A DNA stretch of 64,000 bases from Camelus ferus (GCF_009834535.1 NC_045696.1:77316001-77380000); one strand, 5' to 3'. Shown: positions 1 through 64,000, numbered from the stretch's first letter. The notes: a model not told the origin generated them from the letters alone. Program-made: numbers and translations.

Positions 1-1392
1 TAACATTTTGTGACTTGTACCAGCAGGGAGGTGAGATCTGGGGAAATATGAATTGTGCTTTGTTACTTTTGATTACAGCTTCCCAAGAGATCCTGTGTAT
101 CACTGATGGGCAATTATCAATCTATCAAAAGCAAATTATCTCAGGAAATGAGTAGCCCTGACTAATACTAGATACTGGTTAAGTATCCAAACTGAAATCT
201 GTTTTGGAATCAAACTACGAGGGAGGCTACTGATCCCTCTTAAATATGAAATTAATTACATCTAAACTAGAAGAAATTATAAAGTATCCACGATGGTAAT
301 AAAAATATCAGGTTTAACTTATTGGACATACATTAGGTGCCAAGTTTTAATTGGGGTGTTGTTTGTTTTTTTTAAACATACTCCTTTTTAATCTTAACAT
401 TTACCATTATGATGATTGTATTATCAGTGCTTTTGTCTAAGAAAATTAAAATTCAGTGAAATTATGTAAGTTTTTAAGGTGCACAGGGGAACTTAATGTT
501 ATACTTGTGACTGTGTTGAAAAGAAAGGATTTAAAAGGTTGAAAATAAATTACCAAAAGAAAACCTGGGGGGAAAAAAACATTACCAGGTAAGAAGGAAA
601 TAATAGAAGAACTAAAAATCATTGTGAATTAGTGATACCATTTTAAGAATGCAGAAATTAAGGGAAAAAATGAACACAAACATTTGCACACTTACTGATG
701 GAATATAATTGTATATTTTGTGATTTAAGACCATTGATATGCAAATCATAGCCACTTTGGATGCAAATCATAGCCACTAGCTACGTTCTTAAAGTAAGAT
801 GGTTTACTTTAATAAAAATTAATTTGTGTTTCAATTCCATGGGTCTTCAAATAGGTAAGCAATGCTATATGTCTACTTCACCTCTTGCTCATAATATGAT
901 TTTTAAATAGGCGTAAATAACATTCATTTCTTCAAATCAGCCAGAGCAGTAATCTTGCCTCTAGCATTAATTAATTGGTAGCTTGTAAAGTTGAGAGGCA
1001 CAATTTCATTTATGTAAATATTCTGTTTCAGTTACTCTAAGTTATAGACGAGTTGTGAGCAGCGTACTTACGAGAAGAAATCAAGATGCACTTTAATTAG
1101 TACATTCAGGTGTAGGTAGGCATAAAAATAACCTGAAAGGCATTTTGTATTTCGTATACTGTTTGAATTCATAATGTATTTTTGAGATGTTACTGCTACT
1201 GAGTCAATGTTCACTAAGACTTTATTGTTCATAATCACTAATTCTATTCTGAAGTCTTAAAAATATCATTGAATCCCTTATTTTGTGTGTATGTATTTTG
1301 CCTGGCCCACTGTGAGTGTGTTCTGGGTTCCTTAGGGTAACATATAAACTTGTGGTGTCAAGCGTGGATTTCTATCAAACACATGATACTAG

Positions 1393-1635
1393 TAATAATA
1401 TCTGACATTTATTGAGTGCTTACTATGACCTGGGCTTTTATCTTAAAGTACTTTATATGAATTAACTTTTTAAATCTTAAACACAATGAGGTGAAGTATT
1501 TAATACTACAATTACTCTCATTTAACAGGTCAGAAAACTGAGGCTAGTAGATGTTAAAGTAATTATCCAGGTCACATAACCTGTGAGCCCGATTTGGATG
1601 TTTGGATCCAGAACACAAGCCATTAAATACTTCAG
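1393..1635 (-). mobile_element. MIR SINE
   Basis: acatttattgagtgcttactatg...catttaacaggtcagaaaactgaggct...aggtcacata. Confidence 0.8.
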
Positions 1636-1744
1636 TGATATTAATTATGGTGAGAATTACAATAGCAGTAGCACCCACCACTTACGAGACAAGCACTGTG
1701 CTAGATGTGCTATATGGATTACCATCTCTTCATTAATTTACCAG

Positions 1745-2030
1745 GTCTCTTTATCTAAAGCCAGTTGACCATAGATGTGTGTGTCTATTTATGACTTTGT
1801 CATTTTTACTATTATACATGTTAATTTTTATACCTGTATCACACTTTAATACATACAGCAATTTTAGAGTAAGATTTGAAGTCAGGTAGTAACTCCCACA
1901 TTTCACCTTTTTTTTTTTTTTTTCAGATTTATTTTGTCGATTCTGGATTTTTTGCATTTCCATATAAGTTTACAAATCGGCTTTTTAATTTTTGAAATAA
2001 AAAATATTACTGAAATATTTAATCAGGTTG
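1745..2030 (-). mobile_element. Old L1 ORF2 fragment
   Basis: Antisense L1 ORF2 sequence homologous to 2490-2750. Confidence 0.6.
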
Positions 2031-2034
2031 TTTT

Positions 2035-5000
2035 TCTTACCGTTAAGGGTCATTTGTGTACTTTGAATAACAGTCCTTTATCAGATGTGTCCTTTGCAAA
2101 TAATTTCTCCCAGTCTGTGGCTTGTACTCTCATTCTCTAGATACTGTTTCACAAAGTAGAAGTTTTTAACTGTAATGAAATCTAGCTTATCAGTTATTTT
2201 TTTAATGGATCATGTCTTTGGTGTTAGAATTGAATATTTCTGAAATGGTTTCACCCCACTTAAGGTCATCTAGTTTTTCCCCTGTGTTATATAACTTCTA
2301 GGAATTTTAAAGTTTTGCATTTTACATTAAGGTCTGTGATCCAGTTTAAGGTAATTTTTGTGAAAGATGTAAGGTCTGTGTGGAGATTTATGTTTTTGCA
2401 AGTGGATGTCCAGGTGTTCCAGCACCATTTGTTGAAGAGACTCTCTCTGCTCCATTGTATTGCCTTTGCCCCTTTGTCAAAGAGCAGATGACTGTATTTA
2501 TGGGAGTCTGTTTCTGGCCTTTCCATTCTGTTCTGTTGATTTATTTATGTGTTCCTTCACCAATACCACAGTCTTGATTACTGTAGCTGTATGAGTCTTG
2601 AAGTTCAGTCGTGTCAGTTATACAAACTTGTGTCCTTCTATTTCAGTACTGTGTTGTTTATTCTGGGCCTTTTGCCTATCCACACTAATTTTAGAATCAG
2701 TTCATCAATGTCCATAAAATAATTTACTGAGACTTTGATTGGGATTGCATAGGTCCATCCATCAAGTTGGGAAGAAGAGACATCCTGACAATACTGAGTC
2801 TTTTGATTCATGATCATGGAATATCTCTCCATTAATTTAGTTATTTGATTTATTCATCAGAAATCTGTAGTTTTTGTCAAATAGATCATTTACATATTTT
2901 GTACATATTTTGTTAGATTGTTTGATTAGATTTATACACAAGTATTTCATTTTGGTGGGTGCTGATGTAAATGGTATTGTTTTTAATTTCAAACTCCACT
3001 TGTTCATTGTTGGTATAGAGGAAAGCAATAGATTTTTTGTATATTAACTTTATATCCAAAAACCTTGCTATAATCACTTATTAGTTCCAGGAGGGTTTTT
3101 TATTTTAATCAGTTCTTTAGGATTTTCTACATAGGTGATCATGACATACACAGTTTTATTTCTTTCTTCTCAATCTCTTTTCTTTTTCTTTCTCCTTCCT
3201 CTCCCTTCCCTTTCCTTTTCTTTCCTTTTGTATTAGCTGGTACTTCTAATACTGTGTTGAAAAGGGTCCTGATATGGGACATCTTTACTTTGTTCCTGAT
3301 CTTAGTGGGAAATCTTCATGTTTCTCACCATTAAAAATGATATTAGTGGTAGGTTTTTTTGTAGACAATCTTTATCAAATTAAGGAAGTTCTCTATTCCT
3401 GATTTCTCAGAAATTTTTTCATGAATGAATGTTTGATTTTGTCAGATGCTTTGTCTGCATCTATCGATATGATCACATAATTTTTCTTTTTTAGCTTGTT
3501 GATGTGATGGATTACTTATTTGATTTTTGAATATTAAAATGGCCCTGAATACTTGGGATAAATTACACTTGATCTTGGTATATAATTTCTTAATACTTTT
3601 TTGAATTTGATTTGCTAATATTTAGTTGAGATTTTTACATCTACAGTCCATGAGAGAGATCGGTCTATAGTTTTCTTTGCTGTAACATCTTTGTCTGGTT
3701 TTGATAGTAGGGTAATCTTGATCTCATAGAATAAGTTAGGAAGAACTCAATTTGCTTCTGTTCTCTGAAAAAGATTGTAGAGAATTAGTATAATGTATTT
3801 CTTAAATGTTTGGTAGAATTTATCATAGAACTCATCTGGGCTTGATGTTTTCTCTTTTGGAATGTTACTAATTTTTGATTAAACATGTATAATAGATATA
3901 GGCCTATTTAGGATCTCTACTTCTGTGCATTTTAGAAAATTTTGTCTTTCAAGAAGTTGGTCCATTTCAACTGAGTTACCAAATTTGTGGCCAAAGAGTT
4001 GTTCATAGTATTCCCTTATTATCCTTTTAAAGCCCAGAAGACCTATGGTGATGTCACTGCTTTCATTTCTGATATTAATAATTTGTGTGTATACTTTCTT
4101 TTTTCTAGTATGGCTAGAGGCTTAGCAATTTTATTAATCTTTTTAAACATCAGCTTTTAGTTTCATTGACTTTATCTATTGATTTCCTGTTTTGAATCTC
4201 ATTGATTTCTGCATTAATTCTTATTATTTCTTTTCTTCTGCTTAGTTTAATTTGCTCTTCTTTTTCTAGTTTCCTTAGGCAGGGACAGTAGATGATTCAT
4301 TTTAGATTTTTCTTCTGTTCTAATATATGTATTCAATGTTATAAATTTCTGTCTAACTACTGCTTTCCCTGCATCCCACAAATTTGGTAAGTTGTGTTTT
4401 CACTTTCATTTAGTTCAAAATATTGTCTAATTTCTCTTGATATTTCTTCTTTGACCTCTTATTTAGAAGTGTATTATTTAATTTCCACTATTTTGGGAGT
4501 AATCTTTCTGTCATTAATTTCTAATTTAGTTCCATTGTGGTCTAAGAGCTGGCATTGTATAATTTCTATTTTTAAAAACTTGTCCAGATGTGCTTTATCA
4601 CCCAGAACTACTGGTCTATCTTGAGGAATGTTTTATGCAGAGCTTGAGAATGAGTATTCTGCTCTTACTGGATGTAGTAGTCTATAGATGTCCAATATAT
4701 TCAGTTGATTGATGGTGTTGTTGAGTTCAACTATATCCTCGCTGATTTTCTGCCTTCCGGTTCTGTCCATTTCTGAGAGAGGCGTGTTGAAGTCTCCAGC
4801 CATAATAGTGGATTCAGTTATTTCTCCTTGTGGTTCTACTAGTTTCTGCCTCATGTAGTTGGACATTTTGTTGTTAGGCGTACATACATTGAAAGCTGTT
4901 TTGTTGTCTGTAGAACTGACTCCTTTATCATTGCTTAATAATCCTCTTTACCCCTAGTTACTTTCCTTGCTTTGAATTCTGCTGTCTGAAATTAATATAG

Positions 5001-6990
5001 CTACTTCTGCTTTATTTTTATTAGTCTTAGTATATCATATTTTCCTCCATCCCTTTACTTTTAATCTATATGTCTTTAAGTTTAAAGTGAGTTTCTTGTA
5101 GACAACGTATAATTGGGTCTTGTTTTATGACCCACTCTGTCTTTTAATTGGTGCATTTAGATCATTGAGTGTCAAAATGATTATTGATATCATTGAATCA
5201 ACATCTTCCTTATCTGTTACTTTTTGGGTAGTGTGAGTACCTTTAATAACAAAGTCATTTTTATTCATACCTCGTGTCTTTTGTATCATATACATATAAG
5301 CATATATAAATATGATATATATGTGCATATATGGCTGCTTTCAAAATATTCTCTTTATTACTGGTTTAAAGCAATTTAACTCCTACATGCCTTGGTGAAT
5401 TTTCTTCATGTTTTTGTATTTGAGTTTCATTGTGTTCTAAGATCTATACATTTATAGTTTTTAAGAAATTTGGGGAAAAATTTAGCCGTTATATCTAGAG
5501 AGATGTTTTCTGTCTTTCTCCTCTCCTTCAGGACTTAAGATTGTATATTTTGCTGTTCAGGTTGTTCCAGAATGCATTGATACTCTGTTCAGTTTTCCCC
5601 CATCTTTTTGTCATCTGTGTAATTTTTGAGTCAGTTTCAATTAGCTAAGTTCTACCTCCTTATCTTGCCATATTTTCCTGCCTCTTTGCATATCTGGCAA
5701 TTTTAGATGCACTAAAAGACATTGTGAATTTTGTTGTGTGCTAGAAATTTTTATATTCCTAAAAATATTCTTGAGCTTTATGCTGAGATGCTGTTTAGTT
5801 CACTGAAATCAGTTTGTTCCTTTCAGGTCTTTATTTTATGCTTTGTAGGTGAAACCAGAGCAGCATTTAGCCCAGTCTTAATTTTTTCCTAATACTGAGG
5901 CAGGACTCTTCCCAGGGTCTGTTTTTATAAATACAGTTTATTAAAACACAACCAAGCTTTGGGGTAAAAAAAAAAAAAAGTTAAAATGATAAATTTTATA
6001 TTATATATAGTTTATCAATGAAATTTTTTAAATGAAAAAAATTTGTAATGATGGATACACAACTCTGCAAATATAATAAAAATTATTGAATTATAAAAAA
6101 CTGTTTTTGATACTTCAAATTTCTTACAAAAAAATTGTCATTTTATAATGGAAAATATTGTAATTTTAAATACCATTTTAAATTTGTTTATTTCTACATT
6201 TAAATTGTGGATAATAATGCCTACGACATAGAGTTGATATGTGGATTAAAAGTGATAATGAACATAAAAGTTCTGTACAATCTACACTCATATGTTAGCT
6301 ATTATGATTACAGTATAAGCAAAGGAAGACAGTTGTATAAATGAAAAAAAAAATCTCCACCATGCCTATTCATTTATCTAGTTTCTCTGGCTGTTTTGTG
6401 CTACAGTGGCAGAGAGGAGTTGCTATAACAAAGACCATGTAGCCCACCAAACCTGGTCCTTTCAGAAAAAGCATGCTGATTGCTACCCTATAAATTATGA
6501 AGCTTCCACTCTGTCTTTTGGGAACAGGCATTATCTGAATTTGTATTTTTCTTCCTCTGGCCCCAGGAAGTTGTCTTACACACATGTGATGAATCAGCAC
6601 TAAAATGAATGTTGACGGGGTTCCGTCTGCAGTTCTCTTGAGTTCGAATTCTCTCTCTGTGCAGCCACTTTGTCATGTAAATCCTAGCCACCATGTTTTC
6701 CCCGGACTCCCATCTCTGTCTTCTTAACTCAGGAGGACCGGGGGAATCTGCTGGATTTCCCCCTCTCAGCACTGTGGCTTAGACTCTCCCCAGGCAGAGA
6801 GCTGGGGCCATCAGAGGGGTTACTTTGTCACACCCTGTCTCTCATGGATCTCTGTCCTCTGTTGCCTGGTGTTCAATATTCAGAGAGCCATTACTTTATA
6901 TATTACATATTTCGAATTTTTTTTCCTTTCATTGTTTCAAATGAAGGGGATAGTTCCTGTTATTTGATCTTATCTGCAAGTGGAATGGCA
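2035..6990 (-). mobile_element. Long degenerate L1 (L1MC/L1M4-like): ORF2, ORF1 remnant and 5' end
   Basis: ORF track shows the endonuclease (GDFNTPLSEMDR, 4633-4866) and ORF2 C-terminal region (LLFDKGAKAIQW..LFNKWCW, 2287-2526). L1M 5'-type sequence lies at 6500-6990. Confidence 0.92.
5915..6490 (+). mobile_element. MER58A-like hAT element split by a ~400-bp insertion
   Basis: tgtttttataaatacagtttattaaaacacaacc (5920-5955) continues at cattcatttatc..tggctgttttgtgctacagtggcagag (from 6366). Confidence 0.7.
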
Positions 6991-7279
6991 TGAATTTTTT
7001 TTCCCTGTAATTAAAGAGTCAATATGAAAGTCAGAGAAAAATATTTAATAATTTGGAAAGATGAAGGGGAGTTTGTATGCAAGTATCTTTGCCAGGTTTA
7101 ATTGAATGTAAAAAAAAACTTTATTTAAATATTAACATTGATGATGTCATATAACGTAAATTTTTTTAATGTGTAATTTTAATCCAATAATTGGACCACC
7201 TTTATACATTCCAACATAGATCATCTTTTTGTGTTTTAATAAATTATTTCTTTTATACTATTTTTGCCCTCCAGCCAGA

Positions 7280-7797
7280 GACCATTGAGAATACACTAAC
7301 AGCTGCGTAAATTTACCTTATTGCTCCTGAAAAGAAGGGAGAGGACCCACAATGGGAAAATATCTCAGGCTGTTTGAAAGGACTTACAGGATTTGAACTT
7401 GTGTCAGATGACTCTGCTGAAGATTCAAGAGAGAAAGGCTTTGCTCTAGATTGGGTTTGTCAGGAAGTGGGGACAATTCTATGACTGAGTTTCTAATAAA
7501 TTTCACTATAAGGCAGGAAGAATAAATTGAGGCTAGAATTGTGATTGGTAAAGAGGCAGCTCATGTTAGCCAGGATTGGGATGTTTGATCTCTCCTTGTG
7601 GTTTAGATAATGACTGTATTGTCTGTATTCAGCAATGACTATGGAATGATTGTGTCTTTGTCTTGATTCATCGACATCACAGAGCAGCCTTGTCTGATGC
7701 TGATGTTCTGGAAAAGTATATATGTTTGATAGGAGAAAATAGACATCTAGCTGTGAGTGCCAGGCCAACTCCTAGATGTCAGACGCTGTTTTTCTAA
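7280..7797 (-). mobile_element. Solo ERV LTR, family uncertain
   Basis: Contains ctagctgtgagtgccaggccaactcctagatgtcag, recalled from eutherian ERV LTRs. Confidence 0.55.
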
Positions 7798-7819
7798 CTC
7801 GTGGTCACTGAAATAAAGG

Positions 7820-8042
7820 GCAGCATGGTAGAGTGGCAAGAATCCTGCATTGGATATTCATAACATTTGGATTACCATCATTCTTCTTCTGTCATCTGTG
7901 TGTCCTTGGATACATAGACTAAAATTTCTGTGTCTTAGTGTTTAATTTACCTAAGGGCAAAATTTCTTGGTCTAACTCTTTGTAAAATTAAAGGCTTAGA
8001 TTTGACGTGTTCTAAAGTTGCTCCCAGTTTTTACATTCTGTA
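7820..8042 (+). mobile_element. MIR SINE
   Basis: ggcagcatggtagagtggcaaga...tgtgtccttgga...tctgtgtcttagt. Confidence 0.65.
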
Positions 8043-9679
8043 AATGAGAATTTTGCTTTAAAGCTGACAGAATTCCATTCTGAAATGTCAAATAAAATAA
8101 AATCATCAGGGAGTTTTATTTATTATTTCTTTAGCTATAAGCTTTATAGTAAGGATAAAAGGTCTCTATGCTCTGTTTATAGCTTCCTGAATCTCTAGGA
8201 ATAAGTCAGTGAGTAAAGCTGTCTCTTATTTCATCCTTTCCAACAATGCCAATAATACTTCTACTTTGTTGAGTGGCTCTGAAAATAATAAAATTCATTT
8301 TTTTTCCTTTTAATAGGAAAGATACTGTATTGCAAATAAATCTTTTCATTTCCTTTCCCTACCATCTCAAATCAATATATTTTATGAGAAATTTTTTATT
8401 TAGTGTTTTATGGCTGAGTTTATAAATAAGACAGAAAATGTTCAGAGATTTAGAATTATAGTCATCACTAGGATCTTTTTTATTTTTGTCTTTTACTTCT
8501 GTGTAACTACTCAGTGCTGGCACAGCCTAGAAATGAATCCTTCTGAAACACTTCACCCCTAGGTATCTAAAAGGAGAGTAAAATTTTGTTTGTTTGTGTT
8601 TGCTGGTTTTCCGTGAGGGTTCTGCTCTTCGTTGAAAGTCATCAGATCTCTCTTATCTCTTTCTTAATTTATTTTCTTATTTTGCCGTATTATGATGAGA
8701 AATACCGTGAATAGCCAACATGTCTTTACGTGTGTCAGAGTCTTCTTTCTCAGTACCTAGCCCAAGCTGCTAAGTCGAATTATGTTTCCTTTTACGTGTA
8801 TAAATCCCCTGTAAGTGGCTCAGTCAGTGACTGGAGCAAGTGCTGCCTGTCTGTCTGATGCGGATCTTTTGCAAGTTGACAGACGGCCCTGCTTCACCTG
8901 TCTGCTCCTAGGAGAATCATAGTCTAGAGGTACCCAGATATAGTGAGAGTTTGGCCGGTTCGCTACCCAATGACAATCTGCTTAGACTGATCTTGTTTTC
9001 TTTTAACTTATAAAGACTATCAAGAAGGGGTAAGAAGGTTCTGATGAAAGAAACACAAGGGCATGTGATAACTTGGCTACAAATATATTGGAGAAGGAAA
9101 TATAAAGATTAGTGTATGATTTTATTAAGTTTAAATATTTTACACTTTTCTCACCACCCCTGGCTTAACTGGCCTCTTTTTTAGAACAGGTTCGCAATAA
9201 AACATAGAAGGTCGATACAGGATGTGGTGGCATTTATCCTTTGAAATTTGTGGTTTGCTTCCTAGAAAAACCTTTCTGCTTTGTTTTTAGACTCAAATGT
9301 ATTATTAGCTCAGCAGTGATCTTGACATTACAGGGAATCATAATGCACGTGATGGTCCCTTCAAAGAGCTAACAATATAGCTAGAGATATGCTGTTAAAT
9401 ACAAAAAAGATCTAAAAACTAAGAATTTTCTAAAACGGAAACAATCATAGTGAGCAATATTGTATAATAATATATGAATTTTCTGAGATAGTTCCCACTT
9501 TTTGGAATTTTATTTTTTTCTTAAATTGATATATTACATGTAGAATTCAATGTCTATGTCATGGCAGTACTTTTGATAAAAATCTGAGGGAGCGACTGGC
9601 TTCTCCATTTTAGAATGTGGTTATATACACGTGCACACGCAGAAAGCCAGAGTTACAGATAAACACAGCCATGTATAAA

Positions 9680-9925
9680 TAATTTCAGAGAGAAGGTGCA
9701 AATTGAAGCAGAATTTAAAAGATGAGGATTAAAGTAAGAAGGAGAGAACACAGAGGTTTTGAGGGAGGAGAGCTAGATACATGAAGGCACAGAATTAGGA
9801 GACTTTGTCTTGAATACGGAGAATGGTGAAAAGACTGGCCTGGATGGAGCAGAGGTCTGTGGGGAGAAACAAGAAATTAAGTTGGCTGGCTGAAACAGGA
9901 CAAGTGTTTGGAGGGCCTTCAAAGC
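9680..9925 (+). mobile_element. L2 fragment
   Basis: Purine-rich L2-like text, gactggcctggatggagcagag. Confidence 0.5.
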
Positions 9926-11669
9926 TGAGTTTAGTTTTACAAGATAAATATTACATTGTCAGCACTGTTCCAGGATTAAAATATTTTTACTGTGAGGAGA
10001 GAATTTTTTCCTTAACTGTCATGGGAAATGTGGATCATACAAATTCAGAAGTATGAGCTGGGAGCCAGCGCAGCAAAGCAGACACAGGGCAAAGTTTTGA
10101 ATGTGAGAGTTTTTAGTTGAGGTTATCATGAAACATTTACTCTGAATTTTACCTTTCTCTTCTACAAAATCTAGGTTATAGCAATAATACCACTTTCTTA
10201 CAGTATAATGTTCAGATAAAAAAGATACATGTAAAACTACCTCATATAACAATAATAATATTTATTCTGCATTAGTTATTTATTTCTCAGTTAAAAACAC
10301 TATGGACTGATAAGGGCCTGGGCAGTGGAGGTGACATGCAAAAGAACTGCTTGGATCTGAAGAAATACAATTTTTCTTTTTCATGGTGTATAACTTACAG
10401 TTTTCCATTCTTTCAGAATTTTGCTCACGTAGAACTCCCTGCTGCACAGTAGCCTAGGGCGCTGCGGCTGTGGAAGCCCAGCTTGGAAGTCCAAAGCTAG
10501 GCCACTCTTTTGAACTGTGGTTTAGGGAGGCCTTAGATGTAATGGTAGGACGTGGTAGCCGAAAGACATGATGAAGAGACAAGCATCAAAACTAGCCCGT
10601 CTCTTACTTTGATTTTCAGAAGAATAATGCTGCTTTTGGGAAAAACAAACAAACAAACAAAAAAACGAACAAAAAACCATTGTAGGACAGAGAAGCAGTT
10701 TTTGCAATACAAGTGATGGAGTTCAATTTAGAATAAGACGTGCTCCATTTTGGCTGTATTGAAAGTTAGCCACTAGTGGGTCATCTGAGGGTGATCGGCA
10801 GTTCATTCCACATCCAGTCTTATTGTAAAACAGAGTGGGCTGGCCTGCACACAGATTTTGAAGGAAGAGGAAGAAGAAGAAAGTAAAGACAAGAAGGGAT
10901 ATGGAGAATTGTAAAGACAATAACCAAACAAGAAATGCAATCTTAAATACATTTTTGAAAAGAGGAAGTGGTCAGTGGAGTAAGGTAACAGAGTTCAAGA
11001 AGGATGAGTACACGCAGAGGTATTTTTTATTTGGTTAGAAAAAATTAATGTTACAAAAGCAAGTTAACTGCGTGAGAGAATTGAAGATTGGAGACTCACA
11101 GAAAAATCCAAGGAAATCAGTGAATAACATGAGAACGGGTCAAAGTACCGAAAAATTAGACCAGTAGTCTGAGGAAATAGGAAAATCTGTGTGGCAAGGA
11201 GGGGAACTTCTTATTAAAGTGTGTCTCGGTCGCATGTTTGTTGCAGGGAAGGGAAGAGTGGTTGAGGGTCTCAGGAAAAGCAAAGTTGGATACTTCACGG
11301 AGGAATTTGGAGAGGAAATAGGATCTCAGGAGCGATTCAACATCAGTTTGCATGAGATGAAGTCAAAAGCTATGATTCTTAGTCGAGAAGGAGCCCTGTC
11401 CCCTTAAAGGAAACATATTAGTATCTCAAAGCGGTTTTTTCAGCTCCCCATAGCCTCCCAAGTTTCTAGAATGTTCCTGAAAACAGAGTGCACTCCAATA
11501 GAAAAGCTACTTTATATAGTTTTTTAAAATGCTAATGGGAAAAATGTATTGCTTATGAAGCATGGAGAGAAATAAACAATTTTGAGTCCCCACTAGGAAG
11601 TTAATACGTTTAATATCTATGAGATCAAGTCAATGAACAGACATCAACATGGAAATTTTTGTTGCAGAA

Positions 11670-11890
11670 AGGCAATATGACAGTGAAAGAATTCAGAGAT
11701 TAGAAAGGCCTGAATTGAATTCTGGCTTTGCCATTTGGAGAGTATTCTGAAGTCCATTTATTTCTTCAGCCCTTAAAGGACTATGGATATCTGCCTTTAT
11801 AACAGGAGTTTTATGAGGATTTAGTAGGACAATATATGTCAAAATGCTTTATAAATGCTAAAGCACTGTACAAATTAAGTGTTAGAATTA
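11670..11890 (+). mobile_element. MIR SINE
   Basis: aggcctgaattgaattctggctttgccattt...aaaatgctttataaatgctaaagcactgtacaaat. Confidence 0.7.
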
Positions 11891-12224
11891 TATTTATTAG
11901 TATTATGATAGTTATCCTAGTTGATAGTAATGAAAGATTTGAGTCAAATTTGAAGACCTTGTTATTTAAAAATTTACCTGAAGAAGACACTAATAGATGG
12001 GACAATTAGAACTGAAATGAAGAGATTTGGAGAAGACACAGGATTATTGACCAGGAAGTTCTTTTTGTGACCAGGCAGCTGAGTTATCCTCCCTGCCCCT
12101 GAGCAGGAAGAAGAGAGCTGGCATTGATTTTAGAAGACGTTACAGTCTATAACTATTTTCAGGGAAGAGTCTAGTTTGCATTAGATCATGAACTAGAGAC
12201 ATAAGGAGTCAAGATCTAATAAGT

Positions 12225-12400
12225 GTGTCTATATTCTTTTACATATATTCCTATGTTTGATGTATTAAAATACTATGAATTAATACTGTTATTAGTCCCA
12301 TTTTACACGTGAGGAAACTGAGGGCAAAAATATTAAATAATGGCTCCAATTTGCCAAACAAATAGTATAAGTTCTCTTATTCCAGTCTAGTTTTCTTAGG
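12225..12400 (-). mobile_element. MIR SINE
   Basis: ttattagtcccattttacacgtgaggaaactgagg core. Confidence 0.7.
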
Positions 12401-12768
12401 GAAAAAAAAAAGCCTATGTTCTTTCCAAGGTTCCTCTTGAGCCTCAAATTTTAGATAAAATTCAGTTTACATGGATTTCACTTTTTTGTTGTTGTAACTT
12501 AGCTTGAAAATCTTCCTTTTGGTGACAACAGGTGAGAGCTCACTGAAGCCCTTTCTCTTGGAGGAGGCAAGTACCCTTCCTTTACTTCTTTCATTTGAGA
12601 AATGTGTGAAGCAAAGGTTGCAGTTGACTGAAATGCTACTGGAATTTGAAAACTTGACTTTTTCTTTTCTCCTCCTCCCTCTGCCTTCTCCTTCTTCTTT
12701 AGCTACTTGCTTCTTTTTGGGAATCTGCGTGCCAAAGACCCACTCACTGTCATTACTGTCCCCCACCA

Positions 12769-12794
12769 ACACACACACACACACACACACACAT
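12769..12794. repeat. (CA)n microsatellite
   Basis: Seen directly. Confidence 0.95.
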
Positions 12795-14813
12795 ACAAGC
12801 TGACATGGCACTGTTGTATATCCCAGCCACTCTATGTGAGTTTTATGAAGCTGTATTTGAAGTCTCTACCTCACTGTAGTATATGCAGACAAGACTGCAC
12901 TCTCATACAGATTTGTGGACTAAGTTGTGGGGTATGGATTTTGTTTCGGAGAGGGTGGCTCATAATAAACACATTGTAGCAGAAAAAATTAAATAATAAA
13001 TTTTTTAAGTTCTACAGTGTAGAGCTGAAGTTTCTGAATACTTCTCTGATTTTTGTTTTAAGTTGTTATACTTCAAATATGGGTTTCATCTAATTCTGAA
13101 TTTATCTAAACACATGAGATTTTCCTCTGCTGAGGACATCCTGATAATTCAGGTATATAACTCCCTTTGTCTTCAGATGGTTCTCTTGATTGGATGTACT
13201 GACTATGCTATTGCGCCCTGCTATGGGGCTCTGGAGTAAGAGTTCAGGAAGCAAGATTTCTCTCTTCTTTCTGTATATTTGTTGAGAATAGTCTGATGTT
13301 CTAAAACAGAATATCCATCAGCAAGGAAAAAAATCATTGAAACGTTGGAGAATTCTTAACATTTGGAAAGGAGTCTAAGGAAAAGAATGCAAATCTCCTT
13401 TTAATATTCAGACAACTTCTTAGCCAGAAATAAGAGAGTTGTATAAAAAGACAATAATGGATAATAGCATAATATATTCTAAAATACATTATCTCAGAGA
13501 CCAAACAAGTTGCATAAACAAACAGATTTCATAAGTACTTATTCAAGGGAGTTAAATTTGGGCTTCTACATATTATCTAAATCATTTGGTGACTAATTCA
13601 ATTAAGATGAAAACATTTCAAAACATTTTTATTCCCAATAAAAATACCCTGTTCTCTCCCAAGATTTTATATATATTTATGTCATCACTAATATTCTTAA
13701 ACAGTTTTATTGTGTATTTCCTTCATATTTACTTGATAGCAAATCTACCAGGAATTTCCATGATTGAGTTTTATCTTGCAAAATACACTGTTAATTTGTG
13801 CTAACTCAGAAATAAGCGAATGAGTGACACAGGAATATGCCTTTGCAGGTAGAAAGCAATATTGTTACTTTCTCCCAAAAGAACTCCCAGAAATGGCTAA
13901 ATAATTAAAATGAAAAGATAAGGAATGCACACACCTGTTGTAAGTAATTTGCCAAGTGAGTTTTATTATCAAAAGCTGTTTTCTTGGAGTTAACACAAAG
14001 AAAACAGATTGTTTTTGAAGATAAGATCTCGATAAGTGGTCAAGAAACCAAATATAAGAACAATATATTGTTTTATAGATCTGCTAGAATGTTTTTTAGG
14101 TTCAGGCGACAAAAAACTTCTTTGATTCTTCTCCTCCTTCTAGAAATATAGAGAAAATAATTTTTTTTACTTTCTATTATTTTTTCTCTATTAACATCTC
14201 AATCAAATGAGCCATGAGAGTATTAACTTATTATCTTTTGAAGACCTGATAGTTCATTCGAGAAAACATAAGCCTAATAATAAACTCTAAAGGCTGAAGG
14301 AATTTAGGACGTTTTCAAATGCTTTCCAGGCCTAAATTCTACTAACTAATTCATGTTTATTAACAGGCTTTGATAATAATAATAATTCAAAAATATGAAA
14401 GGACTAATTTTTCATTGACTTGCTTTATTTTTCTTAGTTATATATATCACATATATACATAATTTGTATATGTATACATAATGTGTCTATACATGATATA
14501 TGTTATATAATAACATTATTTAGCTTATATTAGAATATTGTTATATAATACATACATATTTATATACATATGCTTACCTATGTACATATATAATTCTAAA
14601 TAATATTACTAACTGTAAAAAATTATACATCATGTTTCTTGAAAAATAAAGCAGTTCAGATCACTGGGGTTGCTAATGCTTCAGAGCTGTTGTGGCTGTG
14701 GTTATCAATTTGCACTGAAATCTCATGAAAGACACAGAACCCCAGCATAAAAAGAAAGGCCAAATATGGGGTCCTTCTTTCTCCCTACTGTTCATCTACT
14801 CAGACTATGCTTC

Positions 14814-15151
14814 TGCCGACCAAAAGCAAATAGACTGCCAGATATTTCTCCAGCAAAAATGGGTTTATTTGGGAGCAGCAGAGAGTTACAATTTAGGATC
14901 TGCAACCATGACAAGCTACGTGCAAATACGTGTACGTCAAGGGAAGGAGGAGACTTTACTGGAGAGGAAAAGGAAGTTGGGAGGACAATAGTAAACAAAG
15001 AGTTAGTGATTTTTCATTGGCAGAGTCCTTGCTGGGGAAAAGAAATCTTTCTTCTTCCTGTTGGGGTCTGCTATGCCCCAAGGCATGGAAGTTCCCCTTC
15101 TGGTCATCCAATTCTATTTAATATGAGTTTTCTGTTTATTAATTTTTTGCA
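14814..15151 (-). mobile_element. Solo ERV1-type LTR, 338 bp
   Basis: TG...CA ends, near-match 4-bp target duplication cttc/ctcc, and AATAAA on the minus strand at ~14864. Confidence 0.75.
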
Positions 15152-17235
15152 CTCCCTTTCTCCTGCCTTCAGCTACTACCAACAGTAGATAAGAGATTCA
15201 ATTTTTTTTTTCTCCTATTGCCCTGCTCAAAAGTGGGTGGAGACAGTATGGAGAGGGTACAAGTCCCCCCCCCCCAACTGCCTTTTTAATTTATGATACA
15301 CAGTAACTGCCTCCTCCCCTAACGTACCCACAAATGCACAGGAGCTTCTTTCTCAGAAGAAAAAGAAACAAAATAAAACAATATCAGAAATGTGATAAAA
15401 CATGAACTTTTGTAGTACATGGGAGAAGACTAAATAAAATTTGAAATATGACATAGTTTCTTTGTTCTTCTGCAACATCAGAACTGGATTTTATAGTTGT
15501 TACTCAGCTAGGAAGGGAAACACCAAGATAATTCAGGTATAATTGACCTTGGCAGATTGTGGGCTGCTTCCCCATCTCCCCAGCCCTTTGAGTAGCTCTG
15601 TATGCTACCTCCACCTAATTACCACCATGCCTAGTCCTGTAACAACACCCTCCCCTTCCCTGCTCCTCCTCTGAGTAGGCAGGCAGTTTTTTAACTCCTG
15701 GAAACGGTACTCACTTCCCCAGTAGGAATTGCCTTTCTTTGGTATCTTTACCGAGTTGGATATGTCTTCATAGAACTGCCTACTATATATTCAAAGAGAA
15801 AATGTGTGAAGATTTTTCACCTATGGCATATCACCAGGTTGAGAATTCATTTCTTGGGCATGGTTTGTTCATGTTTGTAGCTCTATTACATAGCGTAGTA
15901 CTTCTGGTCTTTTTTAATGACTCTTTTCCCAGCCTATTTAACATGTACCTGTGAAAACAATGTAGGTCTCAATATGTTAAAATGATCCAACTACAAATAA
16001 AATTCAGTTAAAAAATTTTATAATTGCACTTCAATATGAGTTGGCACTGGGTGATAAATTCTTATTATCAAAAACAAAACAAAAACAAAGCTAATTAAGT
16101 AATGACAAATGAATTAATAAACTAAGAATACCCATTAACCTAATACCCTTCCATTGTATAGTTTCACTTAAGAATGTACTATTAATTAAACACGGACCTA
16201 GTGTCTGGTTGATTTCATATTTTCATGCAAAATATAATATGTAGATACATTCAGTCAAAAAGTATATATAATATTTTAATATGTGATAGAGAATTATTAA
16301 TTTTAATATTAAATTGATTATTTAAATAATTTTATATTTGTTTTAAATTATTATAAACAATCTAATTATTTAAATAGCAAATATCTATTTTGATTAATAT
16401 TTCTTAAGGGACATTTTAGGTTAATAAATATTAAAAATGACTATGAGGATAATCTGAATAAATCTTAAAAGCCTTTAGATAATTTAGCTTTTGAAAGTGT
16501 ATCTCTCCTAACTCATTTCAAAAGAGGAAAAGGACATCAGGTTTGTCTTAGAAAAAGCATTATTATTCAAACAGAATGAAACACAGTTCTTCACCTGAAA
16601 CTCCAACTTTTCACTTTATGCAGAGGTAGCTATTGAATCTCCACAACCCATTTAGTAAAAATAAGATTATATTAAGCACTGTTGAAGTTAATTGCCCTCA
16701 CCCACTGCACACAGAAAACTAGGGGATTTAATTAGCACTAATACTCTTGATTGCAGAATGAGAGAGGCAAAGGAGTATTTATTGTTTTCTGCCAGGTGCT
16801 CACATCTATCTTTTTATCTCCTCAAAACAAGTTTGCAAAGTACATATTACTTTATACATAAAAATAAAACATCTGAGATTCAGAAGGAATGTGTGATTTG
16901 CCTGATGTCTTAAAGCTGTTAAATAGCAAACCTATTATCAAATCTGTGTCTGCCTAGCTGTCAACCCTGACTCATTGCCTGATGTACTCTCTCATTCCTA
17001 ATGCAGTTAATCATGTACTATCTTGAAATCTTATTTAACTTTCTTGTGCAGGTTGACCTTTCAAGTGATCTATAAGATCCTCAATGCATGGAGCATGGGA
17101 TTCCAAAGGAATGAACTTTGAAGTACAGGGTTTGAATTTTAATTGTCAGTTACTGGCAAGTAGCAAATCTCTATAAGCCTCATTTTACTGATGCATACAG
17201 TGGGACTATGATATTATTCTGATGAATTTGAGTTC

Positions 17236-17438
17236 AATTGGTCCTCCCTCTCTGTGGCTCTGCATCTACAGATTCAACCAACCTCTGACTGAATTGGTTG
17301 AATCCCCAGATTCAGAACCCATTGTTATAAAGTGTCAACTGTATTGCATCATTTAATTTAAGGGACTTGAACATCCAGGATTTTGGTATCCGAGAGGGTC
17401 CTGGAACCAATCTCATGTGGATACAGAGGGAAGTGTAT
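17236..17438 (+). mobile_element. MER2/Tigger-type DNA transposon next to a MIR fragment (17090-17235)
   Basis: tctgcatctacagattcaaccaacc...agggacttgaacatccaggattttggtatcc..gtcctggaaccaatc. Confidence 0.8.
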
Positions 17439-17569
17439 TAGTGAACGTGAGTATTTAACTTCATATTTAACAGATACTTACTGCCAGTATAGACCGACTC
17501 CATTCTTATTTCTTATTTTATTTTGTATTTTATTTTATTTGTTGCTCATTGAATCTATTCCCTGACCCA

Positions 17570-18560
17570 GGGTTTATTCCACTTCTCTTCTAGAACTCTA
17601 TAGCTTCCCTAGCTGTTTGCTCTTACCTGCAGTTTCATAGCTTTAAATACATTTCCAGATTCTTTGATTTTTAGACTCCATGTAATTGACTACCTACTTG
17701 AAATTGCCACTTGATTATCTGGTTGATATCAAAACAATACATCTGACATAGAACTTCATTTCTGAGTCTATAACTTAATTCTACCAATATATAATATATA
17801 ATACATAATATGTAATATATAATAGCAAGTCTTATTTGCCTACTGGCAAAGTTTCTATCTCACTTAATCCACTTCTCTCTATTTCTTTTATTAGAATGGA
17901 TCATCTCTGATCTGTATGACCATAATAGCTTCCTAACAAGTTTGCTCCTTCTACTGCACACTTGTCCCCAGTTGCCTCTACACAAAAGCCAGAAGGTTAA
18001 ACATGTATAGTACATGATCTCACTCTGGTGGCTTCTCATTGCAAGAAGAAACATCCAGACTTCTTAACCTGCTCTCCCAGTCTCTTCATGACATGGTTTC
18101 TGCCTAATTTCCTTCTTACTATGTTTCACCCACACTGTTTTGGGGAAAGTTCCTTGAGTAACCAAACTCATTTTTGCGTTCAGAATTTGACACTTGCTAT
18201 ATCTTTAACTTGAACACTCTCCAGGAGTTCTCTCCAGCACTTTATAGAACAAGGTTTCTTCTTACACTGTAGGTCTCAAATCCATATTAACTGTTTAGTG
18301 AGTCCCTTCTCCATGTTGCCACCCAATGTGTGGCTTACCTGAGACCACTGCAACAGCACACTGCTTTATTTCCTTCATAACACTTATTGACATTGGGTTA
18401 TCCATTTTCTGCTTGTATGTTATTTGAATATACTGTAGCATATAGTTTATGAGGGGAAAGATCTTTTATGTCTTCATTGCCATGTTGCCAAGTGTCTAGA
18501 ACATTGCCTGGTACATTCTGGCTCTCAATGAATAATTATTGAATGAACAAATGAATAGAT
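17570..18560 (-). mobile_element. L2 LINE 3' region
   Basis: Ends with ctagaacattgcctggtacat..ctcaatgaataattattgaatgaacaaatgaat, the L2 tail. Confidence 0.8.
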
Positions 18561-19904
18561 AAAGAGATAGTATATCCATTCATAGATGATGAAAAAGGCC
18601 TGAGGGAGTGTAAAAAACACAATCAGCAAAAATAGGAATAAATAGAAATCAGCTAATGGAAATAGGTGCCTACAAACTTTATGTAGAATATATGTATCAA
18701 TAGTTGACATACAATCTTAGATTTAAAAATACACCCTCAAGAATTCTTCAGAGTAGTTATTTTCCAATTATCAAGACATTTTTGAGGATTGGTGGCTTCA
18801 ACTTGTACTGAAGTGTGTGAATTAGCTAGTCTTTCACTCATATTGCTACTCAAGCAGTCATGAAATTAAATGAGATACACTATTTCCTTCCACAAAATGT
18901 CAATATGAAATTCAAACCTATCATCAAATGTGGCTAAATTATTCTTTATAGTATTGTATTAACTGAAGATATGGTAATCAAGCACCATCAAAACAGCCAT
19001 CACGATATCTCATTATTTTATCACGTATACTTGTCTCAACTGGAATGGGTACAGCTGGGGTCTCTACCTCTCTCAGCTTCAAGAGTATCTTGTATTCTCT
19101 ATTGTCTGGAGGTGTGTGATGAGACAGCTCTGGCAATGACTGTAGTAGAGTTTCATCTTTACTATAGCACATTAATTAGCCTGTTTTGTTTTTCTTCCCC
19201 CAGCTATGCTTGCAAAAATTCCTACCCAACAATCACACATCAAATGTGGTTGTTTTGACTGGCATAATTTATTTTCATGTTGTATTTCATGTAGGGAAAG
19301 CACAGGAAAGAGAAATCTATCATGATCCATGAAGAAGCATACCATTAAGATTACAGGATTGAACAGAGGCAGATTTTTGAGGTTAAAGCATTTCTTTCCT
19401 CTGGAAAAAAAAAAAAAAACAGAAAGAAAGAAAGCCTTCAAATGACAGACTGAGGCAGAATGGAAGTTGAGTTAGTATCTAAAACTGACTTTGATTCGGT
19501 CTGGTTATTCAGTAACTACTATATTGCTTAAAGGAACTCCCCCAAATAGTTGTACAGTTTGACATAAATTCTGATCAAGCCAAAGAGAAGAATGGAGAGA
19601 GTTGGCATATCTTCCGGTATTAATTCTTGGAGCTTTGCCTTACTGTGCTATCCCCAACTGGAATCAGTCTCCTTCTCTGTGAACTCCAGTGACAATTAGT
19701 TTGTATCTTTCTATAGTACAAGTTATTGCAGTTCAAACTGTGGTATGGTCAGTTGTATCCACGTCTTCTGTCTCACACTAGCTTATAACCCCCTCAAGGG
19801 AAGGATCTGAGATTGTTTTCTAATTCTCATGGATGCTAATAATATACCATAGCTCTGGGCATTCAAAGTTTGTTAGTAACAATAACTAACATTGCTCTTT
19901 TTAA

Positions 19905-20268
19905 ATTTTTTTTTAGTTGAAGTACTGTCAGTTTACAATGTTATGTCCATTTCTGGTGTAAAGCATAATGCTTCAGTCATACATATACATACATATATCT
20001 GGTTTCACATTCTTTTTCATTAAATGCTACTACAAGATACTGAATATATTTCCCTGTGCTATACAGTATAAACTTGTCGTTTATCTGTTTTATATGAAGT
20101 ACTTAGTATCTGCAAATCTCAAACTCCCAATTTATCCCTTCCCATCCCCTTTCTCCCCAGTAACCATAAGCTTGTTTTCTATGTCTGTGAGTCTGTTTCT
20201 GTTTTTTAAATAAATTCATTTGTGTCTTTTTTTTTAGATTCCACATATAAATGATATCATATGGTATA
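19905..20268 (-). mobile_element. Young 5'-truncated L1 3' end (camelid-type)
   Basis: Poly-T followed by agttgaagtactgtcagtttacaatgtt. Target duplication tgctctttttaa at ~19893 and ~20273. Confidence 0.9.
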
Positions 20269-20334
20269 AAACTGCTCTTTTTAAGTGTTCATGAGACATT
20301 TGTTAAGTCAATTACAAGAATTATCTGTTGGCTG

Positions 20335-20410
20335 AAAAAAAAAAGAGAGGAAGGAAGGTAAGAAGGAATAAAGAAAGGAAGGAAGGAGATGAAAGAGAAA
20401 GAGAAAACTC
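20335..20410. repeat. GA-rich (GGAA)n low-complexity tract
   Basis: Seen directly. Confidence 0.8.
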
Positions 20411-22999
20411 CTGGTTAGAGTCACTTTTCAGACAGGAAGGCTTTGATCTAAGTTTAGCTAAGAGGTAAGTTTCTCCCTCATATTTTCAAACCTTTAATTT
20501 ATTTTAAGTTCACTGAAGGCAGGAACGCTGAACATCCAGACACCAAGTAACAGCTTTCATCAACAGGGTGACAGCTTGCTGCTAATGTTTAGGCAATTAA
20601 AAAATCTAACTGGGAGGCAGTGCTTTTGCCAACATAAAAGTCTTCTGCCTTGGTAACTCTGCCACACATTCCAATCCCCTGACATGTGTCCCATTGATCT
20701 CTTAAGAGAGTAGCAATTAATTCCAGGTGTCTCTTTGGGCAAAGCATATTCCTGGCTCATTTGTAAAATTGCATGTTTTCTAACAAGTCTCTTTGCTTTC
20801 CACATTCAAAGGAAGTGCATTTACCTCTTAATGATGCAGTGTGCTCTGAAACCAAGTTTTTTCTAGCAAATATTTGCTACAACTCTCCAGGGTCTCTCAG
20901 GGCTTGCCTGTGTGACCTTGGACAAGTCTTTAAGCCTCAATTTTCTCTCTTTTAAGTGTGAATAATGATCTTGCCGCTAAGTTCCTTACCAGGATACTGG
21001 TGAAGGGAAAGAGAAAGAAATGAAATAAAATACTGCAAAAGTCAGCAATATAGATGTAAGGACTGAGAAGAAAGAAGTGTCAGACAGGTAGGCTCCCTCA
21101 GGAATACTGCATCTTATTGACAAATACTCAGTATTGTAGCATGTGCAGAGCTTTGCCTTAAATTGTTTGGAGGGAAGACAGGAATAAAGCATCTAAGAGA
21201 AAATATAAGAAAATAGAGTACAAGAAAAAAGGAAATAAAAATACTTACATTATTTATCCCAACTCAAGATTAGCGGTAAAGTAAGAAATTGGCGTATCTT
21301 TAATCTGGGCTATAGCAAAGCACAAAAGGAATTCAGAGCAATTCAGTTTAAAAAGAGAAAAAGGAAGGAAGGATAATGGAGGAAGGAAGAAATTCTAGGG
21401 TTGCTTTTATTTCTTTGTTTTCCTATCATAATTTTTATATAGTAATTATTACCAAGAGTAATTATTTAGCTAACAGAAAAGAAGCAAAAGAAGAAAAAGT
21501 ATTCCTCAGTTGTCAATTAGCTTTGATGACAAGAATGTAGATTTCTACCTTATATATTTTCTCTAATGTATTTTCTGTTGATTATCTGAAAAAGCTCTTG
21601 TATCATGTCTTGTTCAATCTGGACCCACAGAAAGTAATACATCTTTGACTATTTTCCTAAGTAATAAGAGTTTCTAGGAATTAGAAGCTGTCATAACATA
21701 TAAAGAATTTTCGCCCTTGGAATCAGAAAGACAGTCTCTGTTTTAATGCCTGGAAAGTGACCCTAAACTACTCAATTTACCTCAAAATTTAATTGTTGAT
21801 GTTTCTAGTTAGATTTACTAGATTTATTAGTAGACAGTTAGGAGACTTACTGGTTGGACAGGTAGGAGAGCAACACAGTTGCAGTAAGAAAGAATCCTTC
21901 TAAATTCTTAACTTCTAAGATATATTATTTTAGTACAAGAAGGTAATTTATCTTCATCTTCAGTAATTTGTTTCATTTCACATGTTTTGTAATGATTCTG
22001 ATTTTAGGAAATATTAATTACAAAAATGAAACTTGGTATTGGATTTAATGAGATTTCTTAAAGTGACTTTTTTTCTACTAATGAGTTATGGGCAAATTAT
22101 ATTCCCCCAATGGCAGTGTTTTCCAGTTTATCAGTGCAAGTATTTGTATGACTTCAAAGGAAAAAAAAATAGACCTTCAATTAATAAAATAAGTCTGTGC
22201 CACTAAAAATCAATAGTTTCTTAGGAAATTTTTGTAACCAATAGAACAAAAAATGGATTAATAAGAGTAAGGATGCTCAGAAAGAAATTTTAAAAGATAA
22301 ATTAAGCATGTTTATAATGGTAAATTCAAACTAAGGACCTGGTTAATCTTAATTCAACCATTTAAAGCATATTTTTAGAGTAAAAATAATCCATATAGTC
22401 TATTTTCCTAGACCAGGTGCTATATTCTGGGACTTCATAACTCCTGTTCTCCCAGGTCTTGGCTGAATAGTGTTTCCTGTGCTTTCAGAAATCAAATTCT
22501 GCTTAGATCAAGATTAAAAAGATTGTACTTTGCTTATGATTACCTTTTACATTTCAGTTTATCTCTTTAAAGGAAAATGACACATCTTTTTTGGTCTCAG
22601 GCTACATCAAAGCTAACGATTTTCCACCTCAGGGCAGGGTGAGATCCATCTTAGAAGGCAAGTGATATGACAGAAGAAAAGGTGACCCCTTGAGCATGAA
22701 TTTTTAAGCAGTCTAGTTTAGAAGGATGCTAATGGGATAAAAAGATTGAAAAACCCCTGAAGTTAAGTTCAGAAAGAAGATAAAAAGATATTCTTAAAAT
22801 CAACGCTTTCTTCAAGTAATATAAAAGAGAATATTAACTTCAATTATTGTATAGTATTAAAATAGTAAATATATATTGTAAGTTATTCATCCTTTCTGGG
22901 AAATAGGGTGTTATAATAAGTAGGGCAGTAGTGAAATTAACTCTATTGTATGTTCTATTCTTCATTCATTTGACGATTATCTATCAGGTGTGTACTGTA

Positions 23000-23235
23000 A
23001 GAATAATAGCTAGTATTTATTGTGTGCTTACAATAAATTGTTCTAAGTAAATTTTTATGAATTGAATCATTCTGTCCTCTTAACACTCTGTAAGATCAGT
23101 ATGTTTTTAACAACTTTTTTTTTTTTAGATAAGGAAACCGAAGCAGAAGGAAATAATTAGTTTAAATCACATATATAGTTAATAATGGGACCTTAATTCT
23201 GAGGAGTCTGGCTCCAAAGTCCACCACATCTTTAT
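23000..23235 (-). mobile_element. MIR SINE
   Basis: ataatagctagtatttattgtgtgctta...ttttagataaggaaaccgaagcaga...gtctggctccaaagtcc. Confidence 0.75.
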
Positions 23236-24227
23236 TATATAGAAATAATGATAGAGTATATACTTCCTCTGCTTTCAAAGAGCCTTAGCTCTAGAAAGGG
23301 GTTAAAGGGGTTTGCAAATGTACAATAGCCAGTAAAAAGTCTCACGGGATTCAGAAGAGGGGGCAGCAAGGGGATGTCAAAGACAATGTTGCCTTCAAGG
23401 GGCTCCCATTCTCCCCAAAGATAGGAAAGGGAATGTCAGTAAATGCAGATACGTAAACAATTGAGCTCATAGAAAGTGTTAGATATTACGTTAGCATTAT
23501 GTAGCAATCACAGTGGAAGCACAGGAGAGACGGTAACCAGTCTCACAGCAGGTGTAGAGATGAGTAGAAAAAGGTTTTCTGAGCCTTGAGAGAGGTGGAT
23601 GATTCCCAAATAACTGAGGGCACAAGGCAAAAGGAAAAGCCAAGAAAAGTGTGTACAAAGAAGAAACAAACAAGTTGGATGGAGCATGAGAGGGCTAGGC
23701 GTATGTGAGAATGGCAGGACTTCAATTTGCTGGAGCATAAAAGTTGGGGTGGAATCTATTTCAATGGAAAACCTCCACCTGTAGAAAGAAGATTGTTAAG
23801 GGAAACGAATAGATAAAATGCTGTTTACTTTTTCACCACGAAAATCCCCAGCCAATCACAAGCTCTTTTTATAAAAAGAAATAAGGGGTTTGTCAAAATA
23901 TGAGTCCTTAGTAATAGAGACTACTATGGAATCACCTTCTCTAATATATAATCTATTCATTCATTCACTCTTTTAGCCATTTAGTCTTTCCAAACTACTT
24001 GAGATCACCCATTATGCTCAAGGCAGTGTGCAAGGAACTTTAAAGGATATAAAGGTGAATGATGAATAAATAGGATCTGTCCTATGTCTATGTCTTAAAG
24101 CCTTGTAGACACTTGTAAAGCCTTGTGGCATCCTGGCTCACATCCATTCTGATTGGCTGGTGCCTAGGCAGAACTAGTTGTTAAGAATTTTGAATACTGG
24201 TGCTGCTCACAAGTAAATTGGCTTATA

Positions 24228-24624
24228 CAGTGGTGTACTGAAGCCTGTCCATAGAATGTCATAATGGCCCATGGACATTTTTAAGATTTATGTGAGTCAG
24301 TTGTTGAACATAGCCATTATTCAAAATTAGAAATTTATAATTAAATAAATTATATTAAAAAGAAAATAGATGCTCAAAATTAATTACTTTTAAAAATATG
24401 TTTTGCTATTTTCTATGCTCTTGAAGTAATAGTTGTATCTGTATTTTGGAAATATTATATAGTGATGTGCTACTTTCTATGCCTCTCTTCCCAACTTTGT
24501 GTTTAGTGATCAGATGGATACCTGAAAATAACCGTGGTAGTTCTATTTACGTCATGGAGATAATCAAATCTATAAATGAGATTTTTTTCCCTCCCAGGGA
24601 TCTGGTTACTAAGTACATCACTGC
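24228..24624 (+). mobile_element. MER63-like hAT DNA transposon
   Basis: Inverted termini cagtggtgtact / agtacatcactg and MER63-like interior. Confidence 0.7.
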
Positions 24625-24805
24625 TCATTCATAAAATAGCAGTGTGAAGAGTATCACCATGTGTTCTTGCCAGGTTGAATTGAAGTTATCAGTACCCCAG
24701 CCCATCTGCAGAAATCAGAAGCTCAATCTCCCTGTCCATTTACTAGTAATTTCAGCAAGTCCAGGGCAACCTCTAATGCCTACCACATATTTGGGGTTTT
24801 CTGGC

Positions 24806-24996
24806 ACAGTGATTCTCAATCCTGGCTGCACAGTGTAGTCAACCAAAGAGCTTAAAAAAAATTCCTGTGCCTGGATCTATCTCTGAGCATTTGAATCAGA
24901 TCATCTACCAATAACAACTGGGCATCCATGTTTTTCAAAAAAATATATATTCCCAAAGTAATTGTAGTTGTGCAGCCAAGGCTGAGAAAGTGCTCC
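24806..24996. mobile_element. MER5-type hAT element
   Basis: cagtgattctcaatcctggctgcaca ... tgtgcagccaaggctgagaaagtgctc inverted arms. Confidence 0.8.
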
Positions 24997-27881
24997 AGAT
25001 CTTACAAGTAATGTGGAGTGAGTCATCTGTGGCTAGGAGAGAATATATTTCATCCCCCACAAAGGAAGCTCAGGGGAAAAGCAGAGAGCTGTAAGAAACT
25101 GGACCAGAAGCCATGCTTAAAAAGCAGTAGTAAAACCAGGGTTTTCTGCTGACCGTACTGTCATCATCTTTTTCCCCAGCCAGGAAAAATGCTGTTTTAC
25201 AATAGATCTTTGTTCAGTTAGTGCCCACTGATGCCTCCCTAGGATGTAGGTTAAGTTAGGACAACTAGGTGACAACATAGAGAGCAACCATTTATACTTG
25301 GAAGCCAAAGATAATGACCATCTCTATACTGTCTATAAAGGCACCTGCCACCCAACGTTCCCTCAGGGTCAACTTGATTGACTCTTTTTGTGTGTGTGCT
25401 AATGATGTGTCCTCCACCTCTCTCATAGTGCTTATCATGTTATGTCAGGTTTTTTTCTGTTATATGGTGAGTTCTTTGAGAAAGATCACTGTGTACTGTT
25501 TATTCCTACATCCCCACAACCTGGAATAGTGCTTTGACATATATCTGGCATCAAATAAATGTGTGTTAAGTTGAATCAAACTGAACTGATATTCCCATAG
25601 ATAGAGAGTTTCAGTGTTTGGCACATCATAGGCACAATCAGATTTTAAGTGAGTATTTCATGTATAATTACTTGTATTTTTAACAATATTATCTAAGCTG
25701 GAAAAGAATCATTGGAAACAGTAGGCTGCTTTAATGAGAAAGGGGCAATTCAGGCTAAAGAAATTATTTAATGGATTTTGCTGATAACATTAAGGGCTGG
25801 CAATTTCATTTCATAATTATATGATGCTTAGAAGAGAGTTAAATAAATACAGAGAATCATAATATTAGGCTGCAGAAGAAAATGAACCAACTAAGAATCT
25901 AAAAGAGAAATGTATGTAATTATGTTTTTAAAAAGAATGTAGTATGTTGAGAATCAAACCAAAGAAATGAAAAGCTCACTACCAATTAGTAATACAACTC
26001 AATGTTCTGCAATAGACTAGCTACTAAAGTACTTTGGGGTTAAAGGTAGGTGACCCTTAGAATGAGTTAGCAATATAATTATGTAATATAAATTAATTGC
26101 AGAAAGTGAAAGTAGAACCTAGGGAAGAGGATGTAATCCGAACAGTATATTAAGATGCTACACGTAAAACTCAAAATTACATGAAGACTAAAGGCTAATA
26201 TATTTGAGCCACAGTTGTTGATCTCTCCAAGGTTTAAGAAGCTTTTCATTGAAAGTAAAAGAAAACCATGGCATAATCAACATACTTCTTGAATATCTGG
26301 GCCAATCCTAACTCAGGGGTTGTAAATTATTTACAGCAAGTGAGGCAAGGTATGGCTAGACCCCTCCAGAATATTGCTACTCATCGTTCTCTAAAGTTTT
26401 AGTCATGTATTTCCCCAGAATTTCTGTTGAAGCCCAGTCATTCCAATTCACATCAGCATGACCTTTGCTGAAGACATGTGTTAGTACTACTGCACTAACA
26501 GTAAGACACAGTCACAAAATAACTTTATGACACACAGAGTGCTTGAATTTGGTCTTTATAATCACTCTAAATGAAGAAGTTGATACTCAGAGACATTTGG
26601 TCAATTACCTAGGGTCAATCAGTCAATTATTTGATAGATATAAATAGATAAACATGTTTTTAGTCAACTTTTGTATAAGTAAAATCTCAAATATTCATAT
26701 ATTCGTCTATTGTAGACATTAAATCTTAACTTGAGCTATCAACTTGATAAAAGAAAAAAAAATCAGCCAATATACTGTACCACTAATTACTGGTAAATGA
26801 CATTCACTGAAAGGATGGGTTATTCATAAACAGTAGTCCCATCTTTGCAAGTTACATGTTGTACTTTGAAACTTACTGAGTTTCTCAATAAAAATGTATT
26901 GAGGGAACCTAGTGATTTGCTAGTTTTTTGGGAGGACCGAAATATAATTTATCCTCAAAGAATATGATTTAGCAGATTCAAAATAATAAATATATTAAAA
27001 TTGTTCAACTCAAGGTGGCATGAGCTAAGAACCAAAATAAATAATTCAGGCAAAAATATCATAGTGTTGATAGAAGACTGCATTCTTTTTCTGTCAGGCC
27101 ATTGAAAGAAGATATTCTCGTATATGCGTTTATCTAGGATGATGGCTTTTTTTTTTTTTTCACCAGATTACATCATGCATAAAGTGTATAGAAATTCCAG
27201 AAAGCCACCTGTAACTCATCTCTCTCTTATCCCTCCCATGATTCTCTGTACACAAGGGCACCAGGATTCCATCACTGGGAACCACTGCCTTAGGTGTCTA
27301 GTTGGGTATAATGAAAGGTTTTGGAAGGTTTAATAAAGTAGACAGGCTTTATCCTGTATAGGATTTAGATGAATTAGAAACAGTGGGTGAGATGTTCTGC
27401 ATACAAGTTCAGCTTTGACAAAATTATATGAATAGTGAGGGTAAGTGCTAATTTGCCCAATATTGATGTCTTACAGGATGACCTCCCAAAGGGATAGAGA
27501 TGACCTCATAAAGTGAAGAATCTTTTGTGAGTTGGAAACATGCCATGGAAAATATACAAGTAAGTATATAAGGCAGTCAACTGAGTAAAATATTGAGGGA
27601 TCAGCTCAGTCCTAGAAACCACTCATAAGTCGTACCGTATAGCCATAGTCATGAAGCTTGGGCTGAAGACTTTGATCAAGCCAGAGAAGGGATTGTTACC
27701 CCAGCCACGAATGATTCGTTGGCAGAATAGTTATGGAAGTCTTGAATTGTCATAAGAGGATTTCTCTCTCACTCCTGATCACATCAGGGAAGGAGCTGAT
27801 TCTTCCCTCATATTGTAAATTATATGACTCTGACACTCAGCCTGGCTGAATCATCATATACTGCCATAGAAAGCAGTAAGC

Positions 27882-28015
27882 AACACATCTTGTAGTAATC
27901 TATGGTGAAGAAGAATGTGAGACTGAATGTGTGTATGCTCCTATATGACTGAAGTCTTGTGCTGTACCCCAGAAACTGATACATTTCAAACTGACTGTAC
28001 TTCAAAAGAAATATT
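27882..28015 (+). mobile_element. Short young L1 3' end (camelid-type)
   Basis: atcttgtagtaatctatggtgaag...tgctgtaccccagaaactgatacatttcaaactgactgtacttca; same family as the copies at 19905 and 38830. Confidence 0.8.
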
Positions 28016-28733
28016 AATAGGCAATACAAAACAATGCACCTGCTCCTACCTCCCTGAATTTTCTCCCAATAAACACTGTTCTAGGACTATTGGTATTTCT
28101 TACAACATTAACAATGTTTGTTTAACTGATAGTGATGAGAATGGTATACTTCAGGAATGGATGGGAAATTCATTTTAGAGCAGAGATTTCCTGTTTGATT
28201 GGAGAGGGAGAAAAGTTCGCATATAAAGTGATGCAGTAAGTTATTGTTTATTATGAATTTGGCTACAGATTCATGGAAGTATCAGCTTGTTGTTATGAAC
28301 TGCCATGGTAGAACCCCTCACACACACCTTATTCAACACAGGTAATTTTAAGACAGATGATCTTCCTTTCAGTTGTTGGATCGGGGGTGAGGGGTATTTA
28401 TGATTAGATTCCACTTTATAAGAGGTATCATTTTGAAGCTTTTAAGTAATGTGTGCCCTGGCCTTTTTCTTCTCTCTCACACCTTTTGATGTGTAAAAAT
28501 TGAAACTGCAGTTCACTGGGACATGCATATACATATATTCTCATTTGTCCCTCATTGGGTTTTTAATTTAAATCATATTTTACATTAAAACATTTCATTT
28601 GGTTAATTTGCAAATCTGCTCAATAAAGTTTTTATAGTTTCTTGTTTTCTGTTCATGCTTTCAAGTTTGAGTTATATTTCCCTAAGTAGTAGTAAGCACG
28701 GGTTTAAAAAATACTTGTCTTCGTTGGTTAGCA

Positions 28734-28963
28734 GACATTTGGCCATGCCATAAGGTCCTTGAAATTTGGTCCTACACAAAATTTTCATGAGCATATTTGG
28801 TCCATGCCAAATGGTTTTGGACAGGATCAAATATCAAGGATCTTTTGACATGGACCAAATGCTTTATGGGCATTTTGGACAGGACCAAATGGTCTGGCAA
28901 ATATCAAGGACATTTTGGGGTGGGCCAATTATCTTATGGATGTTTTGGACAGGACCAAATGTC
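28734..28963. repeat. Foldback array of ~29-bp units (3 reverse, 5 forward); probable non-autonomous DNA transposon
   Basis: atttggtcc..caaa three times, then ttttggacaggaccaaat-like units five times. Termini gacatttgg / ccaaatgtc. Confidence 0.75.
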
Positions 28964-30666
28964 CTTCAAGGGTTTGTGGTCTCTGTAGGTCTAATTCTGT
29001 TGCCTTGGTGAAAGGGTCGCTAGTTCTTGCTTATGGTGACTCATTTTCTTGGTGCTAAAGGGGTTTGACCATTTACTCAACTTTATTAGAAAATTATTTG
29101 GTGAAATTCCTTGTAGCCTGGGATTAGGGTGATTTTCTTCAGAGCGGATTTGCTTTGCTTTTTTTGCCAGGTATTTTGGGCACATCCAACCAGGGGCCGT
29201 ATTGAAGTATATTAATACTCTGAAGGCTTGAGAATTCACAGATGGTACAAATTTGGATTGAAAGCCCATGTATGAACTGGCTCTCAGAGGTAAGTCTTTT
29301 TCATATTGCTCTTCTCAACAACAAAGCACATATACTACATATCTTTCAATTTCATACTCGTAAGTAAAAATGACAGACAAGTTTGAGAACAAAGACAACT
29401 GATTCATGGTAAGTAAAACTGGTATCCGTCATTAAGATTTACAGAATTTATGTAGTGTGTTGCCTGATCTAGCAAGTCATGTGAGTTTAGGTAAGCAATT
29501 TTTTTCTGTATTTTATTTCAACCAGACTCCAGAGAAACTGAGGTAAAATTACAGGATCTAAGAATGAATAGGTTGGTTGGGAAACAAGTTATAAAATATC
29601 TGAATTGTCACGTTAGAAATTATAAATATTATTGAGTTGGTTATGGAATGTCATTAGAGTTTGTGTAGTGTTTTTGTTTTAGTAGTGAAGTGAAGTGAGA
29701 GCTGCTTCCTAAGATTATTTTACCAAAAGTGGAAATAAAAATCTGAATTGTTATTATGATTGCTTCTCTTTCCATGTTACCTGCAAAGATAAGATTTGGA
29801 CATACCTAAGATTAGAACTTCTAATAGGCTAAAACAAGAAGAAAAAAACATTAAAAACCCCAGAAAACTTCTCCCTACTTAGTAAAACAGCTGCTGCTCC
29901 TGACTGCTTCAGTTTATGGTTGAATAAAAATTAAATACATGGTACCCTGAAGAAAATTTTTCAATTACATAAAATGAATAAACCATGATGACAGAATAAA
30001 CTGCCAACAATTACCACACCAATACATGGACAAAATAAATTATTTATATTATTTTATTGTCTTCCATCTGTATTTTAAGACGGGGCCTGCACTTCAGCAA
30101 TATAAGAAGCTGAACATTTTTAATACCAACTATTAATTATGTGACAGTCAACCCAGTCATAAGTGGCAATGCAAATGTATCCTTAATATGACTGGAAGTA
30201 ACAGACTGACTAAAAATACCCTTTGTGCCTTTGTTTTCTCTTCTGTACTTAACTGCCATATGGCTTGTGACAACCCTGGAAAAGTGAAGTGATTATTCCT
30301 ACTAACCTTAAAGACATTCACACTTAGTGAATGTGAGTCAGATATATGTAATATTTGCATGTTATATAAATAATGAAATTTGTTTTGGTCTTATAAAAGT
30401 ACTCTTCTTTGCTCTACAACTTCAGCCTAACTATGGCTTAAGCTCTTATTTCTAAATGTATTATTCTGTCTTACTTCAAAAATTTGATTCTAGCAGTTGC
30501 ATGCCCTAATACTTTTAGTAAAATTACAGTTACTGTCATTTTAATTACAATATACTGTGGTGTGTTCCTCTTTGGGTTTATCCTGAATGGGACTCTCTGT
30601 GCTCCTTGGACTTGAGTGACCATTTCCTTTTCCAGATTAGGGAAGTTTTCAGCCATTATGCTTTCA

Positions 30667-31105
30667 AATATATCATGATAGATACATATGTGCCTTATTA
30701 TAATAATCGATCAAATCAGTAATACAAAGAATTTTTAAAATATTTTAATAATTGTAGAAAAATAGGTCATTTAAACCTGGCATTCTAGGTAATTCATTAT
30801 TTGAGCCAATTTAAAATTTATATCATAAGATTTGTCAGTGAAACGTATGTTGACATCTCACATAAAACAAACGGTCAGGAGTGGGACCTCCCACAAAGGC
30901 GGTTTTTCTCACCCCTGCCACAGTCCTGAAGCCTCTGACTTTCATGCTTCCAGAACTCCAATCCCAGGGTCAACCGTCTTCCACTTGCCACTCCTGACAC
31001 CTGCTGTATCACATAACAAGAAGAGAAATACGGCGTGTACCGGCTTGTGGTAGTCATAGCAGCTCCGAGTTAGGCCCTCCCCGCAGGAGGTCTTTCCGGG
31101 CTGTT
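30667..31105 (-). repeat. Diverged local duplicate of 33269-33708 (exon plus adjacent intron)
   Basis: Direct alignment by eye. acagtcctgaagcctctga, atgcttccagaactccaatccca and ggcttgtggtagtcatag are present in both copies. Confidence 0.95.
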
Positions 31106-31440
31106 GGGCGGGGCCAGGTGCCACCAGCACCGACTTCCGGCTTCACGTCGTAGAACGAGCTCCCAAATATGGTTGCCGCCAGTGTCCGTGTCCCAGGGTG
31201 AGCTGCCGCTGCTCTGGCCTCTCCAGGAAGTTCTTCAAGACCATCAGGTAGGTCTGGCCGAGGTTCCTATCAAATGACCGCTTTGGCCCTGGGTCCCGTG
31301 CACGAGAGGCTTTGTGTGTGCTCCTTAAGAGTGAGGTCTCTGTTTTCCGCAGTCCGTTGGGACTCCCGAAGTTATGCCCCACTGGCCTTCAAACATAAAC
31401 GCACTCGTCTTCCTGGTGCCGGACCCCCGGGCTGGGGAGC
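31025..31440. promoter_or_regulatory. CpG-retaining island-like segment with GC box and ETS motif
   Basis: The only CpG-dense stretch in the window. GGGCGGGGC at ~31106 and ACTTCCGG at ~31133. Confidence 0.4.
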
Positions 31441-31740
31441 CTGACATGGGGCTCAGAACCCTCACTCCTGTGGGAGGGCCTCTGCCATATAATTATTCTC
31501 CAGTTTGTGGTTAGCCCATCCCAGAGGTGTGGGACATGATTATGTTATGAGTCCGCTCCTCCTACCCATCTTGTTGTGGTTCCTTCTTTAGGTTGTTAGT
31601 TGTAGATCTTTTATGGTAGGATTTGGTCTTTTTCACAGGTGGTTGTTCTGCAGATAGTTGTGGTTTTGGTGTGCTCGTGAGAGGAGGTGAGATCAGGGTG
31701 TCTTTACTCCACCATCTTGGCCCACTCTCTAGTTTCTGTC

Positions 31741-32300
31741 CAATTTATAATTTCATCCTCAGAAATTTCTCTCCTAATGGCTGTTTTCCTTCATTTTGTT
31801 CGCTTTTGTTTGAAAGCAAGTGCGTCCACTTGCTTGAGTGATGGCCTATCTAAGGAGAGAAAATTTGTGAAGCTAGTTATTGTTTGGGTTTGTTCCCCCT
31901 TTGCTCTCAACTATTATTGTTATAAAGAGCTTATCTATTGGGTGACGTTGGAGTAAGAGACTTATCTAGTGTCTTTCTTCCATTTGGTACAAATAACAGT
32001 TGTCTAGGAATTTTGGCATATCTGGCACATGTGGTTTTCCTAGGCAGCACCCAGTTTCACTTCACTAGTCCATAAAGGACCCAGGGAGACAAACTCATTC
32101 CCATTCCTCTCCAACCAGTGCTGCCCCATGCCTCATCACCTTCCGAGGTGCAGTTATCTGAGTTGGCTAAGTAGAGATCAAGGCAAAGCAAAAGTTTCTT
32201 CCTCAGGTAAATACATACTCCCTCTTGCAGAGCCACGGGGTCCAGCTGGGAGCTCCTGTGCACATCCATTGTGGAGGTGGCCTAAGGATGACTCCGGAAT
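31741..32300 (-). pseudogene. Probable terminal exon remnant
   Basis: Acceptor atgttttag|ATTCCG and higher GC than the flanks. Phase-0 reading IPESSLGHLHNGCAQELPAGPRGSARGSMYLPEEETFALP*. The 3' limit is uncertain. Confidence 0.4.
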
Positions 32301-33525
32301 CTAAAACATACTATGGCATTTTCATAGTTAACAAAGGGCAGTTTGGCAAGTGTCAAGCTTAAGAAATGCCTGGATGAAAAATGAGGCCAAGTTCTACACC
32401 TTTTTTTCAGACGTATCCAAATTGTCAGGGGACATATATTGAGTATCTTTCATTCTTCTGTGTTGAGGGAATGAGAAATAGGTTAGACAGTGCATCTTAA
32501 ACCACCAGGAAAGCTAATCTGTCTCATTGAGCATTCTGTGATACCATTTTCACTGCAAATAGGTTGAAAACAATCCAATTTTTCAATCTGATCAAATGCT
32601 GCTATTGTTAATGCTGTTCTTGTAGAAAATCTGCAACTATTTGACTGATAGAGAATGTGAATAAAAAATACTGGTGGTTTTATTTAACATGTAGCACCCT
32701 GTTGTAAATGCTTGTGGAATCAGTATATACTCAGCTACATTCTGTATTCGTGTGATCTATGATTATATTAAAATTGTTCCCTATTCCCTTAATATTTCAT
32801 TATATTTTTGTGGAATAAATTATTACTGTGATTTTTGCAAACCTTCACTTTTCATTAGTTAAGAAGATATAGCCATCAGTTGCCCAATTTTCCTACTAAA
32901 CATATTTCAAAGTTCATTTTGGGTCCCTGCCAAGTTATTTTGTAAGATTCTGATTATTAGTTCATATTTGAATTTATAGTACCCTTCAACCTAACCTTTG
33001 CCATAAGAAGCAGTTCTGATTTGGAGATGTGTAGTTTATTAAATCCCATTTTTTTCTTATTTAATATCTCAAATAGATATTACTTTCTACAAATTGCTAA
33101 TCTTACTTTTGGAAAGAAATGCAGAAGTTTCAAGGTTACCTTGGGAACTCTGAAAAAAAAAGTTTGATAATTTTCCACCTGTAATTTAGAATACCCATGA
33201 TTCACATTGCGATGTATATGACCTTTGTGTCACTTTGAAGCTCCTGTGATCGTTCTTCAAATTCATCATATATACCATGATAAATGCATATGTAATTTAT
33301 TGTATTAATCAAATCAGTAGTTCAAAGAATTTTTTTCAGTATTTTATTAAGTCTAGAAAAAGAGGCCGTTTAAACCTGCCATTTCTAGATAATTCATTAT
33401 TTGAGTCAATTTAAAATTAATATCATAAGGTTTGTCAGTAAAAAATGTATTGTCATCTTATATAAAACAAATAGTCAGGGTGGGATTAGCTCTTCATGGA
33501 CCTCTCAGAAAGGTGTTTTTCTCAC

Positions 33526-33703
33526 CTCTGCTACAGTCCTGAAGCCTCTGATTTTAATGCTTCCAGAACTCCAATCCCAACATCAACCGTCTTCCACACG
33601 CCACTCTTGATACCACCTATATCACGTAACAAGATGAGAAATGTGGCGTGCACTGGCTTGTGGTAGTCATAGAAACTCCAAGTTTAGGTCTTTCCGACAT
33701 TGG
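33526..33703 (-). pseudogene. 178-nt exon remnant (putative cytoplasmic tail)
   Basis: Canonical acceptor ttctcatttacag| and donor GAG|gtgaga. All three frames contain stops. Confidence 0.55.
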
Positions 33704-34498
33704 CTGTAAATGAGAATTTTATGTACACTGTCTAAAAAATCGTCCAAAATTGAAAAATAAGGCAAAAGTGATTGATAGACCCTTTCAGTGTTATACTAGG
33801 GCAAAGAGCACTGAAAATTATTTAGGTAAATGCACTTAGTTTGATTCACCATTTACCATTGATTAAACTCTCAGATATGTTGAAGTTAACGGTTAGCTTG
33901 TAGATTTTTGTCCAGTAGAGATATAAATAATTTCTGTTCTGTGGAGCACATAACCGTAGAGACTGTGTTTCACAGCTCTGGTGGCTAGTAACCAATTTGG
34001 TAACCTACTCAATGAATCTAACATCCTATAAATAGCCTAGCTTCTCAGCTATAATTTGAGTCAGTCATACTGTCATTTTACTGAAACTCTTATGAATCAA
34101 CGAGTTAAATAAAATTTTAACATTTTTTTTCTATATTTGCCTGAGAATCAGTTGATTCAGCTATTTGAAAGTTGTAGTTTAAGAATCGTTTTTGGAATAT
34201 GTGGATATCTGAGCCACGTTGCAGACTTCCATGTTTGGAGACTCTGGTATCCATGGGTTTCCCAGGATAATGTTAAGGAAAATTCAGCAAAATGATGAAG
34301 TCTATGTAGGTTGTGTGCTATGTTCGGCCAGTGCCTTGTTCGTGCCTCAGCCTTGTGAGATGCTCAATGTAGTCTGCCTTTCCTCATCTTCAAGACCCAT
34401 CCCAATGTTGCTTGCTCTGAGTCTTCTCTGATGCCCAGCAATCTGCAACTCAGAACCAACATTTCCTTCCTCTTGCAATCTCTTGGTATTTTACTCAC

Positions 34499-35167
34499 GT
34501 TTCTCTTGTGTTGTAAATTTAGTTCATGTGCCACTTTCATTAGCAGAGATCCTGTCATAGTCATTTCTGTTCAGTTTTCTCCTAACACACTGATAAGAAG
34601 AGAAAGTGTATACAATGAAAGGGCAGTAACACAGTAACCCACGAGTGAATGAAAGACGAAGGAGTAAGTTAATGGAAATGATCAAATGATCGTATACACG
34701 CTAAGGCTCGTAGTCAGCCTGATAATAAAAGAGTAGAGGATTGTGTTGGAAGTGGGTAGGATGGAAAATAGACAATAATAGGCCAAATCAGGAATGACCT
34801 TGCACACCGGATTATTAAAATTTTTCAATTAGAAGAACTAACTTCAGTATCTTTATGTCAGTTCCCAAGTACTTTGCATTTGTGAAAATATAAAAGCTTT
34901 TATCTAAATATATTGTTTAATGACCTCAAACTCCACCCAAGTCAGCATACTGTATACAGATTTGCTAACACTGTCTAAAAACCTTAAAACATGTGCAGTT
35001 AAACAGCCAGTGTGTTCCTTGCTACCTTGTGAGATTTAGTAAGAAATAATGTTCAACTATACTACCGTTTGGCTTGTAAGAACAATTTCATTTCTCAATT
35101 TAACTCCTAATATGGAATAAAATGTCCTTTTTTTTCATCCCTCTCTTGAGGGAGTATTTCAGATTCA
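34499..35167 (-). pseudogene. Exon remnant: SEA-like, stalk, decayed TM helix and juxtamembrane segment
   Basis: Acceptor gattcttcag|. Reads NIISY*ISQGS and WLFNCT, then HLIISINLLLRLSFTRGLLCYCPFIVYTFSSYQCVRRKLNRNDYDRIS. Donor AAC|gtgagt. Confidence 0.55.
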
Positions 35168-35320
35168 CTGAAGAATCAGGAGATGAAAGAAACAGACAAA
35201 CTTTTTTGTAGAATTTTTTCAAAGGAAAATTTATTTTTGAAAGTATGAGGCTTTTTTTAAAGGTTCATGTGAATCGCATTCCGTTTCAGAGTCCTGACCT
35301 GCCCCTGTGTTGTGCCTTAC

Positions 35321-36240
35321 TTTTTTTGCCAGCCCTTTCCGCTACCCTTTCATCTTTCTCCTTGTTAAGTTGTGTCTTCTGTGCAGGATTAGACCCAAAG
35401 GTTTTAACATTTTTTTCAGTTTTTCTTAAATCAAGTGTGGTTGCAATCAGGTACCTATTTGGAGAGTTAAGGAACAGAGAGAAGGGAGAAAAGGGAAGGC
35501 CCTGCTGGGAAAAAAAGACCAAAACAGGAACAGAGAGGAAAAGGTGAAGCTCTGTTAGCAATTAACACAGCATATACTTTTCACTTCAGCATCTAGAGAA
35601 ATATTTGGTGAAATTAAGGAAATGACTTATAAGCTACCTCTGGACTCCTTTTTATTTATCTACTTTTTTTTTTCTTTTGCATGAAAAAGTCTCATTTAAT
35701 GAAATGACTACATTTAGAGAATTGAACTCTGCTTTAGAAGTAATAATGATCTAGTCCAAAACCTTTAGAAATAACTGGAAAGGAACCAAAGAACCGCTGG
35801 AAAATTCAACAGTGAGCACCAATTAAACTAAATCTTCAAAAGTTTGTTTCTCTAAACTGTTGCAGTGGACAAATAACTAAGTATTAGTGCTCCACATTGA
35901 ATGTACATTTTCATTTTCCTCATTTTTCTTCTCTAGCTTGTGTTCAGCAATCCTCAACTGTTTGACTTAATTCAAATCCTTTTTCAGTTTGTTTAATGAG
36001 AGGGAAAAGAAATGCATCTGACCTTTGCTTTGTTTGCAAAATTCAACTGCTGACATGACAACCTTCTCTGTTTTCTTAAATTTTGGATTGGTAGACTAGA
36101 CTGCAACAATTCTTCAACTCCTCTCTTCAGAAGAAGGGAATTTAGTTATTAATTAGAGACAAAGAATCTGATCCTGGTTTCACCTTGATAATCAAAAGCA
36201 CTCTGGGAGGTCTATTAGAATTAGATTTCACTTGACTGAT
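35321..36240 (-). pseudogene. Coding remnant, CADG-SEA-CADG
   Basis: In order: SNRPPRVLLIIKVKPG..IP (~36215); MHFFSLSLNKLKKDLN*VKQLRIAEHKL..MWSTNT*LFVHC..SSGSLVPFQLF (SEA-like, 36020-35760); ISPNISLDAEV..QQGLP..RYLIATTLD..VKTF (35620-35400). Donor AAA|gtaagg. Confidence 0.55.
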
Positions 36241-36620
36241 TAGGATAATACTGTGACGGGAAATTTTAAACTGCTATACTTAGAAATGGGTCAGGAGAAA
36301 AAAGGAAATGCATTTTTATACTGATAGAAACAAAAGAACCTTAATCAAGAGTTGTTTTCCCTGCTCCTCCCTGAATAATAAGCTGGAAACTTCACCAGCA
36401 ATGATATCTATTTGACTCATTTTTTTTTTAACTTTTTAATGTATATTGTAAACCTAACTCTGAAAAGCTTGTGAGAACCACGATTATGGAAAACAATTTA
36501 GCTAAATCTATAAACTATGGTACTAGAGAACAAGCACAAAGTAGAGCAATCAGGATGGTTAGAAAGCCGATATGTTGTCTGGAACCTTCTTTTTCTTCTC
36601 TCGGCCTCAGAAGAGACTTA

Positions 36621-36991
36621 CTACCAATTGTTAAATTGAATTCTTAGATAGTGTTTGTGTTTCAGTGAGCCCTGTTAGTTCTTTTCCTCATTACTATAGA
36701 CATAGTGAATCCTTTGAATAGGCTTATTAAAACATTTGGATCGTCCAGATGCATGCTGAACTTCCATGATATGTGATAGCCTGTAATAGCCCTGAGGCAG
36801 ACTTAATCTCATCTGCCGTGGGCTGGCTTGTGGTGTGAATTTTCATACTGCATGGGTATGCATGTGTGGTGCGCAGTCCTAGTTCACTGTCTGACATCTG
36901 TGGCTCAGTGTGGCTTCATTTTATTCTACTTGTTCCATGTATGTAACATGTGTAGTGATAAAATCTCATGGTTTTATGGGAAAAGACACAC
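36621..36991 (-). pseudogene. Exon remnant, Ser/Thr-rich
   Basis: Strong acceptor ttttctttag|G and donor GTA|gtaagt. Reads LRTTHAYPCSMKIHTTSQPTADEIKSAS. Confidence 0.5.
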
Positions 36992-37554
36992 CTAAAGAAA
37001 ACCAATAACTTTTCCTGTCTTTAAAAGTGAAGAAATCTTAAGGGAAAAAAGCATAGTTTTCATTTAGATAAGAGGAATCTTGGAAAAATAAAAAGTATAA
37101 TATTGAATTTGCTGTTGCTCTGATATGGAAATGAAAAATATTGCATAAATTTCATATGCAAACAAAAGAGAGGGGGAGAGAGGGAAAGAAAATGATATTT
37201 GTAAAACTACTTTTTGCTTCAAACAACACAGATGTTTTCAGTCTGGTGGAAAAAAATACTATTGAAATTTGAAAAGCATCAAAAATGGTTGCTAGAGATT
37301 TATAAATAATTTTATTTTACATTTATAGAATATTTAATTGCTTCAAAGGATCATTTAGTATTTTCAGTTCAGCTTCATGTAATAGAGGAAGTAGTATAAA
37401 TTTTAAATAGTCTTCATAGATTTGGGTCTTTCTTTAATCAGTAATACAACTTTTATGCATTCTGGATATTTACTGTATTTGCATATACATGCATGCATTT
37501 TAGTAGAAGGTAATAAGTTAACCACAGATATTTGCTCTGAGATTTTAAAACCTG

Positions 37555-38374
37555 TGTAGCTGATACTTCCCTGCTCTACCAGTTTCTTTAGAGTTTCTGA
37601 TTTTCATCTGCTTGCTTCATTATCCTAGCAGCCTTCTCTATCTTTTATTGTGTGAGTCTCCACACTTGCTAATAATACTTTTGTATCTCTTGGTTGAGAT
37701 ATACTTAATGAAAACTCCACAGTAAATTCAGCAATTTTAAAATGAATCTGGACTTTTATCATAGTTGTGGATATATTGGGAAACAACAGTACATTATTCA
37801 GTAGTTTATTGAGCAAAGGCTAACTTTGATCAATTTACAAAACCATGGGCTCCTTCTAATAGTTGACTACATCCCCAGATATTCATTGTTTTGAAAAATA
37901 ATGTCATACCAGTTCTGTCATTTGATGAAAAGAATTGGTTGGCAATTTTATGTTTCTTTGCGTACGTTCTAGTGAGGCAAGTTTCCCCACTGAGGGGAGT
38001 TATGAATTGGTGAAAACCCGTATTAGAGAGCCTTAATACCTGTTACACCATGAATGTCTGGAAAGCTGTGAGAGTAGCAGGGGAGAGGATCTGGTATAGC
38101 TTTGAGCCACAATTTCAAAGATACGGGCAGTGGCTAATGTGAAGTCCCTTACTCATCATGCCACTCACCAGGAAGCTCTGTTGAGCAGCTTTAATCATCT
38201 CCACAAAGTTCCTGCTGCCACAGAAGTGGTTAATCTGTGGACCTCCAGCATCTAATGTGGACTCTGCTCACATTCCCTCCAGAATTTTTGTATTATAATG
38301 TCATTTTTGTTCCCTATGGCCCTATTTTTCCTGCTCTCAGCAATTGTCAAGTGAATAAATATCCCAAGGTTTTC
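37555..38374 (-). pseudogene. Exon remnant(s), SEA-like
   Basis: Acceptor cctacatag| at 38374, donor CTG|gtgagt at ~38169, acceptor ctttccag| at ~38058. Reads FHQFITPL..KKHKIANQFFSSNDRTGMTL and includes ORF 37625-37816. Confidence 0.42.
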
Positions 38375-38610
38375 CTATGTAGGTGTATAAAAGAATTTTT
38401 ATATTTATGAACAAAAAGGAAAAATCTTGAACTAAATGTACATTTTTTTCTAAATACAATTCTAAAACTTTAGAGTCTCTAAGGATAATCGTGTATATAT
38501 CTAACGACACCATGAGCCTGCTATGGAACAAATGATTGCATTGCTGACCCGCACACATAAAAACTGAGTGTGTGTGCTTGTGTGTGCATGTGTACTCATT
38601 CTTGCCCTAC

Positions 38611-39740
38611 CATAATAATAAAACCACAGTAATTGCTGAATAAAGTACCACAGTAAAATATGTACTTTTAAATAACCAGCAAAATTCTAAGAAGTTCTTA
38701 GTAGTCCACAGGCCACCAGAATCTTTAACACTGCTTATTCAGCCATTGATTTTTGGTAACTGTATTGAATCAGATTGTCTATACTGTACTTCACAAAATT
38801 CAAGAATGGGTCAAGTATAAGAATGAGAATATTCACAGACATAGGAAGCAAATTTATGGTTACCAGGGCGGGAAGGAAGGGTGGGGAGGGATAAATTGGG
38901 AGTTTGAGATTTGCAGATACTAACTACTGTATATAAAACAGATAAACAAAAAGTTTATACTGTATAACACAGGGAACTATATCCAATATCTTGTAGTAAC
39001 ATATAATGAAATAGAATATGAAAAGAAATATATGTATATATTATATACATATGTACATCTGGTGTACAGTGAGGCATTATACTGTACACCAGAAATTGAC
39101 ATAACACTGTAAACTGACTCTACTTCAATAAAAATAAATAAATAATAAATAGATAGATAGATAGATAGACAGATAGATAGATAGATAAATAGAATAAGAG
39201 TATTGACAAAACAAGAATGGAAAATGTTGACAATTTAAAAAGTGGTTGAAAGTAGTTGGAGACTCATTTGCTTCTGCCTATATTTTAAAGTTTTCAAAAT
39301 AAAAGCTTTTTATCATCTACCAATTCTATATAATATCAAGTGATAAGTTTTTTGAAAGACATCAAGGCATTGTGGAGAAAATGTCTTCTCATTTTCACTG
39401 CTGAAGAAGCCTATGAACTGTATAAGTTTAGACATTCAGAAACACTTGAGCTTAAACTAATGAACAAAAATGAAAGTGTTCTAGGAGGGAGCGACAGAGA
39501 TAATAGAAGCTCAGTGATGAATAAATCAGAAAAATAGTTTAATAAGTTATAAATAGCATGTGTGAATACTAAGTTTCCTTTGGTTACCTGTACGACTGAC
39601 ACTTCTGACCCAAACTGGTTGCTGATAATACCATCAAAATCTTAATTGTTTGTCTTTTATACAACTTCTAAATATATCCATTTTGAAGTATAGATTACAG
39701 TGCTCAAAGGGAAGTTTATACATAGAAATTTAAAGCAGGA
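38611..39740 (-). pseudogene. Two exon remnants (~39740-39588 and 39410-38611), CADG-like, interrupted by a young L1
   Basis: Donor CAG|gtaacc at 39588 joins in phase to acceptor gttcatag| at 39410, giving YQQPVWVRSVSRT|GFFS. ISSVKDSGGLWTTKNF at ~38690-38740 resembles the CADG motif 'ATDKGGLSA.DAF'. Confidence 0.5.
38830..39190 (+). mobile_element. Young L1 3' end (camelid-type) with A-rich/(GATA)n tail
   Basis: atggttaccagggcgggaagg..gggataaattgggagtttgagatttgcagatac. Degenerate target duplication agaatgagaatatt / agaataagagtatt. Confidence 0.9.
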
Positions 39741-40086
39741 CAGGAAGATGCCAAAATATAAATAGCTAAAAATTATTCTGGTAAATCTCACAGAATAGAA
39801 AGTTGTGTGAGGTTATTTACATAAAATATACAAAGATAAAAAATAAGACAAAATCTTATGTAAAGAATATTTATAGAAGGACAAGTTTAATCCTTGAGAA
39901 AACTGTCTTATTTTCTCTAAGGAAATTGACTGCATACTCAAATAATAATGCTGATATTAAATAAATATTCATCAACAGATAACTTATAAAATTGTTTTAT
40001 TTCTTCAAATAATATTATTTTACTTATGACACTAAAAATAAGAAGCATATTTATGGCAATTGCATAGATTGCAGTTTTGTACTCAT

Positions 40087-40487
40087 CTCCTGTAGCGTTT
40101 GCACAACACTAAAATGTCATTTTCAAAAAAATTAGCACATTTAATAATAGGTCTGATTTTCTATAAAAGACTTGGAGAACATTGATCAATTGTCTGTATA
40201 TTTGTATTTGGAACACAAACTTGCTTAAATAATTTAATCGGTGTAACTAACCTGTAGACTAGGCATATAGAATTTGGATGTGCGTGGAGTGTTATATTAA
40301 CATGAATTGATCACAGATATTATAGGTAGTTATAACACCTTTATTTTCACCATCTGAAATTATTCATCAGATGTATTTACTTGATGAACTAGGACTGTAA
40401 CAAGTATCACTTTGTAAGCTAAGTTAATATGTAAAAGTCACATTAAGTAAACAAGGTCATAAAACTGAAACAACGTATGCATGACAT
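40087..40487 (-). pseudogene. Probable exon remnant
   Basis: Acceptor ttttcctag|. The donor appears mutated (GAG|atgagt). Protein-like fragments PCLLNVTFT and VNITLHAHPNSIC. Confidence 0.35.
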
Positions 40488-40599
40488 CTAGGAAAATGTT
40501 ATCTTTATATGTTCAATTGTTATATATCTGTTAGAGAAAAATTTTCTGCTTTCTTAAATATCCTGTTTATTTATTTAAATTTATTTTTGTTTGTTTTTC

Positions 40600-40975
40600 A
40601 TTAAGGGTAATAGTTTTCCAGTTTCCAAAAGTCAAAACAACATAAAATAAACTTGAGAAATCTGGCTGTACCTTTGTCCTATTCATCATGTTTTCCTTCC
40701 CACTACGGAAAATCACTTTTTTTCCCTTTATATCTCTGGATTATTTCTTTACACAGACACAAGTATATATTCTTATTTCCCCTGTGTTACTACATATAAA
40801 AGTAGCATACTCCATATTCTCCACTGTGGTCTCATTTTTTCACTTGACAGTATATTCTGGGGCTCTACTCATACCAATTCATAGATAATTTCTTCACTTT
40901 TTTACAGTTATGTAGTTTTCCATTGTTCAGGTGTACCGTAGTTTATTTAAACAACCTGCTGTTGGTGGATCCTTT
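40600..40975 (-). mobile_element. L1ME-type 3' fragment
   Basis: tttttcacttgacagtatattctgg...ccattgttcaggtgtaccgtagtttatttaa. Confidence 0.6.
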
Positions 40976-41283
40976 CCCTTCTTACTGAGAAGAAAAATCT
41001 GAAATTCTTGTCATGGCTTATAACTGTATATGATCTGTCACTTTCCTATTTCTCTGATCTTATGCCACTTTCCTTCATACCCATTCATCTCCAAGCACAT
41101 CAGCATTTTTTTTTTCATTTTTGAGGTATTTTAAACCAGTGTTTTTCAATCCTCCGTCCACATTTGAAATGCCTAGGGTATTTTAAAATATAATATATAA
41201 ATATCATTTTTCATTTTAAAATATACTAATAGATAAATATGTTATGTTGTTGAATTCAGTTTGCTGATGTTGTATTTAAGAGT

Positions 41284-41745
41284 TTTATTAACTTTCTATT
41301 GCTGCTGTAACAAATGACCACAAAACTAGTGGCTTAAAACAACACCAAATTATTATCTTACAGTTCTGTAGATTAGAAGCCTGACATAGATCTTACAGGG
41401 CTGAAATAAAAATAGCAACAGTGCTGTGTTTCTTCTGGAAACTTTAAAGGGGTATCACTTTTCCTACCTTCTCCATCTCCTAGAAGCCTCTCACATTCCT
41501 TGGCTCCTGGTCCCTTCTTCTACCTTCAAAGCCAGCAACATTTCATCTCTCTGACCGTAACTGGGAAAGATCTCCACTTTGTAGGACCGATGGTGTTAGA
41601 TTCAACTGACCTGGAAAATAATCTCTTTTCAAGGTCCTTAATGACATTTGCAAAATTCCCTTTGCCATGTAAGATAATTTATTCACAGTTTCCGGGGATT
41701 GTGGTGTGGCTATCTTTGGTGGGAGACATTATTCTGACTACCCCA
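41284..41745 (-). mobile_element. MLT1 (MaLR) solo LTR
   Basis: ttctattgctgctgtaacaaatgaccacaaaactagtggcttaaaacaacac...cattattctgactacc. Confidence 0.88.
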
Positions 41746-41949
41746 GGAGTATTTGATTTATATTTCATAAAAGTTTAGTTTGTACTTTTATTTTCTGTGG
41801 TAGGCAGATTTTAGTCTGAAGACTAATCAATCAGGTTAATTGTGGTAGCTTCAGTCTTCTTTATGATTAACTTATCTGCAATACAGTGTATGCCTGATGA
41901 CTTTCACTCTGTTGGAGTTGGTGATGAACTTTTCAAAGCATTATATGGT

Positions 41950-42780
41950 AGTTTATTTAAAAATATACTTTCTGATTGCCTGGGCACCATTGTATTCAAT
42001 ATCTAAACATCTTTACCTTCATGGAGCTGATATTTTTGTGGAAGAAACAGACAATAAATAAGATCAACAAGAAGATAAGTGTTGTGTTATGTAGTGATGC
42101 TGCTAAGGAGGAAAAAATGGTAAGATAAGTTAGAGAGGATTACAATTTTAGGCAGAATGACCAGGGAAGGCTTCTGAAAAGATGACACTTGAGTAGAGTC
42201 CTAATGACTTTGACCATGAGAGAAATGAGCATGAGAGTATCTTGAGGAGATCCTTCTAAGCAGAGGGACTTAGAAATAGTAGAGCAGGAAAGAGTCAAAG
42301 AAATAATGGGGGCATTATTCATTTAGAACTCTGTGGATCAAAGGAATACCCTTATAGTTTACTGTGAGAGAAATGCTTAACATTGGAAGTTTTGAGCAGA
42401 AAAGTGTGGAATGCTTTGATTTAGTTTGACAAGGTGATATTGTCTGCTTTGTGACATTACATTAAAGTTAGACAAGAGTGGAAGCAGAAAAACTTGAAAA
42501 CATTAAATTCAAAAAGATGATCACTTGGATTGGGGGCTATAAATAGAGTCATAAGATATGTTTGAATTTTAGGTATAGTTTGAAGGGAGGGCCAGTTGTT
42601 TACATGTAGGGTATAAGACAAGAGTAGACAAGGATGACCACAAGATCTTTGGTCTGAGAAAATAGACACAGTAGCAAATAATTGTGAGATGGAGAAGACT
42701 GCAGAATAAATACGTCTAGGAAAAAATAACAAAAACTCAGTTTGGGACATGTTAGATTTGAGGTAATATTCAATTCTCTT
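41950..42780 (+). mobile_element. L2 LINE fragment
   Basis: ccttcatggagctgatatt...cagggaaggcttctgaaaagatgacacttgag...ctcagtttgggacatgttagatttgagg. Confidence 0.8.
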
Positions 42781-44649
42781 TAGTCGAAGGTTTAACTAGC
42801 ATCAGGATGAGGGGTTTAGCTTAGAAAAATGGACCTATTGGTCTAGAGTCCTCCTACGAGAAAAATGTTCAAAGTAAACCTAACAATAATAAATAATTAA
42901 CCATGAATGTCTTACTGTTGGGGCTCTGCTTATTTAGTTGCTAGATATTGTCTTAAATTTCAAAATTCCCCCTTGTAAATATCAAGATTTCCTCAGCACA
43001 ATGGTTGATGTGTAGAAAGATCATTTTATCTGTTCTTTAGTCTCTGAAAACAAAGTGGGATTCTTCAGAATACCTAAAGAGAATTTAAGTGTAAAGCAAA
43101 AAGAGTATGGTTTGTTCCAAGAGGAACAAAGGATGTGTAAACTATTCATACCAGATATATTTAAGGATAAACCTGAACTTCAAACCTTGCTTTCATATAT
43201 TCTATCCCCCTTTTCTACCAGAGACTAGCCCTTTTCAAATCTCTACAGCATGAATACTATCTGCTCCCTCTTGATGACTGTATTCCCATCATTACTTTCT
43301 TCCTGGGATCCAGTCTTCTACCTCTCCCTGGGCATTCCATAGGATGCAATATTCTTCAGAAATATAATATCCCATAATTAAGTAATTCCTGAATACAACC
43401 ACAACTGATTACAATATTTAGAAATAGGATTAGCTGAGTAACTGAGACCCAAAATATAATTGCTTAAATAGTATTGTTATTTATTACCCAGGATAAAAAA
43501 GAAGTTACTGGTATGTAAAATAACATGGATGAATCTCAAAACCTTTTTGCTTAGTAAAAAGGGCCAACCACAAAAAAGAACATGTGATGTAATTTCACTT
43601 AAACAAAAACCGAGAGCACTACTCAAAATGGATAATATCTCTAAAGGTAAAATGTAAACATACAAAATTTCAAGAAGAAAATATACACAATAGTTAGTTA
43701 CACAAATCTTATTTTCCTACTTTTCCTATAATGAGTGTTTCAATACATGTTTGCAGTCTCCTTTTTATTAGTTGGTAAGTTTCTTGAGAATAGGAAAACT
43801 TCATCTATGCTTCTCTCATCTTCCACTGGCCTGCCTTATAGATTCTGACACTGATATTGGTGATCGATAAATACTTGTTAGTTGACAGATTAACTTGCTT
43901 TACATACTATGTTTATCCAAGAATATTCCACACTTCTTCTAAAGATGCGAATTTTCTTTCAATTTGGGAATATTATTAAGTACAAAGAAGAGATTAGCTG
44001 TTACATTCGCGACCATTTAGCAAGAGAGCAGAAGGTAGAAGTTAGGTGTTAGTGAAGTATAATTGTAGCTCACAGTGTGAGTGTTAATTGAATGTTACTG
44101 CTAATACCACAGCTATAAAGGTAAAGTCACCTGTTAAGTGTAGAAACAAAGTAATTATGGAAGCCAAAACAGTGAATTAAAACAGGCAGATTATGGAGGG
44201 TCTTGTCAACACATAATCATTTTTTCAAAGAACTAAAATTGAATGTAGTGAGCCCAAGACAATGAGGTAAAATATTCTTGATGTTCAAGTTAACTGTTTT
44301 GAACTTTATATCCAAAGAGAATTTTGGGAGTCAAATGAAGATACAATATTCAATACTGTTGATTCAAGTATTCTAGAACTTGGTTAGTTTTGAAATTGTT
44401 GACTCAAATTTATTTATTTATTTTTTTACTGTTTGTTTTGATAGATCATCTCCTAATGGAGTAAGTTTAATATTCAGAATATAGTTTTCATTGTATTAAT
44501 CACATACTTGTTGGTAAAAATTGAGAAGCTAATGTACAACTTGAAATAATGGACTTCTCCTTAAATAGAAAGTGAGGTAGATGGAGAGAATTTTACCAGT
44601 AGGTAAGAATCATGGAATAAAATCCAGAAAAGTGTATTATTTGTCTTAC

Positions 44650-45067
44650 CGGTTACTTATGAAACTGTGATGACTGTGTACATTGTTTCTGATTTCTATT
44701 TTGTCCACTCTGTTGCTGGGCATACAATGTTTCCAGTGTCTTCATAATTCATAGAGAAGTCAGAGTTAGCCATGGTTTAGCATATGTGGGAGCCGTATTT
44801 ATGGTCATGCTTGAGGAATTTGCCTTCCCAAGCCCATCTGGAAATTCAGTAGGCTTTCTTAACAGTATGACCGTGTAAAGACCTTATTATTACTTGGTAC
44901 CGAAGAGAAGGTTCTCTGCATGTAAAAGCTAGAACCAGGATATCACTAGTGATGGATGTACTGGGTGTAGAAGAGATTGAAACTAACAAATCTCTCTTTG
45001 ATGCTCCATCATCACCCATCTGTCTTTTATTCATTCTTGCTCTTTCTCTGTCTTGCAGCATTAGAAA
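44650..45067 (-). pseudogene. Exon remnant, Ser/Thr-rich (mucin-like)
   Basis: Acceptor aaattcag| and donor CCG|gtaaga. Reads VSISSTPSTSITSDIL and ANSSSMTINTAPT. Confidence 0.5.
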
Positions 45068-45974
45068 CTGAATTTGAGATGGCAATAAAAATGATTATAA
45101 TATAAAGTTATCAAAATAAATAGTTGATGGAATACAGTAGAGGGAAAGTTAGAATAGATCTATTCTAAAGATGGTTGAGAACTAACAAATTTTAATGTGT
45201 GTCACAGTAACCAGAAATACTAATAAGATACTTTCCCCATTAATTCATTTACATCATAGGTATTTTTCATGTATTTATTCCAAGTGATGCTGACTGACTT
45301 GTATTTAGAATGATGCGTTTACATAACTTAATTCATTCAGTAAAGAGGAAAGGTATATGAAAAAAGGGGATAAGGTAGGTGGAAAATTTATAATTTTCTG
45401 TGTTTCAGAACCTCATTTTCCAGAAAATAAAATATTTGTATCATTTTTAGGGCAGGCATTTGAAATCCTCTGGGAGTTATAGCAGCCTATATGCATTTGA
45501 AAGGTTTTTGTGGGTTTTTTTTTAACATTCTTTAAGATAATAGATAAAACTAAATTTAGAAATTTCTGTTTTGAAAGTTAGAATTCTGTAAAGCTCACAA
45601 GTGGAACAAATACTTTGAGTCTAACCCCATCTTTAGATTGAGTCTGTAAAGACCATGAATCTGAATCAAGACTTAATTCCCAGTCCTCACTAGCATGATG
45701 TTTTACATTAATAATGCTAGATAACTGTTGGTTGGTTTAAAATGAAGCAGACTTCTTGTTTAGTTTATTCTCTCATAAATGCATACTTAGCACTGCATAC
45801 AGGTATTTAAAAGTTGTTCCATTTTTTTTTTAGATGGAGAAGTACTTTTATGATCTTAGGTATGGATCTGTCATGAAGGAAACAAGAAGAAAAGGAAGAA
45901 ATTAAACACTTGCATAATGTATAAATACATGTGTGCAAGTGTGTCTTTTAAAAAATTTTTGGTTTGATATACCA

Positions 45975-46460
45975 ATGATAACAAACACCGTTAGTTGCCT
46001 ACCCAATATCCATTCTCCCTATCTTCTACAACTAACAAAATAATAAATTCTTTCAGAGACTCAAGTTGTCCAAAAAAAAACAAAGAAAGAAAATCAACTT
46101 GCATTTTCAGAATGGCTTGCAACTCACGGTCACCATGCAAATCAACTCTAACAAATAAGATAAAAACACAAGCATCATGGATGAACTAGTTAAAAAAATA
46201 AAGGTGGAGTCAGCCAATATGTGCCTTCTGTCCTTCTGCCTCTTATAACCTAGCAGAGTACCAGCCACCTGGCATATGTGAGGAGAGAAGCCAAAGTAGA
46301 GAGACCCTGGGTTCCTGAGGAAGCCAAAATTTAGTTCAAAATTCCAGACCCATACTGTCTACTTCTGGACTTCTTTTACATGAAAATATATACTCCAATT
46401 TGAATAAAGGAATAACAATTTTTTTGTAACCTGTGCCTGAATGCAACCTATATGATATAT
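45975..46460. mobile_element. ERVL-type LTR (LTR33-like)
   Basis: ttgcctacccaatatccattctccct...ctacttctggacttctt. Confidence 0.6.
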
Positions 46461-46859
46461 TAGCTTCTTGCTCAGAAGAGATTTAGGAGCATACAGATAA
46501 ATAAAACTATAAGATAAGTAGTTTGAAAGTGTGAAGAAAAATAATAATACAGGGAAAATGAGGGACATACACATAAGGTTTGTTCAGTAGGGGGTAAAAA
46601 AAGACATAAAGCTTAGTTAGAAGAGGCTCACTAGTTTGGCTTTGAGTTTTCTAGGAGTCAGAACCAAAGTGGAGACATGATCACAGTTCTATGGGCAAAG
46701 GAAATCAATTCTATAGACAAAGCCCAGCTCTTTCTGATACTCTGGTCCTAAAACAGAAAAGATTGAGAAGAGACTAATTATACAGATAATTGTATACTAA
46801 TTATATATATAATCTAGTTTACACTAGGGAACAGTGGGTTTCTTTGAGGGAGTGCTTAC

Positions 46860-47605
46860 CCTATTTTAGGAAAATTTAATCACATTGACCTGATCAAATT
46901 CAGGACAGAGATGTAAGATTTGATGACAGAAAATGAGATGACACAGGGAAACGCATTTGAAAGAAAACTTGGGTGACCCCTTTGCCAGCATTTTCACACA
47001 AGGATAGACTTCTTGGGCACTAGAAAGAAGTTAAAGATCCTGTTGCTGTTGCGCCTGCATTTCAATAGAGTGCCTTACAGACAGACTGTGTGATGGAATT
47101 TCTGGATTCTTCTTTTTTCCGCCTTGGTTTTACTCCTTTTTACAATTTAGCATGATGCATTGAACTAATTAAACTCACTTCAGGTCTGGTAGCTTGTCAA
47201 GATGAGAGATACCTTTATGAAAAAAAATACCTAAAGCATTTGTATTAGATATGCCCTTTCTTACTTCTAAATTCACAGCATTTTGAGTTATAACTAAGAC
47301 AAGATACTTTTGTTTTTCTCTGCCTTAATGAGTGCTCTCCACTACTTGTAGTACACAGGGCTGCACTGTTACCCAATTAGGAGAGTATGTATACAGGATG
47401 CAGGGCTTGTTATCATTATTCTGCACATAATTGAGCCATGCGTCTTCTACCATCATCTTCGTGCTATCTCCCTCAGAGATGCTCATTATCATGCATAGCT
47501 TTTGCTTTCTAGCAGAATTGAGAATGTCCTTTGGGGGTTGAGCCTCAAAGTAACTTGACATCCTCATTAACTTTTATGGCAGCGAAGGTATTGAGTTTCC
47601 TTACA
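46860..47605 (-). pseudogene. Exon remnant, CADG plus SEA-like module
   Basis: Contains the 80-aa ORF 47325-47567 (SSYFEAQPPKDILNSARKQKLCMIMS..DAWLNYVQNN..ILYT), resembling DAG1 'GTYFEVKIPSDTF..KLKLTL..KSWVQFNSN..LMYG'. Downstream are LSLCENAGKGVTQVFFQMRF and PEFDQVNVIK. Acceptor ctcttcag|, donor GGG|gtaagc. Confidence 0.6.
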
Positions 47606-48193
47606 CTGAAGAGTTGTCTCAAATTCCTATCATTTCTTTATTTCTCCCTCAATTCCCTACATACAATCTTACATTTGTTAGGGGATCAGAAAAAATAAGA
47701 AGAAAACCAAAAGAAGTCATCTAGGTTTTTCAGCATATTTTTAGTGTACATCTAAGTAGGAACGGCAATTGTTTTTTTCTCTTATTAACCAAGAGGTAGG
47801 TGTCCTATGAAAACAAACCTTTAATAGTTCACATAACCATTTAGTTTTGTTTTATCTGAGAATTTGAAGTCTGAAAGATGTATTAATGACTACTGAGGTT
47901 ACCCATTTTATTTTGTAGATAAAGTAGCAAGAGCCTAAAAAGAGTAAAAGACTCACCAAAATTAGCAGAAGAAAATTAAAATCACAGGCTATTTTTCTAA
48001 GCCGACTGTGTCTAATGCATGTTAAAGGATGCTAAAGTATTTTAAGTTATGATTATTTAACATTGGTTGGGAAGAAAGAATTGTCCAAATTTAATTCCTT
48101 TCCAGACCATCCTTCAGACCAGATAGATAGATAGATAGATATCTCTGAAAATGGTATTTTTCTGTTACAAATGCATTGTTGGTTCTTCCTCAC

Positions 48194-48761
48194 CTACGGT
48201 ACTGCTTCATAAACTTGTATGGTCATCAGCATCCTACAGTACCTCCATATCATGCCCCTTATTTAGCAAACACATATTGTGCTATTAAATTACTCACTAA
48301 ATATGTATTTTCATTGGGAGACCATTGTGGACAGATTTTTTTCCTTCATCTTGGATTGTGTGTTGGAAAATCTCTGATTAGTGTTTTCCTACCAAAATAC
48401 ATCACCCCTCCTTTGGGCTGGAAGTGTGCTTTTGTAAGTTACTTTATGAGATGCTTATTCATTAGGACCAAAACACTATTCAGAGTGTGTGGTAGAGAAT
48501 TAAGTGGCTGTGGCTTCTAGGAGTGCCAGCGGTGGCATTGAGATGAAGCAGTTGGAAGACTGCTTGACTTAGAAAAAGTCTTTGTAAGCTGATGTATCTC
48601 CTCTAACCACACAGTTAAAAATAATTTTTATAACTGTGGAATAGATAGATATGCAAGTAAACATTTATATCTAACCATATGTCCATTACCTCTATGGAAC
48701 TTGGAGTTTCATGTGTTCCAGTTCAGAGGAGGACTGCATGTATTAAATTATAGGTCATTCT
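48194..48761 (-). pseudogene. Exon remnant with N-terminal CADG-like domain
   Basis: Acceptor acttttag|AG and donor TAG|gtgagg. At 48521-48565 it reads SSLP(frameshift)LHLNATAGT, preceded by RGDTSAYK, resembling DAG1 'ALPSWLHWDSQSHTLEGLP'. Confidence 0.5.
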
Positions 48762-49358
48762 CTAAAAGTAATATTAACATAACACAAATCCTTTTCCTCA
48801 TCCTTGAAGAGCATTAGAAAGGATCAAAAGACTTAATCAACATTATTAAAACGCCTTTATTCCTTTTTCCTTTGATTCTTTAGTTCCCTAAACCCCTCTA
48901 AAGATTCTCACTCTACAAACCACAACAAATCTTCATATTCATGCCATTGCTTATTTTTAAATTTAGTTTAATTTTCTTGACCAATTTTGTCCCCACCAGA
49001 GCCCCTAATCAAATCCATGACGCATGCTCACAGCCAACAAGATGTTAATCCATGAAGCGCTCAGCTGCTGTTTCTGGAAGGAGCAGACACTCTTCCATGC
49101 TTTTCTCACTAGAATGAGCCCTATCTGCCTCTCTCCCCTAGTCTGGTTCTTCAGGAGTTGGAAATATATGATAGCAGACGCTCACATGTCAGTTTTATAA
49201 ATTGTATTTGTCCATATAATCTTTAGTGTTTTTAATTTTAAATGTTTAGAATATAAATATATATATATAATGAAACATAAATAAAAGCACCTGCATTTTC
49301 ATTACCCAGTGATAAATACAGTTAACAGATCATTGTCTTTTTTATTCCAGTTATACGT

Positions 49359-49424
49359 TTATATATATATGTATGTGTGTGTGTGTGTGTATATATATAT
49401 GTATATATATATTCAATATATATA
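49359..49424. repeat. Compound (TA)n(TG)n microsatellite
   Basis: Seen directly. Confidence 0.9.
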
Positions 49425-51289
49425 GTCCAATAACAGGGTTTGGAGTATATTGTTAATATAATTTTCTATCTATCACAGTTATCCTGTGATAATATTTTCT
49501 AAGGACATTTTAAGTGATTCTATAAAAATGTAATTTTTAAAATAATCGTGTTGCATTCTTTTATGTGACTGTACCATACTTTTTAAACCATACTCAGATA
49601 TGTGGACATATATGTGGATAATCCATATTCAGATGAAATGAACTTCAGAAGTTTCCATTTGGTAGAAAGAACAGTCTGATTTCAATACCCGAGAGATTCA
49701 CAAACACTTTTGAAAACTCTTCAGAATCTTCAAAGAACCAAAGATACTTTCAACTCCAAAAGAAAATGTTTAGTGTAAAATGAAACTGGCTTGGGTCCAG
49801 TTAAACATTCTTTTTAAGTTACTTAGAAAGGAAGTCAAGATGTCACTCCTTCTATCCCAATGGAGGAAATAGAAATTTATTAATTTCTAATTTTTAAAAA
49901 TTATATTTTAAGTTCAGCTTACAAAATTCTTTCCCAAATTTTGATTTTATGATAACCATAAGTATATGCTCATCAGAAGATATTTTAAGCTCAGTGTAAT
50001 CATTCAATTACTTCATCAGTCTAATGCAGGCAGTACTTATTTTTCATGGTAATTTTATTCAGTATTTTGCAGTCCAGACACTAAAAACAATTTTTTAAAC
50101 AAGTGAAAATGAAACAGTCAGTGAACAGAGGCTAAATCTGATGGAATTTTTAAGTAAATGTTAACTTCAGTATTCAATTTACTTATTCAATAAGAGGGCA
50201 ATTGACAGATAAAGAGAAAAATGATATGTTTTAATCAGACTCTACATTCATAGTTTAGCCCTGTGACAGAAGATACCAAACAGTGTGGAATAATACTTTT
50301 CTCTTCTCTGAGCCTCTCACCAAAGAAACTTTAGAAGTTGCAAACATTAACCTTTCTAGTAACCTTGGAAAATTGGCACAACCCACACTTCTCAGCTAAG
50401 GAAACTAAGCAACCAAGAGGTTGAAATCATAGTGTAAAATAAATTAGCAACTTAGCAATCATAGCCAAGATAAATCTTGCACTGTCTGATCCCCTTCTTG
50501 GCAAAAGAAAAAAATAGCACTGTTTTGACAATGGTGACACTGATGGAGATCAGTGGTCAATGACCATGGCTACCAGTATTACTCTAATAATGATGATAAT
50601 CTAATAGCAGTCGTGTTCAGAACAAAAGTTATCATTACTGGGAAAGTTTGAGATTTGAAAATCTTCACCAAACTTAATTAAAATGAGGCAATGCTCTTTG
50701 AAAGAAAATTTATATTTCAAAGAAAAGATTTTGTTGAGATTATTCTCCTCAGGGTGAAATAAGGGTAGAGGAGCAAGATAAAAAATGTTATCACTTTCTG
50801 GAAAGCAATCTCATTTATTCTATCTTTATCTACTTACTAGTTTTAAGAGGAGAAAATGGCCTTTTTCCCCGAAAATTTTGACTAGAATTTATGGGTTGAA
50901 CTAAGTGAAATTGCTGTTTTTGTAAGTCAAAGAGTCAAATGTCAGATGTTTCATATGATTTACCTAATGGAAATAACCCTATTTAGTTTCTCACCTTGAA
51001 TAGTGTATTTAGATCTTTTTCTCTTGATCTACTTGCCTTCCCTACTAACCCCCTCAGGCCTATCTATTCTTGCCCTGGTTCCACTTGCTTTTCTCTTCTA
51101 AGATATCCTTACTTTATGTTTGTAGCCAAGAGGGAGACATTTGTAACATTTCTTAGATCATTGCTTGTTGAAATGGAGGCTCTGCATCCCAGGTCTTATT
51201 CTATTAAAATGGGGCACACATGAAATTTCATTAACCAGTAACTAGAGTCATAGCCATATTCCCAGTAGCAGGAGGTTGAAGCTCTTGGT

Positions 51290-51450
51290 AGAATTTTTGG
51301 AATCAGTTATTCCTAGGTATGAATCCCATTTCTAACTTCATAAGCGCTGCAACTCTGGCAAATGAATTAAGTTTCCTAAGTCTCAATTTTCTTACCTGGA
51401 AAATAGGAATGCTAATACTTACTTTAAAGGGAAACTGAATTTTTAATCAT
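51290..51450 (+). mobile_element. MIR SINE
   Basis: ctctggcaaatgaattaagtttcctaagtctcaattttcttacctggaaaataggaat. Confidence 0.7.
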
Positions 51451-51519
51451 GTAATAAATAGTAAATATATATAATATAATTAATACTGTTATATATGTAT
51501 AATAGAATGAACATTTAAG

Positions 51520-52875
51520 TAAGTAAACAGTGGGAGCTGGGTTGCTAATTGTTGTAGTGGGAATTTACAGATATTCAGGAGGAGGTTAGAATGAATGATC
51601 TGTATTATAATGGATTAGAGTTAGAGACTTTAATATACATTCCTGTTTAGCTTAATGTAGATACAAATGGCTACATATAGAATTATCTATAGAAGTATGC
51701 ACATCCACAGGTTAGTACAAAAAGATATATTTCTTTTCCTTTGTCAATTGAGAGGGCCTAGAAATAACAATACCCTAGTAGCAATGAGTGCACCTAGCAT
51801 GCAGATCATGATTTCTAATATTATTTTCCAATAAAAGGCACTATGACTCCTTGGAAAAAATGGTTTATCTAAGGACTGGGCAGGAAATTTGCAAGATAAA
51901 CCTGCAGCACCTTGTAGTGCCATAAAACAAGAGTGCTAAAACCACCACCACCACCACCAAACCTATAATGGTAGAATCTGTCAAGGGGACACAAAAGTCA
52001 ACTGAAGGAGCTCTGAAAGGCAAAGCTGGCACAGTCTGAACAGCCAAATAAAGTAGTATTGGATTACAGCAAAGTACTTATAAATATTCATCAATTCATC
52101 CTGATATAAATTAATTATCGGATAAATAAATGGAAAAGAAGAGACAAATATTCCACATGGAAAAATTCCAAATAATTTATATCAATGTTTCAATCTCAAG
52201 GGTGTGGAGCAATACTCCCATTTAAATGTGGGCTGCACATGTCCTTGCAAGGAGTACAGTGCGGAAAGGTGATAAAAAAGAGTAACTTTACAGTGGAGAA
52301 ACCTGACAACTTCAGCAAGATGATGAAGGTCAACATCAAGAGTGCTGAGTCTTGTTCATAGTGAGAACCTATGACATGACGTGGTGAAAATTGTGCTTTA
52401 CTTCTGTGGTCTTCCTTTCAAAAACACATAGTGCAGTTTAATAATAGTGAAAAAAAAAACCCCAAACAAACCGAAACTCCAGACAATTCTCAGTAGAAGA
52501 ACTTTTTTACAAAGTGCCTGAAGGTAATGCTCAAAGTTGTCAAGGTCATGGAAAATTAGGAAAGTCTGAGAAATTGTGAAAGCAAAGAGTAGCCTAGAAT
52601 ATATGCCAAATATAGTGTTATATCTGGGTTGGGGTCCAGGAATAGAAAAAAAAATAGGTAAAAACTAAGGAAATTTTTAATGAAGTATGTACTTTAGTTA
52701 ATAATGAAGTATGTATTAGTTAACAATAATGCAACAGTATTCATTCACTAATTGTGATAAATGTACCATACAAATGTAAGATACTAATAATAGAAAAAAC
52801 TGAATGTGGGGTATTGACAACTCTTCACATTGTTTTTGTAAATAAAATTTTTTCTAAAGTTTATTAAAATAAAAA
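51520..52875 (+). mobile_element. L1MD/L1MC-type 3'UTR
   Basis: agagggcctagaaataacaataccctagtagcaatgagtgcacctagc...aagagtaactttacagtggagaaacctgacaa, ending A-rich. Confidence 0.85.
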
Positions 52876-52879
52876 CTGG

Positions 52880-55530
52880 AGTAACAAAATTAAAAACAAT
52901 AAATTAGTTAATAATTAGACTAGAAAATATTCTCTTGCAAAAGAAGGCAGTAAAGAAGAAACAGAAAAGATAGGGGGACATATAAAAAAGCAAAAATTAA
53001 AAAAATGGACATAAATTTAGCCATGCCAAATCCGTATGAACGGATTAAATAAATCAAAAGCAGAAATTGTCAAAATAGTCACACATTAAAAAAAAAAACC
53101 TAACAAGTTCCAACTTGATGCTGTCTACAGGAGACACATTTAAGATTAAAAAAACAAAAAGGTTGAAAGTGAAAGATTGAAAGGATTAATTGTACCATAC
53201 AAATAATAAAGAGCTAGTGTGTCTCCAATATCACATAAAAGACTTTGAAACAGAAAATATTATTAGAAATAATGAGGTGAATTTTATAGTGACAAAATAA
53301 TCAATCTTTTAGGAAGATCTAACAATGATAAATGTATGGGCATCTAAAATGAGTATATGAAGCCGAAACTGACAGAATCGAAGGGAAATATAAATAATTA
53401 AAAATAGTAATTGGAGACTTCAATATCCCACTTTCAAAAATAGAAAAAAAATTAACTAGGCAGAAGATCATTGAGGAAATAAAATTCTTGAATGACACTA
53501 TAAGCCAACTAGACCTCACAAATATCTATAAAACAACCCACCCAACAATTACTGGATACATATTCTCTAGCACACATGGAAGATTCTCCAGGCTAGGCCA
53601 CATTCTAGGCTATAACACAGGCCTTGACAGACTTAAAAGAAATGGAATCACATGAAGTACATTCTCCAGAAAAAATAGGGTGGCATTAGAATTTCATAGC
53701 AACAAGAAATTTAAGAAATTCACAGTATGTAGAAGTTAAACAATACTAAATAACAAATCAAGGAAGATACCACAAGTGAAACTAGAAAATACTTTAAGAT
53801 AAATGGAAATGAAAGCAAGACATACCAAAACTTATGAGATGGAGTTAAAGCAGTGCTCAGAAGAAATGTATAGCTGTGAATACTAGTATCAAAAGAGGAA
53901 ATATCTAAAACCAATAATCTAAACATCCACCTTAAGAAACTGGAAAAAGAAGTGAAATCTTAGACCAAAGCCAGCCAAACAAAGGAAGTAATAAAAAATA
54001 AAACAGAAATATGTAGCTAATAGAAAAACAATAGAAAAAATGAAGCCAAAGGTTTCTTTGTAAAGACTGACAAAATTGACAAACCTTTAGCTATAATCAG
54101 AAGGGTGAGAGGCTTTAATTACTCAAATAATAAGATGAAGGAGTGAAAGTTGCTCCAAACTGTGAGGCAATGCTGTGAATATTTGTATACCCCAAAATTA
54201 AATAGCTTAGGTGAAGGGGGTAAATTCCTAGAAAATGCAAACTACTAAATGTCACTCTAGAGGAAATATAAAGTCAGAATAAACGTACAACAGGACAAGA
54301 GATTGAATTCATAATTTTGACAATTCCCACAAAGAAGAGCCTAGACTCAGATGGCTTACTGATGAATCTTGCCAAAAAGTTAAAAAAATTTACACAAATC
54401 CATCACCAATTATTCCCCAAAAAATAGCAGAGAGGGGACTATTTTCCAACTTACTCTGTAAGACTTGATTCTAAAAATCAGACAAGAAAAGAGAACTACA
54501 ATATCTTTTATGACTATAGATATAAAAATCCTCAATAAAATACTAAGAATCCAAATCTAGAAACATATAAAATGAATTATATATCATAATCAAATGGGAG
54601 TTATCCCAGGAATGCAGGTTGGTTTAACACCCAAGAAAACAATAAATGTAATACACCATAGAAATGAAATAATGACAGATTGAAAATCATGATGGAATAA
54701 TCATAGTTCAGGCGTACAAAAATGGAATTGGGCAGCCTTGAGCATCTGGTCTCAGAAATGTTTCTTTACCACTTAGAACATGAACTTTCTGAACTGTACC
54801 AAACCACAACCTCCCAAGGATACCACCAGCCACTTTAGAACATCTGCTAGCTTTAACCTTGTGGTCTTACAGTTTCCCTCAATGCAACTGTGTAACCATT
54901 TTGGATCCCAATCAATCCTTGCTTAACAAGCACCCTTACTTCTTGCCAGCTACTATTATAAGTCTTGACAAACAGCTTGTATAACTAACTGTGGGCTTGC
55001 GATTTTTGCCTTTATAAGCTTCTTCCATTTTGTAGTCCAACAAAACACAATTCAAGTGCTTCTTGAATCTGTGTTTCCTAGGCTGCAGAATGAACAAACC
55101 CTAAATAAATGCCTCTTCATCTCAATCAGATCTTCATCTCTGAACATTTTGGTTAACAGGAATAAAGGCCAACAACAACATGCTCAAATCAACAGGTGCA
55201 TTGAAAGCATGTGACAAATTCCCCCTCAAAAGAAATACTTAACAAATTATGAATAGAAAAGAACTTTTTAAAATCCCATTTCTGTAAAATGGCCAGAATA
55301 GGCAAATCTATATAGGCAGAAAGTAAATTAGTGGTTGACAAGTTGAGGGTTGGAAGAATGGTGAAACACTGCTGGCTTGTTCTGGAGATGACTTAAGTAA
55401 TCTAAAATTAGATTGTCATGGTCATTGCACAACTCTGTAAATATACTTAAAAACCACTTAGTCATACACTTTAAATGGATGAATCATAGGCTAAGTGTTA
55501 TATCTCAATAAATCTGTTTCAAAAAATATT
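52880..55530 (+). mobile_element. Degenerate L1 ORF2 5' half plus an L1 3' end, interrupted by an LTR
   Basis: tgctgtctacaggagacaca, gttggagacttcaatatcccact-like endonuclease text, ttatcccaggaatgcaggttggtttaaca. Resumes at 55159. Confidence 0.88.
54665..55158 (+). mobile_element. Solo ERV1-type LTR nested in L1
   Basis: TG...ggttaaCA ends, tataa at ~55013 and aataaa at ~55104. L1 ORF2 is continuous on both sides. Confidence 0.8.
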
Positions 55531-57049
55531 GATCTAAGGTAAGAGCAGAGTTTAATCACTTCTCTCTGAATTGCTATTCTCCTTTCTCCTTCCTTATTAT
55601 GAGAAGAGAACCTTGAAAGAGTGGCTAACCATCTCATAAATACCAGGGAGTCAGGGAGGATTTAGTAGAAAAACCACATACGGAAAGGATGGACTCTAAA
55701 CAACTAAATCCTAAAGTGTTCCCAGCTTGATAAAATAGTATTAGTTGTAGTCATACATGCTAACCCAGCTTCATGGTATATAATAGAACAGCAAAACCAG
55801 ACCCCTGATTTCCTTTGACTTTACAGACTCCATTGTAGGCATGGCTATGCACCAATTTATGCAGCTGGTGTAATAAATCCCACCCTGCCTTAGTCATATC
55901 AGGCTTTCCCGTCCTCCTGACCTGAGCCTCTAGGTCCTACTCCTTACTTTTCTGTCTTTTCATGACATTACAAATATCAGAGATACTCAGATTTGCTTCT
56001 CCTTCTTGCTTTATAATATTAATATGATTTCTTAAGCCTTTCTGCTGCTTAAGTACATAGAAATAGAAATAATAATCCTTTTTCCATTTTATGGTTTGTT
56101 CAGTCTGTGACTAAGTAAATTTAGAAATTCAGTCAGTTCAGTTTAAAATGTAGTCAAATCAGCTGTTTGGTCAATTAAATAAACCTAATGTTTTAGTGAT
56201 ATATAAAAAGGGCCTAAGTGTATTGAAACACTAAGCATTAGCATTATAAATCAGAATTATTTTCTCCAAATGGTACCTTAGTGTTTTCAAATCTTACGAC
56301 TTTGCTGACCACCAAATTTACTCCTTGTACAATGTTATTTAATGTTTATGTAGTTGTGCTAGTTGTATTTGCATTGAGCTCCACAAGCATTAAATGTGGT
56401 AGATTTCTTAGCTATAATTAGGAAGAACTAATGTTTGCACATGCAAGGTCCATTGCCAGTAGCTTTACATATGATGTTACTTTTTCACAAATAATCATTT
56501 GTTTTTATTTCTAGACATTTTCAGGGATTGTGCACTGATTTTGGTCAGTAAAATTAGTTGAGACCACTGCAATTTTTAAGCAATTTAATTGTAATTATCA
56601 AAACATTTCTTAAAGGAAGGTCAATTGGTTAGCCTAATTTCAAATGTTATCTTCTCTCATTAGATAGATTTAATTCCTTCTACTGTGATCTTTTTTGAAC
56701 TATAGGAAAATTTGAACTCCATAGAGCTTCTTGTCTATTGTTTTCAATTATGAAAATCACTACTATTCATACTAAATTATTTTTATTCACCCAATACTTG
56801 ACAAATTAAGAAAATGAAAGCCCTAAAGACCCAATTAGGATTACAATAGAGTATTGCCATCAACCTGTAGTTGCAATCTTTCCTTGTTGCAGTCATCTAC
56901 AAATCTGATCACTGCTTCTAATTCTCTGAATATTTTAGCACCAATTTACTGTTAGTCTCTCCAGTATCACTCTTGTCTAATTATTGGTCACTTCATTATC
57001 CATGTATATCACCTTTTCCCAATAATTTTTAACCTCCATCTGGTTTCTT

Positions 57050-60000
57050 GATCTCTTCTCCATCCTATCTTATCTGCTGCATTTCCTCAGTCCTCATTGG
57101 TTATGGACAAACCACAGATACTGTCAATACCAACTTCTTCCATCATCTCAATTTCAACATCTCATCATCTGAATACAACTCCTTAGTTTTCCAGTTTACT
57201 CTCTCTTCTTTCCCAGCTAGTACAATTCTTTGACCTACTAGGTCCTAAATAAAACTTCATTTGCTTCTACTAGCTTACCACTATTTCTCTATACTCTCTA
57301 ATCCTGTACTACCCAATATGGTTTCTGTCATCCATCATTATACTAATTTCTCTTGCATGCATTGATCCTGTCTCCTGATATCTACTTAGTTAAATCCCAA
57401 GCCTGGTTAAATCCAGTTATCTGTCTATCCCATGTCTGCACTTTGAAGCTGACTTGGGTGAGGGAAAACTGAAAACTATGTTGATGCTATATTCTTTAAA
57501 AATATGATCAATTACTTGGCACTTAATGCCTCCTAGATTCCCTTCTCTAAAGAGAAAACTCTTTTACACCTTTTCCTCACATCTCTAACATTGCTCCTTT
57601 CTACTCACTATGACCCAGCTATTTGGTTCACTAAGCAAGTGAAAACCTACGTGATGATTTTGTTATTTGTTCCAGGGATGCAAGGATGGTTCAACATCAA
57701 CCAATTAACAAATGTGGTATACCACATTAACAAAATGAAAGATAATAATTATATGGTCATTTGAATACATGTAGAAAAAGCATTTGACAAAATTAAGCAT
57801 CCTTTCATGATAAAGACTCTTAACAAACTTGGTATAGAAAGAATGTACCTCAGTATAATAAAGGCCATATGTAACGAACTGAAATGTTTTCTTCTTAGAC
57901 TAGGACGCAAGACAAGGGTGCCCACTCTCATCACTTTTACTCAACATAGTACTGGATGACTTAGAGCAATTAGGCAAGAAAAACAATCAATCAATCAATT
58001 AATCAATAAATAAAACAAAACAAATTCAAATCAGAAAGGAAGAAGTAAAATTGTCTCTATTTGCAGATGACATGACCTTATATGTATATAAAACCTTAAA
58101 GACTCTACCGAAACACTTAGAACTAATAAACAATTTTAGTAAAACAGCAGGATACAAAATCAATATTAAAACAATGAACTACCAGAAAGAGAAATTAAGA
58201 AAATAATCTCATTTACAATAGCATCAAAAAGCATAAAATACTTAGGAAATAATTTAAGTAAGGCAGTTACTGAAAACTATAAAATATTCATGAAAGAAAT
58301 TTAAGACACAAATAAAGAGAAATATAATCTGTGTTCATGGATTAGAACCACCAAAGCGATCTACAGATTGAATGCAATTCCTATCAAAATTCTGATGACA
58401 TTTTTCATAGAAATAGAAAAAACAATCCTAAAATTTTATGGAATCACGAAAGTTCCAAATTGCCAAAGCAATTCTGAGAAAGCAGAACAAAGCTGAGGGC
58501 TTAAAATTTTCTGATTTTAAACTACATTACTAGGCTATAGTAATTAAAAGAGTAAGTAAAGGTGATAAAAAGTAGACCTAACAAATCAAAATAAAATAAA
58601 ACAAAATAGTAAGGTATTGGGTCTAAAAACAGATGTATAGATCAGTGGAAAATAATGGAGAACCCAGAAATAAACTCATGCATATATAATCAATTAATTT
58701 TTGAGAAATAAGCCAAAAATATACAATGGGGAAAGAATAGTTTTTTCAGTAGATGTGATGTTGTGAAAACTGGGTGTCCATATGCAAAAAAAAAAAAAAC
58801 AAAAACACAGTATTAGATTCCATCTTACACCATACACAAAAATCAACACAAATTAGAATAAGAACTTGAATGAAAGACGTGAAACTATAAAATTTCTAGA
58901 AGAAAACATAGAAAGTAAGCTCCTTGACAGTGGTTTTTAGCAATGAATTTTTGGATTTGACACCAAAACCAAAGGCAACAGAAGAGAAAATAAACAAGTG
59001 GGACTTCAACAAAGTAAAAAGCTTCTCCACAGCAAACAAAATGATCAAGAAAATTAAAAGGCTGCCAAAAGAATGAGAGAAGATATTTGCAACCACCTAT
59101 CTGACAAAGGGTTAGTATTTAAAGTATAAAAGGGTCTCATACAATTCAATACAATCAATCAATCAGTCAATCAATCAGTCACTCAAAACCAAGGGAAAAA
59201 TCAGCAAGTGATCTAAACAAGACATTTTTCCAAAGAAGGACATACAAATGGCTAACAGGTAATGATTAGTGCGTAATGTCACTGATACCAGCAAAATGCA
59301 AATCAAAACAATAATGATCTATTATATCTGTCGGGTTACCTATTATCAGAAAGACAAGATATAAATGATGGCAAGTATGTAGAGAAAAGGGAACCTTTGT
59401 ACACAGTTGGTGAAAATGCAAATTGGTACAGCACTATGGAAAACAACATGGGATTTCCTCAAGAAATTAAAAATAGAAGGACTGTATGAGTCATCAATCT
59501 CGCTTCTGGGTATATAGCCAAAGGAAATAAAATCACTATTGGAAGAGATATCTGTACTCCAATGTTTATAGCAGCCCTATTTACTATAGCCCAGGTATGG
59601 AAACTAAGTGTCCATCAATGAATAAATGGATAAAAGAAATATCACACATACACACAATAAAATATTATAGAAGTATCAGCCCTAATAAAGAAGAAAATTC
59701 TGTCACTTTCAACAACATGCATGAAACTGGAAGGTGTTATGTTGAGTAAAATACACCAGACAAAAAAAGACAAATATGGCATGGTATCACTTATATTTAG
59801 AATGTTAAAAAAAAAAAAAAAAAAAGGAAAGTTAAACTTCACAGAAACAGTAGAAAAGTGATTGCCAGGGGATGAGGGATTAAGGGAAATAGGAAGAGGT
59901 TGGTAAAAAGGTACAGACTTTCAGTTATAAATCATTAAGGTCTTGACAATCTAGTGTATAGCATGGTGAGTATAGTTTATAACATTCTATTTATAATTGA

Positions 60001-60500
60001 AATTTCCTAAGAGAGTAGAACTTAGTGTTCTCAACTAAATAAAGAAGTAGGTAGGTAGATAGGTGATGAACGTGTTAATTAACTCAGTGAGGTGAATCCT
60101 TTTGTGATGTGTAATTATATCAAACCATTAAGTTTTATATTTTAAATATCTTACAGCTTTGTCAACTATTCTTCTATAAAGCTGAAGAAAAATAAAAGCC
60201 AGTAGAAGGGAACTTTCTTACCCTACCACCACCACACACCACATCATATTAACCCACCTGTGACTGTATCGAAGTACTTTCTCCTTCTTGCAACATGGAC
60301 ATCTGTACTTCTGCCTATGGTCAAGATCTGTCTTATGGACTTGATCACAACCTCCTTGCCTATTCCAGGAGGAACTCCTCTGGCATTACCTTCTCTCTAC
60401 TCCTTTGCCATCAGTATTTGTCTTCTTATTGGGTCAATCTAATCAACGTGCCAATATGCTATAATATCATCTATCTTTTAAAAATTGCACATATTGTTTT
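57050..60500 (-). mobile_element. L2 fragment split by the L1MA insertion (57050-57640 and 60200-60500)
   Basis: Pyrimidine-rich L2 ORF-type text on both flanks. Confidence 0.6.
57650..60195 (+). mobile_element. 5'-truncated L1MA-type element (RT, C-terminus, 3'UTR)
   Basis: ccagggatgcaaggatggttcaacat; ctatttgcagatgacatg (LFADDM); full 3'UTR and A tail. Degenerate target duplication aagcaagtgaa / aagccagtagaa. Confidence 0.93.
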
Positions 60501-60904
60501 TCCATTGATGTCTTTTTTATATACTCATATTTTATATACTTATATTTGATGTTGTGGAAGTATAGAATCAAACTTGGTGTCATTTTTGGTATGCCACCTA
60601 TTAGACATATGATCTTAAAAATGGAAATTAATATTACCTCTTGATATAATGGCAATTTTGAAACATTATCTCAAAACAGTCAGAATTCTTTAAATGTGGT
60701 AACAGTTAATGTTCACCATAAATATATGAGTAGGTTCTATTATTTAACCCAATTTATGAGCAAGGATATCAAAGAAACAAAAGGTAAAGTTACATAAATA
60801 CTACATTAAGTAGGGTGAAAAGCCCACAGGGAAACTCAGACATTTTAGAAGAAATTAGGATATTCCCACCAAATTTCACTCTACTCTTTTCCCACATTAA
60901 CAGA

Positions 60905-61290
60905 GTTGTAGTAGGCATAGATTTACCCAACATTACATTTTCTAGCTATCATTGCAGTTAGGTATGATTTATTTTCACCAGTGAAATATGAGCAGAAGTG
61001 ATGTGTGCCACTTCCAGTAATGATCCTTCGAATAGGGGACATTATCTCCTTTCTCATTTTATCCCTCCTTACAAAATGGTAACAATTCAGCTTCAGCTAT
61101 GTGACCATAACGCCCTAGGTTACAGTTCAGTAAACTATGGCCTGTGGGCCAAATATTTTCTATCCCTTGTTTCTGTAAATAACGTTTTATTGGAACACAG
61201 GAACATCCATTTGTTAACATATTGTCTATAATTGCTTTTACATTAAGACTGCAGAACTGTCATTATTGATATAAATGCCACAGTATTAAG
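60905..61290. mobile_element. Old LTR fragment followed by MER58A-like element (from ~61115)
   Basis: gagcagaagtgatgtgtgccacttcc, then cagtaaactatggcctgtgggccaaat..gttttattggaacacag. Confidence 0.7.
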
Positions 61291-62409
61291 TTTTTCTCTT
61301 TAATTTTACTAATATACAAGACTTAGATTTTTAACAATTACTTCCCTTTGAAATTTCATATTGTCATTGTTTAAGTAAACTTAGACTATGAGAAGATAAT
61401 AAATCTTAGCTACCATTATGAGTGACATCTTCTAACATATCATTTATTTTCGTATTTAAATGCTTGCTTGATTTATGTAACACATGAATTTTCAGGATTC
61501 ATTTTGTCATAGTGCAAGTGCCTGTAAAGACCACTGCTCATATTACCCTAATTGTGAGTAAAATAAAGAACTTTTTAGCATTTAGTTTTAAAATCTAGTT
61601 ACTTAAAATGATAAACATTGCAAGAGGCAACAAAACTAATTCAATGATATTTCAGTTTTTCTTTGTGGTTTAAAGTCTATAACAAAAATCTTTATATTTG
61701 TGGTAAAGTAGGCAAATAAGTAAATGAATTACTACATTATTATTTATAGGAGTTTCCTTCATAATTCATAGACATTTGAAGTAGACAAAAGTTCCTGACA
61801 ACTACAAAGAAACTTTTCTTTTGATATTGTGGTCCAACAATAAATGTTTTATTTATTCCCTTATTTCTTTAAAATGCCTATTCCTGTAGCTTTGTTTGTT
61901 TATTCTTGTCCTTGAACATGGACTTTGGAGGGTGTGTGTGTGCATGCGTGTGAGTGTGTGTGTGTGATGCTAGCTCTAAAGAATCTATTCTAAGCTATCA
62001 TACATTGAGCACATAGTATATGGCAAGACTGTAACTTAAACTTACTTATATCATCTCCAGTCCTTAGCAAAGCCTTTCAGGGTAGGTATTATTATTCCCA
62101 TTTTGTTAATGTGTAAATGGCTCCTTGCTTTTAATCACACAGCTAATAATAAGTTTTGGAATTAGGATTCCTTCCTAGGTATGTTTAATTCTTAAGCTAT
62201 GATCAATCATAAAGTTATCCTACTAATTTGTTGCCTATCAAATTACTACATTGGAAAGTGTGTGAGTTTCTTGGTGAGTGTGTTTGACCTTAATATCATG
62301 AATAACTCCAACACTATTTAACATCTCCCCAAAATGAACTTTTTTACTCTTTATTTTCTCTGAAATACCATTTGTTGTAGGAAATATTTTTCTTTTTCCA
62401 TTTGATTTT

Positions 62410-63270
62410 ACTTTTATTTTAACTTTTTATTGAAATATAAATTATATGCAGAAAAGTATGTAAATTAATAAGCTCAATAACTTTCCACAATGTGAACACA
62501 CTAATGTAACCAGACGCTAGACTAAGAAATAGAACTTTACCAGCACACATACAATATGTTCTCTTTTGTGCTTGGCTTCTTTCTCTCAGTGCTATGTTTG
62601 TAAAATCTGTCTATATTTTATGTGGAGCAATAGCTTTGTTCATGCTCATGACTGTGTAATATTTTATTGTTGGGATAAAATCAAATATATTTAATTTTGA
62701 ATGAACTTTTGAGTTGCTAGAAATTTGGGGCTATCATGAGCAATACTACTATGTTCATTCTTGAGCATTATTTTTCACATATGTGAATGGATTTCTTTTA
62801 GTTATATAAGTGTAATAGCTGAGTAATTTACTATTAGTAGAGAGACAATCATTCCTCTAAAGTATTGTACCAGTTTATATTCCAACTATCATTGTGTGTG
62901 TTCTAGTTATTCACCAATAGGTGGAATTGTCTGTCTTCCTGGTGAATATGTATTATTTTGTGGTTTTATTTCTCTGATAGCTAATGAGCATCTTTTATAT
63001 GTTTATTGAACATTTGGATATTCTTTTTTATGAAATGCTTATGTGAATCTTCTGTGCTTTTTATTTTAATTGTGTTAGGTTTTTTTCTTGTTGACTTGAA
63101 GGAATCCTTTGTATGTTCAAGTACTCTGCAGTGTATTCACATTACATACGTCTTACCATATACCTTCCCTCCATCTTCTCCTACACTTTATTTTTCACAT
63201 ATTGATAGTATCTTTTGATAAGAGATGTCTTTAATTTTAATGTTATCTCATTAATTTGGGGGGCATTATT
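62410..63270 (-). mobile_element. L1ME-type 3' region
   Basis: tttttattgaaatataaattatatgcagaaaagt...gtatttgtaccagtttatattccaac-like text. Confidence 0.75.
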
Positions 63271-64000
63271 TAACAAATGTTTCTCTCCCTTTTTATTGAT
63301 TTTTATTTCTTGCTATTTATTATAAATGGCATTATTTTTCTTCTAAAAAATCTAGAAGACAAAGCACCCCACATTTTAATTTTGTTAATATACACTGTTT
63401 TGAAAGGACCCTTGCAAAATATCTAACATTAATGATTTATCAATACAAAGCTTTATCTGTAAAATAAAAATGTATCATACCATAGAAGTATTGATACTAG
63501 TACTTAACATTTTAAGATCTTTAATTACTTAAAATGATTACTTCTCCAAAGATAAATATTACTGAAATTAATGAATGAAGAAAAATAAGAGTATTGGTAT
63601 ACTTTAAGGAAAGGATGTTTTTTTGTACTTGAGAACACAGCACTATTAAACTTCTCATCAGCAAAGCTGGTTACGTTTTCTTGATTTAACAGTTAATTAC
63701 ACTGGAGCTAATTATTAAGTCTCATAATAAGTGATGAAGGAAAAACTACAGTATATGCCCTCTGAAAATGCAAATAAGCAGTAAATGGTTTTTTTCTAAT
63801 TTACTTCTATTTAAAACTTTCATATGATAGTAAAGGACTGTCTGATCTCTGTCCATTATCTTTATTTACATAACTAAACTGTAAGTAGAAATGAAATCTC
63901 TCTTGATGTACTGATTAACTGTAGGAGCTGCTTAAAAAGAAAGGGTGATTATCATAAACTTCCCAGGGAACTGCTCCACTTGGATTTAAGCACAATAAAG

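What the first reader, a model, noticed from the sequence alone, without database searches (positions are those of the whole stretch)
30667..33708. An exon of the fossil gene copied into a neighbouring L1
30667-31105 is a clearly diverged direct copy of 33269-33708, sitting between an L1 5'UTR and an L1 ORF1 fragment. One junction lies at the exon's acceptor with ACAGCC microhomology. The other is near a shared TTCAAAT. Intron sequence is included, so the template was DNA or pre-mRNA. This fits templated repair or template switching that replaced part of the L1.
Basis: partly seen in the sequence, partly recalled or inferred. Interest (0 to 1): 0.7.

Follow-up and report, generated by a model that had tools for sequence, protein, structure and literature searches.

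The report
Broken L1 holding copied neighbouring DNA
An old, tail-less L1 jumping element in a mammal's genome has its middle replaced by a 440-base copy of DNA from 1.5 kb away, most likely picked up while the element was inserting; it is a tidy fossil of a known kind of copying accident, with no sign of function.

Summary
The duplicate is real. 30664-31104 matches 33266-33707 at 358 of 420 columns (85%, K2P 0.17), with two copies in the window. It lies between a minus-strand L1-type 5'UTR (31729-31100) and 135 bases of L1 ORF1 (30671-30537); at least 480 bases of L1 are missing.

New here: the L1 stops inside ORF1, with no ORF2 or tail, and a 16-17-base target-site-like repeat brackets the whole unit (p about 0.002-0.015). 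Best reading (0.5): one internally primed L1 insertion whose cDNA jumped to local sequence and back to the L1 5'UTR. Rival (0.35): later deletion with templated repair.

The 'exon of a fossil gene' is unverified: no protein relative was found and the strand is ambiguous. No orthologous locus or 5'UTR consensus was obtained. The scan's notes describe related L1-plus-local-copy events elsewhere in this genome (e1-7801668, e1-7801558), not this one. A variant of known L1 templated insertions; modest interest.

The parts
30527..30542 (-). Candidate target-site duplication, copy at the element's 3' end; its first 6 bases are also the last L1 ORF1-like bases
   Evidence: 13 of 17 columns match 31730-31746 (read from the sequences printed); chance tests
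30537..30671 (-). L1 ORF1 fragment (about ORF1 codons 161-205 by the outside L1 L001); the element ends here, with no ORF2, 3'UTR or poly(A)
   Evidence: Pfam PF02994 E 3.6e-9; 70% to L001 over 135 bases; no other L001 match between 4487 and 30537
30664..30671 (.). Junction 1: 8-base overlap where L1 homology and source homology both hold (source and L1 agree at 7 of 8)
   Evidence: L1 alignment starts at 30671, source alignment at 30664; chance at a fixed register about 7e-4
30664..31104 (.). The copy: 441 bases, direct repeat of 33266-33707; about 250 AT-rich bases (GC 0.29) plus about 190 GC-richer exon-like bases (GC 0.55)
31099..31104 (-). Junction 2: ACAGCC hexamer shared with the source end; the copy lacks the adjacent 5 source bases; the join gives a minus-strand acceptor-like site (score 3.5) at 31100
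   Evidence: chance within 11 offsets about 1e-3. That L1 itself carries the hexamer is recalled, not tested
31100..31729 (-). First ~630 bases of an L1-type 5'UTR, apparently complete at its 5' end
   Evidence: GC 0.55, 22 CpG, o/e 0.47 vs 0.17 for the window; start motif seen once in the window; L1 label recalled, no outside copy found
31730..31746 (-). Candidate target-site duplication, copy abutting the L1 5' end; the plus strand reads TTT/A at its edge, like an L1 endonuclease site
   Evidence: endonuclease consensus as given in PMC11702581 and PMC5322556
33266..33707 (.). Source segment, 1537 bases beyond the L1 5' end, set in unique AT-rich DNA; no terminal repeats or flanking duplication seen by eye
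33526..33703 (-). Unverified; a plus-strand reading from 33537 is also possible
   Evidence: donor 13 of 6378 GT sites, acceptor 1129 of 8324 AG sites; frames; no protein relative found

Best explanation
One aberrant L1 insertion made the whole unit. The plus strand was nicked at a TTT(T)/A site. Its 3' end paired with an A-rich stretch inside ORF1 of an L1 RNA instead of the poly(A) tail (internal priming), and 135 bases of ORF1 were copied. The cDNA end then left the RNA and paired through the 8-base overlap with a minus-polarity template 1.5 kb along the same chromosome: the strand that resection of the other DNA end would expose, or a nascent minus-strand RNA. It copied 440 bases, went back to the L1 RNA at ACAGCC in the 5'UTR, copied to the 5' end and was sealed, leaving a 16-17-base target-site duplication. 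Both copies then decayed without visible selection. Shown: the order of parts, the duplicate, junction 1, the missing L1 3' part. Statistically supported but not proven: the flanking duplication. Inferred: the single event, the enzyme and the nature of the template.
For: L1 homology ends inside ORF1 at 30537, and no further L001 match lies between there and 4487. The 5' flank resembles the sequence at that 3' end: 31 of 20000 random pairs score as well, and 13 of 9136 positions with the flank fixed; anchored test 4 of 1500 (17 nt), 6 of 1500 (20 nt), 23 of 1500 (12 and 15 nt). The repeat abuts the expected L1 start and overlaps the ORF1 end, as internal priming predicts. The copy is a direct repeat on the L1's 5' side, the polarity needed for one continuous cDNA. 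CpG clock, rough: the 5'UTR keeps 22 CpG (o/e 0.47), while the two copies share 3 CpG with 4 and 3 decayed on one side, so the L1 does not look much older than the duplication. Precedent: 22 templated insertions among about 3,598 tumour L1 insertions (bioRxiv 2024.08.27.596794, passages); three insertions with locally templated DNA (PMC11702581 section 7); ORF2p copies DNA templates and jumps templates (PMC10830420, passages); tail-less insertions with TSDs by internal priming (PMC5322556 section 16).
Against: The duplication is imperfect (13 of 17) and was noticed before it was tested; most 3'-truncated old L1 pieces come from later deletions (general knowledge). Published templates are typically under 250 bases and within 15 bases of the site; here 440 bases at 1.5 kb. 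A return jump to the L1 RNA that skips 480 or more bases is not described in the passages I read. The CpG counts are tiny and assume equal methylation. The 5-base gap beside ACAGCC needs a further event. No orthologous or empty site was seen.
Confidence: 0.5

Rival explanations
1. Two steps (closest to the first reader). An L1 was already in place. Later a break or stalled fork inside it was repaired by microhomology-mediated template switching (FoSTeS/MMBIR or polymerase-theta-type repair), deleting 480 or more bases of L1 and filling in 440 bases from 2.6 kb away.
For: Microhomology at both junctions. Intron-like DNA is included. Templated insertions of hundreds to thousands of bases with more than 4 bases of microhomology are a described signature (PMC5120786, passages). 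Extra indels cluster near junction 2. It needs no return jump to RNA.
Against: It needs a second rare event in the same 1.6-kb element if the flanking duplication is real. CpG retention in the 5'UTR gives no sign that the L1 is much older than the copy (weak).
Confidence: 0.35
2. Spliced chimeric RNA. An upstream L1 promoter transcript was spliced from its 5'UTR onto the acceptor at 33703, kept the next intron, and served as the second template after internal priming; only one jump is needed.
For: Junction 2 falls at the minus-strand AG of the source, and the L1 side ends in CAG. L1-mRNA chimeras with splice sites at junctions are described (bioRxiv 2025.02.02.635956, abstract and passages).
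Against: No second copy of the 5'UTR in the window. The acceptor is weak (1129 of 8324). The copy lacks 5 bases just after the AG. The chimeras in the passages read have the mRNA exon 5' of L1, the reverse order.
Confidence: 0.07
3. The 440-base segment is an old dispersed repeat, or part of a mobile chimeric L1 family, and the two copies are independent insertions.
For: Copy number in the whole genome could not be counted (no genome held).
Against: Only two copies in 64 kb. No terminal repeats, tail or flanking duplication at the ends of either copy by eye. L1 sequence is deleted at the site. No look-alike in the scan's index (low sensitivity), none in viral contigs, and 0 of 149 candidate stretches confirmed in metagenome contigs.
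Confidence: 0.06
4. Assembly artefact.
Against: 15% divergence with indels; 14 of 24 listed runs hold 98-99% of sampled words, 7 of them from 3 studies not marked as the source.
Confidence: 0.01

Closest known systems
L1 'templated insertions' formed during integration (bioRxiv 2024.08.27.596794, passages; PMC11702581, abstract, passages and section 7)
   Same: A non-L1 segment duplicating nearby genomic DNA is built into an L1; proposed route is cDNA leaving the RNA and pairing with local DNA.
   Different: Here the template is 440 bases at 1.5 kb (reported: typically under 250 bases within 15 bases), it is sandwiched between ORF1 and the 5'UTR, the element has no tail, and the event is old and germline.
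Tail-less, internally primed retrocopies with TSDs (PMC5322556, abstract, passages and section 16; Srikanta et al. 2009, recalled, not seen)
   Same: 3' end inside the RNA at an A-rich stretch, no poly(A), flanking target-site-like repeat overlapping the RNA end.
   Different: Carries an internal deletion filled with local sequence; the TSD is decayed and only statistically supported.
FoSTeS/MMBIR deletion with templated insertion (PMC5120786, passages)
   Same: Deletion plus a long templated insertion from nearby, with microhomology at the junctions.
   Different: Does not by itself explain the tail-less L1 end coinciding with a repeat of the 5' flank.
Endonuclease-independent L1 insertions, NCLI (PMC1920257, passages)
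   Same: 3'-truncated L1 without a tail; one case carries 98 extra bases copied from local DNA.
   Different: NCLI events lack TSDs and usually delete target DNA; here a TSD-like repeat and an endonuclease-like site are present.
Spliced L1 and mRNA/L1 chimeras (PMC5860796, search listing only; bioRxiv 2025.02.02.635956, abstract and passages)
   Same: Loss of 5'UTR-to-ORF1 sequence; one junction at an AG.
   Different: Junction 1 is not a splice site, intron-like DNA is kept, and the order is L1 5'UTR then host sequence.

Membership tests
L1 templated insertion formed during TPRT | Non-L1 segment that duplicates nearby genomic DNA, joined to L1 | tested here: met
L1 templated insertion formed during TPRT | One TSD around the whole unit | tested here: inconclusive
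   13 of 17 match; 31 of 20000; 4, 6, 23 and 23 of 1500
L1 templated insertion formed during TPRT | L1 and copied segment arrive together (empty site in outgroups) | not testable with these tools
   no genome held; no orthologue found
L1 templated insertion formed during TPRT | Typical, not defining: template under 250 bases, within 15 bases of the site | tested here: not met
   441 bases, 1537 bases away vs passage
Internally primed tail-less L1 insertion | 3' end inside the element, no poly(A) | tested here: met
   L1 homology ends at 30537; no L001 match between 4487 and 30537
Internally primed tail-less L1 insertion | RNA 3' end complementary to the target, with TSD and endonuclease-like site | tested here: inconclusive
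   30537-30549 matches both L001 and the 5' flank; TTT/A at 31746/31747 read from the sequence; TSD decayed
FoSTeS/MMBIR or TMEJ deletion with templated insertion | Deletion plus templated insert with microhomology at both junctions | tested here: inconclusive
   junction 1 shown, 7 of 8; junction 2 hexamer present, but its L1 origin is recalled and a 5-base gap adjoins it
FoSTeS/MMBIR or TMEJ deletion with templated insertion | Unrearranged L1 existed at the site earlier | not testable with these tools
   no relative's locus available; CpG clock weakly against
Spliced L1 chimera | L1 donor joined exactly to a host acceptor | tested here: inconclusive
   junction at AG but 5 bases missing; acceptor weak; no 5'UTR consensus obtained
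Spliced L1 chimera | Upstream L1 with the same 5'UTR on the same strand | tested here: not met
   none within the window; beyond the window not testable
Dispersed repeat family | Many copies, element-type ends | tested here: not met
   2 copies in 64 kb; no element ends by eye; genome-wide count not possible
Exon of a unitary pseudogene | Translation matches a known protein | tested here: not met
   no hit; short queries, so weak evidence of absence
Exon of a unitary pseudogene | Splice sites and an open ancestral frame | tested here: inconclusive
   strong minus donor, weak minus acceptor, fair plus acceptor; 2 of 6 frames without shared stops; no codon-position bias, 9, 8 and 6 differences

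The most novel reading that the evidence does not exclude
A germline fossil of one L1 reverse-transcription reaction that used three templates in a row: L1 RNA primed inside ORF1, then the nascent unspliced RNA (or resected DNA) of the host locus 1.5-2 kb away, then the L1 5'UTR again. It placed an L1 promoter directly in front of a duplicated exon with its donor, a ready-made alternative first exon, possibly at the time the host gene was dying.
Probability: 0.2. Interest if true: 0.5.

Novelty: new variant of a known kind. Interest (0 to 1): 0.3.

Why it matters
If the single-event reading holds, L1 insertion can duplicate a few hundred bases from kilobases away and bury them inside the element in the germline. 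The passages I read show this only in tumours and cell lines, with shorter and closer templates. Such 5'UTR-copy-ORF1 sandwiches would be read by repeat annotation as two unrelated L1 fragments, so they may be undercounted. For this locus there is no evidence of function, and the exon claim is unproven.

Tried and rejected
Gene identity. The exon-like stretch gave no Pfam hit in 3 minus frames of the source and 6 frames of the copy or 3 plus frames of the source; no PDB hit for the two best minus frames; no protein-database hit (targets up to 2000 residues only); no usable Atlas hit (none; best 0.78, unnamed). Across the window, 148 of 512 stop-free segments of 36 or more residues were scanned: 2 had hits at E up to 0.02, neither at its curated cut-off. 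Of 20 hand-picked segments, 4 had weak hits, none at cut-off. The best, NPHP3 at 47229-47573 (17 bits vs 33), led to 6 representatives: 3 short ORFs 69-90% identical to the window and 3 repetitive proteins, none with a usable name; rejected. The plus-strand exon-like piece 29171-29289 matched nothing. 60221-60385 and 7311-7481 gave nothing meaningful in PDB. No Rfam or tRNA match.

L1 5'UTR consensus. Not found in viral contigs, plasmids, genome contigs or G001 (5 matches, best E 0.017, taken as chance); L001 and L002 match only the ORF1 piece.

Selection test. Exon-like part 24 of 177 differences vs intron-like part 38 of 243, p 0.58; no sign of constraint. An in-silico empty site matched no older repeat across the join.

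Expression.

Literature. A search for a lost gene near NAALADL2/TBL1XR1 found 0 papers. In searches and the passages read I saw no report of this exact sandwich; most subscription papers are not held, and bioRxiv supplements (Fig. S10 of PMC11702581, Supplementary Fig. 4d of 2024.08.27.596794) were not seen and may show such cases.

TTCAAAT as microhomology: rejected, out of register.

Full report
Observation. A self-comparison of the window finds one plus-strand duplicate, 30664-31071 against 33266-33684 (E 5e-106). Local alignment extends it to 30664-31104 against 33266-33707, with 358 of 420 aligned bases identical and K2P distance 0.166; at non-CpG sites 51 of 397 differ. With a recalled neutral rate of 1.5-2.5 per billion sites per year this gives roughly 30-45 million years. 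The scan's notes call this genome a camel (unchecked). If so, the date lies after camelids left other even-toed ungulates and before camels and alpacas split (dates recalled). An artefact is very unlikely: 14 of 24 listed runs hold 98-99% of the sampled words, 7 of them from 3 studies not marked as the source. Junction reads were not examined.

Anatomy. On the minus strand the order is: a GC-rich stretch 31729-31100 that I recognise from memory as the start of an L1 5'UTR (GC 0.55, 22 CpG), the copy, then 135 bases of L1 ORF1 (Pfam E 3.6e-9; 70% to the outside L1 L001, window 30671-30537). In L001 the matching stretch begins 480 bases into ORF1, so those bases and the rest of the 5'UTR are missing. 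No outside copy of the 5'UTR was found, so its label and whether both L1 pieces belong to one subfamily are untested.

Junctions. At the ORF1 side, L1 homology starts at 30671 and source homology at 30664; source and L1 agree at 7 of these 8 bases (chance about 7e-4 at a fixed register). At the 5'UTR side ACAGCC is shared (chance about 1e-3 over 11 offsets), but the copy lacks the next 5 source bases and has a 15-base insertion nearby. That L1 itself carries this hexamer is my recall.

The L1 ends inside ORF1: L001, which covers about 300 further bases of ORF1 and about 2.1 kb of ORF2, finds nothing between 4487 and 30537. The 17 bases abutting the L1 start (31730-31746) recur at this 3' end (30527-30542; 13 of 17 columns). 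A free alignment scores as well in 31 of 20000 random pairs. An anchored test gives 4 of 1500 for 17 bases, 6 for 20, and 23 each for 12 and 15. The plus strand reads TTT/A at the edge, like the endonuclease site, and 30537-30549 matches both L1 and the flank. This is the pattern of an internally primed, tail-less insertion (PMC5322556 section 16). I noticed the repeat before testing it, and later deletion is the commoner cause of 3'-truncated L1 pieces, so I put the chance that it is a true TSD at about 0.7-0.75.

Mechanism. If one TSD brackets the unit, cDNA grew along the plus strand from 30542 upward: ORF1, then the source, then the 5'UTR. The template for the middle part must have minus polarity and lies 1537 bases beyond the site. 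That is the strand exposed by resecting the other DNA end, and also the polarity of a minus-strand nascent RNA; the sequence cannot separate the two. ORF2p copies DNA and jumps templates in vitro (PMC10830420 passages). Locally templated L1 insertions are known: 22 among about 3,598 in tumours, typically under 250 bases and within 15 bases, and three in cell lines. A rough CpG clock agrees: the 5'UTR keeps o/e 0.47 against 0.17 for the window, while the two copies share only 3 CpG with 4 and 3 decayed on one side. The counts are small and equal methylation is assumed. The two-step rival, later deletion with templated repair, fits the junctions equally well (PMC5120786 passages) and needs no return jump to RNA, but it needs two rare events in one short element. 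I give 0.5 to the single event, 0.35 to two steps, 0.07 to a spliced chimeric RNA, 0.06 to a dispersed repeat and 0.01 to an artefact.

The exon. The upper 180 bases of the source are richer in GC (0.46) and CpG (o/e 0.54) than the window, and end at a strong minus-strand donor (13 of 6378 sites, matrices from memory). Two of six frames have no stop shared by both copies. Against this: the minus acceptor is weak (1129 of 8324); a plus-strand acceptor at 33537 scores better (157 of 8324); the strongest exon-like piece nearby, 29171-29289, is on the plus strand; differences show no codon-position bias (9, 8, 6); divergence equals that of the intron-like part (p 0.58); and no search found a protein relative. 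The queries are short, so absence is weak. The segment is exon-like; the gene, strand and frame are open. From offsets in the scan's notes (MUC13 17.2 Mb before, IL12A 11.9 Mb beyond) and recalled gene order, the window may correspond to the NAALADL2-TBL1XR1 region of human 3q26; this is inference only.

Comparison and verdict. It works like an L1 templated insertion combined with internal priming. Membership hangs on the TSD and on empty-site data that I could not obtain. It differs from the cases I read in template length, distance, the sandwich order and its germline age. My searches showed no report of this exact form, but supplements and most subscription papers were not seen. Earlier notes in this genome describe related events (e1-7801668, e1-7801558), which I did not test and do not count as support. 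A real, well-preserved rearrangement; a new variant of a known kind; no sign of function; interest 0.3.

Noticed in passing
   Followed up: partly
window 30913-31104 vs 33526-33707: In the exon-like part the copy has G/C where the source has A/T at 15 sites against 4 the other way (p 0.019); the intron-like part shows 16 to 12. The copy beside the L1 5'UTR may have been shielded from methylation decay or subject to GC-biased conversion; it cannot be polarised without an outgroup.
   Followed up: partly
window 30913 and 31100 (-): The copy keeps a donor (score 5.2) and gains an acceptor-like site at the L1 join (3.5), directly downstream of an L1 promoter region; use is untested.
   Followed up: no
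window 47385-47567 (-): Matches three short ORFs from public assemblies at 69-90% identity: probably orthologous or repeated mammalian DNA rather than a gene.
   Followed up: partly
window 28828-28961: Two 64-base copies 70 bases apart, 80% identical; looks like an old decayed repeat.
   Followed up: no
window 1749-4947 (-), 53398-54672 and 57665-59085 (+): Other old L1 ORF2 fragments, 60-64% to L001 in the long matches; not continuous with the element studied.
   Followed up: partly
window 19905-20190, 27887-28005, 38833-39139: Three copies of a short interspersed repeat, 74-81% alike; probably a SINE.
   Followed up: no
window 7275-7466, 8912-9029, 27629-27727 (+); 60258-60359, 35299-35501 (-): Further exon-like or protein-like stretches on both strands; none matched a family at cut-off.
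   Followed up: partly
L002:1-350: A contig in a bacterial genome bin begins with mammalian repeat DNA including an L1 ORF1 piece, joined to bacterial-looking sequence: host contamination or a chimeric contig.
   Followed up: no
window 30300-34000: Two RNA runs labelled reproductive system hold 0.90-0.91 of the words over the whole stretch: unspliced RNA or DNA carry-over; not resolved.
   Followed up: no
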